A stretch of DNA of 64,000 bases from Tubulanus polymorphus. Its lineage: Eukaryota > Animalia > Nemertea. The stretch covers positions 5,108,175 through 5,172,174 of the forward strand of contig NC_134032.1 of the NCBI RefSeq assembly GCF_964204645.1. The letters run 5' to 3'. Of this stretch, positions 1-64,000 are shown one piece after another. A program made the translations under genes and the position numbers. Each line of letters opens with the position of its first letter. Positions within the stretch are counted from its first letter, which is position 1. The notes beneath the pieces are model-generated. The model was given only the letters and a program-made list of their open reading frames with translations, had not been told where the DNA came from and did no database searches.

Positions 1-116
1 GGGCCTGATATTTGTGGACAATAAAAACGCGATATAAATCATGTTTAGACGTCATTTAACTCGGAGACTTCGGGCGGTTAACATCGGATCTCTTCACATC
101 GACTATCGCGGATATC

Positions 117-954
117 ATGGATTCACCAAGCGGCCGAAGCACATGTAGTTTAGAAATATGTAGTTCTCCTAAAAAAGCGAAGCTTTCACCCGCATATAGG
201 AAAAGGAAACCGGTTCATCTCAAACTTAATTTCGGTAAGTCTATTTCTGTTTCGAGACAATATTTCGTAAAATGATGTATGTATGTTCTAAATACTTAAT
301 TTCGTAACTTTATTTTCTATAGACTCAATCGTTAATGATAACGCCGTCGATACGCCTCACTCAATGAAAACCGTCACATCGTCAGATGGTCAACCCGATC
401 CTCATTATTTAGGACAACTCGTTTACGCGTGCGTGAAAACATGGCAGGGTTCAAAACGTATCGATCTCAGGACATACGAGTGCTGCGACCGGAAGCACCA
501 GTTATACCCGACTAAAAACGGTATCGCGTTAGATTTGCAAGAGTGGGTACATATCGACTACTGTAAATCCGATATCGAACACGAAATTGAGCGAGTCAAA
601 CAACAAGCGGGATATGTGGGAGGTATGACTATCGGTCGTTCGAACTTTATTAAAATCTATCGTTCTAGTCATAATAGTCGTGTATACATCGATATACGGT
701 TCTATATACTATGCGATGCGAAAGGCGAAACCGTACCTTCTAGAAAAGGTGTAAAATTATCTCTCTCTCAGTGGAAGAAATTAAAAGACATTAATTTTAG
801 CGACGATGTACCCGAACTATCCGATATGAAACCGTGTTGGTACGAACAAAGTCATCAAAATCAAGAATATAGATGCGCATACTGCGCAAAGGACACTAGC
901 GGAGTTCGTAATGCTCCAGAATATTCCGCATACGCTCCCAGTAAGAATAAATAA
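117..954 (+). CDS. Tandem PC4/Sub1-like ssDNA-binding transcription coactivator (predicted exons 117-234 and 323-954)
   Basis: Two PC4 motifs (RIDLRTY...PTKNGIALDLQEW; YIDIRFY...PSRKGVKLSLSQWKKL). A GTAAGT...TTTTCTATAG intron at 235-322 joins ATG117 in frame to ORF 364-954. Confidence 0.75.
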
Positions 955-1389
955 ATACGTTTAATTAACGGTCTAATAATATGTATGGTTTTTCTAACTT
1001 TATTATCCACGATTAAATGAAAATAAACGTGTGTCAATAGAAGTCAATTGTCTTTGTCATTGTTTCGTCGGTCATTCATTCCCTTAAAGTTCAGTCATTT
1101 CGATATGTCGACTGTCTGTAGCATGATTCCATCAATTGCCTATCAATCAATCCTCTCAATGTTGGCCTTATCTACACGATCAAATTCCATCCTTTAGTGT
1201 AATCCAAAGCGACTATGATAATTAACATATCAATAAGGAATAACGATGTTCAATTTAACATAATATTTGATAAACTTTATTATATTAGTAAAGGATAAAT
1301 ATTCTATATAAATAGTAAATGTACAAAAAAATTCATTATTTAAATTCGAAAAAATAGTGGTGACTAGAGGAGAATAATAAAACGCGTAT

Positions 1390-4300
1390 CTAAAAACCGT
1401 AGGGAGCGTGTTAAATCTGTTCGTTGGATCAAAAGCCCTTTTAGTGTATACGGCGCGATATATTTTTCGCTCGTCCCTATTAAATATGGAACATTTTTTG
1501 ATGTCTCGATTTATCTTGTTTTGAATGGAAACGTACAAATGATCGTATTTTTCACCGACTATAATATCAACCATTGATTTAAAGTTGACTATTTGTTTAT
1601 TTCTAAAATTCAAATTAATTCCTTTCACTTTGCATTCCGATGAGAATTTATTGTCACGCGGACTGAAAACACGGAATGCATAGTTTTTCGGACCGGCCGA
1701 AACGAATTCCGAAATATAGGCACCATCTCCGTATTTATCTGCCAACTCATCGGTCATATCCCCTAAAAAGTTTCCAGTTGGCGGATCCCATTGATCAGGT
1801 TTAACGGTGTAAATGATTGAGTCGGTATCCGTGTAAAGGGTTCGATCCCCTAGTTTCTCCATATAACTATAGAGAATTAGTCGAGCATGCGCCGTTGTGA
1901 ACGCGGCTAAGGCGACGCTAGTTTTACCGGAGGATTCGACAAATTCGTCGCGTTTTCTGTAGTGCACCCTTAACACCTCTTCGTTACACAACAGTAAATC
2001 TTGTATCTCCAAACTATCGTCTAAAAGCATGCTGTACATTTCACCGGGGTCTGAAATATATTTAGCAGTGGTTTTGTTTTTATTTTGACCGAGTTTACCC
2101 CACATGCTATTTAAACATAGTTTGGCGACAGTTCGCATGCCCTTCGCCTTCTTTATGTTATTTTCTTCGAGACGGATACCCTCGCGCTCGAAATAATCGG
2201 ATAGAAATTGGTCTTTTTCGGCGCGAGTCATATCGGGAGATGGCCACCCGCTAGCTTCGGTTTTTACTTTTAGAAATTTTCCTATATAGTCTGCAAATAA
2301 TCCGGTTTCGCTACGTTCCCAATTCCAAATTTCGAATATACCGATAATACGGTATCCCAATTCAACGGCTTTTTGGATCTCTAAACCGACCCACGTTCCG
2401 GTAATAGCACGTTCGTCTTCCTAGTGGCGACACCTTTCGCGTTGATAACTATCTTCAGCGCACGAGCGACACAAAGGAAAGGATAATTTGCCATTGGCTC
2501 TGTATGGAAGGATGGGTAAATATAAGCCCCGAGGTGGTAAAATTCGGCATTTAATCAACCCGTAATATAATCTTTGATATCACCGAAATTTTCAGTTATA
2601 ACTGTTGGGTGACCTATTGGATAGCTACAACGACTATTAACGTACGGGTATAGCGAACATATGTCAATATATTTAATTTTTTCATCATCTTCGGCCTTAT
2701 GATAGATTTTGATTGCATTAGTTCGACCGCCGAAAAATGCGTCACGCGGTAATAACGGGTCAGAAATATCTACTTCTTTTTCAAAATCGGCAAAAACACG
2801 GTTTTCTTTCACCAAGTTACAATATTCGTGTTCCCAAAATTCCACCAAATTATATCCAAGGGCCCTAATCTTTGCACTCTTTTCTAACGTAGCCTGATAA
2901 AGTTCACCAAATTTTTTATCGGGCCGCACCGGCGACTGCATATCTGAATTTTTAAAACATTTAGGGCATCCGTGGTACAGACAGCCATGAAATTCATACA
3001 CGGTGTTTGATTCGGCGTGGTAACCATCCACTTTATAGCGGTCAATAGTTACTTCACCGCCATTCAACGCATGTTGAATTCGAATATTATTATTTTCAGA
3101 TAGCCATCTTAACCAACGGATGCTCATTTTTGAAAACTTGGCATTGGGTCTATAACCGCCTGGGGGTATTAAGCCAATTGTTTCCGATTTTAGGAAATTT
3201 GTTCTTAACGCTAGATTGCATGCCGACACAATGGTAATTGAATTTCTAAAAGGATCGACTGAAGTAAGTGCAAAGAATTGATGTTGGAAATTAATGACCG
3301 ATTGCATTAATATGTCAACATCGGACCGACAATACCCTATCAACTCGTGTTGCATATCAAAAACGAAATTTTCAGACCGGCGCTCTGTATGCCACTTTAC
3401 AAATTCGTTCCTCTCGCTGGAACTCATGCCATCAGGATTATAATAATGTAAATCCGGAATCGGTCCTACATAATTCATATTTTTTCCAGTACAAAAAGTG
3501 TACGGAAAATAACCCTTTTTCAATTCCGGAATACCTAATGTTTCCGGTAATTTACCAAGTTTCATAGGTAGGAAATTCAAAGTATCCAAAAATTTAATGT
3601 CCAAATGTTGGATAGACATCGTCATAATTTTACCACCGTTTGGTACTATGTCCGGTAGTATGCCTTGCGAAACCAAATATCTTAAAATAAAATAGCCGTC
3701 AAACGATTGAAAATTGTGCGCAAAAACAGTGGAACCCTTATTCTCCTCAGTAAACAGCCATTTGCAGAAATCGATATCCGACTTGAACACGTGTTCGTGT
3801 TTACCGCAATGGTCGCATGACGAGTCTGGAGTACGCCTTGACCATTTACACATTTGACACGTTCTGTGTGCTATACCTAATACTACAACGTGGTTCGAAT
3901 CCACAGTAGTCGTTTCGAAATCAAACGCTATAAATTTTCTAATTTTGAATTCTTCGCTTTTCGCGTCTAAATAAGGATTGATTAATTGATGCGTGTTTTT
4001 ATCGCCTTCGGGGACCACGTGCTCCTGACCTTTTGTCACCCCAATATAACAAAGATGGCCTATAGGTAGCTTTTCTTTACACGAGGAACAATACTTTTTA
4101 CCGCAATCGTGTAATTTAGGATCCAGTTTCGATCGGGGAATAATAGAGCCACAACGCATACACCGTGCCCGCGAATTACAAAGGCTTTGACCCGTTGCCA
4201 AAGGTCTTAAATGATTGGCAAAACACGCTTCCGATTTATAGTACATATTGCAACGATTGCAAAAATAATTGCCCCTCTGTTCTCGAGCGCAATTGCCACG

Positions 4301-5947
4301 ACATAAGGAACATTTGTCATTACAACGATGCGCTTCGGCTGTATTATATCCTTTTTTACACGAGAAACAGAAATATACACGACACGTAAATGCAGCCATT
4401 GACGATACGACGTCGAAGTGGCCATTCGTGTATAAAAGGATTATTTTCTTCGCATTCGAATCCTGGGTTAATATTTTTTTTATCGTTTTCGTACAATACG
4501 TGGTATGCGTTATTGTCTCCAGTCACCACTAAAACATAATAATCGTCAAGTTTAGCCTTCACCATTTTGTCCAGCTCGGGGATTCCACACTTGCCGGTGG
4601 GGACTCCTGTCGCCTGGTGCAATGCGAGAGCGGCTTCTCGTTGCGGTGATTTTTCGCATTTACGAATTATGTTATAACGAGGGTCATTATCGGCTCGCGC
4701 CTTCGCCACGACTAGCGCCCTCGCTAGGCATAAATCGTCATCATTATTTATACTGATGACCGATTTCTTTGTTTTTCGGAACTGTTCAAAGTCAGTCGTT
4801 ATCCGCTTTTGTCTAGCACCACCGAGAGACATCATAATGAGTGTACAATGAAAGATCAGCCCGTCCAAAGATAGATCTTCGTTAGACTGAAGAACACTAA
4901 CAATACGCTCGAGTAAATAATCGATAGTGGTACGTAGAAGTATTCGATATTTCTTTGAAGATTTTCATGTTCTATCGAAATCCTCAACATATCGGTTGGC
5001 CGGGCGTCTAACATCTCACTCATTGCCGCTAGGATGTTACTTAAATACTCGCGGAGTATTGTTTCGGTATCGCGCGCTGTTACGGTATCGTCCTCTTCCT
5101 TATTACTATCATCGTCCTTGTCATTGTTGGTAATCACAATAGCCTTGAACCGTTCAGTATTCATGTTGAATTTACGGCTATGCTGCGTTCCGGTCTGTAA
5201 AATAAATATAAAATTGTTGAAAAACCATGTAAATAATTTTTTTTTTTTTTTTCACGATCTATCGAATTTGTTCGATAATACTTACTCTAACTAACTTAAT
5301 ATTCCCTCTAATAATTTCATCGGGACTATTATTATTATGACACAGACGTTTTTGTGTCGATTGCTGGTCATTGTCGTCATCGTCCCTGGGTCGTTTCTGA
5401 GCCGTAGAACTAAAATGTTCCCTATGTATTTTCAGATCGTTTATTTCGGTAAAAGATCTTGCGCAATTAGAACATGAGAATTCCTTCGCAACCGGTCGTC
5501 GTGGTTTACACGATCTCATGTGCCGCTTAAGATTATCTTTTCGAGCCGATCTTTTACCGCAATTATTACACTGAAATACAAATTAAATATATATAAATAC
5601 AAAACGTATAACGTATATATTATGATCATGATAATATATATATATATATGTCTGAGGATTCTTACCGTGAAAGCGGTTGACGTAGATGGTTGAGGAGATG
5701 ACCGAACATTTGATATAGGTTGCTTATCGTCTGGTTGGTCAGAAGTCTGAGCTATCGGTGGCACTCTATCCTGCTCTACCTGCCGATTATTACAATTTTT
5801 CATATGCCGCACTAAATTATCTTTTCTGGCGTGTGCTTTACCGCACTCCAGACATTTGAAACCCTTCTTACCCTCATGCATCATCTCATGACGTTTGAGA
5901 TTGAATTTCGAGGCGAAGGTAGCGTTACAAATGCTGCACGAATACAT
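1390..5947 (-). pseudogene. polB: Protein-primed family B DNA polymerase of element A, with N-terminal C2H2 fingers; two introns, several frameshifts and a stop
   Basis: Motifs AFDFET, HNFQSFDGYF, YIDICSLYP, KLCLNSMWGK, YTDTDS, GPKNY, KVKG; VSR-like insertion KVDGY...EFHGCLYHGC. Predicted phase-0 introns 5571-5665 and 5195-5285. Frameshifts near 4930, 4450, 2560 and 1400; stop at 2421. Confidence 0.9.
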
Positions 5948-5966
5948 GATCTATAAAAGAGAACAT

Positions 5967-6880
5967 CTTTGTTACTTTAAAAAAATATCCAAACCACAAA
6001 TTTTATAATTGAATATTTTATCAAACCTCTTAGTATTTTCCTATTAAAAATGTACAAACCACATTTTCTAAAACTTAAAAAATTGTCAAACCGGGTTTTG
6101 TAAAATTCTAAACTTTATCATTACGATATAGTTTTTACGGATTTCGTTTTAAACAAACTTTGTTACTTTAAAAAATATCCAAACCACAAATTTTATAATT
6201 GAATATTTTATCAAACCTCTTAGTATTTTCCTATTAAAAATGTACAAACCACATTTTCTAAAACTTGAAAAATTGTCAAACCGGGTTTTGTAAAATTCTA
6301 AACTTTATCATTACGATATAGTTTTTACGGATTTCGTTTTAAACAAACTTTGTTACTTTAAAAAATATCCAAACCACAAATTTTATAATTGAATATTTTA
6401 TCAAACCTCTTAGTATTTTCCTATTAAAAATGTACAAACCACATTTTCTAAAACTTGAAAAATTGTCAAACCGGGTTTTGTAAAATTCTAAACTTTATCA
6501 TTACGATATAGTTTTTACGGATTTCGTTTTAAACAAACTTTGTTACTTTAAAAAATATCCAAACCACAAATTTTATAATTGAATATTTTATCAAACCTCT
6601 TAGTATTTTCCTATTAAAAATGTACAAACCACATTTTCTAAAACTTGAAAAATTGTCAAACCGGGTTTTGTAAAATTCTAAACTTTATCATTACGATATA
6701 GTTTTTACGGATTTCGTTTTAAACAAACTTTGTTACTTTAAAAAATATCCAAACCACAAATTTTATAATTGAATATTTTATCAAACCTCTTAGTATTTTC
6801 CTATTAAAAATGTACAAACCACATTTTCTAAAACTTGAAAAATTGTCAAACCTGGTTTTGTAAAATTCTAAACTTTATCA
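5967..6880. repeat. Tandem array, 190-bp unit, ~4.8 near-identical copies
   Basis: TTTTATAATTGAATATTTTATC recurs at 6001, 6191, 6381, 6571 and 6761; lies between the divergent pPolB and ATPase genes. Confidence 0.95.
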
Positions 6881-6955
6881 ATTTTTGAAATTCAAAATTA
6901 TTAAAAGTCGGCTACTACGGATAATCAAAAACCCTAAAACCCTAAAACCACTAAG

Positions 6956-7606
6956 ATGGCAGAATACGATGGGCCTAGATATCTCGTGCATCCATTTACT
7001 ATGCTAGTCTGCGGACCTACATCATCCGGTAAAAGTTGGTTTGTAAAGAAACTAATTACCGAAAAACTTATAGAAAAACAACCGGAAAAAATTTATTGGT
7101 GTTATGGAGAGGCGCAGCCCGAAATGTTTTAAGAATTGGAAAAATTTGATGTTCAATTTGTCGAAGGATTTTCTGATGAACTATACGAAAAAATAAACGG
7201 TAGTAGTCGCACTTTAATAATAGTCTACGATCTGATGAACGAAGTTGGCGGTAATGACACCTTGGCGGCGTTGTATACTAAGGGCGCTCATCATAGAAAT
7301 ATTTCTATTATCACTATTGTTCAAAACTTATTTCCTAAAGGGAAAGGTTTTAGGACGATTAGTTTAAATAGTCATTATATCGCCGTATTCAAAAACGCTC
7401 GAGATAGAAACCAAATTCGGGTGTTAGCTCAACAAGTGGGACTAAAAAATGAAATAGAACAGGCTTTCAAAGATGCTACAGAAGAACCACACGGTTATTT
7501 GTTATTAGACTTTAAACCGAAAACAGATGATAAATGGCGACTAAGGACTAAAATATTTCCGAGTGATGTATACCACATCGTTTACAAAACTAAGAAAATC
7601 CATTAA
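6956..7606 (+). pseudogene. A32/FtsK-like genome-packaging ATPase of element A
   Basis: HPFTMLVCGPTSSGKS Walker A; in-frame TAA at 7130; Walker B degenerated to IIVYDLM; HHRNIS...QNLF...ISLNSHY...YLLLD motifs. Confidence 0.9.
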
Positions 7607-7640
7607 AAGAAAGCTAAGGTCTACTATTTATAAAAGGAAG

Positions 7641-7936
7641 ATGGTTCCTCGTAACAATAAATCCGTTGATCGGTTAAAAAAGTACGTTCATCATTTTCAC
7701 GTGTTGGCAAGTTGTAAGAAAAAGCAACGAGAAGCGTTGATCGAATCGGCACCAGTAGAACTAATTATTTGTATTTGTGAAATATCTAAAAACAGTTTAC
7801 TGGGAAATATAGAACATAGCGACAAAGAGAAACGGGTGTTAAAACAACATAAACGATACATTCGTATGTTAGCGAATAAATATATAGCTGTTAAACATAA
7901 AAGGAGAGTTATTTCTCAAAAGGGAGGATTTCTGCC
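7641..7936 (+). pseudogene. Conserved Maverick protein (QKGGFL motif), 5' part, interrupted by element B
   Basis: LIICICEISKNSLLGNI...QKGGFLP; removing B restores the frame with 26315-26417. Confidence 0.8.
7931..7936 (+). repeat. Left target-site duplication of element B (TCTGCC)
   Basis: Identical to 26309-26314; 6 bp, as expected for Polinton integrase. Confidence 0.95.
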
Positions 7937-8538
7937 AGTAATAGGGGTAATGGGCTTTCATACCAAAGGTCGAACGGTCGAGCCCATTAAAAAACAAAAT
8001 ATTAAAAGTAATTAAAAAACTATAATATATTTTCATAACCGCGTGCATTTTATATCAAAACTAAATATTTATTCTAAGATATCAATAATATAAAAAGCAT
8101 ATTGTATTAAATCAATTGGTCGCTCCGCTTCGCCACCGCTCCGCTCCGCGACCAATTGATTTAATTACAATACACAAATTCAAATAATCAAATATATTCA
8201 AATGATAATAATTATTCTATTATTCAACTGAAATGCACGCGGTTATGAAAATATATTATAGTTTTTTAATTACTTTTAATATATGTTATTAATGAACTCG
8301 ATCATTAAACCTTTGATATGAAAGCCCATTACCCCTATTACTCTTAAAATATTCATATATATATGGATAACATTTAAATCATTGAACTTCTAAAATCAAT
8401 TTTAATAAAAAATATAGTATTAAAATGGAAGCAAATAAGTACTACTGCCCAACATGTAATATCGATATAGATAAATCTCAAAAAGCAAGACACAATAAAA
8501 CTATAACACATTTAGAGAATAAATTGAAACTAGAATAT
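7937..8538 (+). repeat. Left TIR of B (602 bp); outer 406 bp (7937-8342) is an imperfect palindrome
   Basis: Reverse complement of 25707-26308; I saw about two mismatches by eye. Confidence 0.95.
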
Positions 8539-8676
8539 TTACAGTTATATTCAGAACAGTTAACAAAGGGAAAGAAATTTATTGAATTATGGAATAATGA
8601 TCCAAATAATGAACAATACGTTGAGGAATTTATTATCAAGGAATCGAAAGAACTTATCAAAAGCAGCGAGGAATGA
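8425..8676 (+). CDS. Chimeric short ORF: first 38 aa of B pPolB (from the TIR) fused to a tail resembling the HNH protein C-terminus
   Basis: MEANKYY...KLKLEY is identical to the start of ORF 22794-25820; LQLYSEQLTKGKKFIELWN resembles LQLYLDQLDKAKTFVELWN of 8754-9422. Confidence 0.5.
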   Translation: MEANKYYCPTCNIDIDKSQKARHNKTITHLENKLKLEYLQLYSEQLTKGKKFIELWNNDPNNEQYVEEFIIKESKELIKSSEE

Positions 8677-8753
8677 AAAAGGATGACGTTAGTCGAAGAA
8701 ATGGAAGAGGATTCTAAAATGTTAATCAATTTTAATAAAAATATGTATAATAA

Positions 8754-9422
8754 ATGGAGCCGGAACAACCACAAACTATCAATATTACAAATAACACTGG
8801 CGTTATAAACATATACTACAAGAAGTGTTCTAAATGTGAATTAGATAAATTAGCTTTAACAGAATTTAGTAAGCGTAAGATTAGCAAAGATGGTTTTCAA
8901 TATTGCTGTAAAACTTGTTTTAAACTATATACCAAACAATACCGAGAAGATAATAGAGAAGCTTATAATGATTATATGACAGAATATATGAGAGAAAGAT
9001 ATCAAACAGATCTTAATTTTAGATTGAAACAATGCTTAAGATCTAGATTCACACAATTATTCAACAAAGAAACACATTCAGAAACATTATCTAATTTATT
9101 GGGTTGTTCAGATGAATTTCTCAAATCATGGATTATATTTCAATTCGATGATAAAATGAATATAGATAATTATGGGGATTATTACCATATTGATCACGTG
9201 TTACCAATATCTAAATTTAACATGAATGATGAATACAATAAAAAACTTATTTGGAATTGGAAGAATCTAAGACCTTTAGAAAAGAAGGAAAACATTATTA
9301 AATCCAATAAACTAGATTTACAGTTATATTTAGATCAACTGGATAAAGCAAAAACATTTGTTGAATTATGGAATAGTATTTCACAGAATCAACCGCATTC
9401 TGAGGTTTTGATCAGTGGTTAG
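8754..9422 (+). CDS. HNH-family endonuclease with N-terminal CxxC zinc-binding region
   Basis: CSKC...CKTC; YHIDHVLPISKF...WKNLRPL...ENIIKSN. Confidence 0.8.
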   Translation: MEPEQPQTINITNNTGVINIYYKKCSKCELDKLALTEFSKRKISKDGFQYCCKTCFKLYTKQYREDNREAYNDYMTEYMRERYQTDLNFRLKQCLRSRFTQLFNKETHSETLSNLLGCSDEFLKSWIIFQFDDKMNIDNYGDYYHIDHVLPISKFNMNDEYNKKLIWNWKNLRPLEKKENIIKSNKLDLQLYLDQLDKAKTFVELWNSISQNQPHSEVLISG

Positions 9423-9769
9423 AAAGCTGGCAATTCTATTTGAGCTGTGTATGTATATAATACATAGCTTTTGCTTACTACTAAAACATATGTTGCCAAA
9501 TATATCTTGTTTTCAATTCTAAAGAATTAATTAACTCATCATAAAGAACATCTGTGCAGAAGTAATTAGTTTGGTCGAACGTGCGCCACGTCGGCAGTTA
9601 GAAATCAACTTTCACATACATAGTACGTATTGGATATTCTCTCTCAAAACACAGTTTACAGTTCTAAATCTAAATGTAAGTACCGTTTTTTGTAGTTATT
9701 ATGAAGTAGGGAAACCTTTAAACATATTTAAGTATAGTAATTCATTTTCACGATATCTTTTAGATTAAA

Positions 9770-10498
9770 ATGGAACACAAAGATCAACCAGAAATTCTAA
9801 GCCAACCAACGGATGAGGAACGATTGCTACTGGATAGTGAAACTCAGGAATCAATAGAAATGGAGGATGAAACTCTCGTAATTGACGAACAAACTTCACA
9901 AACATTACAAGAACATTTGGACTATCATCAAGAAATGGTGAAAATTCTGAGTGATGTAATACATAATAAACAATTACCGCGCGAACTACAATTACCAAAA
10001 TTACCAGCAACGCGACTCAAATTGCTGTTGGGGCTCAAAGAATCGAAAACTAAGAAAATGAGTGGAGAAGAGTTGAACGAGTTTTTAAAATCTAAATTAA
10101 TCATTGACACAGGACATTTAAACTTTCCGGAAATACAAAGTGTAGAAGTTATTTCATTTGCTGAAATTACTGATATCTTAAAAAAAAGTTATAAAACCAT
10201 ATTAAATAGAAAAGCAAATCACCTATGGGACCACATCATTTTCGGGGGTTATCTAAATATAGGGTTTTCAATGTTTGATAAAGAAACTGAGGGGATTTCT
10301 TGGGGACTGTGGGTTAAAAAGAACATAGATATCAGTGCTGGTTTTGAAAGAAAACTGAGAAGAGTAGGTAGATTAATAAAATATGAAAAATTCAAAATAT
10401 TAGGATTAGCATTTAGTGAAGTAGTAAGACATTTACCAGAAATTGAAGAAATGATTGGAAACAATCCAGTAATTAAAGAATTCTGGACAAAATTATAA
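9770..10498 (+). CDS. Hypothetical protein (242 aa)
   Basis: Long intact ORF with acidic N-terminus; no motif recognised. Possible 5'-UTR intron GTAAGT(9676)...TTTTAG(9763). Confidence 0.6.
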   Translation: MEHKDQPEILSQPTDEERLLLDSETQESIEMEDETLVIDEQTSQTLQEHLDYHQEMVKILSDVIHNKQLPRELQLPKLPATRLKLLLGLKESKTKKMSGEELNEFLKSKLIIDTGHLNFPEIQSVEVISFAEITDILKKSYKTILNRKANHLWDHIIFGGYLNIGFSMFDKETEGISWGLWVKKNIDISAGFERKLRRVGRLIKYEKFKILGLAFSEVVRHLPEIEEMIGNNPVIKEFWTKL

Positions 10499-10566
10499 AT
10501 TATAATACTGAAGGTCTTAGATATCAAAAATGTAATCTCGATTGTATATATCTGTTTTAATATTGT

Positions 10567-10919
10567 ATTGTTTACTGTTAACTTAGTATTGCGCAATAAC
10601 CGGTCCTATTGGACCGCATTTCTATTGTTCTCCATTGTTCTACTATTGATCGTTGTTAATGGCGGCGGTTGTTCTGTATTGATTGTTTACTGTTAACTAA
10701 GTATTACGCAATAACCGGTCCGATTGAACCGCATTTCTATTGTTCTCCATTGTTCTATTATCGATCGTTGTTGACTGAAACAGCTGCTCAATATTGATTG
10801 GTTACAGTTCTATGTTTGAATGTTGTAGTTTACAGAATAAAAATATAACTGTGTATTGCGCAATAACCGGTCCTATTGGACCGCATTTCTATTGTTCTCC
10901 ATTGTTCTATTATCGATCG
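10567..10919. repeat. Three direct repeats (~65-90 bp) containing palindromes TATTGCGCAATA and CGGTCC-TATT-GGACCG
   Basis: Copies start near 10567, 10682 and 10853. Confidence 0.85.
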
Positions 10920-10996
10920 CTAAAATTTGTATAATAAATATATGTGTTTATGAAATAGTAATTCCACCAGTCGTTTCTTTGAATTTATTTTCAGTT

Positions 10997-11094
10997 TTAG
11001 GATTTATTATCGAGAATCCGAAATGACTTATCTGGACAGTTATAATTACTGCTCCTATAGATAGACAATAGTAGTGAGATAATCTAAATCCTAA
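10997..11094. ncRNA. Candidate structured non-coding element (shared with C at 33515-33593); strand and function unknown
   Basis: Conserved core AGAATCCGAAATGACTTATCTGGACA...TGCTCCT(C)ATAGATAGACAA(T/A)AGTAGTGAGATA with compensatory stems. Confidence 0.45.
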
Positions 11095-11306
11095 TTTAAA
11101 TAAAATATAATAAAAATAACATACCTTCAACTATCTATTATTTCTATTATATTTTTAATATTTTCTTTTCAAAAGAGAATACTTTATATCACAAATAAAA
11201 AATACTTAAAAAACAATAACTAATACTAGAATTCTTTAACTTCAACTAGCTAGTATCATTTGAAGAATACTTATAATATTTTTTTTGCTTTTTTCCTCTA
11301 ATATAA

Positions 11307-11909
11307 ATGTCAAAGAAATCGAGTAAGAATAATATTGATATTGAAAAGACATTAGATGATTTGGGTATAAGTGATAATAAAGATACAGTTGTAACTAATT
11401 CTATTCAAGTTAATAACAATATAGATTATGAATACTACTTATATTGTAAGCATCATCTAGAACTATTGATTGCTGGTGGAAAAACTAATGAGTTTTTAAC
11501 TAAGACTATTACTTTTCAAGAATTAGATGCTATGAAACCCGATAAAGTAATAAAATATTTTAAGATTTATGAAGAAGCTCGATTAGCTAGAATAAATGAT
11601 TCTATTTCTAATGGTATTGTCAAATGTTATTCTAAGTTATGTAACCAGTTAATACCAATTGATGATGAAAATAAATTATATAATGATTTGAAAAATGACT
11701 ATTTAGTTATGACTGAATTACAAAAATGGGTTGGATATGCTTCATTCCAATTAGGATCGGTTATGACGTTGATTTCTACTGGAGTTATAACATTTTCGAA
11801 CATCAAACCTATGGAATATAAATCAGGTAAGAACGAAACAGATGTACTACAACAAAACATCGAAACAGAAAATGAATCAGAACAAAAATTAACTAAAATA
11901 AATGAGTGA
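11307..11909 (+). CDS. Conserved hypothetical Polinton protein (homolog of 33926-34516)
   Basis: YEYYLYCKH...LKNDYLVMTEL shared with C; TAAATG start. Confidence 0.75.
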   Translation: MSKKSSKNNIDIEKTLDDLGISDNKDTVVTNSIQVNNNIDYEYYLYCKHHLELLIAGGKTNEFLTKTITFQELDAMKPDKVIKYFKIYEEARLARINDSISNGIVKCYSKLCNQLIPIDDENKLYNDLKNDYLVMTELQKWVGYASFQLGSVMTLISTGVITFSNIKPMEYKSGKNETDVLQQNIETENESEQKLTKINE

Positions 11910-12276
11910 TGGAGTTAAGAAAAAGGCTAGATCCGAGAAACAAATTAAATGGGCAAGAGAATTAGGTAAAAGATCATCAGAATTAAAAAAAGCTAAGAAA
12001 AAGAAATTAACTGATATAAATGAATCACCTGATGATGCCGTACGGCACCCACACGGTGGTATTGATTCAAATAATAATCCATCTAATTCTTCTAATAGTG
12101 GAAGAAATAATTACTTATATATTACAATTGGGTTAATCACAATTATTATATTATCCGGTGTAATATATAAATCAAAATTCAAATCCGATGATAAAGATGA
12201 TTCCAATGATAATAAACCTATCATACCCGAAAATAAGTCAAATGAAAATAAATCTAAAATATTATTAATGGATTAA
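11902..12276 (+). CDS. Small basic membrane protein (homolog of 33637-33978)
   Basis: KKxRSEKQIxW motif and one hydrophobic helix. Confidence 0.7.
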   Translation: MSDGVKKKARSEKQIKWARELGKRSSELKKAKKKKLTDINESPDDAVRHPHGGIDSNNNPSNSSNSGRNNYLYITIGLITIIILSGVIYKSKFKSDDKDDSNDNKPIIPENKSNENKSKILLMD

Positions 12277-12279
12277 AAT

Positions 12280-13368
12280 ATGATGAAAAAAGAACAATAT
12301 TTAAGAGATTTATATTATAACCCAGAAAGTGAAGTATCATTTTCTAACGTTTCAGAATTATGGAAAAAAATTAAATCCGATAATAGCAATATAAAATATA
12401 GTGAATTAAAATCATGGTTACAAAATCAACCCACATATCAAATTCATAAAAAGATGGATAAAAAATATTTAACAAGAAAAGTTATGGTTTCATATATTGA
12501 TCAACAATGGCAAGCTGATTTAATTGACATGAAAAACTTAGAAGAATACAACAAAGGATATTTTTGGATACTAAATGTTATAGATATATTCAGTAGATAC
12601 GCATGGAGTATCCCGATTAAAAATAAAACTGGTATAGAAGTTACAAGTTCTTTCAAATTAGTATTTAAAGAAGCTATCCCAGATAAAATACAATTTGATG
12701 AAGGTAAAGAATTTTATAACAAACATTTTAAAAAACTATTAACTGATAACGATGTAGAATATTTTTCAACACATTCAGATAAAAAAGCATCTGTTATAGA
12801 AAGATTTAATAAAACATTGAAAACTAGAATGTGGAAATATTTCACCGCTAATGAAACATATAAATATATCGATGTGTTAGATGATTTAGTGAAAGGTTAT
12901 AATAATTCTAAACATAGTTCTATAAATATGAAACCCATACAAGCTAGAAAAGAAGATAATTCGGAAATAGTTTGGAATAATTTATATGGAGCATTTGTTA
13001 CACACGATTTTGGAGAACCTAAATTTAAAATAGAACAATATGTTAGAATTTCTAAATATCGAAAAACATTTTATAAAGGTTATACCCCTAATTTTACAGA
13101 AGAAATATTCAAGATTAAAAAGATAATATTAACTAAACCATTTGTTTATAAATTGTTTGATTTAAAAGATGAAGAAATATAAGGTTATTTTTATGAACAA
13201 GAATTATCATTAGTACCAAATCCAGATGAAATAGAATACAAAATAGAAAAGGTATTGAAAACAAAAACTCTTAAAGGAAAAAAGTATTCTTTGGTGAAAT
13301 ATAAAGGATATGATGATAAATTCAATGAATGGATTTTATCTAGTAAAATTAAAAGAATAAATGAATAA
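12280..13368 (+). pseudogene. Retroviral-like (c-)integrase with C-terminal chromodomain, element B; one in-frame stop at 13180
   Basis: DDE motifs QADLID / QFDEGKEF / IERFNKTLK; after TAA the frame continues GYFYEQEL...YKIEKVL...LVKYKGYDDKFNEW. Confidence 0.92.
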
Positions 13369-13972
13369 AGATTTATTTATATTTGAACCACATAATATGT
13401 TAGTTACTGGAGTTACAAATTGTGGTAAAACACATTTCATATTAGACTTGTTAGAAACTATTTATAAAAATCATTTTGATAATATAATATTATTCTGTCC
13501 TACATATGAAATGAATGAAACATATAATAGAGATATAGTTAAGATAAAAAAGTTTATTATATTAGACCCTAAAACAGTAAAAGAAAATTTAGATAATTGT
13601 ATTAAAATTACATTAGATATTTATAAAGGATCTAATACATTATTTATTATTGATGATTGCGCAAATTTACATGATTCTAAAATTAGAGAAAGTGAGTTAT
13701 GTTATTTAGCTTTCTCTGGTAGACATTTTGGGATAACAACATGGGTTTTAAATCAGAAATATAATTCAATTGTGAAAGATTTTAGAGAGAATATAAGATT
13801 TCTAGTTTTATTTTATAACAAAGATAAAAAATCTATGCAACAATCATTGGAAGAAAATCAAATTATACCTACTGAATTACATGATGAGTATATGAATAAA
13901 TTAAAAAATAATAAAGGTTCAAAATTATTAATGAGATTACAATTTCCTTATGAATATAAATTTATAAAATAA
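13361..13972 (+). CDS. A32/FtsK-like packaging ATPase, element B
   Basis: GVTNCGKT Walker A, FIIDD Walker B, SGRHFGI motif. Confidence 0.92.
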   Translation: MNKDLFIFEPHNMLVTGVTNCGKTHFILDLLETIYKNHFDNIILFCPTYEMNETYNRDIVKIKKFIILDPKTVKENLDNCIKITLDIYKGSNTLFIIDDCANLHDSKIRESELCYLAFSGRHFGITTWVLNQKYNSIVKDFRENIRFLVLFYNKDKKSMQQSLEENQIIPTELHDEYMNKLKNNKGSKLLMRLQFPYEYKFIK

Positions 13973-13980
13973 CTATTTGT

Positions 13981-14086
13981 ATACCTATGTATTAGATACC
14001 CTATTATATACCCCAATACCTGATACCCTAATACCTGATACCCTAATACCTAATACCCTAATACCTGATACCCTATTAGATACCTT
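13981..14086. repeat. Short ATACCCTA/ATACCTG tandem repeats between convergent genes
   Basis: Visible iterated motif. Confidence 0.75.
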
Positions 14087-14142
14087 AAATAATTAAAACC
14101 CTTTTTTTATTTACTATTATTTTATACAATTTTCAACCTTTA

Positions 14143-15108
14143 TTATTCGAGTTTTAGATAATCAATTTCTGAATCACTTTCACTATCAGACGGCTCTAAC
14201 AACATATTTAAATGCTCTACCGAATCTACATCAACATCTTTATAATTTTTTTTCACCTTTTTCACCTTTTTCACCTTTTTCAAATTTTTTACTAAATCAT
14301 CAATAGTTGTTTCATTTTTTAACTTATTCTTCCAATCAAATTTATTATTATTTTCTACTTTAAGTTTTATAGAATCTTTATTACCAATATGTTTAACTGT
14401 AACTATATCATCATGTGGGTGTATGACATCATTTTCATTATCATCTTTATTAGTGTTTGATCCTAATATTTCATTTACAGTGTTTGATCCTAATATTTCA
14501 TTAGCATCGGTTAAATCTAATTCATCTTTATTAGGTGTTGCTAATAATAAATCTTCATATATTTTTTCACCATTTACTTTTTTATTTGAAACAAACTTTG
14601 TAACATATCTAAATGGGTGTTCTATAAATTCTCTTAAACCAACACGTTCTATAACATTAGTAATATGTGAATTTGTATTCATATGTTTATTCCAATTTGA
14701 TGGAGCGTTTGAAAATTCACCATTACAATAATCACAATAATTTCTATTTTCACTAACATTTAATATTATTGCATTATTATATGTAGAAGGTATTATGTTA
14801 TTAGATGTAGAGGGTATTACAGATGTAGAAGGTATTATGTTATTAGATGTAGAAGGTATTACATTATTAGATGTAGAAGGTATCACATTATTAGATGTAG
14901 AAGGTATTACATTATTATCAATTACATTACTTAAATTATCAACAACTTCACTTTTATTATTATCGATTTCCATTAGTTTAGTTTTATAATTTTTAAAAAT
15001 AGGATCAAATATCAAAGCTATATTACAAGGTATTACATAATATAAACCATCATTATTTTCATGTGTATCGATGTATGGAATATGTTTATATACTTTACCT
15101 CCTTCCAT
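14143..15108 (-). CDS. Hypothetical protein with (V/I)IPSTSNN repeats and a C2H2-like finger; absent from C
   Basis: CDYC...H...H motif; 24-bp coding repeats at ~14780-14915; TAAATG start. Confidence 0.7.
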   Translation of the reverse strand: MEGGKVYKHIPYIDTHENNDGLYYVIPCNIALIFDPIFKNYKTKLMEIDNNKSEVVDNLSNVIDNNVIPSTSNNVIPSTSNNVIPSTSNNIIPSTSVIPSTSNNIIPSTYNNAIILNVSENRNYCDYCNGEFSNAPSNWNKHMNTNSHITNVIERVGLREFIEHPFRYVTKFVSNKKVNGEKIYEDLLLATPNKDELDLTDANEILGSNTVNEILGSNTNKDDNENDVIHPHDDIVTVKHIGNKDSIKLKVENNNKFDWKNKLKNETTIDDLVKNLKKVKKVKKVKKNYKDVDVDSVEHLNMLLEPSDSESDSEIDYLKLE

Positions 15109-15140
15109 TTATTATATATATTTTTATTAAAGTTAAAATT

Positions 15141-16388
15141 TTAATACATAACACTATCTAATTGTGAATTTACAATATTTAATTGCGCGTCAGATAATAT
15201 ATAAATATGCATTTTAAAATTTTTAATTCCTTTTTTCTTTATCATGAATAATTGTATTCCATCTTTTGTATTTTGTAGTTTTTTCCCAGAACCATGTAAT
15301 AAGTTATCTTCAGTTGTTCTAAAATCTAACCATAATGCATATTTATTACCGGTATAATAGTCAATTTGATTAATGTTACAATTTTCAAATGATTTTACTT
15401 TTTCATTCATAAAATGTTTTTTAATTTCTACCCATTGATCTATCATTCTCATTCCTTGACAAAATATTTTATTCGCTATTCCTTCGATAGTTATTTCTAC
15501 TTTTGTTATTTCAGGATTATAATAATTGTCAACATTTATTGCGCCATTAGTATACGTTCCAATGGTAAAAAATATTAATATACCTTTAATAGATCTTCTA
15601 GGAAAGTTAATATTCTCATTTATTATTTCATCATTTGCATTAATAGTTACAGTTTTAAATTTATCAATATAATCATATAATAATGAAAATCCTTGATTGT
15701 ATTTAGTTTGAATTATACTTGAAATATTTTCATCAGTTACTGTATCATATTCTAAACATATATTCGATAATTTATAACTCATATCTTTATTAACGCTAGA
15801 TATTACAATTGCATTTACAGGAGCAAATGTTATCTCAAATATAATATCTTCTTGAATTGCGTATTTATATAAAGGTGCATTATTATTTATCAATTCAAAG
15901 TCTAATGGAATTTTATATTTGCTTCCATATATACTTTTTATCAATTTATCTACATCATTTGTTAATATTGCGCTATTAGCTTCTGATCTTAATTCATTTT
16001 GGTTTTCTGATTGGATGCCTTGAAATATCATATTATTTCTATTTTCTTTAGTTAACCATAAATCTTTATAATGCATAAATAAATTATAATCATCTAATGA
16101 GAAAACTGTTTCTGGATCAATCTTTATTGTTAACTTTTTAATCAAATATCTTCCAACATTATCAACAACATAATTATTATTATTACCGATTACTTTTATA
16201 TCAGCTGATAAATAAATACTGTTTGGAACATAAAAAGTATTTTGTGTTAATCTAGGAATTCTAACGTATAAAGTTTCATCGGGATTAATATTTGAAGGGT
16301 TATGAGTAATTATATGATGTGATCTTTCTGCTTTAATAGCATTAGATATTCTATGATTCTTAGAAGGATTGATATAACTCCCACTCAT
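15141..16388 (-). CDS. Major capsid protein (double jelly-roll, Polinton group-2 type), element B
   Basis: ITHNPSNI...YVRIP, LSNICLEYD, RRSIKGIL, LWLDFRT motifs; near-identical to 36567-37814. Confidence 0.8.
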   Translation of the reverse strand: MSGSYINPSKNHRISNAIKAERSHHIITHNPSNINPDETLYVRIPRLTQNTFYVPNSIYLSADIKVIGNNNNYVVDNVGRYLIKKLTIKIDPETVFSLDDYNLFMHYKDLWLTKENRNNMIFQGIQSENQNELRSEANSAILTNDVDKLIKSIYGSKYKIPLDFELINNNAPLYKYAIQEDIIFEITFAPVNAIVISSVNKDMSYKLSNICLEYDTVTDENISSIIQTKYNQGFSLLYDYIDKFKTVTINANDEIINENINFPRRSIKGILIFFTIGTYTNGAINVDNYYNPEITKVEITIEGIANKIFCQGMRMIDQWVEIKKHFMNEKVKSFENCNINQIDYYTGNKYALWLDFRTTEDNLLHGSGKKLQNTKDGIQLFMIKKKGIKNFKMHIYILSDAQLNIVNSQLDSVMY

Positions 16389-16442
16389 TTATTTAACAAA
16401 AAAATTAATTATTTATTTTTTGATATTTTTTGATATCATGGT

Positions 16443-18131
16443 TTACTTGATATTTTTTGATATCATATTTACTAAACCAAAAATAATAGCACTTACAACT
16501 GTAATTAGAAATAAAATAATATGTTCAGCAGCAAAGTTAATAATGTTTCCTGCAGATTTCAATATAAAACCAACAATTGAAGCAATAACTCCTGGTAAAG
16601 CTGCAGCAGATTTCTTTGATAGTTCCCACAAATATTTTGCTAATTTCTTTAAACCATCTTTAACTTTATCTTGTATAGAATTATTTCCTGGAGGTTTATC
16701 TGGTTTATTGGGAGTAGGAGTAGATTTCAAAGCATTTGATATTGCTAAACCAATTGTTGTAAATACCATAGTTACAGATGTTAGAATTGAAAGAATTGTT
16801 ATTCCTTCTAATTTAAATAATAACTTTATTCTGTCTTTTAATGATATTTCAGAATTTGGTTTAATCAACAAATCTTTAAAAATAACTTTTAATTTTTTAA
16901 TATGATTAAGATCATATGATTTTAATAATATATCTCTTTCTTCTTTTTGTAATTTTATGTTATATTCTAAATCATCTATTTCTTTTACTAAAGCTAACTT
17001 TCTGCTTTCAAAATCAGCTTCATAAACTACTTGATGATTTCTATTTAATTCTAATTGTTTTAATTCTTCATCTACATTAACTAATTCTTTTTCTAACATG
17101 GTTTTTTTAGAAAATCTCATCTTAATATTAGCAATTTCATCAGCTGATACTTGTATACCTTTAATTTCTCTACGTATTTGTTCAGGAAATGCTTCTAATT
17201 CTTCATCCGTTAAATTAAGAAATCCTTTTTCTAGTAAATATTGCAGTCGATTTATTCCAGTTTCAGAACCAGATGTATCTGATATACTATTCATCAGTTC
17301 TTCTGAATCTCTTAATCTATCAATTTGTTTTTCTAATTGTAATTTACTTGAATAATTATCAATTTGTTGAGTGTCTCTTCTCGATGTTTCGGGTGTTGAA
17401 GATCTCAATCTATCTAATCGATTTCTATTCTCTTCCATTTCTGGATCAAAATCAGTAGGATTTGGATTTTTAAATGGTGAATATTTGTTTATATTAATTT
17501 TAGGAATTGGTTCTTCTTCATTTATTCTATAGAGTGCATTCCATATAATTCTGAGAAATTCTCTACCACCTTTTGAATTTTCAATTGTAGATGTTGCTCG
17601 CATTTCAGGTTCAAAAATATTTTCTTGACCCATTTTAGATAATTGAATTGTTACAATATTCCTATTTAAATCAAGATTATAATACCATGCATCATTTTTA
17701 AATTCTAAATTATTTGTGAAATATGGGTCATCTTTAAAAATTTGTTCTACAACATCTTCAGTATCAATTTCATCTGTTACACCTGATGGTAATAATTCGT
17801 TAACAATTGTATCTGTTACTCTAGATTTCATTAAATATAAATCTTCTTTCAATTCAGGATCAGTTGTATTTACTAATCTATTCATTAAATCTTTTCTTTC
17901 TCTTCTAGTTGTAATTATACCCCTTTCAGGAGCTTCTAAATATTGTTTTATTTTTTCACGTAATTTGGGAACATCATCATAATCATCATCTTCACCTAAA
18001 TTAGTATTATATGCTGATTCATCATTATTATCAATATTAGCACCTGCATCATTATAATCATCATCAATATATCCTTCATTATTATTTCCCATGTCATCCA
18101 ATGGAATATCTTCTACACCTTCTACATCCAT
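16443..18131 (-). CDS. Coiled-coil protein with C-terminal hydrophobic/amphipathic helices (putative membrane-active virion protein)
   Basis: C-terminal LKDRIKLLFKLEGITI...ALPGVIASIVGFIL region essentially identical to 37839-39383. Confidence 0.7.
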   Translation of the reverse strand: MDVEGVEDIPLDDMGNNNEGYIDDDYNDAGANIDNNDESAYNTNLGEDDDYDDVPKLREKIKQYLEAPERGIITTRRERKDLMNRLVNTTDPELKEDLYLMKSRVTDTIVNELLPSGVTDEIDTEDVVEQIFKDDPYFTNNLEFKNDAWYYNLDLNRNIVTIQLSKMGQENIFEPEMRATSTIENSKGGREFLRIIWNALYRINEEEPIPKININKYSPFKNPNPTDFDPEMEENRNRLDRLRSSTPETSRRDTQQIDNYSSKLQLEKQIDRLRDSEELMNSISDTSGSETGINRLQYLLEKGFLNLTDEELEAFPEQIRREIKGIQVSADEIANIKMRFSKKTMLEKELVNVDEELKQLELNRNHQVVYEADFESRKLALVKEIDDLEYNIKLQKEERDILLKSYDLNHIKKLKVIFKDLLIKPNSEISLKDRIKLLFKLEGITILSILTSVTMVFTTIGLAISNALKSTPTPNKPDKPPGNNSIQDKVKDGLKKLAKYLWELSKKSAAALPGVIASIVGFILKSAGNIINFAAEHIILFLITVVSAIIFGLVNMISKNIK

Positions 18132-18147
18132 TTACATAATAAAAAAA

Positions 18148-19448
18148 TTAAAATTTAAAATATAATATTCCTCCGATTACAATTCCTATACAAGTTATAG
18201 CTAATTTAGTATTTTCATGTGATTTATTATCATCATCAGTTTTAATTATTTCATGTTGAATATTATCGGTTCTAATATCTTCTGATGTATTGTAATCTTT
18301 TATTTTAGAATCATTATTTAATTTAATATTCTTAGTTTTAGTTTCTGTTGATTGAATGTGTTTTTTATTTTTTTCACCTTCCATTAATTTTGGAGCAGTA
18401 ATAATCTTTTTATTTATATCATTCAATCCAAATGAATTATTTATTGTTGCAGTTTTAATTAGATTATTATAACCAATTATATTTCCCATCTTTAATACTA
18501 AATCATTAGAAATAATTAATAGATTAGGGCCTATACAATAATTAAGTCTTACATGAGATTTATCTAAATAATTTTGATATCTTATAATGTTTTCTGGAAT
18601 CGATCTATTTTTATCATTATGAATTGAATCTTCAATAAAACTTTAAACTGTTTCTGCGCATCGAATGAAGTGTTATCATTTCCAATTATTGGGGATCTTG
18701 TTTCAACTTGGGCGCCTAAAATACATATCAAATAAATTCTAATAGATTGATTTATTCTTTGTATACCTGATTTTGTAAAACCTTCACCATTTTCTAAAAT
18801 GAAATTAACCCAACCATTATTATTATCAATTTTATAATTATGATAAGCTGAAATTCTATGCATATAATCAATTCTTTTTATTTCATACTCTTCACCAACA
18901 CCTTGTAATTTACCATGCGCTCTAAAATCGGAATTAATATTTATATTAAATTCATTACATATTTTATAAAACTTGGATATATTAATATTATTATCCAATT
19001 CTTTAAAATATTTAGACCCAGGTAAAGGACATTCTAATTCATTTAATATTATTCTAATTTGAAAATATGTGTGAAATCTAAATATTGTGTGAATTAATTT
19101 TAAATCAGAATACTTCAAATTTTTATCTAAGTTATTTAAATGATCATTCCAACTAATTCCACATCCTGTTGTTGCACAATAAACAGCAAAATTTAATTGA
19201 TTCTGCCAATACTTCATATTAGATTTTACTTTATATATATGATATTCATCTCGAGTAAAAGTAACTTCATATGTATTAAATATATTTTCCATTTTAGAAA
19301 TAAAAAACTGTGATTCATTAACATAAATTTCTAAATTAGTTAATGAATTTAAAACTATATTTTTATATGTAATATTTTTCTTAAAATCTATTGCCGGAAT
19401 ATTATATTTAATTGATTTATTATATTGGAAAGCTTTTGGAAACCCCAT
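18148..19448 (-). pseudogene. Conserved Polinton protein (WQNQLNFAV motif), frameshifted copy of 39400-40722
   Basis: ORFs 18582-19448 and 18148-18489 join into the homolog of C's 440-aa ORF; frameshift near 18635. Confidence 0.85.
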
Positions 19449-19477
19449 TTATATAACTAAAAAAGTTAATAATTTAT

Positions 19478-19900
19478 TTATTCTTTTAATAATTTATCTT
19501 GTTCTTCAACTGTTATATGACCATTTAAACTTATTATATAATCTAGTGTGTTCTTTAATTTATTTATTTCTTTTATATTAGATTTTATTTTTTCTTTATT
19601 ACTTTTTATATTTAATTTTGAACTTATACCAGTTAAAACACTTGAACTGATTCCTAACACACCAATTGATATAGCTAAAGGTGTTAATGGACTGAATATT
19701 GCTAGAAATGTTATTACAGAACTAATTGTAACCGAACCACTAATAATAAGATAATATATAATTTTACTTTTTAAATATTTTTTCTTTTTTATCTTTAAGT
19801 CACTTTCAAATTCTAATAATTGTTTTTCTAAATATGTTTTTAATTTAGTTTTATTTATATCATGAGGAATAATATCAATACTATCAACTTTATCTTCCAT
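19478..19900 (-). CDS. Two-TM hypothetical protein (homolog of 40739-41173)
   Basis: Near-identical to the C copy; two hydrophobic segments. Confidence 0.7.
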   Translation of the reverse strand: MEDKVDSIDIIPHDINKTKLKTYLEKQLLEFESDLKIKKKKYLKSKIIYYLIISGSVTISSVITFLAIFSPLTPLAISIGVLGISSSVLTGISSKLNIKSNKEKIKSNIKEINKLKNTLDYIISLNGHITVEEQDKLLKE

Positions 19901-19920
19901 TTATTTAACAAAAAAAATTA

Positions 19921-20033
19921 CTAATTAGTAAACTTATAAGCAACAAAAAATATATAACTAAATAACCACCACCAGTAAATGCTAAAGCGTTAACAATTGC
20001 CGATCCTATAATAGTTATAATTGCAGAAGCCAT
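19921..20033 (-). pseudogene. Internally deleted copy of C gene 41194-41616
   Basis: MASAIITIIGSAIVNALAFTGGGYL joined directly to the 3' end (...TTTACTAATTAG); ~310 bp missing. Confidence 0.8.
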
Positions 20034-20057
20034 TTATTTAGCAAAAAAATTATGCAT

Positions 20058-20279
20058 TTATATGGGAGGAATATATTTTTGTTTTTCCAGATAATCAATA
20101 GTTAAATTAGATAAAGTAACTGCTAATGTTAACTTTAAAATATCATTTATATCAAATCTATCAACATTAACACTTCCCATTTTGAATACTTTTTTTAATA
20201 CCATTGAATAACCAACAGTTCCAACTGATAGTAATGCGCCATTATATAATCCAGTTATTATCCACTTATTATCACTCAT
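20058..20279 (-). CDS. Small hydrophobic conserved protein (homolog of 41641-41862)
   Basis: Near-identical in B and C; TAAATG start. Confidence 0.7.
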   Translation of the reverse strand: MSDNKWIITGLYNGALLSVGTVGYSMVLKKVFKMGSVNVDRFDINDILKLTLAVTLSNLTIDYLEKQKYIPPI

Positions 20280-20633
20280 TTATTTATCAAAAAAATTACT
20301 ATCATCAAAATATTTAGTTAACTTATTTATGATTAATTCAACATTTATTTCATTACTAGTTTTATGATTATCATATATTTTGGATAATATGTTTTTAATA
20401 TCATCGATGATAAAATCTTCATCTAATTCATAAAATCTTAAAGATTCTCTAATTAAATTAGTAATCTTTTCTACATTTAAAGTTTCTATTGTTGTTTCAT
20501 ACTCAAATGTTGTTTCATTAGAAAATACAACATTTTTGATATGTGTTATTACATCATTAATATTAAATTTCATTTCTTTCTCACGTTTAAAATCAAATCC
20601 AAAACATATACTCGGTCCAACAGTTATATTCAT
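20280..20633 (-). CDS. Hypothetical protein (homolog of 41863-42219)
   Basis: Conserved in B and C; TAAATG start. Confidence 0.7.
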   Translation of the reverse strand: MNITVGPSICFGFDFKREKEMKFNINDVITHIKNVVFSNETTFEYETTIETLNVEKITNLIRESLRFYELDEDFIIDDIKNILSKIYDNHKTSNEINVELIINKLTKYFDDSNFFDK

Positions 20634-20649
20634 TTATATATTAAAAAAA

Positions 20650-21405
20650 TTACTCTCTACATCTTATAACTAATTCATATATCACAGGAAAGTTATTTAA
20701 ATCAATTAAGTATCCATTATGATTTCTTATTTCTAATTTAAAATTATTAAATTTAGGAATGCAAGGTTTAAAATCACATTCTGTTAAATTATAATTTATT
20801 TGAGTTCCAAATTGTTTAACATTTTTTAGTGGTAAAATATTTAGTATACTAGAACTACAAATTGTTTCTTTAGTTGCTTCGAAAGTTTTTGTAGGCTCGA
20901 TTAAATTGCAATAAATATAAAAGTGCGTAAAAGGTATTATATTTGAGCTGCCTTCTGCGTTTCCAGTAACTGTAAGTGGTTTAATTCCTAACATTTTAGC
21001 CAGTGGTTTGTTTACCATAAATTTATGTTGTTCATTAGATATCTTTATTCTAATTTTATTAGTACTATCAATTTTATTAAATTTAATTTCAAATACAGAA
21101 GTGCCCCCGATTTTCAACCGAGCTCTTCTATTAATTTCCTGCGCTAATGATTCTAAATTATATAATCCTGGTTTTAAAAATATATGAAACCATTTATCTT
21201 TATTTCTCATATAAATCATAAACCCTCTATGTTCAAAAGTTTTATCTGATATATTATAAAAAGAATTACATAAACTTATATTAACTAATTTTAAATCTAC
21301 ACAATTCTTAAATTCTCTGTCTAATTGTACTAATAAATTATGTGATTTATAATTTGTAAGTTTTCTAGAATCAACAAATATTCTATATTCTTTTAATTCC
21401 ACCAT
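20650..21405 (-). CDS. Putative minor capsid (penton-like single jelly-roll) protein, element B
   Basis: IFVDSR...NSFYNI...YIYCNLI...LEIRNHNGYLIDLNNFPV pattern; heads the structural gene cluster. Confidence 0.65.
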   Translation of the reverse strand: MVELKEYRIFVDSRKLTNYKSHNLLVQLDREFKNCVDLKLVNISLCNSFYNISDKTFEHRGFMIYMRNKDKWFHIFLKPGLYNLESLAQEINRRARLKIGGTSVFEIKFNKIDSTNKIRIKISNEQHKFMVNKPLAKMLGIKPLTVTGNAEGSSNIIPFTHFYIYCNLIEPTKTFEATKETICSSSILNILPLKNVKQFGTQINYNLTECDFKPCIPKFNNFKLEIRNHNGYLIDLNNFPVIYELVIRCRE

Positions 21406-21422
21406 TTATTTTACATATTTTC

Positions 21423-21764
21423 TTATTCGAAATCTATTTCATGGTGCCCCTTTTCATTCTAACCTTTGTATACGAAATAGAAATCTCCAGAACATAATTC
21501 TTCTAGATCTTCACTTGATAATCTATGAAATCTATCTGGTAAATAAGTTCTGAATTTATATTTATTTCCTTTTAATCCTTCATATTCTAAATGAATTACT
21601 AATTTATCTCCATATTTGTTAGTAATTGTTTCAATGTTAGTAATTAAATATTTCTTGTGAATTGTTAACTCAGTTAGTACTTTAAATTTATAATCTACAG
21701 ATTTTACATTTGTAGTATCTTTAATTCTATCTAAGAATTCATTGTGTACTTGTTTACACTCCAT
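21423..21764 (-). pseudogene. Small protein (possibly OB-fold ssDNA-binding; homolog of 33160-33486), premature TAG at 21459
   Basis: After TAG the frame continues NEKGHHEIDFE*, matching NEDGHHDLEIVD* in C. Function is inferred only. Confidence 0.6.
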
Positions 21765-21792
21765 TTATTATACAAATTTTTATTGAAATTGA

Positions 21793-24700
21793 TTAACACG
21801 TTAGAATCCTTTTCATAATCTCATTTTCTTTTGTTTCTTCTCTTTTGAATTTTATATATTCATCTAAATTACAACCATAGGCGACTGTGTGGATTCCATC
21901 ATCTAAAATATATCTTTTATCATCAAATGGATTTAGACTTATCTTCTCTATCTCTTCAATATACATTTCATGATCTTCAGATCTTAAACATTTCATTTTA
22001 TGTTTTCTAACTTCTTCATTAAATATACAATTGATGTAATCTTTAAAATGAATATTCTTTTCTACTACATTTTTGGTTATTCCTTTTAACTCTTTAGCTT
22101 CATGTTCTTTAGTTTTATATGAATACATTTTAGATCTAATACCAATGAACTCTATCATTTCTTCACCACCTAATTCATCCTTAAACTTCCCAGGAACTTT
22201 TTTATTATCATTGCTAAACAATTCATGATTTTTTGGATAGTTACTGAAATCAAAATGGTGTTTTAATATTTTAAGTCTTTTGTTATGTTATCACTTTTTA
22301 TCTTTAATATGTAAGAATCTGTATCTAGATATAAGATTTCTATATGTTTTTCCCCAAAATGGGGTTGCAATACATTATAATAGAATTCATACATCAATAG
22401 CTTTGAAATTTCTAAAACTGCAGCTCCAACATAAATAGGTTTATTGAACTTCATAGAAGTTCTTTTTAATTTAACTGCAGCTAAATTTTCATCGAATATT
22501 CTATTACCTATGAATTTCGGATACGATTGCAAATGTCTAATTCTTTTACCATTACTAACTAACTCAATATCATTTCTATTTCTTATGTTTTCACATGTTT
22601 TTCCATAGAACGCATTATTCATCAGTTTAAAGTAATCCTTCTCAAAATCAGTTTTAGCTTCAGTTCTCTGTGTAGTATTAAAATCTATATATTTTTCTAA
22701 CCACTTAGATTGATTAAATGAAATATATCTATGTACTTTTTTTAATATCATTCTTTGATTCAAATAAAACTTCAACATTCTATAATGTACTACCTAATTA
22801 TATTTATCTTCTTGAGTTACCATTAACTTTTCTGTATGAATATGATTTTCAGGTTTAATTCTTTTTTGATAATTTGATAATTCTTCATGTTTAACAGTTT
22901 TATGTTCGGGACAATATGCTAGATTTCTAGATTTAAATTTAATATTTTCAGGGTATTCTAAATCTACAACAAAGAAGTAACCAATATCTGAATCATCTGC
23001 AATATCTAGGATTCTTTTCTTCCAATCAAATTTATCAATTTGTAAAACTTCAGTTATTTCAAACATCCCATAAGGTTGTGGTTCCATCATTGCCCAACCA
23101 TAAAGGTTATTTGCATCTATGTATAATAATTTATATCCAGGATTATCATTTACATTGAAATATCTATCACCCAATACACCTGAAACTCCTCCTCTTATAG
23201 ATTTTTCAAATAATAGTAATTGATCTATATTTGTTAACAAATCCATTTTTATATTTGTAAATTTTAATCCACAATCCCATGTTAATCCTGGTGATGAATA
23301 ACAATGACAAGGATCAATATTGAAATATTTTAAGTTTACATCTCTAAACCTTTCGAATATATCGGTTAATAATAATACATCTGATTTTAAATATAAATCT
23401 ACTAATTGTCCATGATTTTTAATTTCGAAATGATTCCAAATATTCAATGTTCTATTATATACTTCATCTTTAACATATTCATTTTTTAATTCATCATAGA
23501 ATTGTTCTTTTAATAATTCAGTTATTTTAAAATCATTATGATTTTTATAGAAAGAATATGGAATTGCACCTTTATATCTCATTAATTTAAAATCATCATA
23601 ATTTGGGTAATATTCTTTTAATATCTTTAATTCATCATCAACTAATGATTTTGATAAGTTATCTAATGAACTATTTAAAAATCTATATGAATCTATAAAT
23701 CTTAGACAACCAAATTGGAATGATATATAATTCTCAGATGTTTTAGCTAACATTCTAAATTTATAAGTTGGTATTTTATCTTTTGATTTATTTGAATTTA
23801 ATATTTCTATTTCATTATTAATTTCTTCTATTTTATGACATAACTGTTTGATAAATAAATGCGCGTCATACCCCGATAAATTGTGAAATATAATGGGGAC
23901 AAAATTTACTTTTTTGGCTTGCAAATTACAATTCTCATGTGCAGCGCCTCTAAATTTACCATTCAAATGATCATGGTCTCTTACTTTTTTATCTTTATAA
24001 TTAAATATCTTTTCACAATAATAACATTTATCTGCAAACCCAAATACTTCTTTATCTTCTTCTGTCATAATTATTTCTTTATTTGTATTCAATAATTTAC
24101 TAAATCTTATTTCATATTCAATTAATAAGTCACAAAAATGATTGATAACATTTTCATTTCTGTAATGATAATATTCACTTTCAATTAGTTCTGGATAATC
24201 AGATTTAATATATAACCCGAAAGCAGCAGCTGATTGATGAATCTTTTTAATAGTATTTGTTTTTGGTGGTTCTTCTGAATAATCATTTTCATTAGAATTT
24301 AATTTCTTTCTTTTATAATATATATCTTTTCTATCTTTATCTGTTAATTCTTTATTTAATGATTCAAAATCTCCATATATTACAAATGGTACTTTATTTT
24401 TGTAATCATATTTTTTGAATTCTAATATTTTATCTTTTTCATTTGGGAAAACTAATTTACAATAATCATGATTATCACATAGTTGTTTATGATTTAATAA
24501 TGTATTTTCATTACTAAATTTATGTAAACATTTTCTACATAGATATATTTTATGGTGATCATTTTCTGATTTGAAAAATAAATCTATTTGTTTAATCCAC
24601 ATATAATGATTCTCATAATATAGTATATCTATAACATCATTTGAATCATAATCTTTTGATAGATATAAAGGTTCTAATGTATAATGTTTAATATTATTTC

Positions 24701-25820
24701 CTTTTGTATTTGGTAATTTAATTAAATCAAATACATTTATCTTTAAATTATTATCTCTTTCTATTTTGGGGATGTTTTTAATTCTAACAGGATACTTATC
24801 TATCTTATAATTATTTTCAAATTGTTTATAATGAGTTAATCTAAAACTATGTGTAATATCTTCTGTTGGGTGTAAACAACTTATTATAGCCCATATAAAA
24901 CATTTATTATCAAAATTTTGTATATTTATTACACCATTAGTTTTAAATGGTAGTTTAATATAACTTGTTCCATTTATACTATCATCTTTATAATATGATA
25001 AATTATTTTCATCAATTGGTTTTGATTTAGTTAACTTATTATATTTTGTGTTATAAACATGTAAAGTTATAAATATTATCTCATCAAATATTAAACCAGA
25101 TCCTTCAAAATATTTCTCTTCTATTTTAGTTTTTATTTCATTATAACATTTATTTACTTTATCATCTATATGTTGTTTAGATATAATATGTTGTGAATGA
25201 GAATTTATATTATATATTGGTTTATCTTCAGATTTTATGAATTTAACTTTAGAAGATATACTAATTTTTGGATATTCTACGTTTGTAATTATTTTTATTA
25301 TTTCTTTCATATTTTCTAAATGTTTTTTATTTTCTTCTATTGTTTTTCCTTTATGAAATTTAAACTCGATAGCTGCTGGACCAATATCACTTTTAAATGC
25401 TTCGGTTATCTCTATATCTTTTTTATTATCTAATGAATTAATATAATTTCTTACATCTTCCATGTATGGTCTTTTATTGTTTAATTTATTTTTTATTCTT
25501 TTAATTGTTTTCTGTTTCTTATCGTTATCATTATCAAAATAATCTTCACCTAAAATATCATTATTCTTATTTCTAATATGACTTATAGATTTTAAATGTT
25601 CTTTATAATATCTTTTATCACTGAATGATTGATTACATGTATCACATTTATATGTTTCCTTTTCATTCTTTAATTCTTCTAATTTAGTTTCTAATATATC
25701 ATCCTTATATTCTAGTTTCAATTTATTCTCTAAATGTGTTATAGTTTTATTGTGTCTTGCTTTTTGAGATTTATCTATATCGATATTACATGTTGGGCAG
25801 TAGTACTTATTTGCTTCCAT
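21793..25820 (-). pseudogene. polB: Protein-primed DNA polymerase B of element B (one nonsense at 22794, one frameshift ~22270), intein-free
   Basis: IYGDFES, HNLSGYDAH, YIDANNLYG, KLMNNAFYGK, YLDTDS, KMY, KGI motifs; HNH/EndoVII insertion CYYC...DHDHLNGKFRGAAHENCN. Confidence 0.93.
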
Positions 25821-26308
25821 TTTAATACTATATTTTTTATTAAAATTGATTTTAGAAGTTCAATGATTTAAATGTTATTCATATATATATGAATATTTTA
25901 AGAGTAATAGGGGTAATGGGCTTTCATATCAAAGGTTTAATGATCGAGTTCACTAATAACATATATTAAAAGTAATTAAAAAACTATAATATATTTTCAT
26001 AACCGCGTGCATTTCAGTTGAATAATAGAATAATTATTATCATTTGAATATATTTGATTATTTGAATTTGTGTATTGTAATTAAATCAATTGGTCGCGGA
26101 GCGGAGCGGTGGCGAAGCGGAGCGACCAATTGATTTAATACAATATGCTTTTTATATTATTGATATCTTAGAATAAATATTTAGTTTTGATATAAAATGC
26201 ACGCGGTTATGAAAATATATTATAGTTTTTTAATTACTTTTAATATTTTGTTTTTTAATGGGCTCGACCGTTCGACCTTTGGTATGAAAGCCCATTACCC
26301 CTATTACT
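25707..26308 (-). repeat. Right TIR of B (hairpin unit 25903-26308)
   Basis: Inverted copy of 7937-8538. Confidence 0.95.
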
Positions 26309-26314
26309 TCTGCC
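26309..26314 (+). repeat. Right TSD of element B (TCTGCC)
   Basis: Matches 7931-7936. Confidence 0.95.
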
Positions 26315-26417
26315 ATTCATATTGACACCTCTCTTGTTGAAACCGATTCTAGAATCTATCGTGACTAATGTTTTAAGTAAAGCCGCGAACAAAGTAATAG
26401 ATAAAGTTTCGTCATGA
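26315..26417 (+). pseudogene. 3' part of the element A gene interrupted by B (FILTPLLLKPILES...KVSS*)
   Basis: Continues QKGGFLP in frame; its TGA overlaps the next ATG (ATGA). Confidence 0.8.
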
Positions 26418-27100
26418 AGAACGTAGAGAAATTGGTTATTCTACCGGAGGCAATGTTACCGCAAGTACAAGCATTCGTAGCTAGTCTACAGGGAAATGAA
26501 TCTATAACTAAAAAACCAGTTACCCGAAATCCGTTAAACGATAACAACCTATCCGATGATTTGAAATATCTAAAATATAACCCGTTGCTGCAGCAAGCTA
26601 TACAAAAAACGGAGCACGATAAACAATCACTACCTCGAAAAATTGAAGATATCAACGTCGTTAATAATACTTATTCGACTGAAAAAATTGTCGAACGTAT
26701 ACCGGTTAAATTCCGGAATAAGTGTAAATCGTTATTGACATTTTTCACAGAAAATCCAAACGTTTTGAGATGGAACGAAAAAGGAGAAATAATCTACAAG
26801 AATAATTTAATTCCTGGAAGCAATATTTCTGACATCGTTTACGTATCGTTAGTATTAACTACATTAAACCAAAGCTATATTGGATTAGAAGATTATATGT
26901 CAGCGATAAACGAACTTAATATTCCTACTAGCCTAATAAATAATAAAATGTTAAAGAGACGGATCAAAGGCGAACTTACCGTAGATTTAGATGCGTCGTT
27001 GTCTCCAGTAAAAAAGAAGGCAAAAGTAGATCAGCGCGGTTCCGGACTGCGTAGAAAGCGAGCTAGGAATGTCGATTTCACCAATTGGCTTAGCTTTTAA
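26414..27100 (+). CDS. Conserved Maverick hypothetical protein
   Basis: WNEKGEIIY...IPGSNISD motif; QRGSG possible adenain site. Confidence 0.75.
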   Translation: MKNVEKLVILPEAMLPQVQAFVASLQGNESITKKPVTRNPLNDNNLSDDLKYLKYNPLLQQAIQKTEHDKQSLPRKIEDINVVNNTYSTEKIVERIPVKFRNKCKSLLTFFTENPNVLRWNEKGEIIYKNNLIPGSNISDIVYVSLVLTTLNQSYIGLEDYMSAINELNIPTSLINNKMLKRRIKGELTVDLDASLSPVKKKAKVDQRGSGLRRKRARNVDFTNWLSF

Positions 27101-27197
27101 TGGCTTCAAAATGCAATTAAAATGTATTGTTCAATTGTTCGTAGTATTATTGCGCAACTGAACGTGTTCGGGCACGTTTTGATTTCCATTTGATACG

Positions 27198-27728
27198 ATG
27201 GTCGTTAACGTGGTGAACATCGTCTCTACGGCGTGTTTGAATAGTTCATTAAATCTTACCGATGTCGCTAGAATCTCGCACGATGTAATTTACAACCCTT
27301 CCAAGTTTAGCGGGTTAATATGGAAAAATCGTAAAATAGAAGGTAATTGTCTATTATTCGGCAATGGAAAGATGGTAATTACTGGGTGTAAAAGTAAATC
27401 TAATAGTCGACGGAGTACGAGACAATTTGCGCGTTTACTGCAAAAGATGGGATACAATGTGAAGTTAAACAACTACAAAATACAAACAATAACCGGTGTC
27501 GTTAGAACTGGTCGGCATATTGACTTGATGAAATTTTCGAACTATTGTTGTACAGCGGAATATAACACAGAAATATTCCCCGGTTTAGTGTATATGTGCG
27601 AAAATGGAGTTAAATGTATTGTTCATAATGGCGGAACCATAATACTAGCCGGCGCAAAACAAACAAAAAAACTACAAAAGCGTACGAAGAAATTTTATTC
27701 TACATCATCTTATGTTCTAAATGAATAA
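27198..27728 (+). CDS. TATA-binding protein-like (intronless, element-borne)
   Basis: Two TBP repeats: VNIVST...YNPSKFSGLIW...LLFGNGKMVITG and YNTEIFPGLVY...GTIILAGAK. Confidence 0.85.
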   Translation: MVVNVVNIVSTACLNSSLNLTDVARISHDVIYNPSKFSGLIWKNRKIEGNCLLFGNGKMVITGCKSKSNSRRSTRQFARLLQKMGYNVKLNNYKIQTITGVVRTGRHIDLMKFSNYCCTAEYNTEIFPGLVYMCENGVKCIVHNGGTIILAGAKQTKKLQKRTKKFYSTSSYVLNE

Positions 27729-27893
27729 ATTAATAAAAGGCGTGTTATCACAAATATTTTATTGTAAAAATAAAGATGAATTGGCGAAAATTGTTTTGTT
27801 GTTGTTGTTTGGACCGAGACGATCCAAGTTTTATTTGAAAATTCAATCGAATTAACTGCGTGAGCACGTGTTGTAACGGAAATACCGTTATCA

Positions 27894-28976
27894 ATGAAGG
27901 TGGAGCTGAAAAAATTCCTAGCCAATCAGTATTATGGTATCGAAAAACCAGCCAGTTTTTCGAGCGCAAACGCTCTACACAGAATATGTCGGCAAGAAAA
28001 TAAAAACATTTCGCTTAATGAGATAAAGGATTGGCTATCCGAACAAGAAGTTTACACATTACACGCCAAAGTGAGGAAAAGGTTTCCCAGAAATAAAACA
28101 ATAGCCTATCGAATGAACGAACAGTTTCAAATAGATTTGTGCGACGTTTCAAATATTTCCAAACACAACGACGGTATCAAGTTTCTATTGACGGCTATAG
28201 TTGTTTTATCGAGATACGGTTTCGCCGTTCCTTTGTTGAATAAATTCAACTCGACAGTTGTGGAAGGATTGAAAAAGATAATTAAACATAGAAAACCTAG
28301 CGTTATACAATCTGACGCCGGGACCGAGTTCCTCGGTTCAAAAACACAGAATTTTCTCAGAAACGAGGGTATAAGTTTTTTCAGAAGTAAAAACGAAGTA
28401 AAATGCGCTATTGTCGAACGATGGATACGTACATTAAAATCAAAAATGTATAAAATATTCTCGCATAGACATTCGTATAGATACATCGATGTACTGGACG
28501 ATATAGTTCGATCATATAACAATACATATCACCGCAGTATAAAAATGGCTCCAATAGACGTTAACCAGTTAAACGAATACATAGTTTTCAAAAACCTATA
28601 CGGACCCCACCGCATAGTAAATAGAGCGAAATTCAAATTTCGAGTGGGTGATACTGTTAGAATAAGCGAACTAAAAGGGCAGTTCCAAAAAGGTTATTTA
28701 CCCGGTTGGAGTACAGAGTTGTTTGTTGTAACTAAAAGAATTAATCGCCAACCGTGTGTATACAAGATTAAAGATTTACAAGATGTTGAAATAGATGGCG
28801 TTTTTTACGAAAACGAAATGATAAAAGTCAATAAAAGGGATGATGTTTATAAAGTCGAATCGATCATTAAATCCCGTGGAAAATGTTCGAGAAAACAATA
28901 TTTGGTGAAGTGGTATAATTACGCTGATAAATTTAATTCCTGGGTAAACGCAAAAGATATTAAAAAACTGAAATGA
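27894..28976 (+). CDS. Retroviral-like integrase with chromodomain, element A
   Basis: QIDLCD / QSDAGTEF / VERWIRTLK; C-terminal YLVKWYNYADKFNSWV. Confidence 0.92.
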   Translation: MKVELKKFLANQYYGIEKPASFSSANALHRICRQENKNISLNEIKDWLSEQEVYTLHAKVRKRFPRNKTIAYRMNEQFQIDLCDVSNISKHNDGIKFLLTAIVVLSRYGFAVPLLNKFNSTVVEGLKKIIKHRKPSVIQSDAGTEFLGSKTQNFLRNEGISFFRSKNEVKCAIVERWIRTLKSKMYKIFSHRHSYRYIDVLDDIVRSYNNTYHRSIKMAPIDVNQLNEYIVFKNLYGPHRIVNRAKFKFRVGDTVRISELKGQFQKGYLPGWSTELFVVTKRINRQPCVYKIKDLQDVEIDGVFYENEMIKVNKRDDVYKVESIIKSRGKCSRKQYLVKWYNYADKFNSWVNAKDIKKLK

Positions 28977-29800
28977 TTGGTAGTGATTTTTGCGTGTATC
29001 TCAAAAGCGATGCAAGCGTTGATCTTTACCCCGATAACATTCAACATAGTTTTATAGTTCGATTGAGAGAATCGATTTCGCTCGAGGGTAAATGGGTTTG
29101 CGCCTTGCACCAAATAAACTTTATGCTAAATTTCGATAACGTCGAAGATGGACGATTTGAATTGGCGTCACCGGAGCATGGAAAACAATACTTACGTATA
29201 CCGAAGGGTCGATATCACACTATTGCGCAATTAATCACCGTTATACAAACGTAAATCAACAAGTGGTTTTACGATAAAGTAATTATAGGTTTCGACGAAT
29301 TAAGTCATAAAGTTAATGTGAAGTTTTACGACGAGTGTTCGTTAACTTTTACGAACGATATAGCGTGGATTTTAGGCTTTAAATCTGGTATACCGGTAAA
29401 CGATATACCTAACGACCTTCGTCAGGGTTCGAAGAAAAATGGACCATTTGTAGATAGTAATGGTACCAAAACTATTTACAAATACATCGAAGTCACAGCG
29501 TCTAGATGTGTCGATATAAACGTCGACTATCATAATTTGATGATATATAGCGATGTTATAGAACCCCAACTAGTCGGCGATCAGAGCGCAAATCTTTTGC
29601 GTATGGTACATTTAAACACGATAAATTTTGGAAAGGTTATTGGAAAAGAGTTTAACAAATTACAATATTTTCCAGTGCAAAGGAGTAATTTTCAGACTAT
29701 AGAAGTCTTTATAAGAAGAGAATCGGGTAAAATACCTGTTTTTAAAAAAGGAAAAGTTAATCTTGTTTTACATTTTAAAAAGAAAAATATATTAATATGA
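28973..29800 (+). pseudogene. Minor capsid protein (penton) of element A; in-frame stop at 29252
   Basis: FCVYLKSDAS...YPDN...W.CAL; IYSDVIEPQLVGD...LLR...LVLHF. Confidence 0.85.
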
Positions 29801-30204
29801 GGGCTATTTGCGAAATAGATCACGATGTCTGTTGTAGATATTACGCAAATCAAAGCGGTGCCGGAGTCGACGTGTACACATCATCGCCTATACAAGGCGG
29901 TGCTGGATTTGCTTCTGTTTTAGGCGGTCTCGCTCGACCGGCGATACCCCTATTGAAAAATATGGCTAAACGAGCGGTGCCTCATTTACTAAGAACGGGT
30001 TTGCACGTTGCGAGCGATGTCGTAGGTGGTAAGAATTTTGCCACAGCCATTAAAGATCGCGGATTAGAAACAATGGGTCGTATTATCCGGGGTAAAGTGC
30101 GAACCGGTACAAAACCATTAAAAGGTCAAAAGAGAAAACGAAAACAGCGGATTATTTCCACAGGCAAACGTATAAAGAGAAGTGTTAGCGGCGAAGCGTA
30201 TTAG
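29797..30204 (+). CDS. Basic core-like virion protein with QxGxG putative protease sites
   Basis: YYANQSGAG, QGGAGF, Arg/Lys-rich C-terminus; lies between mCP and MCP. Confidence 0.7.
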   Translation: MRAICEIDHDVCCRYYANQSGAGVDVYTSSPIQGGAGFASVLGGLARPAIPLLKNMAKRAVPHLLRTGLHVASDVVGGKNFATAIKDRGLETMGRIIRGKVRTGTKPLKGQKRKRKQRIISTGKRIKRSVSGEAY

Positions 30205-30209
30205 ACAAG

Positions 30210-31520
30210 ATGTCGTTATTAGTACACAAAGACTCGCCCCTGTGTGTCAAATCCGAATTGGATTTGTTTACTATCCTCGGTACCTAGATAAACTACAAAG
30301 AATGCCGTTACGTTAGTTACGAACCCTGTACATCGATCAATGATTCGGGACCTATCGTCTTCAGGATACCGAAAACAGAACAATATTTAGATTTAAACGT
30401 CACTTATTTGAAACTACAATTAAAATAGTCAACGGTGATGGCACTAATGTGGCGCCCGATAAATACGTGTCGATGATTAATGGCGTCTACAGTTTATTTA
30501 GCGACGTTCAAATTACGCTCAATGATCGCGTCGTTACGCACGACGGCGGATTGTACCCGTTTAAATGTGAGTTGGAAAATATGCTGAACTATAATTCCGA
30601 AACTAAAAATAGCAGTTGGCTACAATGCGAATTATACACTGAAGATGAGGCTGGCAAGAAAAATCATATCGACCCGACGATAGCCGGTGCTAATACCGGG
30701 CTGGTTAGAAGAAATAATTACACAAAAAACAGTAAACTAATCTGCGCTTATTCTCGATTATACTACGATGTAATGAGAATGAATAAAATTTTCATCAACA
30801 ATACAGATATGCAAATTAAACTGAATAGATCGAAGGAAAGTTTCGTTTTACTTTCTCCCGCGGAAAACGCTGATTTTCGTATAAGAATAGATAGCACTCA
30901 ACTTTATTTGCGAAAACTAGAATTAGATAGCTCGGTTTTGGTTGCGCACGCAAAGGCATTAGAAAAAAACACGGCTAAATACTACTTTTCAAGAACCGAA
31001 TTAACTTCATTGAATATTCCTAGAGGCCATAGAACGATCGTAAAGGATTCCGTTTTTGTGGGTGAAATTCCAAAGGCTATCGTTTTAGCGCTCGTAGACG
31101 ACGATGCGTTGAGCGGGAATATACGAAAAAATCCCTTTGATTTCCGAGACTTTTCATTGAGTTATGTAGGTGTTAGTGTCGATAACAATCACGTACAAAA
31201 TTCGCCGTTAATTATAGACTCCCGCGGTGATGGATGTGAAGTGTATCATAGTTTATATTTAGCTAGGGGTCTATTGTATAAAAATGAGGGTATAGGAATT
31301 AAACGAGAACATTTTAAAAACGGCAACTTTATTTGTTGTTTTAATATATCGCCCGAATACGGTGATCAACCGCACTTGTCACTTATTAAAAGGGGTTCGT
31401 TAAAAATTGAAATGAGATTTGACGAAGCTTTACCCCACAACGTCAATTTAATCGTTTACCGCCGTTTTCGACGAATTATTACAAGTAACTAAAGAACGTC
31501 ATATCGAAATTGATTATTAG
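30210..31520 (+). pseudogene. Major capsid protein (hexon-like) of element A; stop and frameshifts
   Basis: KSELDLF N-terminus, SLFSDVQITLND, NPFDF, GSLKIEMRF motifs; stop near 30285, frameshifts near 30420 and 31460. Confidence 0.88.
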
Positions 31521-31525
31521 TAACT

Positions 31526-31993
31526 ATGTTGTACACGAATCAGATTTTAGAATTTATGAAAAAAGACGATAGTCTACGATCGTGTTTTTTAGGCGTTTTT
31601 CCGTGCGACCGACTACCCGATATACGTAGTTATCCAGCTGGTTTTATAGTAAATACCGATTATCACGATCAACCGGGTGAACATTGGTTAAGCATTTATA
31701 TCAATAAGTTTGGTATCGGTTACTTTTTCGATTCCTTTGGACAATTACCCAGAACTTACGATGTAATATTAGAAAATTTTCTGGACGATAATTGTATAGA
31801 TTGGAAATATAATACTAAAATGTATCAAAACGTATTATCCGATGTATGTGGTTATTACGCGATATTTGTACAAATTTACCTATGTCACGGTTTTGAAATA
31901 GACGAAATTAAGAAATTATTGTCAAATAAAACTTATGATAACGACTATATTGTAAAAAATTTCATCGTAAAATATTTCAAATTAGTAAAATAA
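31526..31993 (+). CDS. Adenain-like cysteine protease (virion maturation)
   Basis: VNTD...GEHW, YFFDSFG, YQ...SDVCGYY catalytic motifs. Confidence 0.92.
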   Translation: MLYTNQILEFMKKDDSLRSCFLGVFPCDRLPDIRSYPAGFIVNTDYHDQPGEHWLSIYINKFGIGYFFDSFGQLPRTYDVILENFLDDNCIDWKYNTKMYQNVLSDVCGYYAIFVQIYLCHGFEIDEIKKLLSNKTYDNDYIVKNFIVKYFKLVK

Positions 31994-32030
31994 AAAATAG
32001 TGAAATATATAAATAAAAAAAAAAAAAAAA

Positions 32031-32031
<1 letters not shown>

Positions 32032-32104
<73 letters not shown>

Positions 32105-32568
32105 TCCCTCTCCCTCTCCCTCTCCCTCTCCCTCTCCCTCTCCCTCTCCCTCTCCCTCCCCTCTCCCTCTCCCTCTCCCTCTCCCTCTCCCTCTCCCTCT
32201 CCCTCTCCCTCTCCCTCTCCCTCTCCCTCTCCCTCTCCCTCTCCTCTCCCTCTCCCTCTCCCTCTCCCTCTCCCTCTCCCTCTCCCTCTCCCTCTCCCTC
32301 TCCCTCTCCCTCTCCCTCTCCCTCTCCTCTCCCTCTCCCTCTCCCTCTCCCTCTCCCTCTCCCTCTCCCTCTCCTCTCCCTCTCCCTCTCCCTCTCCCTC
32401 TCCCTCTCCCTCTCCCTCTCCCTCTCCCTCTCCCTCCCCCTCCCCCTCCCCCTCCCCCTCCCCCTCCCCCTCCCCCTCCCCCTCCCCCTCCCCCTCCCCC
32501 TCCCCCTCCCCTCCCCCTCCCCCTCCCCCTCCCCCTCCCCCTCCCCCTCCCCCTCCCCCTCCCCCTCT
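32032..32568. repeat. Polypyrimidine microsatellite (CT)n / (CCCTCT)n / (CCCCCT)n
   Basis: Direct inspection. Confidence 0.97.
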
Positions 32569-32650
32569 TATCGATTGGGTAGCCATTTTTTTACGAATGA
32601 AGTGACTAGTTTACAAGGGTCTATATACTCATAAGCAGAAAATATGATTA

Positions 32651-32656
32651 ATAGTA
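32651..32656 (+). repeat. Left TSD of element C (ATAGTA)
   Basis: Identical to 47293-47298. Confidence 0.92.
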
Positions 32657-32748
32657 AGTATTTAGAAAAGTGGGGTTTCAGATCAGAGGGCGTGAGGGCG
32701 AGACACCCCACTCATCACCACAAGTAATTTTTTTCCCTAATAAATGGG
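32657..32748 (+). repeat. Left TIR of C (degenerate similarity continues to ~32830)
   Basis: Reverse complement of 47201-47292. Confidence 0.9.
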
Positions 32749-32947
32749 AGACAGTGAGTTCCAAACAGAAAAAAGTGATGTCAATAAAAATCAATATTAT
32801 TGCCCATATTGTAAAAAATACATCGATAAACCTTACATGGAAAATGTTAGAAATTATATTGATTCACTAGAAATAAAAGATACAATTGAAATTTTAGAAA
32901 TATTACGTAGTAAAATTGTGACACACATAAACAGTGAGTGCGCGTAA
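32744..32947 (+). pseudogene. Deleted duplicate of the C pPolB 5' end
   Basis: VNKNQYYC.YCKKYID joined directly to KPYMENVRNYIDSLEIKDTIEILE; both segments occur in 44611-47205. Confidence 0.75.
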
Positions 32948-33124
32948 AAACAGCTGCGTGTGGATAGATCGATACAGTGAGTCTCTACTGAGAACGGTTA
33001 TTAATGTGTGTGCTATTACTGTAGTACAGTGATTGCGTGTCAACTGTACCCGGATAAATAGATGCTGTGAGGCTTGGGTGAGAACGGTTAATAGCGTGCT
33101 TGTTATATAGGGGGAAGTAATCCC

Positions 33125-33162
33125 CACTCATCACCACAAGTAATTTGTTTTCCTTATAAATG
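33125..33162 (+). promoter_or_regulatory. 35-nt motif CACTCATCACCACAAGTAATTT(T/G)TTT(T/C)CCT(A/T)ATAA fused to ATG (also at 32709, 43056 and 47240 minus)
   Basis: Four copies, each starting exactly 35 nt before a start codon. Confidence 0.7.
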
Positions 33163-33486
33163 GGAGATAGAAAAGCATTCTTAGCAACAATAAATAACAG
33201 AATAAAACCAGCAAAAAAACAATTTGAAATAAAAAAGTTAGTTGATGTTACAAAAGAAATTGAACATAAAATATTGAAATTAGAAAAGATAAAAACTAAA
33301 TACGTAGAGAAAGTATCAGCTAATTTAAGCTACTGTAATGTTAGTACATCGCGAGAATTTAAAGTGTTTTTACCCGATAAATGGGTTTCATTGAGTATGG
33401 AGGAATTGAAAGATTTAGTAGGATTTAAAATAATATATCATGGAAAAAATGAAGATGGCCATCATGATTTAGAAATTGTTGATTAA
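33160..33486 (+). CDS. Small protein homologous to 21423-21764 (possible ssDNA-binding)
   Basis: FL..I...KY..K...F..(F/Y)LPD...GHH pattern shared with the B copy. Confidence 0.7.
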   Translation: MGDRKAFLATINNRIKPAKKQFEIKKLVDVTKEIEHKILKLEKIKTKYVEKVSANLSYCNVSTSREFKVFLPDKWVSLSMEELKDLVGFKIIYHGKNEDGHHDLEIVD

Positions 33487-33514
33487 ATTTAAAAAAATAA
33501 ATTAATAAAAATAA

Positions 33515-33593
33515 TGAATATCTAGAATCCGAAATGACTTATCTGGACAATTTAATTGCTCCTCATAGATAGACAAAAGTAGTGAGATATTCA
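33515..33593. ncRNA. Candidate structured non-coding element (homolog of 10997-11094)
   Basis: Same core; different but complementary outer stem TGAATATCT/AGATATTCA. Confidence 0.45.
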
Positions 33594-33636
33594 ATTAATT
33601 AAAAAAAATTATTTTTTTTGCTTTTTTTCTAAAATA

Positions 33637-33978
33637 TTAATCCATTTTTTTTATTGTTAATTTTGGAATTTCAGAAGTATTTTCATTTTTAATAGCAGTT
33701 GTTTCAGAATTACTAATATCATGAATTTTATTTGATTTCTTATACCAATTACACCCAATCAAAATGAATACAATTACAAATCCAACTGTAAAATATAAAT
33801 ATTTATCAAATATTCTACTATCAGAAGGAGTAGAAATAACAATATTTTCACCATTTTTATTACTTATTTTTTCTTTTACAGCTTTTTTATATTCTTGTGA
33901 TTTAATTCCTAATTGCCGAGACCATTCAATTTGTTTCTGAGTTCTCGGTTTTTTCTTCACTTCTTTCACCTCGCTCAT
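33637..33978 (-). CDS. Small basic membrane protein (homolog of 11902-12276)
   Basis: KKPRTQKQIEWSRQLG plus one TM helix. Confidence 0.7.
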   Translation of the reverse strand: MSEVKEVKKKPRTQKQIEWSRQLGIKSQEYKKAVKEKISNKNGENIVISTPSDSRIFDKYLYFTVGFVIVFILIGCNWYKKSNKIHDISNSETTAIKNENTSEIPKLTIKKMD

Positions 33979-34516
33979 TTATTATAGAAATATTTTTACT
34001 TTCAATATTTGAAAATGTTATAACTCCAGTTGATAATAATGTCATAAATCCACCTAATTGAAATGATAAATATCCAATCCATTTATTTAATTCAGTCATA
34101 ACTAAATAATCATTTTTTAAATCGGAATATAATCTATTTTCATCTTCAATTGGTAGTATATAATTACATAATTTACTATAACCTTTTACTACATTTTCTG
34201 ATATCGCGTCATTAATTCTAGCTGTTCTCGCGGCTTCATAAATCTTAAATAATCTAATAATTTCATCTGATTTCATTGTGTCTAATTCATTATAAGTTAA
34301 ATTTTTACTAACAAAATTTTTACATTTTCCAGATGCTATTAATATTTCTAATTGATGTTTACAATAAAGATAATATTCATAATTAATATTTGTTGTAACA
34401 TTATTTAAAGCACCATCATCTGGAGTTAATTTTGTTTCTGTTATTCCTAAATCATCTAAAGTTTTTTCAATTGGAACATCACCATTTTTAGATTTTATTT
34501 TCTTTTCACCTACCAT
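33926..34516 (-). CDS. Conserved hypothetical protein (homolog of 11307-11909)
   Basis: Clear similarity to the B copy. Confidence 0.75.
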   Translation of the reverse strand: MVGEKKIKSKNGDVPIEKTLDDLGITETKLTPDDGALNNVTTNINYEYYLYCKHQLEILIASGKCKNFVSKNLTYNELDTMKSDEIIRLFKIYEAARTARINDAISENVVKGYSKLCNYILPIEDENRLYSDLKNDYLVMTELNKWIGYLSFQLGGFMTLLSTGVITFSNIESKNISIINERGERSEEKTENSETN

Positions 34517-34550
34517 TTATATAACAAAAAAATTAATTGTGTGATGTTGC

Positions 34551-34800
34551 AACTAGAATTTAACTAGAATGTAACTAGAATTCAACTAGATTAACAAGCT
34601 AGTTGAAATATTAATGTTTTTGTTTATTTCTTGTTAAATCTAGTTGATTTTTGTTTCAACTACTAACAACTAGAATTCAACTAGAATGTAACTAGAATTA
34701 AACTAGATTAACAAGCTAGTTAAAATATTGTTAAATCTATTTGATTTTTGTTACAACTACCAATAACTAGAATTCAACTAGATTAACAAACTAATTGAAT
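34551..34800. repeat. Degenerate AACTAGAAT tandem repeats
   Basis: Iterated AACTAG units in about three blocks. Confidence 0.75.
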
Positions 34801-35409
34801 TTAAATAAATTCATATTTAAATGGGTGTTGTAATCTAAATAGTAATTTTGATCTTTTAATATTTTTCAACTTATCCATATATTCATTACGTAAATCATGT
34901 GGAATAATATCATTTTCCTCAAGTGCATTTTTCATCGATTTTCTATCTTTATTGTAGAATAAAACTAGAAATCTAATGTTTTCTCTAAAGTCTTTAACAA
35001 TTGAATTATATTTTTGATTTAAAACCCAAGTTGTTATCCCAAAATGTCTGCCAGAAAAAGCCAAATAACATAACTCACTTTCTCTAACTTTTGAATCATG
35101 TAGATTAGCACAATCATCTATGATAAATAATGTATTTGATCCTTTATAAATATCAATTGCTATTTTTATACAATTATCTAAATTTTCTTTTACTGTTTTA
35201 GGATCTAATATAATAAATTTATTATTCCTAGTAATATTTTTATCATAAGTTTGATTAAATTCATATGTTGGACAAAATAATACTATATTATCAAAATAGT
35301 TTTCATAAACAGTTTCTAATAAATGTAATATAAAATAAGTTTTTCCACAATTTGTTACACCAGAAATTAACATATTATGAGGCTCAAATATAAATAATTC
35401 CTTATTCAT
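34801..35409 (-). CDS. Packaging ATPase, element C
   Basis: GVTNCGKT, FIIDD, SGRHFGI. Confidence 0.92.
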   Translation of the reverse strand: MNKELFIFEPHNMLISGVTNCGKTYFILHLLETVYENYFDNIVLFCPTYEFNQTYDKNITRNNKFIILDPKTVKENLDNCIKIAIDIYKGSNTLFIIDDCANLHDSKVRESELCYLAFSGRHFGITTWVLNQKYNSIVKDFRENIRFLVLFYNKDRKSMKNALEENDIIPHDLRNEYMDKLKNIKRSKLLFRLQHPFKYEFI

Positions 35410-36536
35410 TTATATATTTTTAATTTTACTTGATAATATCCATTCATTGAATTTATCTGGCCATCCAACCCATTTTACTAAAGAATATTTTTTTCTTTTA
35501 ACAGTTTTTGTTTTTAGTACTTTTTCAATTTTATATTCTTGTTCTAGATTTTCAGTAGTTAAACTTAATTCTTCTTCATAAAAATATCCATCAACTTCTT
35601 CATCATCTAAATCTTCTAATTTATAGACATATGGTTTTGTTGTTATTACCTTTTTTATTTTATATATTTCTCTAGTAAAATTTCGATCGTATCCTTTGTC
35701 AAATATCTTTTTATACTTAGAAATTCTAACATTTTGACCAACTTTAAATTTAGGTTAACCAAAATCATCTACAAGAAATGCTCCATATAAATTATTCCAA
35801 ACAATTTCAGCATTTTCAGGTTTTCTAGCATCAATAGGTTTCATTCCAATAGAAGAATGATAAGAATTATTATATCCTTCTATCAATTTTGGTAAAACAT
35901 CAATCCATTTAAAAGTATTATTTGCCGTAAAATATTTCCACATTCTTGTTCTTAATGTTCTATTAAATCGTTCAACAACTGCTGCTTTTTTATCTGATTT
36001 TGTTGAAAATTATTTAATATTATGATTATCTAAGAGTTCATGAACAAGTGAATTATCAAACTCTTTTCCATCATCAAATTGTATTTTTTCTGGTTTTAGT
36101 TTATCATCCGAAAGAAATTTTCTTAAAACATTTGATGTTTGTACAGCATCTTTTCTATAAAGTGGGAAACTCCATACATAACGACTAAAAATATCAATTA
36201 TATTCAATAACCACCAATAATCATCATTATCTTTCTTAACATTTTTCATATCAATTAAATCTCCTTGCCACTGTTGATCTACATAACTTACCATAGTTTT
36301 ACGAGTTTTATATTTTCTAACAATTTTTTTATGTGTTGTATACGTTGGTTGTTCTAACATAAATTCATTTAATCTTTATATTTAACTAAATTTTGTGGGA
36401 TTATCTTATCTAATTTATCTTGTTTTACTTTACGCCATATATTTTTAGTAGAAGAATAAGCAACCGAACTCTCAGGGTTGTAATATAAATTTCTTAAATA
36501 TTGTTCTTTAGTATTAGGAGTTTTTTTACCACTCAT
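35410..36536 (-). pseudogene. Integrase with chromodomain, element C (frameshift ~36370, stops at 36010 and 35755)
   Basis: QGDLID / QFDDGKEF / VERFNRTL; C-terminal LVKWVGWPDKFNEW. Confidence 0.9.
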
Positions 36537-36566
36537 TTATATATCCTTAATTTTAACTTTATATTT

Positions 36567-37814
36567 CTAATATTGAATACTATCTAATTGTGAATTTACA
36601 ATATTTAATTGCGCGTCAGATATAATATAAATGTGCATTTTAAAATTTTTGATTCCTTTATTCTTTTTCATGAATAATTGTATTCCATCTTTAGTGTTCT
36701 GTAGTTTTTTTCCAGAACCATGTAATGAATTATCTTCAGTTGTTCTAAAATCTACCCATAATGCATATTTATTACCGGTATAATAATCAATTTGATTAAT
36801 ATTACAATTTTCAAATGATTTTACTTTTTCATTCATAGAATGTTTTCTAATTTCAGGCCATTGATCAATCATTCTCATTCCTTGACAAAATATTTTATTT
36901 GCTATTCCTTCGATAGTTATTTCTACTTTTGTTATTTCAGGATTATAATAATTGTCAACATTTATTGCGCCATTAGTATACGTTCCAATGGTAAAAAATA
37001 TTAATATACCTTTAATAGATCTTCTAGGAAAGTTAATATTCTCATTAATTATTTCATCATTTGCATTAATAGTTACAGTTTTAAATTTATCAATATAATC
37101 ATATAATAATAAAAATCCTTGATTGTATTGAGTTTGAATTGTGCTAGCAATATTTTCATTAGTTACTGTGTTATATTCTAAACATATATTCGATAATTTA
37201 TAACTCATATCTTTAACAACGCTAGATAATACAATTTCATTTACAGGAGCAAATGTTATCTCAAATATAATATCTTCTTGAATTGCGTATTTATATAAAG
37301 GTGCATTATTATTTATCAATTCAAAGTCTAATGGAATTTTATATTTGCTTCCATAAATCTTTTTAATCAAATCATCTACATCATTTGTTAATATTGCGTT
37401 ATTAGCTTCTGATCTTAATTTATTTTGGTTTTCTGATTGAATTCCTTGAAATATCATATTATTTCTATTTTCTTTAGTTAACCATAAATATTTATAATGC
37501 ATAAATAAATTATAATCATCTAATGAGAAAACTGTTTCTGGTCCAATCTTTATTGTTAACTTTTTAATCAAATATCTTCCAACATTATCAACGACATAAT
37601 TATTATTATTACCGATTACTTTTATATCGGCTGATAAATAAATACTGTTTGGAACATAAAAAGTATTTTGTGTTAATCGAGGGATTCTAACGTATAAAGT
37701 TTCATCGGGATTAATATTTGAAGGGTTATGAGTAATTATATGATGTGATCTTTCTGCTTTAATAGCATTAGATATTCTAGAAATCTTAGAAGGACTTATA
37801 TAACTCCCACTCAT
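36567..37814 (-). CDS. Major capsid protein, element C
   Basis: Near-identical to the B MCP. Confidence 0.8.
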   Translation of the reverse strand: MSGSYISPSKISRISNAIKAERSHHIITHNPSNINPDETLYVRIPRLTQNTFYVPNSIYLSADIKVIGNNNNYVVDNVGRYLIKKLTIKIGPETVFSLDDYNLFMHYKYLWLTKENRNNMIFQGIQSENQNKLRSEANNAILTNDVDDLIKKIYGSKYKIPLDFELINNNAPLYKYAIQEDIIFEITFAPVNEIVLSSVVKDMSYKLSNICLEYNTVTNENIASTIQTQYNQGFLLLYDYIDKFKTVTINANDEIINENINFPRRSIKGILIFFTIGTYTNGAINVDNYYNPEITKVEITIEGIANKIFCQGMRMIDQWPEIRKHSMNEKVKSFENCNINQIDYYTGNKYALWVDFRTTEDNSLHGSGKKLQNTKDGIQLFMKKNKGIKNFKMHIYIISDAQLNIVNSQLDSIQY

Positions 37815-37838
37815 TTATTAAACAAAAAAATTAATTAT

Positions 37839-39383
37839 TTATTTTTTGATATTTTTTGATATCATATTAACTAAACCAAAAATAATAGCACTTACAACTG
37901 TAATTAAAAATAAAATAATATGTTCAGCAGCAAAGTTAATAATGTTTCCTGCAGATTTCAATATAAAACCAACAATTGAAGCAATAACTCCTGGTAAAGC
38001 TGCAGCAGATTTTTTAGATAGTTCCCATAAATATTTTGCTAATTTCTTTAAACCATCTTTAACTTTATCTTGTATAGAATTATTGCCTGGGGGTTTATCT
38101 GGTTTATTGGGAGTAGGAGTAGATTTTAAAGCATTTGATATTGCTAAACCAATTGTTGTAAATAACATAGTAACAGCTGTTAGAATTGAAAGAATTGTTA
38201 TTCCTTCTAATTTAAATAATAACTTTATCCTATCTTTTAATGATATTTCAGAATTTGGTTTAATCAACAAATCTTTAAAAATAACTTTTAATATATTAAT
38301 ATTATAATCATATGATTTTAACAATAATTTAATTTCTTCTTTCTGTACTTCTAAATTATCTTTTAAATTACTAATTTCTTTTTCTAAACGTAATTCTTTT
38401 TGCCTATATTCTATTTCATCAATTACTTGATGATCTAAATCAGACTTTAATTGTTCTATTTCTTTATTTTTATCAGTTAATTCTTTTTCCAAATACGTAA
38501 TTTTTTGATCTCTTATACTTTTATTATGCGCAATTTTATCAGATGCAAGTCTTATACTAATAATTTCTCTAATTGCTTTGTCAGAAAATATATCTAAATC
38601 TTCTAATTCTTGATCTGTTGCATCAAGTAACCCATTCTGTAAAAGTTTTTCAATTGGAACTTTATTTGATTTAAGTTTACTAGTTTTGGAAGTTTTATTC
38701 AGTAAGTTATCTAAACGTTTTTCTAATTGTGATTGACTTAAATCATTATCAATTTTTTGAGTGTCTCTTCTCGATGTTTCGGGTGTTGAAGATCTTAATT
38801 TATCTCTATTCTCTTCCATTTCTGTTTCTGATTTCTTTTTGATTATTTCAAATAATTCATTAATTCTTTGTTTAAATACATCTATATTATCATCTATTTC
38901 TTTTTGTGTAACATCAGTTATTTCATTACTATTACTTATTATTTTAATTCTATCTGGTTTTAATTTTTCTAAAGTTGATTCTGATAATATTTTATTTTTA
39001 TTATTTTTATAAGTGATATCAATATAATAATCACCTTTCAAACGATAATAACATTTACCATTATCTAAAAATTTTAATTGATCTGCTAAAAGTCCAACGT
39101 CTTCATCATTTATGTTAAAATTAGATTTTTCAATTAAATCTTCTAATTTAGGTATTTTGTTTAAATTATCTAAATCTTGTTTTACTAAATCTGGGTCTAA
39201 ATTTTCAGGATTTAATTGTGATTCAGCATTTTTAATATAATCAGGTGTAGTTAAATTAGAATTATATGCTGGTTCATTACCATCATTAAAACTTGTTTCA
39301 TCAAAATCAGGTGGTTGTTCATCAGTTATGTTAGGTTCATCAAAAGGATCCATTCCAATATCTTCTACACCTTCTACATCCAT
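37839..39383 (-). CDS. Coiled-coil/C-terminal hydrophobic protein (homolog of 16443-18131)
   Basis: Near-identical C-terminus, divergent N-terminal half. Confidence 0.7.
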   Translation of the reverse strand: MDVEGVEDIGMDPFDEPNITDEQPPDFDETSFNDGNEPAYNSNLTTPDYIKNAESQLNPENLDPDLVKQDLDNLNKIPKLEDLIEKSNFNINDEDVGLLADQLKFLDNGKCYYRLKGDYYIDITYKNNKNKILSESTLEKLKPDRIKIISNSNEITDVTQKEIDDNIDVFKQRINELFEIIKKKSETEMEENRDKLRSSTPETSRRDTQKIDNDLSQSQLEKRLDNLLNKTSKTSKLKSNKVPIEKLLQNGLLDATDQELEDLDIFSDKAIREIISIRLASDKIAHNKSIRDQKITYLEKELTDKNKEIEQLKSDLDHQVIDEIEYRQKELRLEKEISNLKDNLEVQKEEIKLLLKSYDYNINILKVIFKDLLIKPNSEISLKDRIKLLFKLEGITILSILTAVTMLFTTIGLAISNALKSTPTPNKPDKPPGNNSIQDKVKDGLKKLAKYLWELSKKSAAALPGVIASIVGFILKSAGNIINFAAEHIILFLITVVSAIIFGLVNMISKNIKK

Positions 39384-39399
39384 TTATATAATAAAAAAA

Positions 39400-40722
39400 T
39401 TAAAATTTAAAATATAATATTCCTCCGATTACAATTCCTATACAAGTTATAGCTAATTTAGTATTTTCATGGGATTTATTATCATCATTTAGTTTAATTA
39501 CATCATGTTGAATATCGCCGTGTGGGTGCCATATGGCACCATTTTCTGATGTATTGTAATCTTTTATTTTAGAATCATTATTTAATTTAATATTCTTAGT
39601 TTTAGTTTCTGTTGATTGAATATGTTTTTTATTTTTTTCACCTTCCATTAATTTTGGAGCAGTAATAATCTTTTTATTTATATCATTTAATCCAATTGAA
39701 TTATTTATTGTTGCAGTTTTAATTAGATTATTATAACCAATTATATTTCCCATCTTTAATACTAAATCATTAGAAATAATAAATAGATTAGGGCCTATAC
39801 AATAATTTAATCTAATATGTGATTTATCTAAATAATTTTGATATCTTACAATGTTTTCTGGAATCGATCTATTTTTATCATTATGAATGGAATCTTCAAA
39901 TAATACTTTGAATTGTTTCTGCGCATCAAATGAAGTACTATTATTTCCAACTATTGGTGATCTTGTTTCAACTTGTGCACCTAAAATACATATCAAATAA
40001 GTTCTAATTGATTGATTTATTCTTTGTATACCGGGTTTTGTAAATCCTTCACTATAAGATTCAATAAAATAAACCCAACCATTATTATTATTAATTTTAT
40101 AATTATGATAAGCTCCAATTCTATGCATATAATCAATTCTTTTTATTTCATACTGTTCACCAACACCTTGCAATTTACCATGCGCTCTAAAATCGAAATT
40201 AATATTTATATTAAATTCATTACATATTTTATAAAACTTAGATAGATTAATATTATTATCCAATTCTTTAAAATATTTTGATCCAGGTAAAGGGCATTCT
40301 AATTCATTTAATATAATTCTAATTTGAAAGTATACATGAAATCTAAATATTGTATGAATGAATTTTAAATCAGAATATTTCAAATTTTTATCTAAGTTAT
40401 TCAAGTGATCATACCAACTTACACCACAACCAGCTGTTGCACAATGAACAGCAAAATTTAATTGATTCTGCCAATATTTCATATTAGATTTTACTTTATA
40501 TATATTATATTCATCTCGAGTAAAAGTAACTTCATATGTATTAAATATATTTTCCATTTTAGATATAAAATAGTTTGTTTCAGTAACATAAATTTCTAAA
40601 TTAATCAATGAAGGTAAAACTAAATTTTTATATATTATCATGTTACTAAAATCTATTGCTGGAGTATTATATTTATAATATTCATGTGATTTATTATATT
40701 GGAAAGCTTTTGGAAACCCCAT
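39400..40722 (-). CDS. Conserved Polinton protein (WQNQLNFAV.CAT.GCG motif) with C-terminal TM
   Basis: Intact 440-aa ORF, homolog of B 18148-19448. Confidence 0.75.
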   Translation of the reverse strand: MGFPKAFQYNKSHEYYKYNTPAIDFSNMIIYKNLVLPSLINLEIYVTETNYFISKMENIFNTYEVTFTRDEYNIYKVKSNMKYWQNQLNFAVHCATAGCGVSWYDHLNNLDKNLKYSDLKFIHTIFRFHVYFQIRIILNELECPLPGSKYFKELDNNINLSKFYKICNEFNININFDFRAHGKLQGVGEQYEIKRIDYMHRIGAYHNYKINNNNGWVYFIESYSEGFTKPGIQRINQSIRTYLICILGAQVETRSPIVGNNSTSFDAQKQFKVLFEDSIHNDKNRSIPENIVRYQNYLDKSHIRLNYCIGPNLFIISNDLVLKMGNIIGYNNLIKTATINNSIGLNDINKKIITAPKLMEGEKNKKHIQSTETKTKNIKLNNDSKIKDYNTSENGAIWHPHGDIQHDVIKLNDDNKSHENTKLAITCIGIVIGGILYFKF

Positions 40723-40738
40723 TTATATAATAAAAAAA

Positions 40739-41173
40739 TTAATAATTTATTAATTCTTTTAATAATTTATCTTGTTCTTCAACTGTTATATGACCATTTA
40801 AACTTATTATATAATCTAGTGTGTTCTTTAATTTATTAATTTCTTTTATATTAGTTTTGATTTTTTCTTTATTACTTTTTATATTTAATTTTGAACTTAT
40901 ACCAGTTAAAACACTTGATCTTAATCCTAACACACCAATTGATATAGCTAAAGGTGTTAATGGACTGAATATTGCTAAAAATGTTATTACAGAACTAATT
41001 GTAACCGAACCACTTATAATCAAATAATATATAATTTTACTTTTTAAATATTTTTTCTTTTTTATCTTTAAGTCACTTTCAAATTCTAATATTTGTTTTT
41101 CTAAATATGTTTTTAATTTAGTTTTATTTATATCATGAGGAATAATATCAATACTATCAACTTTATCTTCCAT
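40739..41173 (-). CDS. Two-TM hypothetical protein
   Basis: Homolog of 19478-19900. Confidence 0.7.
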   Translation of the reverse strand: MEDKVDSIDIIPHDINKTKLKTYLEKQILEFESDLKIKKKKYLKSKIIYYLIISGSVTISSVITFLAIFSPLTPLAISIGVLGLRSSVLTGISSKLNIKSNKEKIKTNIKEINKLKNTLDYIISLNGHITVEEQDKLLKELINY

Positions 41174-41193
41174 TTATTTAGCAAAAAAAATTA

Positions 41194-41616
41194 CTAATTA
41201 GTAAACTTATAAGCAACAAATATAACAATAACAGTTCCACCTAAAATCCAAATTATTTCATATTTCTGTTGTTCTTTACTTGGGGTATAATAATCTGATA
41301 ATTTAGGTTTGTATAGATGTAATTTTTCTTTATTGGTTACCGCGTTATATAAACTCATTGCATCATCAACTGATTGAAAATCTCTATGTGAAATCTTCTG
41401 ATCATATAATTCTTTGTTAATATAATCCATATAGTTTTGTCTCTTTTCTCTATATTCTTCTGCAGCTTTATTGTATTTCTCTAACGCTAAGTTATGTCTT
41501 TTTTGTTCTGTTAATGAACCATTTTTATCAATATTTTTAAATAAATATCCACCACCAGTAAATGCTAAAGCGTTAACAATTGCCGATCCTATAATAGTTA
41601 TAATTGCAGAAGCCAT
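41194..41616 (-). CDS. Conserved Polinton protein (NALAFTGG...EQKRHNLALEK) with terminal hydrophobic helices
   Basis: Intact ORF with TAAATG start; deleted in B. Confidence 0.7.
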   Translation of the reverse strand: MASAIITIIGSAIVNALAFTGGGYLFKNIDKNGSLTEQKRHNLALEKYNKAAEEYREKRQNYMDYINKELYDQKISHRDFQSVDDAMSLYNAVTNKEKLHLYKPKLSDYYTPSKEQQKYEIIWILGGTVIVIFVAYKFTN

Positions 41617-41640
41617 TTATTTAGCAAAAAAATTATACAT

Positions 41641-41862
41641 TTATATGGGAGGAATATATTTTTGTTTTTCCAAATAATCAATAGTTAAATTAGATAAAGT
41701 AACTGCTAATGTTAACTTTAAAATATCATTTAAATCAAATCTATCAACATTAACACTACCCATTTTGAATACTTTTTTTAATACCATTGAATAACCAACC
41801 GTTCCAACTGATAGTAATGCGCCATTATATAATCCAGTTATTATCCACTTATTATCACTCAT
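41641..41862 (-). CDS. Small hydrophobic conserved protein
   Basis: Homolog of 20058-20279. Confidence 0.7.
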   Translation of the reverse strand: MSDNKWIITGLYNGALLSVGTVGYSMVLKKVFKMGSVNVDRFDLNDILKLTLAVTLSNLTIDYLEKQKYIPPI

Positions 41863-42219
41863 TTATTTATCAAAAAAATTACTATCATCAAAATATTTAG
41901 TTAACTTAGTGATGATTAATTCAACATTTATTTTATTACTAGTTTCATTTGTATATATTTCAATTATTATTTTCTTAATATCATCGATGATAAAATCTTC
42001 ATCTAATTCATAAAATCTTAAAGATTCTCTAATTAAATTAGTAATCTTTTCTACATTTAAAGTTTCTTTATCTATTGTTGTTTCATACTCAAATGTTGTT
42101 TCATTAGAAAATACAACATTTTTGATATGTGTTATTACATCATTAATGTTAAATTTCATTTCTTTACCATGTTTAAAATCAAATCCAAAACATATACTCG
42201 GTCCAACAGTTATATTCAT
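41863..42219 (-). CDS. Hypothetical protein
   Basis: Homolog of 20280-20633. Confidence 0.7.
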   Translation of the reverse strand: MNITVGPSICFGFDFKHGKEMKFNINDVITHIKNVVFSNETTFEYETTIDKETLNVEKITNLIRESLRFYELDEDFIIDDIKKIIIEIYTNETSNKINVELIITKLTKYFDDSNFFDK

Positions 42220-42235
42220 TTATATAATGAAAAAA

Positions 42236-43033
42236 TTACTCTCTACATCTTATAACTAATTCATATATCACAGGAAAGTTATTTAAATCAATTAAGTATC
42301 CATTATGATTTCTAATTTCTAATCTAAAATTATTAAAATGAGGAATGCAAGGTTTAAAATCACATTCAGCTAAATTAAAATTTATTTGCGTTCCAAATTG
42401 TTTAACATTTTTTAATGGTAAAATATTTAGTATACTAGAATTACATGTTGTATCTTTAGTTGCTTCGAATGTTTTTGTAGGATCGATTAAATTGCAATAA
42501 ATATAAAAGTGTGTAAAAGGTATTATATTTGAGTTACCGTGTTTGTTTCCACCAAATTGATTTGGAGTAATTCCTAATAGTTTAGCTATAGGTTTTTTTG
42601 CTGTGTAAGTATGTCTTCTTGTCATCAATGGATTAGATTTATCAAGTTTAATAAGTTCATCATCAAGCTTTATTTTAATTTTATTAGAGCTCTCACTTTT
42701 TATGAATTTAATATTAAATTTAGAATTACCATTACCTAATCTAATCCGAGCTTTTCTATTAATTTCTTGCTCTAATGTTTCTAAATCATATAATCCTGGT
42801 GTAAGCATAAGTTGAATCCATTTTTTTTCAAGTTTATCAAAAATAAGAAGGCTTCTATGTTCATCAGTTTTATCCGATATATTATAAAAAGAATTACATA
42901 AACTTATATTTACTAATTTTAAATCTACACAATTCTTAAATTCTCTATCTAATTGTACTAATAAATTATGAGATTTATAATTTATAAGTTTTCTAGAATC
43001 AACAAATATTCTGTATTCTTTTAATTCTACCAT
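42236..43033 (-). CDS. Putative minor capsid protein, element C
   Basis: Homolog of 20650-21405 with a divergent central segment. Confidence 0.65.
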   Translation of the reverse strand: MVELKEYRIFVDSRKLINYKSHNLLVQLDREFKNCVDLKLVNISLCNSFYNISDKTDEHRSLLIFDKLEKKWIQLMLTPGLYDLETLEQEINRKARIRLGNGNSKFNIKFIKSESSNKIKIKLDDELIKLDKSNPLMTRRHTYTAKKPIAKLLGITPNQFGGNKHGNSNIIPFTHFYIYCNLIDPTKTFEATKDTTCNSSILNILPLKNVKQFGTQINFNLAECDFKPCIPHFNNFRLEIRNHNGYLIDLNNFPVIYELVIRCRE

Positions 43034-43090
43034 TATTTATAACATAAAAAAATTACACTCATCACCACAAGTAATTTTTTTCCCTAATAA

Positions 43091-44392
43091 ATGGACGAGA
43101 AGATACCATGTGAAATTTGTGGTGAACTTCTAAGAAAAAGTAATATGGCTCGACATATGAAAAAACATAATGAAAATTATAAACCCCCTAAACTAAAATG
43201 CCCAAAATGTAATAAATTATTCTCAAGAAATTATGTTAAAAAACATTCAGAGAAGTGTAGAATTAATGGCGCAACGGCTAATATTGATAATAATTCTGTT
43301 GAAGTTGAACCTGAAATTATTTGGAAAAGACCTTCCTTATTCTATGATAAGGATAAAATAAAAGATCATTTCTGTGAGCCTTGTCGAATAAGATTTTGTC
43401 CTGATAATAAAGAAGATTGGGAAAATCATCAATTTCGTAAAGCACATATAGATAAAATTTCTAATAAATTTGAAACTGAATTCAATGAAAGAAAAAATAA
43501 TTTATTAGAAAAAATAAAATATGAGAAAACGTTACCAGATAATGAAGAAACAGTTGAAAAGTTAGAAAAACAATATAATGAATTAACAAGAAAAACATAT
43601 TATTGTAAATATTGTAAATTGATTATTACAACAAGTAATTCAAATCTACATAATAGAACAATAAAACATAAAGAAAACGTAAGAAAATACCAAGAGCTTA
43701 ATGAAGATCTATTACCAATAAATTATAAACGAAAATGTCCACAATGTAGTTATGCGACCTTAAGACAAGAAGGTACTGTGTTATTTTGTGTTGATTGTGG
43801 ATGGCAAAAGAATTTATGGGATGAAGAAAAAACTAGAAATTTTCTTATAGATCCAAAATTAAATTATCTTGATGAAATTTTTAAAATATTTTCTATAGAA
43901 GATCATACACCAGAATATATGCAATGGCTTGAAAAAATGAAAATAATAGAAAATAAAAATGGTGAAATAACTAAAAAAGATATTATAAAAACAATTATTC
44001 CACCAACATTTAACACAAAACAAAAGAAAATGTATTTATATTTATTATTTAACGATTATTATGAAAAACCTAAATTAACAGAAGAAGATATGAAAAATAT
44101 AAAAAAAATATTCAAACAAATATTAATGTATCATTTGGAAAATAGAATAACAGATTCAATAAATTATGAATTCTTTTTAAATAAGATTGTAAATTATTTA
44201 AACCTAGATATTATAATTCCATTTGATGAATTAACAAACAAAAAGAAACAAAGAGAGCGAGATGAAATGTGGAACAAGATAGAACTTTATTTAAATGAGA
44301 AAAATGGAATAGAAGAAGAACCTAAACAATTAAATGAAAATGAAGAAGACAATAGTGATTTCGAGTTTGATGATATTGATTTTATGTTTTAA
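43091..44392 (+). CDS. Multi-C2H2 zinc-finger protein fused to a VLTF3 (poxvirus A2)-like late transcription factor domain
   Basis: Four C2H2-type fingers, a CPQC...CVDCG ribbon, then SINYEFFLNKI...KKKQRERDEMWNKI resembling the VLTF3 C-terminal motif. Confidence 0.65.
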   Translation: MDEKIPCEICGELLRKSNMARHMKKHNENYKPPKLKCPKCNKLFSRNYVKKHSEKCRINGATANIDNNSVEVEPEIIWKRPSLFYDKDKIKDHFCEPCRIRFCPDNKEDWENHQFRKAHIDKISNKFETEFNERKNNLLEKIKYEKTLPDNEETVEKLEKQYNELTRKTYYCKYCKLIITTSNSNLHNRTIKHKENVRKYQELNEDLLPINYKRKCPQCSYATLRQEGTVLFCVDCGWQKNLWDEEKTRNFLIDPKLNYLDEIFKIFSIEDHTPEYMQWLEKMKIIENKNGEITKKDIIKTIIPPTFNTKQKKMYLYLLFNDYYEKPKLTEEDMKNIKKIFKQILMYHLENRITDSINYEFFLNKIVNYLNLDIIIPFDELTNKKKQRERDEMWNKIELYLNEKNGIEEEPKQLNENEEDNSDFEFDDIDFMF

Positions 44393-47205
44393 TAGCCATA
44401 AGGTAATGTTTTTATACCATCATCTGAAATATGCCTTTTATCATCAAATGGATTTAAACTAGTTTTTTCAACTTCATTAATGTACATCTCATGATCTTCT
44501 GATCTTAAACAATTCATTTTGTGTTTCATTACAATTGATTTATATAAACACTTTATATAATCTTGAAATTCTATATGTTTATCAACCACATGTTTTGTTA
44601 TTCCTTTTAACTATTTAGCTTCATGATCTTTTGTTCTATAACTATACATTTTACTTCTTATCCCAACAAATTCAATCATTTCATCACCTCCTAATTCATC
44701 TTTGAACTTACCAGGAATCTTTTTATTATCATTACTAAACAATTCATGATCTTTGGGGTAATTGCTAAAGTCGAAATAATGTTTCAATGTTTTTAAGTCT
44801 TTTGTTATATCATTTGTCTTGATTTTTAATATGTAACTGTCAGTATTGACTGCTATTAATGGAAATCCACAGTTAAATGTACCATCTTCAGTTGATAAAT
44901 CATAAACATAATCTGTTGGGTTATATATTTCAAATAAATCTTTAACTTCTTCAGTTAACTCATTTTCTACATGGCTTAAATTAAAGCAATTTGGTTTAGA
45001 TTTAATCAATCCAATATTCATATTAAAACCTAATGAATTGCATAATATATTTAATCCTGATATAGCAACTTTTCCTTTTTGAGCTAAAGATATTGTTTTG
45101 CGGTTTTTGAAACTTTTAGTACCATCTGCTGCATAGAATCCAATGAAGAACCATTTTCTTAAATTATTTTTTGCATTCAATACATAATCTGGAACTATCT
45201 TTTCTTTTGTTGAAGTATTACTTTTCACTATTGCATGAATATAGAATTCATCATTATATTTTGAGGCAAAATCTTTAGGATTATTTACAAATATTCTATA
45301 AACCGCGGATGATTTCATATGGTCCATGATTCTAAATGTTTTATGTGAATAAACTTCTTCACAGAATTTCTTAATTCTTTCTAATAATTTTAAGTCTTGA
45401 TTGCATAAATACCAACAATATTTATTACCCCAAACATATTTATACACACCTGCTGAACCATCACCCATGAAAAATCCTTTGATAAAATATTCTTTTTCTT
45501 CCAATGTTTCTGGTTCTATATTATAAATATTATCAATTATTTCATCAAATGACATATGATTCATTCTTGGGAAAAATCTTTTATGTAATAATTCATCTCC
45601 AATTTTTATATCAGTTGGTTTTATTTCATCGCCATTTTGTTTAATTAAACTATGATCTTCTGTAACATCTACAAATCCTAATTTAGTTCTAACTCTATAG
45701 ATTTTCTTATTTGTTTTATGTCTAATAATATTATTTAATTTTTTCCATCCATTTCTTGTCCAAACATCCATTAATCCATTTATTTGTATTAATTCTTTTT
45801 CACCGTATGAAATATAACATTCATTTTGTTTTGGAATTATTTCTGAAATTCTTCTTACCAATATTTTATCATTACATTTTAATAATATTGGGGTGTCAGC
45901 CGTTACAGAATCAAAATATAATATTTCAATATGCTTTTCTCCAAAAAGTGGCTGCAAAACATTATAATAAAAATCATACATTAGTAATTTTGATATTTCC
46001 AAAACAGTCGAACCTATAAATATTGGTTTATTAAATTTCATGGACGTTCTTTTTAATTTTACCGCTGTTAAATAATCTTCGAATCTTTTATTTTGTAAAT
46101 GTCTGGGGTTTGATTGTAAATGCCTTAATCTCTCAGAATTATTTACTAATTCGATATCACTTCTATTTCTAATATTTTCGCATGTTTTACCATAAAAACT
46201 ATTGTTCATCAATTTAAAAAAATCCTTCTCAAAATCAGTTTTTGATATTGTTCTCTGTTGAGTATTGAAATCTATATATTTTTCTAACCACTTTGATTGA
46301 TTAAATTTAATATACTTGTGCTTATATGCTTTCATATCTTTTTCTGTTATAAAGTTTGAATCATTTTTAAACATTTTATTACTTTTTGATGTTTTATTTC
46401 TTTTTGTATTATAAACATTTAAATCTAAATATATAATTTCATTCAATGTTAAGCCAGAACCCTCAAAATATCTTTCTTCAATATGACGTTTAAATTCATT
46501 TAATATTTTTTCTAACTTCTCTTTTATTTGTGTTTTTGAAATTATTTCTTCAGAGTGTGTTTGAATATTATAATCCATTTTTTCTTCTGACTTTATAAAA
46601 CTTACTTTCCCAGAGATACTAATTTTTGGATATTCAACATCTGTTATAAAATCTAGTATTTTTTCTATTATTTCATTAAATTTACTATAATCTTCTATTG
46701 TTGTACCTTTAAAAAATCTAAATATAATAGCTACAGGGCCAATTTTACTATGTAATGTTTCTAAGATTTCAATTGTATCTTTTATTTCTAGTGAATCAAT
46801 ATAATTTCTAACATTTTCCATGTAAGGTTTATTTGAAATGGATTTTGTTTTTGAAGTTGATTCTTTTACTTGTTGAGGTTTATTATCAAAATAATCTTTT
46901 CCTAAAACATTATTACTCAAATTTTGGTGGTGTTTTTGTGATTCGAGATGTCTATTATAATTCCTTTTTACTATAAATTCATTACAAACTTCACATTTTA
47001 TTTCATCCACATTCATATTTTCTAATCGTTCTTTTCTTTCATTAGAATTTTCTGGAGTTTCAAAATCTATTACATTTTTTATATGATTTGCAGTTTTTTC
47101 ATGTCGTGTTTTATGAGATGTATCGATGTATTTTTTACAATATTGACAATAATATTGATTTTTATTGACATTATTGTTTTCTGGTTGGTGTTCATTCTCC
47201 CCCAT
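44389..47205 (-). pseudogene. polB: pPolB of element C: exonuclease and motif A region deleted, intein-containing, nonsense codon at 44611
   Basis: N-terminal region homologous to B pPolB joins directly to FNQSKWLEKY...KLMNNSFYGK; YFD|intein|TDS; EAK*LKGITK continues to TLPYGY. Confidence 0.92.
44845..45909 (-). mobile_element. Intein with LAGLIDADG homing endonuclease (355 aa) in pPolB motif C
   Basis: Block A SVTADTPILL, block B VTEDHSL, LAGLIDADG motifs IKGFFMGDG and FIGFYAADG, block F YVYDLSTEDGTF, block G LIAVN/T; splits YFD|TDS, which is contiguous (YLDTDS) in B. Confidence 0.95.
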
Positions 47206-47292
47206 TTATTAGGAAAAAAAATTACTTGTGGTGATGAGTGGGGTGTCTCGCCCTCACGCCCTCTGATCTGAAACCCCACTTTTCTAAATACT
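47201..47292 (-). repeat. Right TIR of C
   Basis: Inverted copy of 32657-32748. Confidence 0.9.
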
Positions 47293-47298
47293 ATAGTA
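47293..47298 (+). repeat. Right TSD of element C (ATAGTA)
   Basis: Matches 32651-32656. Confidence 0.92.
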
Positions 47299-47844
47299 AT
47301 AGACATTGGTTGACACTAATTTAGTGTAAATTACCATTATTTGACATTGACTATGGAGAATTAGTTACGATTGAAACTATGGCCGAGATAGTGATAATTG
47401 TCGTCAACGAGAACTCGATGACATATCACAAGGTTTGGTTACTTATTTCCGTCTGCGTCTTAACCTTCTAGACGATGAAATAACTGTTTTATCGCTATAT
47501 AAACGAAATGATTATAACTACGTACTATTATTTTATAATAGAATACTGTTTTACCTAATGTATATGGTTATAATGGACGGCTAATGGTTTATTTTGACAC
47601 ATCCGAGACGCTATAGTTTGAATAGGTGTTATAATTATATGGGTTAATTGGGATGGAAAAATAAAATAGGGCGTAATTTAGTAATACCGATGGGGGGTTA
47701 TTTACTTAATTGAGGCAATTTTAAGATGTTTGATAAGATTATACGGGTTAGTAATTCGCTTTTAGAGGATTTGATTTTTTATCTCATTCTATTACTCGCT
47801 GTGGACCGTGCAACCCTAATATTAACCCACTACCGACTACGACG

Positions 47845-48511
47845 ATGGCTTTTTCCAACGACTTTTGGAAAAAAGAACAGGATGTGGAAAGAAGCGAAAT
47901 TCCAATTTTTTATACCGCTACCTGTGATGTTAAATGTCACTGCTGTATGAAACAACTGGGTCACGATGAGGATCCATTTGATTTCGTCACAAACTGTTGC
48001 GAGAAGATCATTTGCTTCAGGTGTTTCAGTGAGGCAGCGGCCGACCAGATCGACCAAGAACATATTATTTGCCCGCTTATGCGCATAAGCGGGTTTGAAG
48101 AACACCTCGATGAATTTTTTTCAAGCTGGCTGTTTTGGACAAGTACCCGGCTTGGATAGGGACGAAAACGTTTGTCGTGCATGCGCGCTCCGATACACGA
48201 CCGGACAGATGCCTTGTTGCAGCGAACCTGTGTGCAAAGAGTGTGTCGTACCGTTGAATGAATCGTCATCGTGCCAGTCATGTCAACAAAACATAGATTT
48301 AACTTGTTGTATTTGCTACGAACCATGTATCGATAAGCCAATGAGGTGTTGCAACAAACAAATACATGTAGCATGTATTAAAAAACTGAAAAATGTGCGG
48401 GGTTTCGAATGCCCTAATTGCCGAAATGCGTACAGTGATCCCATACCGTCGATGTTTCCGAGGGTCATGCCATCGTATAATGTCCAAAACGTATACTTCG
48501 ACGCTTACTAG
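47845..48511 (+). pseudogene. Triple RING-finger-like protein (frameshifted), element A cargo
   Basis: CHCC...CCEKIICFRC...CP; CRAC...CCSEPVCKEC...CQSC; CCIC...CCNKQIHVAC...CPNCR across ORFs 47845-48159 and 48095-48511. Confidence 0.6.
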
Positions 48512-48591
48512 TCGTCGCGGCTACATAGCAGGATATTTAAAAAACGGTGTAAAATATTTGTAAAATAATTATCTGTATAAATAATGTAATA

Positions 48592-48702
<111 letters not shown>

Positions 48703-48727
48703 AATTAATTAATAGTTCATTTTGTTT

Positions 48728-48827
48728 TAGTGGTGACTAGAGGAGAATAATAAAACGCGCAATTAAAAACCATACGGAATCGTGTTAAATCAGTTAATCG
48801 GATCAAAAGCCCTTTTTAGTGTATACG
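48728..48827 (-). repeat. Diverged direct copy of the A pPolB 3' end and downstream sequence (1355-1452)
   Basis: Shares TAGTGGTGACTAGAGGAGAATAATAAAACGCG...GGATCAAAAGCCCTTTT(T)AGTGTATACG. Confidence 0.85.
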
Positions 48828-48952
48828 AAATAATTACAAAGTCATTGTTCTATCGGATACGATGGCTCGGGCATTATAAACCCATTGTTTTAACATCCTC
48901 CTCACTGCTCCTCACTCCTCACTCGGTCCCAAAGTGACCCTATATAACTACT

Positions 48953-51900
48953 GACGATGTCGATGCGTAAAAGCGCTCAAATCGTCAGGAAAAGCACATT
49001 TCGACCCGAAAACGTCGATCGGAGCGAGAAAAGACGTTTTCTTATCGAATTTCCCCCTATCGGAAAAATGACGATGTCGATGCGTAAAAGCGCTCAAATC
49101 GTCAGGAAAAGCACATTTCGACCCGAATACGTCGTTCGGAGCGAGAAAAGACGTTTTCTTTTCAAATTTCCCCCCTATCGGAACAATGACGATGTCGATG
49201 CGTAAAGCGCTCAAATCGTCAGGAAAAGCGCATTTCGACCCGAAAACGTCGATCGGAGCGAGAAAACACGTTTTCTTATCAAATTTCCCCCTATCGGAAA
49301 AATGACGAGGTCGATGCGTAAAAGTGCTCAAATCGTCATGAAAAGCGCATTTCGACCCGAAAACGTCGATCGGAGCGAGAAAAGACGTTTTCTTATCAAA
49401 TTTTCCCCCTATCGGAAAAATGACGATGTCGATGCGTAAAAGCGCTCAAATCGTCAGGAAAAGCACATTTCGACCCGAAAACGTCGTTCAGAGCGAGAAA
49501 AGACGTTTTCTTATCAAAATTCCCCCCATCGGAAAAATGACAATGTGGATGCGTAAAAGCGCTCAAATCGTCAGGAAAAGCACATTTCGACACGAAAACG
49601 TCGTTCGGAGCGAGAAAAGACGTTTTCTTATCAAATTTTCCCCCTATCGGAAAAATGACGATGTCGATGCGTAAAAGCGCTCAAATCGTCAGGAAAAGCA
49701 CATTTCGACCCGAAAACGTCGTTCGGAGCGAGAAAAGACGTTTTCTTATAAAATTTCCCCCCTATCGGAAAAATGACGATGTCGATGCTTAAAAGCGCTC
49801 AAATCGTCAGGAAAACCACATTTCGACCCGAAAACGTCGTTCGGAGCGAGAAAAGACGTTTTCTTATCAAATTTCCCCCCTATCGGAAAAATGACGATGT
49901 CGATGCTTAAAAGCGCTCAAATCGTCAGGAAAACCACATTTCGACCCGAAAACGTCGTTCAGCGCGAGAAAAGACGTTTTCTTATCAAATTTCCCCCCTA
50001 TCGGAAAAATGACGATGTCGATGCTTAAAAGCGCTCAAATCGTCAGGAAAACCACATTTCGACCCGAAAACGTCGTTCGGAGCGAGAAAAGACGTTTTCT
50101 TATCAAATTTTCCCCCTATCGGAACAATGACGATGTCGATGCGTAAAGCGCTCAAATCGTCAGGAAAAGCGCATTTCGACCCGAAAACGTCGATCGGAGC
50201 GAGAAAACACGTTTTCTTATCAAATTTCCCCCTATCGGAAAAATGACGATGTCGATGCGTAAAAGTGCTCAAATCGTCATGAAAAGCGCATTTCGACCCG
50301 AAAACGTCGATCGGAGCGAGAAAAGACGTTTTCTTATCAAATTTTCCCCCTATCGGAAAAATGACGATGTCGATGTGTAAAAGCGCTCAAATCGTCAGGA
50401 AAAGCACATTTCGACCCGAAAACGTCGTTCAGAGCGAGAAAAGACGTTTTCTTATCAAATTTTCCCCCTATCGGAAAAATGACGATGTCGATGCGTAAAA
50501 GCGCTCAAATCGTCAGGAAAACCACATTTCGACCCGAAAACGTCGTTCAGCGCGAGAAAAGACGTTTTCTTATCAAATTTCCCCCCTATCGGAAAAATGA
50601 CGATGTCGATGCTTAAAAGCGCTCAAATCGTCAGGAAAACCACATTTCGACCCGAAAACGTCGTTCGGAGCGAGAAAAGACGTTTTCTTATCAAATTTTC
50701 CCCCTATCGGAACAATGACGATGTCGATGCGTAAAGCGCTCAAATCGTCAGGAAAAGCGCATTTCGACCCGAAAACGTCGATCGGAGCGAAAAAAGACGT
50801 TTTCTTATCAAATTTCCCCCTATCGGAAAAATGACGAGGTCGATGCGTAAAAGTGCTCAAATCGTCATGAAAAGCGCATTTCGACCCGAAAACGTCGATC
50901 GGAGCGAGAAAAGACGTTTTCTTATCAAATTTTCCCCCTATCGGAAAAATGACGATGTCGATGCGTAAAAGCGCTCAAATCGTCAGGAAAACCACATTTC
51001 GACCCGAAAACGTCGTTCAGCGCGAGAAAAGACGTTTTCTTATCAAATTTTCCCCCTATCGGAAAAATGACGATGTCGATGCGTAAAAGCGCTCAAATCG
51101 TCAGGAAAAGCACATTTCGACCCGAATACGTCGTTCGGAGCGAGAAAAGACGTTTTCTTTTCAAATTTCCCCCCTATCGGAAAAATGACGATGTCGATGC
51201 TTAAAAGCGCTCAAATTGTCAGGAAAACCACATTTCGACCCGAAAACGTCGTTCAGCGCGAGAAAAGACGTTTTCTTATCAAATTTCCCCCCTATCGGAA
51301 AAATGACGATGTCGATGCTTAAAAGCGCTCAAATCGTCAGGAAAACCACATTTCGACCCGAAAACGTCGTTCGGAGCGAGAAAAGACGTTTTCTTATCAA
51401 AATTCCCCCCATCGGAAAAATGACAATGTGGATGCGTAAAAGCGCTCAAATCGTCAGGAAAAGCACATTTCGACACGAAAACGTCGTTCGGAGCGAGAAA
51501 AGACGTTTTCTTATCAAATTTTCCCCCTATCGGAAAAATGACGATGTCGATGCGTAAAAGCGCTCAAATCGTCAGGAAAAGCACATTTCGACCCGAAAAC
51601 GTCGTTCGGAGCGAGAAAAGACGTTTTCTTATAAAATTTCCCCCCTATCGGAAAAATGACGATGTCGATGCTTAAAAGCGCTCAAATCGTCAGGAAAACC
51701 ACATTTCGACCCGAAAACGTCGTTCGGAGCGAGAAAAGACGTTTTCTTATCAAATTTTCCCCCTATCGGAACAATGACGATGTCGATGCGTAAAGCGCTC
51801 AAATCGTCAGGAAAAGCGCATTTCGACCCGAAAACGTCGATCGGAGCGAGAAAAGACGTTTTCTTATCAAATTTTCCCCTATCGGAAAAATGACGAGGTC

Positions 51901-54900
51901 GATGCGTAAAAGTGCTCAAATCGTCATGAAAAGCGCATTTCGACCCGAAAACGTCGATCGGAGCGAGAAAAGACGTTTTCTTATCAAATTTTCCCCCTAT
52001 CGGAAAAATGACGATGTCGATGCGTAAAAGCGCTCAAATCGTCAGGAAAAGCACATTTCGACCCGAAAACGTCGTTCGGAGCGAGAAAAGACGTTTTCTT
52101 ATCAAAATTCCCCCCATCGGAAAAATGATAATGTGGATGCGTAAAAGCGCTCAAATCGTCAGGAAAAGCACATTTCGACCTGAAAACGTCGTTCGGAGCG
52201 AGAAAAGACGTTTTCTTATCAAATTTTCCCCCTATCGGAAAAATGACGATGTCGATGCGTAAAAGCGCTCAAATCGTCAGGAAAAGCGCATTTCGACCCG
52301 AAAACGTCGTTCAGCGCGAGAAAAGGCGTTTTCTTATCAAATTTTCCCCCTATCGGAAAAATGACGATGTCGATGCGTAAAAGCGATCAAATCGTCAGGA
52401 AAACCACATTTCGACCCGAAAACGTCGTTCAGCGCGAGAAAAGACGTTTTCTTATCAAATTTTCCCCCTATCGGAAAAATGACGATGTCGATGCGTAAAG
52501 CGCTCAAATCGTCAGGAAAAGCACATTTCGACCCGAAAACGTCGATCGGAGCGAGAAAAGACGTTTTCTTATCGAATTTCCCCCTATCGGAAAAATGACG
52601 ATGTCGATGCGTAAAAGCGCTCAAATCGTCAGGAAAAGCACATTTCGACCCGAATACGTCGTTCGGAGCGAGAAAAGACGTTTTCTTATCAAAATTCCCC
52701 CCATCGGAAAAATGACGATGTCGATGCGTAAAAGCGATCAAATCGTCAGGAAAACCACATTTCGACCCGAAAACGTCGTTCAGCGCGAGAAAAGACGTTT
52801 TCTTATCAAATTTTCCCCCTATCGGAAAAATGACGATGTCGATGCGTAAAGCGCTCAAATCGTCAGGAAAAGCACATTTCGACCCGAAAACGTCGATCGG
52901 AGCGAGAAAAGACGTTTTCTTATCGAATTTCCCCCTATCGGAAAAATGACGATGTCGATGCGTAAAGCGCTCAAATCGTCAGGAAAAGCACATTTCGACC
53001 CGAAAACGTCGATCGAAGCGAGAAAAGACGTTTTCTTATCAAATTTTCCCCCTATCGGAAAAATGACGACGTCGATGCGTAAAGCGCTCAAATCGTCAGG
53101 AAGAGCACATTTCGACCCGAAAACGTCGATCGGAGCGAGAAAAGACGTTTTCTTATCGAATTTCCCCCTATCGGAAAAATGACGATGTCGATGCGTAAAA
53201 GCGCTCAAATCGTCAGGAAAAGCGCATTTCGACCCCGAAAACGTCGATCGGAGCGAGAAAACACGTTTTCTTATCAAATTTTCCCCCTATCGGAAAAATG
53301 ACGATGTCGATGCGTAAAAGCGCTCAAATCGTCAGGAAAAGCACATTTCGACCCGAAAACGTCGATCGGAGCGAGAAAAGACGTTTTCTTTTCAAATTGT
53401 CCCCCTATCGGAAAAATGACGATGTCGATGCTTAAAAGCGCTCAAATCGTCAGGAAAAGCACATTTCGACCCGAAAACGTCGTTCGGAGCGAGAAAAGAC
53501 GTTTTTTTTTATCAAATTTCCCCCCTATCGGAAAAATGACGATGTCGATGCGTAAAAGCGCTCAAATCGTCAGGAAAAGCACATTTCGACCCGAAAACGT
53601 CGTTCGGAGCGAGAAAAGACGTTTTCTTATCAAATTTCCCCCCTATCGGAAAAATGACGATGTCGATGCGAAAAAGCGCTCAAATCGTAAGGAAAAGCAC
53701 ATTTCGACCCGAAAACGTCGTTCGGAGCGAGAAAAGACGTTTTCTTTTCAAATTGTCCCCCTATCGGAAAAATGACGATGTCGATGCTTAAAAGCGCTCA
53801 AATCGTCAGGAAAAGCACATTTCGACCCGAAAACGTCGTTCGGAGCGAGAAAAGACGTTTTTTTTATCAAATTTCCCCCATATCGGAAAAATGACGATGT
53901 CGATGCGTAAAAGCGCTCAAATCGTCAGGAAAAGCACATTTCGACCCGAAAACGTCGTTCGGAGCGAGAAAAGACGTTTTCTTATCAAATTTCCCCCCTA
54001 TCGGAAAAATGACGATGTCGATGCGAAAAAGCGCTCAAATCGTAAGGAAAAGCACATTTCGACCCGAAAACGTCGTTCGGAGCGAGAAAAGACGTTTTCT
54101 TATCAAATTTCCCCCTATCGGAAAAATGACGATGTCGATGCGTAAAAGCGCTCAAATCGTCAGGAAAAGCGCATTTCGACCCGAAAACGTCGTTCAGCGC
54201 GAGAAAAGGCGTTTTCTCATCAAATTTTCCCCCTATCGGAAAAATGACGATGTCGATGCGTAAAAGCGATCAAATCGTCAGGAAAACCACATTTCGACCC
54301 GAAAACGTCGTTCAGCGCGAGAAAAGGCGTTTTCTTATCAAATTTTCCCCCTATCGGAAAAATGACGATGTCGATGCTTAAAAGCGCTCAAATCGTCAGG
54401 AAAACCACATTTCGACCCGAAAACGTCGTTCGGAGCGAGAAAAGACGTTTTCTTATCAAATTTTCCCCCTATCGGAACAATGACGATGTCGATGCGTAAA
54501 GCGCTCAAATCGTCAGGAAAAGCGCATTTCGACCCGAAAACGTCGATCGGAGCGAGAAAACACGTTTTCTTATCAAATTTCCCCCTATCGGAAAAATGAC
54601 GAGGTCGATGCGTAAAAGTGCTCAAATCGTCATGAAAAGCGCATTTCGACCCGAAAACGTCGATCGGAGCGAGAAAAGACGTTTTCTTATCAAATTTTCC
54701 CCCTATCGGAAAAATGACGATGTCGATGCGTAAAAGCGCTCAAATCGTCAGGAAAAGCACATTTCGACCCGAAAACGTCGTTCAGAGCGAGAAAAGACGT
54801 TTTCTTATCAAAATTCCCCCCATCGGAAAAATGATAATGTGGATGCGTAAAAGCGCTCAAATCGTCAGGAAAAGCACATTTCGACCCGAAAACGTCGTTC

Positions 54901-57900
54901 GGAGCGAGAAAAGACGTTTTCTTATCAAATTTTCCCCCTATCGGAAAAATGACGATGTCGATGCGTAAAAGCGCTCAAATCGTCAGGAAAAGCACATTTC
55001 GACCCGAAAACGTCGTTCGGAGCGAGAAAAGACGTTTTTTTTATCAAATTTCCCCCCTATCGGAAAAATGACGATGTCGATGCGTAAAAGCGCTCAAATC
55101 GTCAATAAAGCGCATTTCGACCCGAAAACGTCGTTCAGCGCGAGAAAAGGCGTTTTCTTATCAAATTTTCCCCCTATCGGAAAAATGACGATGTCGATGC
55201 GTAAAGCGCTCAAATCGTCAGGAAAACCACATTTCGACCCGAAAACGTCGTACAGCGCGAGAAAAGACGTTTTCTTATCGAATTTCCCCCCTATAGGAAA
55301 AATGACGATGTCGATGCGTAAAAGCGCTGAAATCGTCAGGAAAAGCACATTTCGACCAAAAAACGTCGTTCAGAGTAGAAAAGACGTTTTCTTATCAAAT
55401 TTCCCCCTATCGGAAAAATGACGATGTCGATGCGTAAAGCGCTCAAATCGTCAGGAAAAGCACATTTCGACCCGAAAACGTCGATCGAAGCGAGAAAAGA
55501 CGTTTTCTTATCAAATTTTCCCCCTATCGGAAAAATGACGATGTCGATGCGTAAAGCGCTCAAATCGTCAGGAAGAGCACATTTCGACCCGAAAACGTCG
55601 ATCGGAGCGAGAAAAGACGTTTTCTTATCGAATTTCCCCCTATCGGAAAAATGACGATGTCGATGCGTAAAAGCGCTCAAATCGTCAGGAAAAGCGCATT
55701 TCGACCCCGAAAACGTCGATCGGAGCGAGAAAACACGTTTTCTTATCGAATTTTCCCCCTATCGGAAAAATGACGATGTCGATGCGTAAAAGCGCTCAAA
55801 TCGTCAGGAAAAGCACATTTCGACCCGAATACGTCGTTCGGAGCGAGAAAAGACGTTTTCTTATCAAATTTCCCCCTATCGGAAAAATGACGATGTCGAT
55901 GCGTAAAGCGCTCAAATCGTCAGGAAGAGCACATTTCGACCCGAAAACGTCGATCGGAGCGAGAAAAGACGTTTTCTTATCGAATTTCCCCCTATCGGAA
56001 AAATGACGATGTCGATGCGTAAAAGCGCTCAAATCGTCAGGAAAAGCACATTTCGACCCGAAAAGTCGATCGGAGCGAGAAAAGGCGTTTTCCTATCAAA
56101 TTTTCCCCCTATCGGAAAAATGACGATGTCGATGCGTAAAAGCGCTCAAATCGTCAGGAAAAGCACATTTCGACCCGAAAACGTCGATCGGAGCGAGAAA
56201 AGACGTTTTCTTTTCAAATTGTCCCCCTATCGGAAAAATGACGATGTCGATGCTTAAAAGCGCTCAAATCGTCAGGAAAACCACATTTCGACCCGAAAAC
56301 GTCGTTCAGCGCGAGAAAAGACGTTTTCTTATCAAATTTCCCCCCTATCGGAAAAATGACGATGTCGATGCTTAAAAGCGCTCAAATCGTCAGGAAAACC
56401 ACATTTCGACCCGAAAACGTCGTTCGGAGCGAGAAAAGACGTTTTCTTATCAAATTTTCCCCCTATCGGAACAATGACGATGTCGATGCGTAAAGCGCTC
56501 AAATCGTCAGGAAAAGCGCATTTCGACCCGAAAACGTCGATCGGAGCGAGAAAACACGTTTTCTTATCAAATTTCCCCCTATCGGAAAAATGACGAGGTC
56601 GATGCGTAAAAGTGCTCAAATCGTCATGAAAAGCGCATTTCGACCCGAAAACGTCGATCGGAGCGAGAAAAGACGTTTTCTTATCAAATTTTCCCCCTAT
56701 CGGAAAAATGACGATGTCGATGCGTAAAAGCGCTCAAATCGTCAGGAAAAGCACATTTCGACCCGAAAACGTCGTTCAGAGCGAGAAAAGACGTTTTCTT
56801 ATCAAAATTCCCCCCATCGGAAAAATGATAATGTGGATGCGTAAAAGCGCTCAAATCGTCAGGAAAAGCACATTTCGACCTGAAAACGTCGTTCGGAGCG
56901 AGAAAAGACGTTTTCTTATCAAATTTTCCCCCTATCGGAAAAATGACGATGTCGATGCGTAAAAGCGCTCAAATCGTCAGGAAAAGCACATTTCGACCCG
57001 AAAACGTCGTTCGGAGCGAGAAAAGACGTTTTCTTACCAAATTTCCCCCCTATCGGAAAAATGACGATGTCGATGCGTAAAAGCGCTCAAATCGTCAGGA
57101 AAAGCACATTTCGACCCGAAAACGTCGTTCGGAGCGAGAAAAGACGTTTTCTTATCAAATTTCCCCCCTATCGGAAAAATGACGATGTCGATGCGAAAAA
57201 GCGCTCAAATCGTAAGGAAAAGCACATTTCGACCCGAAAACGTCATTCGGAGCGAGAAAAGACGTTTTCTTATCAAATTTCCCCCTATCGGAAAAATGAC
57301 GATGTCGATGCGTAAAAGCGCTCAAATCGTCAGGAAAAGCGCATTTCGACCCGAAAACGTCATTCGGAGCGAGAAAAGACGTTTTCTTATCAAATTTCCC
57401 CCTATCGGAAAAATGACGATGTCGATGCGTAAAAGCGCTCAAATCGTCAGGAAAAGCGCATTTCGACCCGAAAACGTCGTTCAGCGCGAGAAAAGGCGTT
57501 TTCTCATCAAATTTTCCCCCTATCGGAAAAATGACGATGTCGATGCGTAAAAGCGATCAAATCGTCAGGAAAACCACATTTCGACCCGAAAACGTCGTTC
57601 AGCGCGAGAAAAGACGTTTTCTTATCAAATTTTCCCCCTATCGGAAAAATGACAATGTGGATGCGTAAAAGCGCTCAAATCGTCAGGAAAAGCACATTTC
57701 GACACGAAAACGTCGTTCGGAGCGAGAAAAGACGTTTTCTTATCAAATTTTCCCCCTATCGGAAAAATGACGATGTCGATGCGTAAAAGCGCTCAAATCG
57801 TCAGGAAAAGCAAATTTCGACCCGAAAACGTCGTTCGGAGCGAGAAAAGACGTTTTCTTATCAAATTTCCCCCCTATCGGAAAAATGACGATGTCGATGC

Positions 57901-60900
57901 GAAAAAGCGCTCAAATCGTCAGGAAAAGCACATTTCGACCCGAAAACGTCGATCGGAGCGAGAAAAGACGTTTTCTTATCGAATTTCCCCCTATCGGAAA
58001 AATGACGATGTCGATGCGTAAAAGCGCTCAAATAGTCAGGAAAAGCACATTTCGACCCGAATACGTCGTTCGGAGCGAGAAAAGACGTTTTCTTTTCAAA
58101 TTTCCCCCCTATCGGAAAAATGACGATGTCGATGCTTAAAAGCGCTCAAATCGTCAGGAAAACCACATTTCGACCCGAAAACGTCGTTCAGCGCGAGAAA
58201 AGACGTTTTCTTATCAAATTTCCCCCCTATCGGAAAAATGACGATGTCGATGCTTAAAAGCGCTCAAATCGTCAGGAAAACCACATTTCGACCCGAAAAC
58301 GTCGTTCGGAGCGAGAAAAGACGTTTTCTTATCAAATTTTCCCCCTATCGGAACAATGACGATGTCGATGCGTAAAGCGCTCAAATCGTCAGGAAAAGCG
58401 CATTTCGACCCGAAAACGTCGATCGGAGCGAGAAAACACGTTTTCTTATCAAATTTCCCCCTATCGGAAAAATGACGATGTCGATGCGTAAAAGTGCTCA
58501 AATCGTCATGAAAAGCGCATTTCGACCCGAAAACGTCGATCGGAGCGAGAAAAGACGTTTTCTTTTCAAATTGTCCCCCTATCGGAAAAATGACGATGTC
58601 GATGCTTAAAAGCGCTCAAATCGTCAGGAAAACCACATTTCGACCCGAAAACGTCGTTCAGCGCGAGAAAAGACGTTTTCTTATCAAATTTCCCCCCTAT
58701 CGGAAAAATGACGATGTCGATGCTTAAAAGCGCTCAAATCGTCAGGAAAACCACATTTCGACCCGAAAACGTCGTTCGGAGCGAGAAAAGACGTTTTCTT
58801 ATCAAATTTTCCCCCTATCGGAACAATGACGATGTCGATGCGTAAAGCGCTCAAATCGTCAGGAAAAGCGCATTTCGACCCGAAAACGTCGATCGGAGCG
58901 AGAAAACACGTTTTCTTATCAAATTTCCCCCTATCGGAAAAATGACGAGGTCGATGCGTAAAAGTGCTCAAATCGTCATGAAAAGCGCATTTCGACCCGA
59001 AAACGTCGATCGGAGCGAGAAAAGACGTTTTCTTATCAAATTTTCCCCCTATCGGAAAAATGACGATGTCGATGCGTAAAAGCGCTCAAATCGTCAGGAA
59101 AAGCACATTTCGACCCGAAAACGTCGTTCAGAGCGAGAAAAGACGTTTTCTTATCAAAATTCCCCCATCGGAAAAATGATAATGTGGATGCGTAAAAGCG
59201 CTCAAATCGTCAGGAAAAGCACATTTCGACCTGAAAACGTCGTTCGGAGCGAGAAAAGACGTTTTCTTATCAAATTTTCCCCCTATCGGAAAAATGACGA
59301 TGTCGATGCGTAAAAGCGCTCAAATCGTCAGGAAAAGCACATTTCGACCCGAAAACGTCGTTCGGAGCGAGAAAAGACGTTTTCTTACCAAATTTCCCCC
59401 CTATCGGAAAAATGACGATGTCGATGCGTAAAAGCGCTCAAATCGTCAGGAAAAGCACATTTCGACCCGAAAACGTCGTTCGGAGCGAGAAAAGACGTTT
59501 TCTTATCAAATTTCCCCCCTATCGGAAAAATGACGATGTCGATGCGAAAAAGCGCTCAAATCGTAAGGAAAAGCACATTTCGACCCGAAAACGTCATTCG
59601 GAGCGAGAAAAGACGTTTTCTTATCAAATTTCCCCCTATCGGAAAAATGACGATGTCGATGCGTAAAAGCGCTCAAATCGTCAGGAAAAGCGCATTTCGA
59701 CCCGAAAACGTCATTCGGAGCGAGAAAAGACGTTTTCTTATCAAATTTCCCCCTATCGGAAAAATGACGATGTCGATGCGTAAAAGCGCTCAAATCGTCA
59801 GGAAAAGCGCATTTCGACCCGAAAACGTCGTTCAGCGCGAGAAAAGGCGTTTTCTCATCAAATTTTCCCCCTATCGGAAAAATGACGATGTCGATGCGTA
59901 AAAGCGATCAAATCGTCAGGAAAACCACATTTCGACCCGAAAACGTCGTTCAGCGCGAGAAAAGACGTTTTCTTATCAAATTTTCCCCCTATCGGAAAAA
60001 TGACAATGTGGATGCGTAAAAGCGCTCAAATCGTCAGGAAAAGCACATTTCGACACGAAAACGTCGTTCGGAGCGAGAAAAGACGTTTTCTTATCAAATT
60101 TTCCCCCTATCGGAAAAATGACGATGTCGATGCGTAAAAGCGCTCAAATCGTCAGGAAAAGCAAATTTCGACCCGAAAACGTCGTTCGGAGCGAGAAAAG
60201 ACGTTTTCTTATCAAATTTCCCCCTATCGGAAAAATGACGATGTCGATGCGAAAAAGCGCTCAAATCGTCAGGAAAAGCACTTTTCGACCCGAAAACGTC
60301 GTTCAGCGCGAGAAAAGACGTTTTCGTATCAAATATTCCCCCTATCGGAAAAATGACGATGTCGATGCGTAAAAGCGCTCAAATAGTCAGGAAAAGCACA
60401 TTTCGACCCGAAAACGTCGATCGGAGCGAGAAAAGACGTTTTCTTATCGAATTTCCCCCTATCGGAAAAATGACGATGTCGATGCGTAAAAGCGCTCAAA
60501 TCGTCAGGAAAAGCGCATTTCGACCCGAAAACGTCATTCGGAGCGAGAAAAGACGTTTTCTTATCAAATTTCCCCCTATCGGAAAAATGACGATGTCGAT
60601 GCGTAAAAGCGCTCAAATCGTCAGGAAAAGCGCATTTCGACCCGAAAACGTCGTTCAGCGCGAGAAAAGGCGTTTTCCTCATCAAATTTTCCCCCTATCG
60701 GAAAAATGACGATGTCGATGCGTAAAAGCGATCAAATCGTCAGGAAAACCACATTTCGACCCGAAAACGTCGTTCAGCGCGAGAAAAGACGTTTTCTTAT
60801 CAAATTTTCCCCCCTATCGGAAAAATGACAATGTGGATGCGTAAAAGCGCTCAAATCGTCAGGAAAAGCACATTTCGACACGAAAACGTCGTTCGGAGCG

Positions 60901-63900
60901 AGAAAAGACGTTTTCTTATCAAATTTTCCCCCTATCGGAAAAATGACGATGTCGATGCGTAAAAGCGCTCAAATCGTCAGGAAAAGCAAATTTCGACCCG
61001 AAAACGTCGTTCGGAGCGAGAAAAGACGTTTTCTTATCAAATTTCCCCCCTATCGGAAAAATGACGATGTCGATGCGAAAAAGCGCTCAAATCGTCAGGA
61101 AAAGCACATTTCGACCCGAAAACGTCGATCGGAGCGAGAAAAGACGTTTTCTTATCGAATTTCCCCCTATCGGAAAAATGACGATGTCGATGCGTAAAAG
61201 CGCTCAAATAGTCAGGAAAAGCACATTTCGACCCGAATACGTCGTTCGGAGCGAGAAAAGACGTTTTCTTTTCAAATTTCCCCCCTATCGGAAAAATGAC
61301 GATGTCGATGCTTAAAAGCGCTCAAATCGTCAGGAAAACCACATTTCGACCCGAAAACGTCGTTCAGCGCGAGAAAAGACGTTTTCTTATCAAATTTCCC
61401 CCCTATCGGAAAAATGACGATGTCGATGCTTAAAAGCGCTCAAATCGTCAGGAAAACCACATTTCGACCCGAAAACGTCGTTCGGAGCGAGAAAAGACGT
61501 TTTCTTATCAAATTTTCCCCCTATCGGAACAATGACGATGTCGATGCGTAAAAGTGCTCAAATCGTCATGAAAAGCGCATTTCGACCCGAAAACGTCGAT
61601 CGGAGCGAGAAAAGACGTTTTCTTATCAAATTTTCCCCCTATCGGAAAAATGACGATGTCGATGCGTAAAAGCGCTCAAATCGTCAGGAAAAGCACATTT
61701 CGACCCGAAAACGTCGTTCAGAGCGAGAAAAGACGTTTTCTTATCAAAATTCCCCCCATCGGAAAAATGATAATGTGGATGCGTAAAAGCGCTCAAATCG
61801 TCAGGAAAAGCACATTTCGACCCGAAAACGTCGTTCGGAGCGAGAAAAGACGTTTTCTTATCAAATTTTCCCCCTATCGGAAAAATGACGATGTCGATGC
61901 GTAAAAGCGCTCAAATCGCCAGGAAAAGCACATTTCGACCCGAAAACGTCGTTCGGAGCGAGAAAAGACGTTTTTTTTATCAAATTTCCCCCCTATCGGA
62001 AAAATGACGATGTCGATGCGTAAAAGCGCTCAAATCGTCAGGAAAAGCACATTTCGACCCGAAAACGTCGTTCGGAGCGAGAAAAGACGTTTTCTTATCA
62101 AATTTCCCCCCTATCGGAAAAATGACGATGTCGATGCGAAAAAGCGCTCAAATCGTAAGGAAAAGCACATTTCGACCCGAAAACGTCGTTCGGAGCGAGA
62201 AAAGACGTTTTCTTATCAAATTTCCCCCTATCGGAAAAATGACGATGTCGATGCGTAAAAGCGCTCAAATCGTCAGGAAAAGCGCATTTCGACCCGAAAA
62301 CGTCGTTCAGCGCGAGAAAAGGCGTTTTCTTATCAAATTTTCCCCCTATCGGAAAAATGACGATGTCGATGCGTAAAGCGCTCAAATCGTCAGGAAAACC
62401 ACATTTCGACCCGAAAACGTCGTTCAGCGCGAGAAAAGACGTTTTCTTATCGAATTTCCCCCCTATAGGAAAAATGACGATGTCGATGCGTAAAAGCGCT
62501 CAAATCGTCAGGAAAAGCACATTTCGACCAAAAAACGTCGTTCAGAGTAGAAAAGACGTTTTCTTATCAAATTTCCCCCTATCGGAAAATGACGATGTCG
62601 ATGCGTAAAGCGCTCAAATCGTCAGGAAAAGCACATTTCGACCCGAAAACGTCGATCGAAGCGAGAAAAGACGTTTTCTTATCAAATTTTCCCCCTATCG
62701 GAAAAATGACGATGTCGATGCGTAAAGCGCTCAAATCGTCAGGAAGAGCACATTTCGACCCGAAAACGTCGATCGGAGCGAGAAAAGACGTTTTCTTATC
62801 GAATTTCCCCCTATCGGAAAAATGACGATGTCGATGCGTAAAAGCGCTCAAATCGTCAGGAAAAGCGCATTTCGACCCCGAAAACGTCGATCGGAGCGAG
62901 AAAAGACGTTTTCTTATCGAATTTCCCCCTATCGGAAAAATGACGATGTCGATGCGTAAAAGCGCTCAAATCGTCAGGAAAAGCACATTTCGACCAAAAA
63001 CGTCGTTCAGCGCGAGAAAAGGCGTTTTCTCATCAAATTTTCCCCCTATCGGAAAAATGACGATGTCGATGCGTAAAAGCGATCAAATCGTCAGGAAAAC
63101 CACATTTCGACCCGAAAACGTCGTTCAGCGCGAGAAAAGACGTTTTCTTATCAAATTTTCCCCCTATCGGAAAAATGACAATGTGGATGCGTAAAAGCGC
63201 TCAAATCGTCAGGAAAAGCACATTTCGACACGAAAACGTCGTTCGGAGCGAGAAAAGACGTTTTCTTATCAAATTTTCCCCCTATCGGAAAAATGACGAT
63301 GTCGATGCGTAAAAGCGCTCAAATCGTCAGGAAAAGCAAATTTCGACCCGAAAACGTCGTTCGGAGCGAGAAAAGACGTTTTCTTATCAAATTTCCCCCC
63401 TATCGGAAAAATGACGATGTCGATGCGAAAAAGCGCTCAAATCGTCAGGAAAAGCACATTTCGACCCGAAAACGTCGATCGGAGCGAGAAAAGACGTTTT
63501 CTTATCGAATTTCCCCCTATCGGAAAAATGACGATGTCGATGCGTAAAAGCGCTCAAATAGTCAGGAAAAGCACATTTCGACCCGAATACGTCGTTCGGA
63601 GCGAGAAAAGACGTTTTCTTTTCAAATTTCCCCCCTATCGGAAAAATGACGATGTCGATGCTTAAAAGCGCTCAAATCGTCAGGAAAACCACATTTCGAC
63701 CCGAAAACGTCGTTCAGCGCGAGAAAAGACGTTTTCTTATCAAATTTCCCCCCCTATCGGAAAAATGACGATGTCGATGCTTAAAAGCGCTCAAATCGTC
63801 AGGAAAACCACATTTCGACCCGAAAACGTCGTTCGGAGCGAGAAAAGACGTTTTCTTATCAAATTTTCCCCCTATCGGAACAATGACGATGTCGATGCGT

Positions 63901-64000
63901 AAAGCGCTCAAATCGTCAGGAAAAGCGCATTTCGACCCGAAAACGTCGATCGGAGCGAGAAAACACGTTTTCTTATCAAATTTCCCCTATCGGAAAAATG
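48953..64000. repeat. CpG-rich ~118-bp satellite DNA array (~128 monomers, continues beyond window)
   Basis: Monomer GACGATGTCGATGCGTAAAAGCGCTCAAATCGTCAGGAAAAGCACATTTCGACCCGAAAACGTCGTTCGGAGCGAGAAAAGACGTTTTCTTATCAAATTTTCCCCCTATCGGAAAAAT; period ~117-120 bp. Confidence 0.98.

Follow-up and report, generated by a model that had tools for sequence, protein, structure and literature searches.

How the genes of two AT-rich endogenous viruses are transcribed, and whether they depend on a helper virus, is the question raised by a 64,000-nt stretch of the Tubulanus polymorphus contig NC_134032.1 (positions 5,108,175 to 5,172,174; hereafter the window). The original prediction held that both carry poxvirus-like promoters and live, as virophages do, on a large DNA virus. 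Element B (7937..26308) is a complete Polinton-type endogenous virus nested in a Maverick, element A. Its inverted arms (7937-8538 and 25707-26308) are 602 nt long and 100% identical, and a 6-bp duplication, TCTGCC, lies on either side. Element C (32657..47292) is a B-related endogenous virus with 177-nt inverted arms of 92% identity and the 6-bp duplication ATAGTA on either side. Both have a GC content of 24% and tightly packed genes, and they share approximately 88-93% nucleotide identity in the structural block. Each is an integrated virus of Polinton type and carries the Polinton gene set.

In B, this set includes a major capsid protein (15141..16388, minus strand) with a predicted double jelly roll (pLDDT 83.6), for which Foldseek returned large-virus major capsid proteins (E 5.6e-19), the nearest structural matches sharing merely 9-15% identity. 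An A32-type packaging ATPase (13361..13972, plus strand; Pfam Pox_A32, E 1.2e-11), an rve integrase interrupted by an internal stop (12280..13362, plus strand; Pfam rve and tblastn with the integrase of relative L001) and a protein-primed DNA polymerase (pPolB; 21793..25820, minus strand; tblastn with the L019 polymerase) were also identified, the last without an intein and broken by one stop and one frameshift. From the family pattern we take 20650..21405 (minus strand) to be the probable minor capsid gene, its Pfam match to DUF5901 reaching only E 6e-4; the HNH-like gene (8754-9422, plus strand) matches HNH_4 at only E 0.055. The C major capsid gene lies at 36567-37814 (minus strand). Integrase and pPolB genes are present in both elements and broken in both, and the copies in this window are probably not self-sufficient.

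Pfam detected no RNA polymerase or capping domain among the 53 ORFs of the window. In B and C, neither Pfam nor NCBIfam found an RNA polymerase and no suitably sized ORF is free, with several ORFs unannotated. Among the unannotated B proteins there may be a factor encoded by the element itself, which would count against a poxvirus helper. Peptidase_C5, the cysteine maturation protease, was found by Pfam in no B or C ORF and was found in A (31526), which also encodes TBP and PC4 (Pfam). Splicing of A, as originally proposed, was looked for in acceptor-like sites, which occur at 3/11 in A versus 2/32 in B and C and do not establish it.

Almost every B and C gene was expected to start in TAAATG, and the counts bear this out. 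The motif stands at 15/16 C starts and at 14/19 listed B starts, or 14/18 once 18489 is dropped because this ATG lies inside a frameshifted gene. The remaining B starts have TAAAATG (8425, 9770 and 25820) or TAAA a few bases upstream (12280), and the single C exception, 43033, reads TAAAT-A-ATG. Non-start ATGs carry TAAATG in 46/718 cases in B and 30/543 in C (Fisher p 1e-12 and 5e-17 against the starts), and the first post-stop ATG of short non-gene ORFs does so in 43/469 and 28/350, a chance rate of 8-9% (binomial p 7e-12 and 5e-16). No element A start has the motif (0/11). Among 92 hand-checked starts from B, C and their relatives, 83 have TAAATG and 91 have TAAA at most 7 nt from the ATG; stop-start coupling accounts for 5 of the 83. 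Where the ATG is displaced, TAAAT is retained (43033, L003, L006 and L008). Position -3 is T in 83/92 of these starts and a purine in 9/11 element A starts; a T in this position makes a poor context for a start codon, except where transcription starts within TAAAT.

The T-runs predicted upstream of 16388, 19900, 20033, 20279 and 20633 are all present, and others precede 18131, 19448 and 11307. In the promoter of the B major capsid gene (16386..16404, minus strand) a T7 run is followed by a 6-nt spacer and TAAATG. Further minus-strand examples lie at 18129..18147 (gene 18131), 19446..19464 (gene 19448), 19898..19917 (gene 19900, weakly SLATT-like), 20031..20049 (gene 20033), 20277..20295 (gene 20279) and 20631..20649 (gene 20633), and the plus-strand promoter of gene 11307 (11289..11309) has a 9-nt spacer and no gene ending directly upstream. 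The 20279 promoter falls within the last codons of the upstream gene, whose stop is the TAA of TAAATG. The T-run spacer (n=47) is 6 nt in 27, 5-7 nt in 37 and 5-8 nt in 43, and 43/92 starts compare with a mean of 4.0 and a highest value of 11 in 500 shuffles. By comparison, of the 76 TAAATG sites of B and C that are not starts, 3 have a T-run and 0 an A-rich core. The claim that structural genes have a T-run held for the genes listed and for the C major capsid gene (promoter 37812..37830), but not for the ATPase gene 13361, whose TAAATG sits within the coding end of the integrase, nor for the probable minor capsid gene, where TAAATG at 21405 also lacks a T-run.

Element C adds an upstream box, CACTCATCACCACAAG. 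In the C pPolB promoter (47203..47240, minus strand) this box precedes a T-run and TAAATG, a T-run type unlike the A-rich type of B pPolB; further copies lie at about 32709-32746, 33125-33162 and 43056-43093. In a back-to-back promoter pair (43031..43093), CACTCATCACCACAAG is flanked by T-runs, one per strand, and no upstream gene is there to terminate. The T-run was considered solely as a terminator of the upstream gene, a reading rejected because T-runs also occur at 43033/43091 and in the C terminal repeats without an upstream gene. A shared 70-nt non-coding stretch had no Rfam match, folded no better than shuffles and gave 0 viral and 4 bacterial matches in a pattern search.

The A-rich AATAAAA core proposed for a second group of B genes was found at 25820/8425, 8754, 21764 and 15108, but these sites are not all independent. 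The pPolB promoter (25818..25841, minus strand; AATAAAA, 10-nt spacer, TAAAATG) lies inside the right inverted repeat, and the start at 8425 is merely its left-repeat copy (8404..8427, plus strand), which opens an 83-aa ORF. The promoter of gene 21764 (21762..21784, minus strand) duplicates that of the HNH-like gene 8754 (8734..8756, plus strand), the two being 84% alike across 70 nt. B therefore has approximately three independent A-type promoters, including that of gene 15108 (15106..15128, minus strand; weakly zinc-finger-like), whose type is retained in L001 and L004. The core is present at 11/92 starts versus a shuffle mean of 1.2 and highest value of 5, with a spacer of 10-11 nt in 8/11.

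Both forms resemble poxvirus post-replicative promoters, as had been proposed: TAAAT follows a T-run at a distance of about 6 nt, or TAAA follows an A-rich core at 10-11 nt. Published vaccinia late promoters have a spacer of 5-7 bp (PMC5294985) and intermediate promoters one of 12 bp (PMC12917281), and late promoters, unlike intermediate ones, have a T at the tenth base ahead of TAAAT (PMC11980589). In B and C this tenth base is T in 21/21 T-run promoters and A in 5/5 A-core promoters. The late-type features are thus TAAATG at 83/92 starts, 37/47 T-runs at 5-7 nt and a tenth-base T in 21/21. The intermediate-type likeness is looser, the published core having no strict consensus (core at 11/92, spacer of 10-11 nt in 8, tenth-base A in 5/5). 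Baculovirus motifs were not enriched upstream of the starts. The poxvirus early terminator TTTTTNT is depleted in coding strands of the clade loci (16 versus 42.0 expected), but was rejected as a poxvirus sign: runs of at least 7 A are likewise depleted (35 versus 85.6), and the identity of the seventh base has a modest effect (17 versus 31.2, against 56 versus 68.8). Avoidance of AATAAA did not separate B and C from A (71/68.0, 66/60.3, 13/12.4).

Relatives of B and C, which are loci on metagenome contigs, place the motif in one lineage. Its carriers form a single capsid clade (support 0.997), and in unselected ORF counts TAAATG was found at 55/65 in the clade versus 5/283 in sister loci and, in a second count, at 70/81 versus 5/397. 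It is retained at 36-44% GC (8/9) and missing from the nearest and the AT-rich sisters (0/31). Fourfold sites are near saturation (16/62, 17/59 and 17/53) while the motif is kept. These comparisons support the view that the motif is clade-specific and kept although synonymous sites are near saturation, and that the TAAATG signal behaves as a promoter rather than as a product of composition or stop-start coupling. One relative, L009, carries a deoxynucleoside kinase. No capsid, ATPase or pPolB relatives were found in the collection of viral contigs searched, and no description of TAAATG promoters in Polintons was found in the openly accessible literature.

Two genes of C were expected to point to a poxvirus as well. 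The C pPolB, which is internally deleted, contains a 355-aa LAGLIDADG intein (44845..45909, minus strand) at motif C (YFD|TDS), the same insertion motif as in the family B polymerases of the giant-virus contigs that hold its best full-length relatives. It has relatives in polymerases of giant viruses and T4-like phages, and the intein tree resolves no donor. As a pointer, the intein supports a link between the lineage and large DNA viruses in general, but not to poxviruses specifically. Gene 43091 (43091..44392, plus strand) encodes a zinc-finger protein with a possibly VLTF3-like C-terminal half. Among the Foldseek matches to its low-confidence model (pLDDT 58), cowpox VLTF3 ranks first (E 0.033), and late transcription factors make up 6 of the best 50. 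By sequence, 43091 gave no Pfam match at E 1 and no homologues, and PDB sequence and fold searches gave nothing clear (best Z 5.6).

We favour, at somewhat better than an even chance, the explanation that the RNA polymerase of a poxvirus-type helper transcribes from the B and C signals as post-replicative promoters, which would make the lineage one of virophages. The promoter behaviour, the vaccinia-like spacing, the clade restriction and the intein speak for this part of the original prediction; its weaker parts are the division into two classes and the VLTF3 call. Transcription would begin inside TAAAT, and the polymerase would slip on the A run, adding a poly(A) leader in place of the T at -3. 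Once integrated, a copy would stay silent in cells free of a helper; on infection, the element's own pPolB would replicate it inside the cytoplasmic factory of the helper. Of the two promoter forms, the late type would correspond to the T-run with a 6-nt spacer, and the intermediate type to the A-rich core with a 10-11-nt spacer. The literature offers two precedents, late promoters common to virophages and their helpers (PMC8547959) and Polinton-like viruses in entomopoxvirus occlusion bodies (PMC11296320). Against a poxvirus helper, the relatives come from metagenome contigs, whereas PMC6831550 states that vertebrates and arthropods are the only known hosts of poxviruses. Screening viral contigs for a helper by promoter pattern returned 41 loci whose matches were single and scattered, the densest having TAAATG at 5/11 starts (L099, itself picked by motif). 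Some non-pox large-virus contigs also favour TAAATG.

The weakest step is the use of the two forms at different times, which we put at about even odds. The A-type is enriched in non-structural genes (7/25 versus 4/67 structural, p 0.008) and the T-type is unspecific (10/25 versus 37/67, p 0.24), in a test where kin are not independent and "structural" is partly assumed from gene order. There is nearly as good a chance that only one promoter type exists, an A-then-T core before TAAAT of which T-run and AATAAAA are the extremes, with no temporal cascade; this is compatible with either a poxvirus or a non-poxvirus helper. Orthologues switch form (pPolB, A in B and T in C and L008; gene 21764; the HNH gene; the probable minor capsid gene), 35/92 promoters fit neither class, the pooled profile has A at -18 together with T at -12, and the A-form copies of B are partly duplicates. 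The enrichment of the A-form, its retention on the 15108 family at three loci and the tenth-base rule, which splits the forms as in vaccinia, argue for two types.

It is unlikely, but credible, that the promoters are read by a helper outside the poxvirus branch, for example a mimivirus-like one, that uses a similar initiator of the TAAAT kind. Virophage helpers so far known belong to this kind, and the best full-length intein relatives lie at the same site in giant-virus polymerases. Those contigs have TAAATG at 24/173 starts, above the 1-9% typical of the elements' short-ORF nulls, but this 14% is far under the 85-90% of the clade. Mimivirus and CroV motifs, as given in PMC11464507 and PMC8547959, were not clearly enriched upstream of the 92 starts (Mimivirus late, 6 versus 7.2 in shuffles; early, 2 versus 1.2; CroV TCTA, 9 versus 5.5, sd 1.9). 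Both spacers match vaccinia, and the ASFV initiator is reported as ATA/TATA instead (PMC7163114; PMC5294985).

A rather improbable alternative is that the elements are autonomous and nuclear, with host RNA polymerase II, perhaps with an element factor, initiating at TAAAT to give near-leaderless mRNAs. The elements do reach the nucleus, because the rve integrase integrates them; the zinc-finger genes 15108 and 43091 could be transcription factors, C has its own upstream box, and TA fits a generic pyrimidine-purine start. However, element A, in the same genome and encoding TBP and PC4, has ordinary starts with a purine at -3, TATA-like boxes show no enrichment (39/92 versus 33.4 in shuffles, sd 4.3), and a two-base leader would be hard to translate without slippage. 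To our knowledge, nothing about polymerase II explains a fixed 6-nt T-run spacer. It is highly improbable that AT richness, dense gene packing or a translation-start preference gave rise to TAAATG, despite the composition and packing of B and C, given null rates of 8-9%, coupling at 5/83, retention at 44% GC, absence from AT-rich sisters and the disfavoured T at -3.

How Polintons are transcribed, and whether they depend on helpers, is a long-open question for which a lineage-specific promoter offers a direct handle; the motif could be used to sort Polintons by likely helper. A broader reading remains doubtful, namely that an entire, hitherto unrecognised clade of integrating Polinton-type viruses has switched to poxvirus post-replicative transcription, using distinct promoters for the intermediate and late stages, that its members are endogenous virophages of pox-branch viruses in hosts and habitats with no poxvirus known so far, and that the promoter type of a sublineage predicts its helper. 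The poxvirus-helper explanation, if right, would supply a missing molecular link between Polintons and poxviruses, predict undiscovered pox-branch viruses and suggest a heritable antiviral parasite outside protists.

Among known systems, Mavirus and the EMALEs with CroV, and Zamilon with megavirus, are similarly small integrating capsid-coding viruses with pPolB and rve whose genes bear a large-virus late promoter (PMC8547959, PMC11464507). They differ as protist virophages with a known helper and TCTA or Mimivirus-type motifs, which are not enriched in B and C. The entomopoxvirus-associated AHEV_PLV1/2, CBEV_PLV1 and Ca_PLV1 are also Polinton-like and poxvirus-linked, but are about 12 kb and have a cysteine protease and no rve integrase (PMC11296320); they are probably another lineage. 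The available text of that paper contains no promoter analysis (0 matches for promoter, motif or TAAAT), and two short B capsid motifs were not found in its supplement, a weak test. Mavericks/Polintons (Polintoviricetes) share with B and C the pPolB, rve integrase, A32 ATPase, double-jelly-roll capsid, inverted ends and 6-bp duplication, but no adenain-type protease was found in B or C, C has an intein, and the TAAATG motif is missing from sister lineages of identical gene content. Most Group 1 Maverick-Polinton members have the cysteine maturation protease that Pfam did not find in B or C. The yeast elements pGKL1/2 are not known to have a capsid or to integrate. They are pPolB elements with a TAAAAT-type initiator and pox-related transcription, but encode their own RNA polymerase (PMC6831550), and their upstream motif is not enriched in the clade (20/92 starts versus 16.9 in shuffles). 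Compared with vaccinia, the putative B and C promoters sit on an 18-kb element with no recognisable RNA polymerase and occur on nearly all genes, including replication genes, with no early class found. As in the vaccinia late and intermediate promoters, TAAAT(G) overlaps the start codon, a T-rich core lies about 6 nt or an A-rich core 10-12 nt upstream, and T occupies the tenth base in the late form alone.

Genes of the two Polinton-type endogenous viruses, elements B and C, start at TAAATG in 14/18 and 15/16 cases, respectively (one internal ATG excluded), and the remaining starts have TAAAATG or a TAAA a few bases upstream. Element A, a Maverick, has TAAATG at 0/11 starts. TAAATG occurs at only 6% of non-start ATGs in B and C. 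A stricter null, based on the ATG that first follows a stop in short frames outside genes, gives 8-9%.

Element B (7937-26308) is nested inside A, within an A ORF, and has 602-nt perfect inverted ends and the target duplication TCTGCC; C (32657-47292) lies just past A, with 177-nt inverted ends and the duplication ATAGTA. B and C each carry genes for an rve integrase, an A32 ATPase and a protein-primed polymerase, with the integrase and polymerase genes broken in each. A 415-aa ORF of B (15141-16388) has a predicted double jelly roll fold, with large-virus capsid proteins as top structural matches. A domain scan of 53 window ORFs detected neither an adenain protease nor an RNA polymerase or capping domain in B or C; A encodes the nuclear transcription factors PC4 and TBP (364-954 and 27198-27728). 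The B terminal repeat (7937-8342 and 25903-26308) contains inverted arms of 57 and 65 nt nested within it, which could form a long terminal hairpin. Short tandem repeat arrays are intergenic in B and C (10561-10919, 13990-14085 and 34550-34800), and beyond C a long (AT)n tract precedes a 118-bp satellite array of >110 copies (~48800-64000). A non-coding stretch of 65-100 nt (77-85% identity) recurs at 11008-11108, 33519-33612 and 2451-2517 of metagenome locus L009, in three differing gene contexts and always 3' of a plus-strand stop. It has no Rfam match, its folding is not unusual, and it can also be read as a leftover gene end.

A capsid alignment search recovered metagenome relatives, of which the best 80 of 106 loci were analyzed. 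Among these 80, 55/65 ORFs of at least 100 aa start at TAAATG in L001-L015 and L052 (carriers), versus 5/283 in the other 64 loci (sisters). Homology-anchored starts gave 70/81 in carriers versus 5/397 in sisters, where broken copies may have led to many wrongly called starts; in the closest and the most AT-rich sisters, TAAATG is present at 0/31 starts and A at -3 in 23/31. In a midpoint-rooted capsid tree of 71 sequences, which excluded 28 loci with matches <300 aa (including L012 and L052), carriers form one clade (support 0.997). TAAATG is kept at 36-44% GC (8/9 starts) and where only 26-32% of fourfold sites match B. The exception is L011 (0/2), where TAAATG lies four bases off the capsid ATG. 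Because it marks a single clade, persists through these changes in composition and sequence, and is nearly absent in sisters, we conclude that TAAATG is a selected trait specific to one capsid clade; the original observation is confirmed and extends from B and C to the whole clade. Sister lineages seem to possess start signals of their own: by inspection, TATATA(TA), which resembles the ASFV late initiator, lies immediately 5' of ATG in L040 and L049, and L018 and L060 have AAAAATG. Clade member L009 encodes a deoxynucleoside kinase (10340-10981; Pfam dNK, E 1.7e-31) with a T-run TAAATG promoter. Clade capsid proteins P0046 and P0126-P0133 are deposited in several Bartonella sp. assemblies on contigs <2 kb, probably as contamination, and a 427-aa sister capsid family (P0058-P0120) is present on numerous megabase contigs, which suggests that it has expanded to high copy number in some eukaryote genome.

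Promoter geometry was scored at 92 starts checked by hand (32 in the window and 60 in 13 loci), excluding internal ATGs and the near-duplicates L002, L007 and L011. A T-run (at least 5 T) occurs at 47/92 starts, with a spacer to TAAA of 6 nt in 27 and of 5-8 nt in 43, and the A-core AATAAAA lies 9-13 nt before TAAA at 11/92 (10-11 nt in 8 of these); shuffling predicts 4.0 and 1.2. Both cores occur at 1/92 starts and neither at 35/92. At 76 non-start TAAATG sites, T-runs number 3 and A-cores 0. Mimivirus early and late, CroV, baculovirus, yeast-element, pox early and TATA patterns showed no clear enrichment at the 92 starts. Tests of TTTTTNT and AATAAA in coding strands failed to discriminate.

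For the proposed division into two temporal promoter classes, promoter form was compared with gene function. With kin non-independent and the structural label partly based on gene order, the A-core is enriched in non-structural genes (7/25 versus 4/67 structural, p 0.008) and the T-run lacks specificity for structural genes (p 0.24). The pPolB promoter has the A-core in B and the T-run in C, neither core is present at the B genes for the ATPase and the probable minor capsid protein, and five A-core sites in B amount to about three independent ones. Expression in the virophage Zamilon is described as ordered under mainly late motifs (PMC11464507), so order is possible without two promoter classes; we put a true two-class cascade in B and C at about even odds. 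A 16-nt box, CACTCATCACCACAAG, lies upstream of four C promoters (32709-32724, 33125-33140, 43056-43071 and 47225-47240), all of non-structural genes or terminal copies, and is absent from B and the fetched loci.

The intein indicates contact with large DNA viruses generally rather than with poxviruses in particular. This 355-aa intein at motif C of the C polymerase (44845-45909; none in the B polymerase) has relatives in 37 viral loci, the best of these being in family B polymerases of giant viruses, at the same motif. Among the 150 best representative related proteins, 120 have the YGD context, and the closest intein (75%) is in another polymerase of this Polinton lineage (P0169). The intein tree did not resolve a donor. 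Some intein host polymerases resemble those of T4-like phages. The intein occupies, in a protein-primed Polinton polymerase, the motif-C site used by giant-virus and T4-like polymerases. A term search in one of the papers listed on the subject returned no passage on an intein in a Polinton polymerase. The C zinc-finger gene 43091 (43091-44392, +), a possible VLTF3 gene, had neither a Pfam match nor a sequence match; a weak structure model ranked cowpox VLTF3 first (E 0.033), and another five of the 50 rows were late transcription factors of this kind.

On balance, we lean toward a pox-type helper for the B/C lineage, although a search of viral contigs by promoter pattern revealed no helper virus, which counts against it. 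Another large virus is a distinctly less probable helper; intein-bearing large-virus contigs have TAAATG at 24/173 starts, so the TAAAT initiator is not exclusive to poxviruses. Slightly less probable again is transcription by host polymerase II, which a factor among the unannotated B proteins could steer. T at -3, a poor scanning context, occurs at 83/92 starts (A genes have a purine there in 9/11), and RNA initiating on the A run would gain a poly(A) leader by slippage, as poxvirus RNA is reported to do (PMC6831550, PMC7163114), which would render that T harmless. That TAAATG is a mere by-product of AT content or stop-start coupling is very improbable, as the null rate is far exceeded and only 5/83 TAAATG starts use the upstream-frame stop.

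Shared promoters with the helper are said to define activation of mavirus-like elements (PMC8547959; also preprints), and the description of Polinton-like viruses from entomopoxvirus occlusion bodies contains, in the text available, no promoter analysis (PMC11296320). The term "promoter" gave no match in two recent surveys or in a structural review, and our literature search, covering sources other than subscription papers and preprint supplements, returned no report of TAAATG promoters in Polintons. Egoviruses, described as the nearest poxvirus relatives, include basal branches from marine sediments and donated a gene to protist Polintons (10.1101/2024.03.23.586382), which makes pox-branch helpers outside insects and vertebrates plausible. 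In vaccinia, a T-rich core lies 5-7 bp upstream of TAAAT in late promoters (PMC5294985), intermediate promoters combine an AT-rich core, a 12-bp spacer and TAAA (PMC12917281), and a T ten bases upstream is present in the former and absent in the latter (PMC11980589). The window promoters split likewise at this position, with T in 21/21 T-run and A in 5/5 A-core promoters. Conserved genes of salmon gill poxvirus are reported to be similarly marked by TAAATG (PMC4542343). Judged by sequence, the TAAATG system would work like poxvirus post-replicative promoters, carried on a virophage-like Polinton.

Follow-up and report, generated by a model that had tools for sequence, protein, structure and literature searches.

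A pol-c-type intein in the degenerate protein-primed DNA polymerase of an integrated Polinton

The window, i.e., the whole stretch of 64,000 nucleotides analyzed here, contains the element designated C, a Polinton that is integrated and measures about 14.6 kb. Its left terminal inverted repeat (32657..32833, forward strand) begins with AG after the target duplication ATAGTA, and its right terminal inverted repeat (47116..47292, reverse strand) ends with CT and is again followed by ATAGTA; the two repeats are 92% complementary. The 6-bp target duplication and the inverted repeats at both ends show C to be integrated and support the proposal in a preliminary description of the locus that a Polinton was the vehicle by which the insert discussed below entered a eukaryotic chromosome. 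The genes of C described here lie on the reverse strand. They encode an A32-type packaging ATPase (34801..35409; PF04665, E 5e-13), a truncated retroviral-type integrase (36010..36360; PF00665, E 4e-11), a likely major capsid protein (36567..37814), and a defective protein-primed DNA polymerase from family B (pPolB) of a divergent, Beta-like class (44611..47205). The capsid candidate has no Pfam match; its assignment relies on ESM Atlas features that are 0.97–0.98 similar to those of viral clusters, in some of which 10–14% of the members carry capsid Pfam families. C thus combines the Polinton hallmarks of a pPolB, an rve integrase, and an A32 ATPase, with polymerase and integrase broken yet recognizable. 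In a scan of part of C's ORFs, an adenain-type protease was matched only outside the element, at 31526–31993. The left end of C (32744–32917) holds rearranged fragments of the polymerase N-terminus that are 97% complementary to 46740–46832.

The polymerase gene of C is dead. Compared with its intact relative P0341, the encoded protein jumps from residue 289 to residue 1053 where the gene has suffered a deletion, near 46320; the missing stretch of about 760 residues (P0341 aa 290–1052) includes the exonuclease and the region of motif A. At 44611, a stop that comes too early additionally separates the ORF from the remainder of the gene at about 44390–44610, and no working polymerase could be produced even with splicing. 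PF03175 is matched by the close relatives P0132 and P0142, but not by the polymerases of C or of the neighboring element B.

Motif C of this polymerase is split by an in-frame insert of 1065 nt encoding 355 aa (44845..45909, reverse strand), and the junctions read ...EILYFD|SVTADTP...GFPLIAVN|TDSYIL within ORF 44611–47205. The preliminary description had placed such an insert in YFD|TDS, and its coordinates proved correct to the base. The N-terminal Hint (splicing) region extends over roughly aa 1–112 (45574..45909, boundary approximate). It is matched by TIGR01445 at aa 2–88, is all-beta in the structural model, and contains block A (S1-V-T..T-P, with serine as the class-1 N-terminal nucleophile) and block B (T83-E-D-H86). 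The LAGLIDADG endonuclease domain follows at approximately aa 113–315 (44965..45573), where helices modeled at 136–150 and 248–266 carry the motifs FIKGFFMGDG and FFIGFYAADG with the terminal acidic residues D150 and D262, respectively. The C-terminal Hint region (44845..44964) comprises blocks F and G with D337, the terminal Asn355, and an N[CST]GFPL signature that is common to a subset of giant-virus PolB inteins; the first residue of the C-extein is Thr+1. The similarity greatly exceeds chance expectation. Two profiles matched the insert above their cut-offs, TIGR01445 (intein_Nterm) with 29.5 bits against 24.5 and Pfam LAGLIDADG_3 with a score of 29 against 22.5, and Pfam Intein_splicing was matched with an E-value of 1.7e-7, yet below its gathering score.

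An AlphaFold2 model of the insert, based on an alignment of 82 sequences, reached a mean pLDDT of 93.6 and a pTM of 0.93 and displays a Hint fold whose N- and C-terminal parts close round the inserted domain. The top PDB matches of this model were TliVMA, PI-PkoII, PhoVMA, and PI-PfuI (E 6e-17 to 4e-12), PI-SceI was matched at E 2e-10, and I-DmoI and PI-type endonucleases also matched the endonuclease fold. Among viral structures in BFVD, the top named matches were the PolBs of a phycodnavirus, a pandoravirus, a marseillevirus, and a megavirus. Conserved residues, the two profiles, and the predicted fold therefore agree with the earlier statement that all intein blocks and two LAGLIDADG helices are present, and the Hint/LAGLIDADG profile search proposed there as a check came out positive. 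As judged from sequence and model, 44845–45909 is a genuine class-1 intein with a predicted LAGLIDADG homing endonuclease, and is predicted to splice.

The conserved positions of the family are Ser1, Thr83, His86, Asp150, Asp262, Asp337, and Asn355. Ser1 is kept in 14 of 15 rows from pPolBs (the remaining one has a gap) and in 66/66 rows from RNA-primed PolBs, the block B histidine in all 81 relatives, and D150 and D262 each in 15/15 pPolB relatives, all of which are full-length, with no mini-inteins among them. The penultimate residue of the window intein is valine rather than histidine, as had been noted before. At this position the 15 pPolB relatives have His (11), Lys (3), or Ser (1) and never Val, and 168 relatives at motif C of RNA-primed PolBs have Lys (74), His (73), Ser (8), Phe (6), Val (4), Arg (2), or Met (1). 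Histidine is therefore not required in this intein family, since Lys, Ser, Phe, and Val also occur. Nevertheless, the window intein may be partly decayed, because it deviates at 5 of 71 strongly conserved columns and its penultimate valine is absent from the pPolB relatives.

Two further Polintons share the window. Element B (7937..26308) has 602-nt terminal repeats and the target duplication TCTGCC, and appears to have inserted recently, because its terminal repeats are identical (100% complementary). B and C seem to be situated inside or next to an element A that is older and richer in GC, in a nested Polinton cluster (window positions 1–48900); the genes of A include a PC4-like (364–954) and a TBP-like gene (27198–27728), a chromodomain integrase, and an adenain-type protease. 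Directly after this cluster, 128 copies of a 118-bp satellite with 94% matches fill positions 48952–64000. Both A and B contain uninterrupted motif-C sites. In A, the site reads YTD|TDS, as previously described (1818..1835, reverse strand, coordinates counted from the translation), and belongs to a PF03175-type (Alpha) polymerase. In B, it reads YLD|TDS (22287..22358, reverse strand, junction 22323/22322). The preliminary description had taken B for the empty allele of C; the uninterrupted site and the DNA quoted for it were found as described, but the allelism did not hold up. The B polymerase belongs to a related but distinct family and is itself broken by a stop at 22794 and a frameshift near 22270. 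The DNA adjoining the site is about 75% identical between B and C, and only 12 of 18 bases match around the site itself. B was therefore rejected as the cognate empty allele or natural target of the C intein.

The intein of C is a member of a family that recurs at the same site. Altogether 346 longer proteins matched the insert at E ≤ 0.001, and among the best 12 of 120 listed longer matches nine are pPolBs that carry the insert at the identical position and are 40–63% identical to it; a search among proteins of similar length yielded 48 further matches, the best of which are fragments of the same kind. A motif filter applied to both match lists identified at least 25 related database clusters with the intein at this pPolB site, a lower bound since the filter missed P0002 and P0296; many of these clusters probably stem from few source genomes. 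Overall, the pPolB family inteins are 43–64% identical to the window intein. In the cluster of P0003, seven of 15 listed members are filled, four are empty, and four are unclassified. The metagenome contig L038, one of six examined out of 85 contig matches, encodes a pPolB that bears the intein and is interrupted by a stop. None of 67 pattern matches in GTDB genomes was a relative, and for IMG/VR none of the matches examined (37 of 59, and one of 184) exceeded 53% identity beyond a short stretch, the full-length ones all ranging from 31 to 41%. The top matches also include the topoisomerase II P0007, which contains several inserts; two or more of these are related to this intein family, suggesting non-allelic spread in giant-virus-like genomes. 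P0106, named DNA polymerase delta catalytic subunit of Chloropicon primus by NCBI, carries a relative of the intein, again at this site (YGD|TDS).

Two of the Polinton polymerases are filed under bacterial names, P0011 (Ca. Thiodiazotropha) and P0351 (Sulfurimonas), and both are likely eukaryotic DNA in bacterial bins. This is relevant to the question of which organism carries element C, because P0011, the sole relative with a name, is located on a contig of 2.5 kb from a symbiont bin labeled ‘ex Ctena orbicu...’, Ctena being a lucinid clam genus, and is best read as host DNA. An animal host is probable for C. That its host is instead a protist or cobiont, the intein residing in a eukaryotic viral insertion as in algae, appears unlikely but deserves serious consideration: the window contains no host gene, just Polintons and the satellite, Polintons occur in protists, and intein-bearing viral-like polymerases are known from algal nuclear scaffolds (PMC10710043). 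Besides the case of P0011, however, the presence of both polymerase classes together with an adenain-type protease, a chromodomain integrase, and an A32 ATPase fits the animal adintoviruses as portrayed by Starrett (2021, PMC8502044) and argues against a non-animal host.

Intact copies of the intein would excise by the class-1 mechanism, in which an acyl shift at Ser1 would be followed by transfer to Thr+1 and cyclization of the terminal Asn. Splicing would restore the catalytic YxDTDS motif (motif C), and selection would act on the Hint domain because the element needs the restored motif to replicate. The freed LAGLIDADG enzyme would then cut empty motif-C sites in sister Polinton copies, either in the germline or while the element replicates, and repair templated by a filled copy would turn the empty site into a filled one.

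Filled and empty copies do coexist in the species. In one raw genomic run from this species, of which about 12% was analyzed, 51 reads with 32 different start places join 44844 directly to 45910 and skip exactly 1065 nt; they represent empty alleles that are at least 85% alike to C. For the comparison of filled and empty copies within one genome that had been suggested earlier, these reads take the place of an assembly survey and reveal both states. Mean read depth is 207 over the intein and 19 in the flank to the right of C, and the ratio amounts to 8–13, although this flank may not be single-copy. At the deletion breakpoint 46314, where local depth is near 325, 371 reads depart from the window sequence, which suggests that most family members in the species lack the polymerase deletion. 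Nine of the 12 best-supported listed intein differences among copies are synonymous (569 further rows lie beyond these), consistent with purifying selection on the intein protein. The four read runs represent at most three samples from two studies, and one of them may have supplied the window sequence itself. With about ten filled copies alongside empty ones, such a genome would provide a natural system in which to study intein homing in a multicellular host.

A similar mixture is seen among database relatives. An alignment-anchored census of the 120 nearest relatives of the B polymerase found 75 empty, two filled, and three other sites among the 80 sequences that reach the site, the other 40 ending before it; the intein is rare in this set. 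When 68 N-exteins were placed on a quick tree, filled rows came to lie between empty ones in several subclades, and the nearest N-extein neighbor of C is the empty P0344 (89% identical); P0341 to P0344 serve as uninterrupted comparators that define a precise insertion. Even identical N-exteins of 140 aa differ in state, those of P0008 and P0139 being filled and that of P0142 empty. Moreover, P0004 is a PF03175-type polymerase like that of A, but with an intein. Its N-extein is 24% identical to that of C and its intein 50%, and against the other carriers the respective ranges are 17–31% and 42–50%. Because intein and N-extein identities are inverted in this manner, and not by virtue of tree topology, the sequences point to a jump of the intein between polymerase classes.

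Rather than homing, the intein might merely splice and be carried as a passenger, having entered once in an ancestral pPolB and having since been distributed by transposition and exchange of polymerase segments, with precise losses giving rise to the empty copies. Several observations agree with this scenario, which we nonetheless consider unlikely. Among the divergent-class pPolBs, intein and extein identities broadly covary, as vertical descent with repeated loss would also predict; exchange of whole pPolB genes between Polintons has been reported (Jeong 2023, 10.1101/2023.08.22.554363); and an AU test did not reject a tree with the P0004 intein outside the other nine pPolB inteins (p 0.358). 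On the other hand, both catalytic aspartates are retained in 15 of 15 relatives, all full-length and none reduced to a mini-intein, and filled and empty alleles with identical exteins occur. In P0004, moreover, the intein crosses polymerase classes and both flanking exteins are class-specific. We regard spread by homing as the likelier reading, and the copy in the window, with its dead gene and five deviating columns of 71, is probably a relic of a homing population.

The insertion point itself connects this family to known inteins, since motif C matches the pol-c site defined in the Mimivirus PolB by Ogata (2005, PMC549080), as the preliminary description had recognized from the YxD|TDS context. 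Intein phylogenies were calculated by quick searches without bootstrap and rooted at the midpoint, archaeal pol-c inteins being absent from the data set; seven near-identical rows were dropped before the FastTree analysis, and five more, along with unsampled distant rows, before IQ-TREE. In the FastTree phylogeny of 197 inteins, all 12 pPolB inteins form one clade (0.999), and in the IQ-TREE phylogeny of 74 of these inteins, ten of ten do so (SH-aLRT 100). In the latter, the pPolB clade is sister (91) to 14 inteins of RNA-primed PolBs that have the C-terminal signature N[CST]G[FYTS]PL, and both groups fall inside a clade of 53 rows (99) that otherwise consists of motif-C PolB inteins. The signature also occurs on the giant-virus GVMAG contigs L001, L002, L009, and L044, the first three of which are 58–81% identical to the signature-sharing RNA-primed PolBs. 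Outside Polintons, these sequence comparisons place the intein closest to the PolB inteins of giant viruses, with the Polinton clade nested in their midst, which addresses the phylogenetic question raised by the preliminary description as far as giant viruses are concerned. Because of this nesting, a single crossing from a giant-virus RNA-primed PolB to a Polinton pPolB is likely; spread among Polinton lineages by homing likely followed.

That part of the earlier proposal which derived the intein from the PolB of a large DNA virus is in line with the nesting. A recent single transfer into C was rejected, and an old crossing with later spread over several Polinton lineages taken as likely, in view of the 43–64% identity among the family inteins and the similar GC content at third codon positions (GC3) of intein (0.146) and N-extein (0.144); since the two GC3 values are equal, they fit a long residence in Polintons. 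The direction of the exchange could in principle have been the reverse, from Polintons to the sister giant viruses, or both could have received the intein from an unsampled third party. The pPolB clade is indeed sister to, and not inside, the signature-sharing giant-virus clade, and FastTree gives it different nearest neighbors with weak support (0.72). Both clades nevertheless lie within the larger set of RNA-primed PolB inteins, and these far outnumber the pPolB ones among the matches, so that we regard an origin in Polintons or a third party as improbable and retain the crossing from giant viruses to Polintons. An assembly chimera or contaminating giant-virus DNA has a negligible probability and was rejected, as read depth is continuous over both junctions and matches the element, intein and extein have equal GC3, and independent records contain the same insert at the same site.

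Taken together, we consider it probable that a pol-c intein crossed once from a giant virus to a Polinton pPolB and spread by homing, and that the copy in the window now resides in a dead gene. A further reaching possibility, to which we give somewhat less than even credence, is that this intein lineage is homing actively among Polintons in animal germlines and that its jumps record co-infections by Polintons and giant viruses. If true, it would be the first mobile intein in Metazoa, and the forebears of animal Polintons would have gone through a virophage-like phase. Ogata (2005, PMC549080) judged it implausible that homing could bridge polymerases as distant as these. The pol-c allele described here spans RNA-primed and two classes of protein-primed PolBs, which makes the target tolerance of the endonuclease amenable to testing, and the intein may serve to trace earlier encounters of Polintons with giant viruses.

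In insertion point (YxD|TDS), size range, Ser1/Thr+1 residues, and Hint plus LAGLIDADG architecture, the window intein corresponds to the pol-c inteins of giant-virus PolBs as characterized by Ogata and in the survey by Green (2018, PMC5784728), representatives of which share 33–44% identity with it. Those inteins, however, reside in the RNA-primed PolB of a lytic virus, whereas the host protein here is the protein-primed polymerase of an integrating, multi-copy element and the intein belongs to a clade of its own. Virus-mediated entry of a polymerase intein into eukaryotic chromosomes likewise characterizes the viral-like DNA polymerase inteins on nuclear scaffolds of Klebsormidium, Tetrabaena, and a labyrinthulomycete, which Gallot-Lavallee (2023, PMC10710043) describes along with Anaeramoeba inteins. 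The main text of that study contains no occurrence of ‘polinton’, ‘animal’, or ‘metazoa’, and in contrast to its cases the vehicle here is an element that transposes and that exists in filled and empty versions next to each other. Insertions of HNH, VSR, and GIY-YIG nucleases in Polinton pPolBs have been reported (Jeong 2023; Krupovic 2024, PMC11071308), and according to Krupovic (2024) pPolB nuclease inserts may ‘result from intein invasions’; the word ‘intein’ does not occur in Jeong (2023, 10.1101/2023.08.22.554363), where HNH and VSR inserts are described. These, too, are nuclease domains inside a Polinton polymerase, but the sections that describe them mention no splicing domain. Unlike them, the window insert would have to be spliced out, because a complete Hint domain splits the catalytic motif. 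The fungal VMA1/PI-SceI and Prp8 inteins resemble it as nuclear-encoded Hint and LAGLIDADG folds, at about 10% identity. Fungal nuclear inteins occupy cellular genes, and their homing takes place at meiosis rather than among the copies of a mobile element.

A literature search that took in few subscription journals, and neither supplements nor InBase or Repbase, returned no account of a pPolB intein with a Hint domain. Apparently, the window intein represents an undescribed pol-c variant with a new host protein class and a new vehicle, and probably a pol-c intein in a new kingdom. According to reviews, metazoan genomes lack inteins, an absence presented there as the rationale for intein-inhibitor drugs (PMC5784728; PMC8529194, 2021). 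An intein family in Polintons would qualify that statement, though it concerns the gene of a mobile element and not a host gene.

Two further features of the Polinton cluster were noted. The terminal repeats of B contain internal inverted repeats (7999–8282 and 25963–26246; 65 nt at 91%, and 57 nt) that are capable of forming hairpins. Furthermore, many ORFs in B and C are preceded by an A/T motif that ends in TAAATG and overlaps with their start codon (16381–47226; repeat families D12, D13, D17, and D19). It resembles the late promoter of poxviruses and may be an element-specific promoter.
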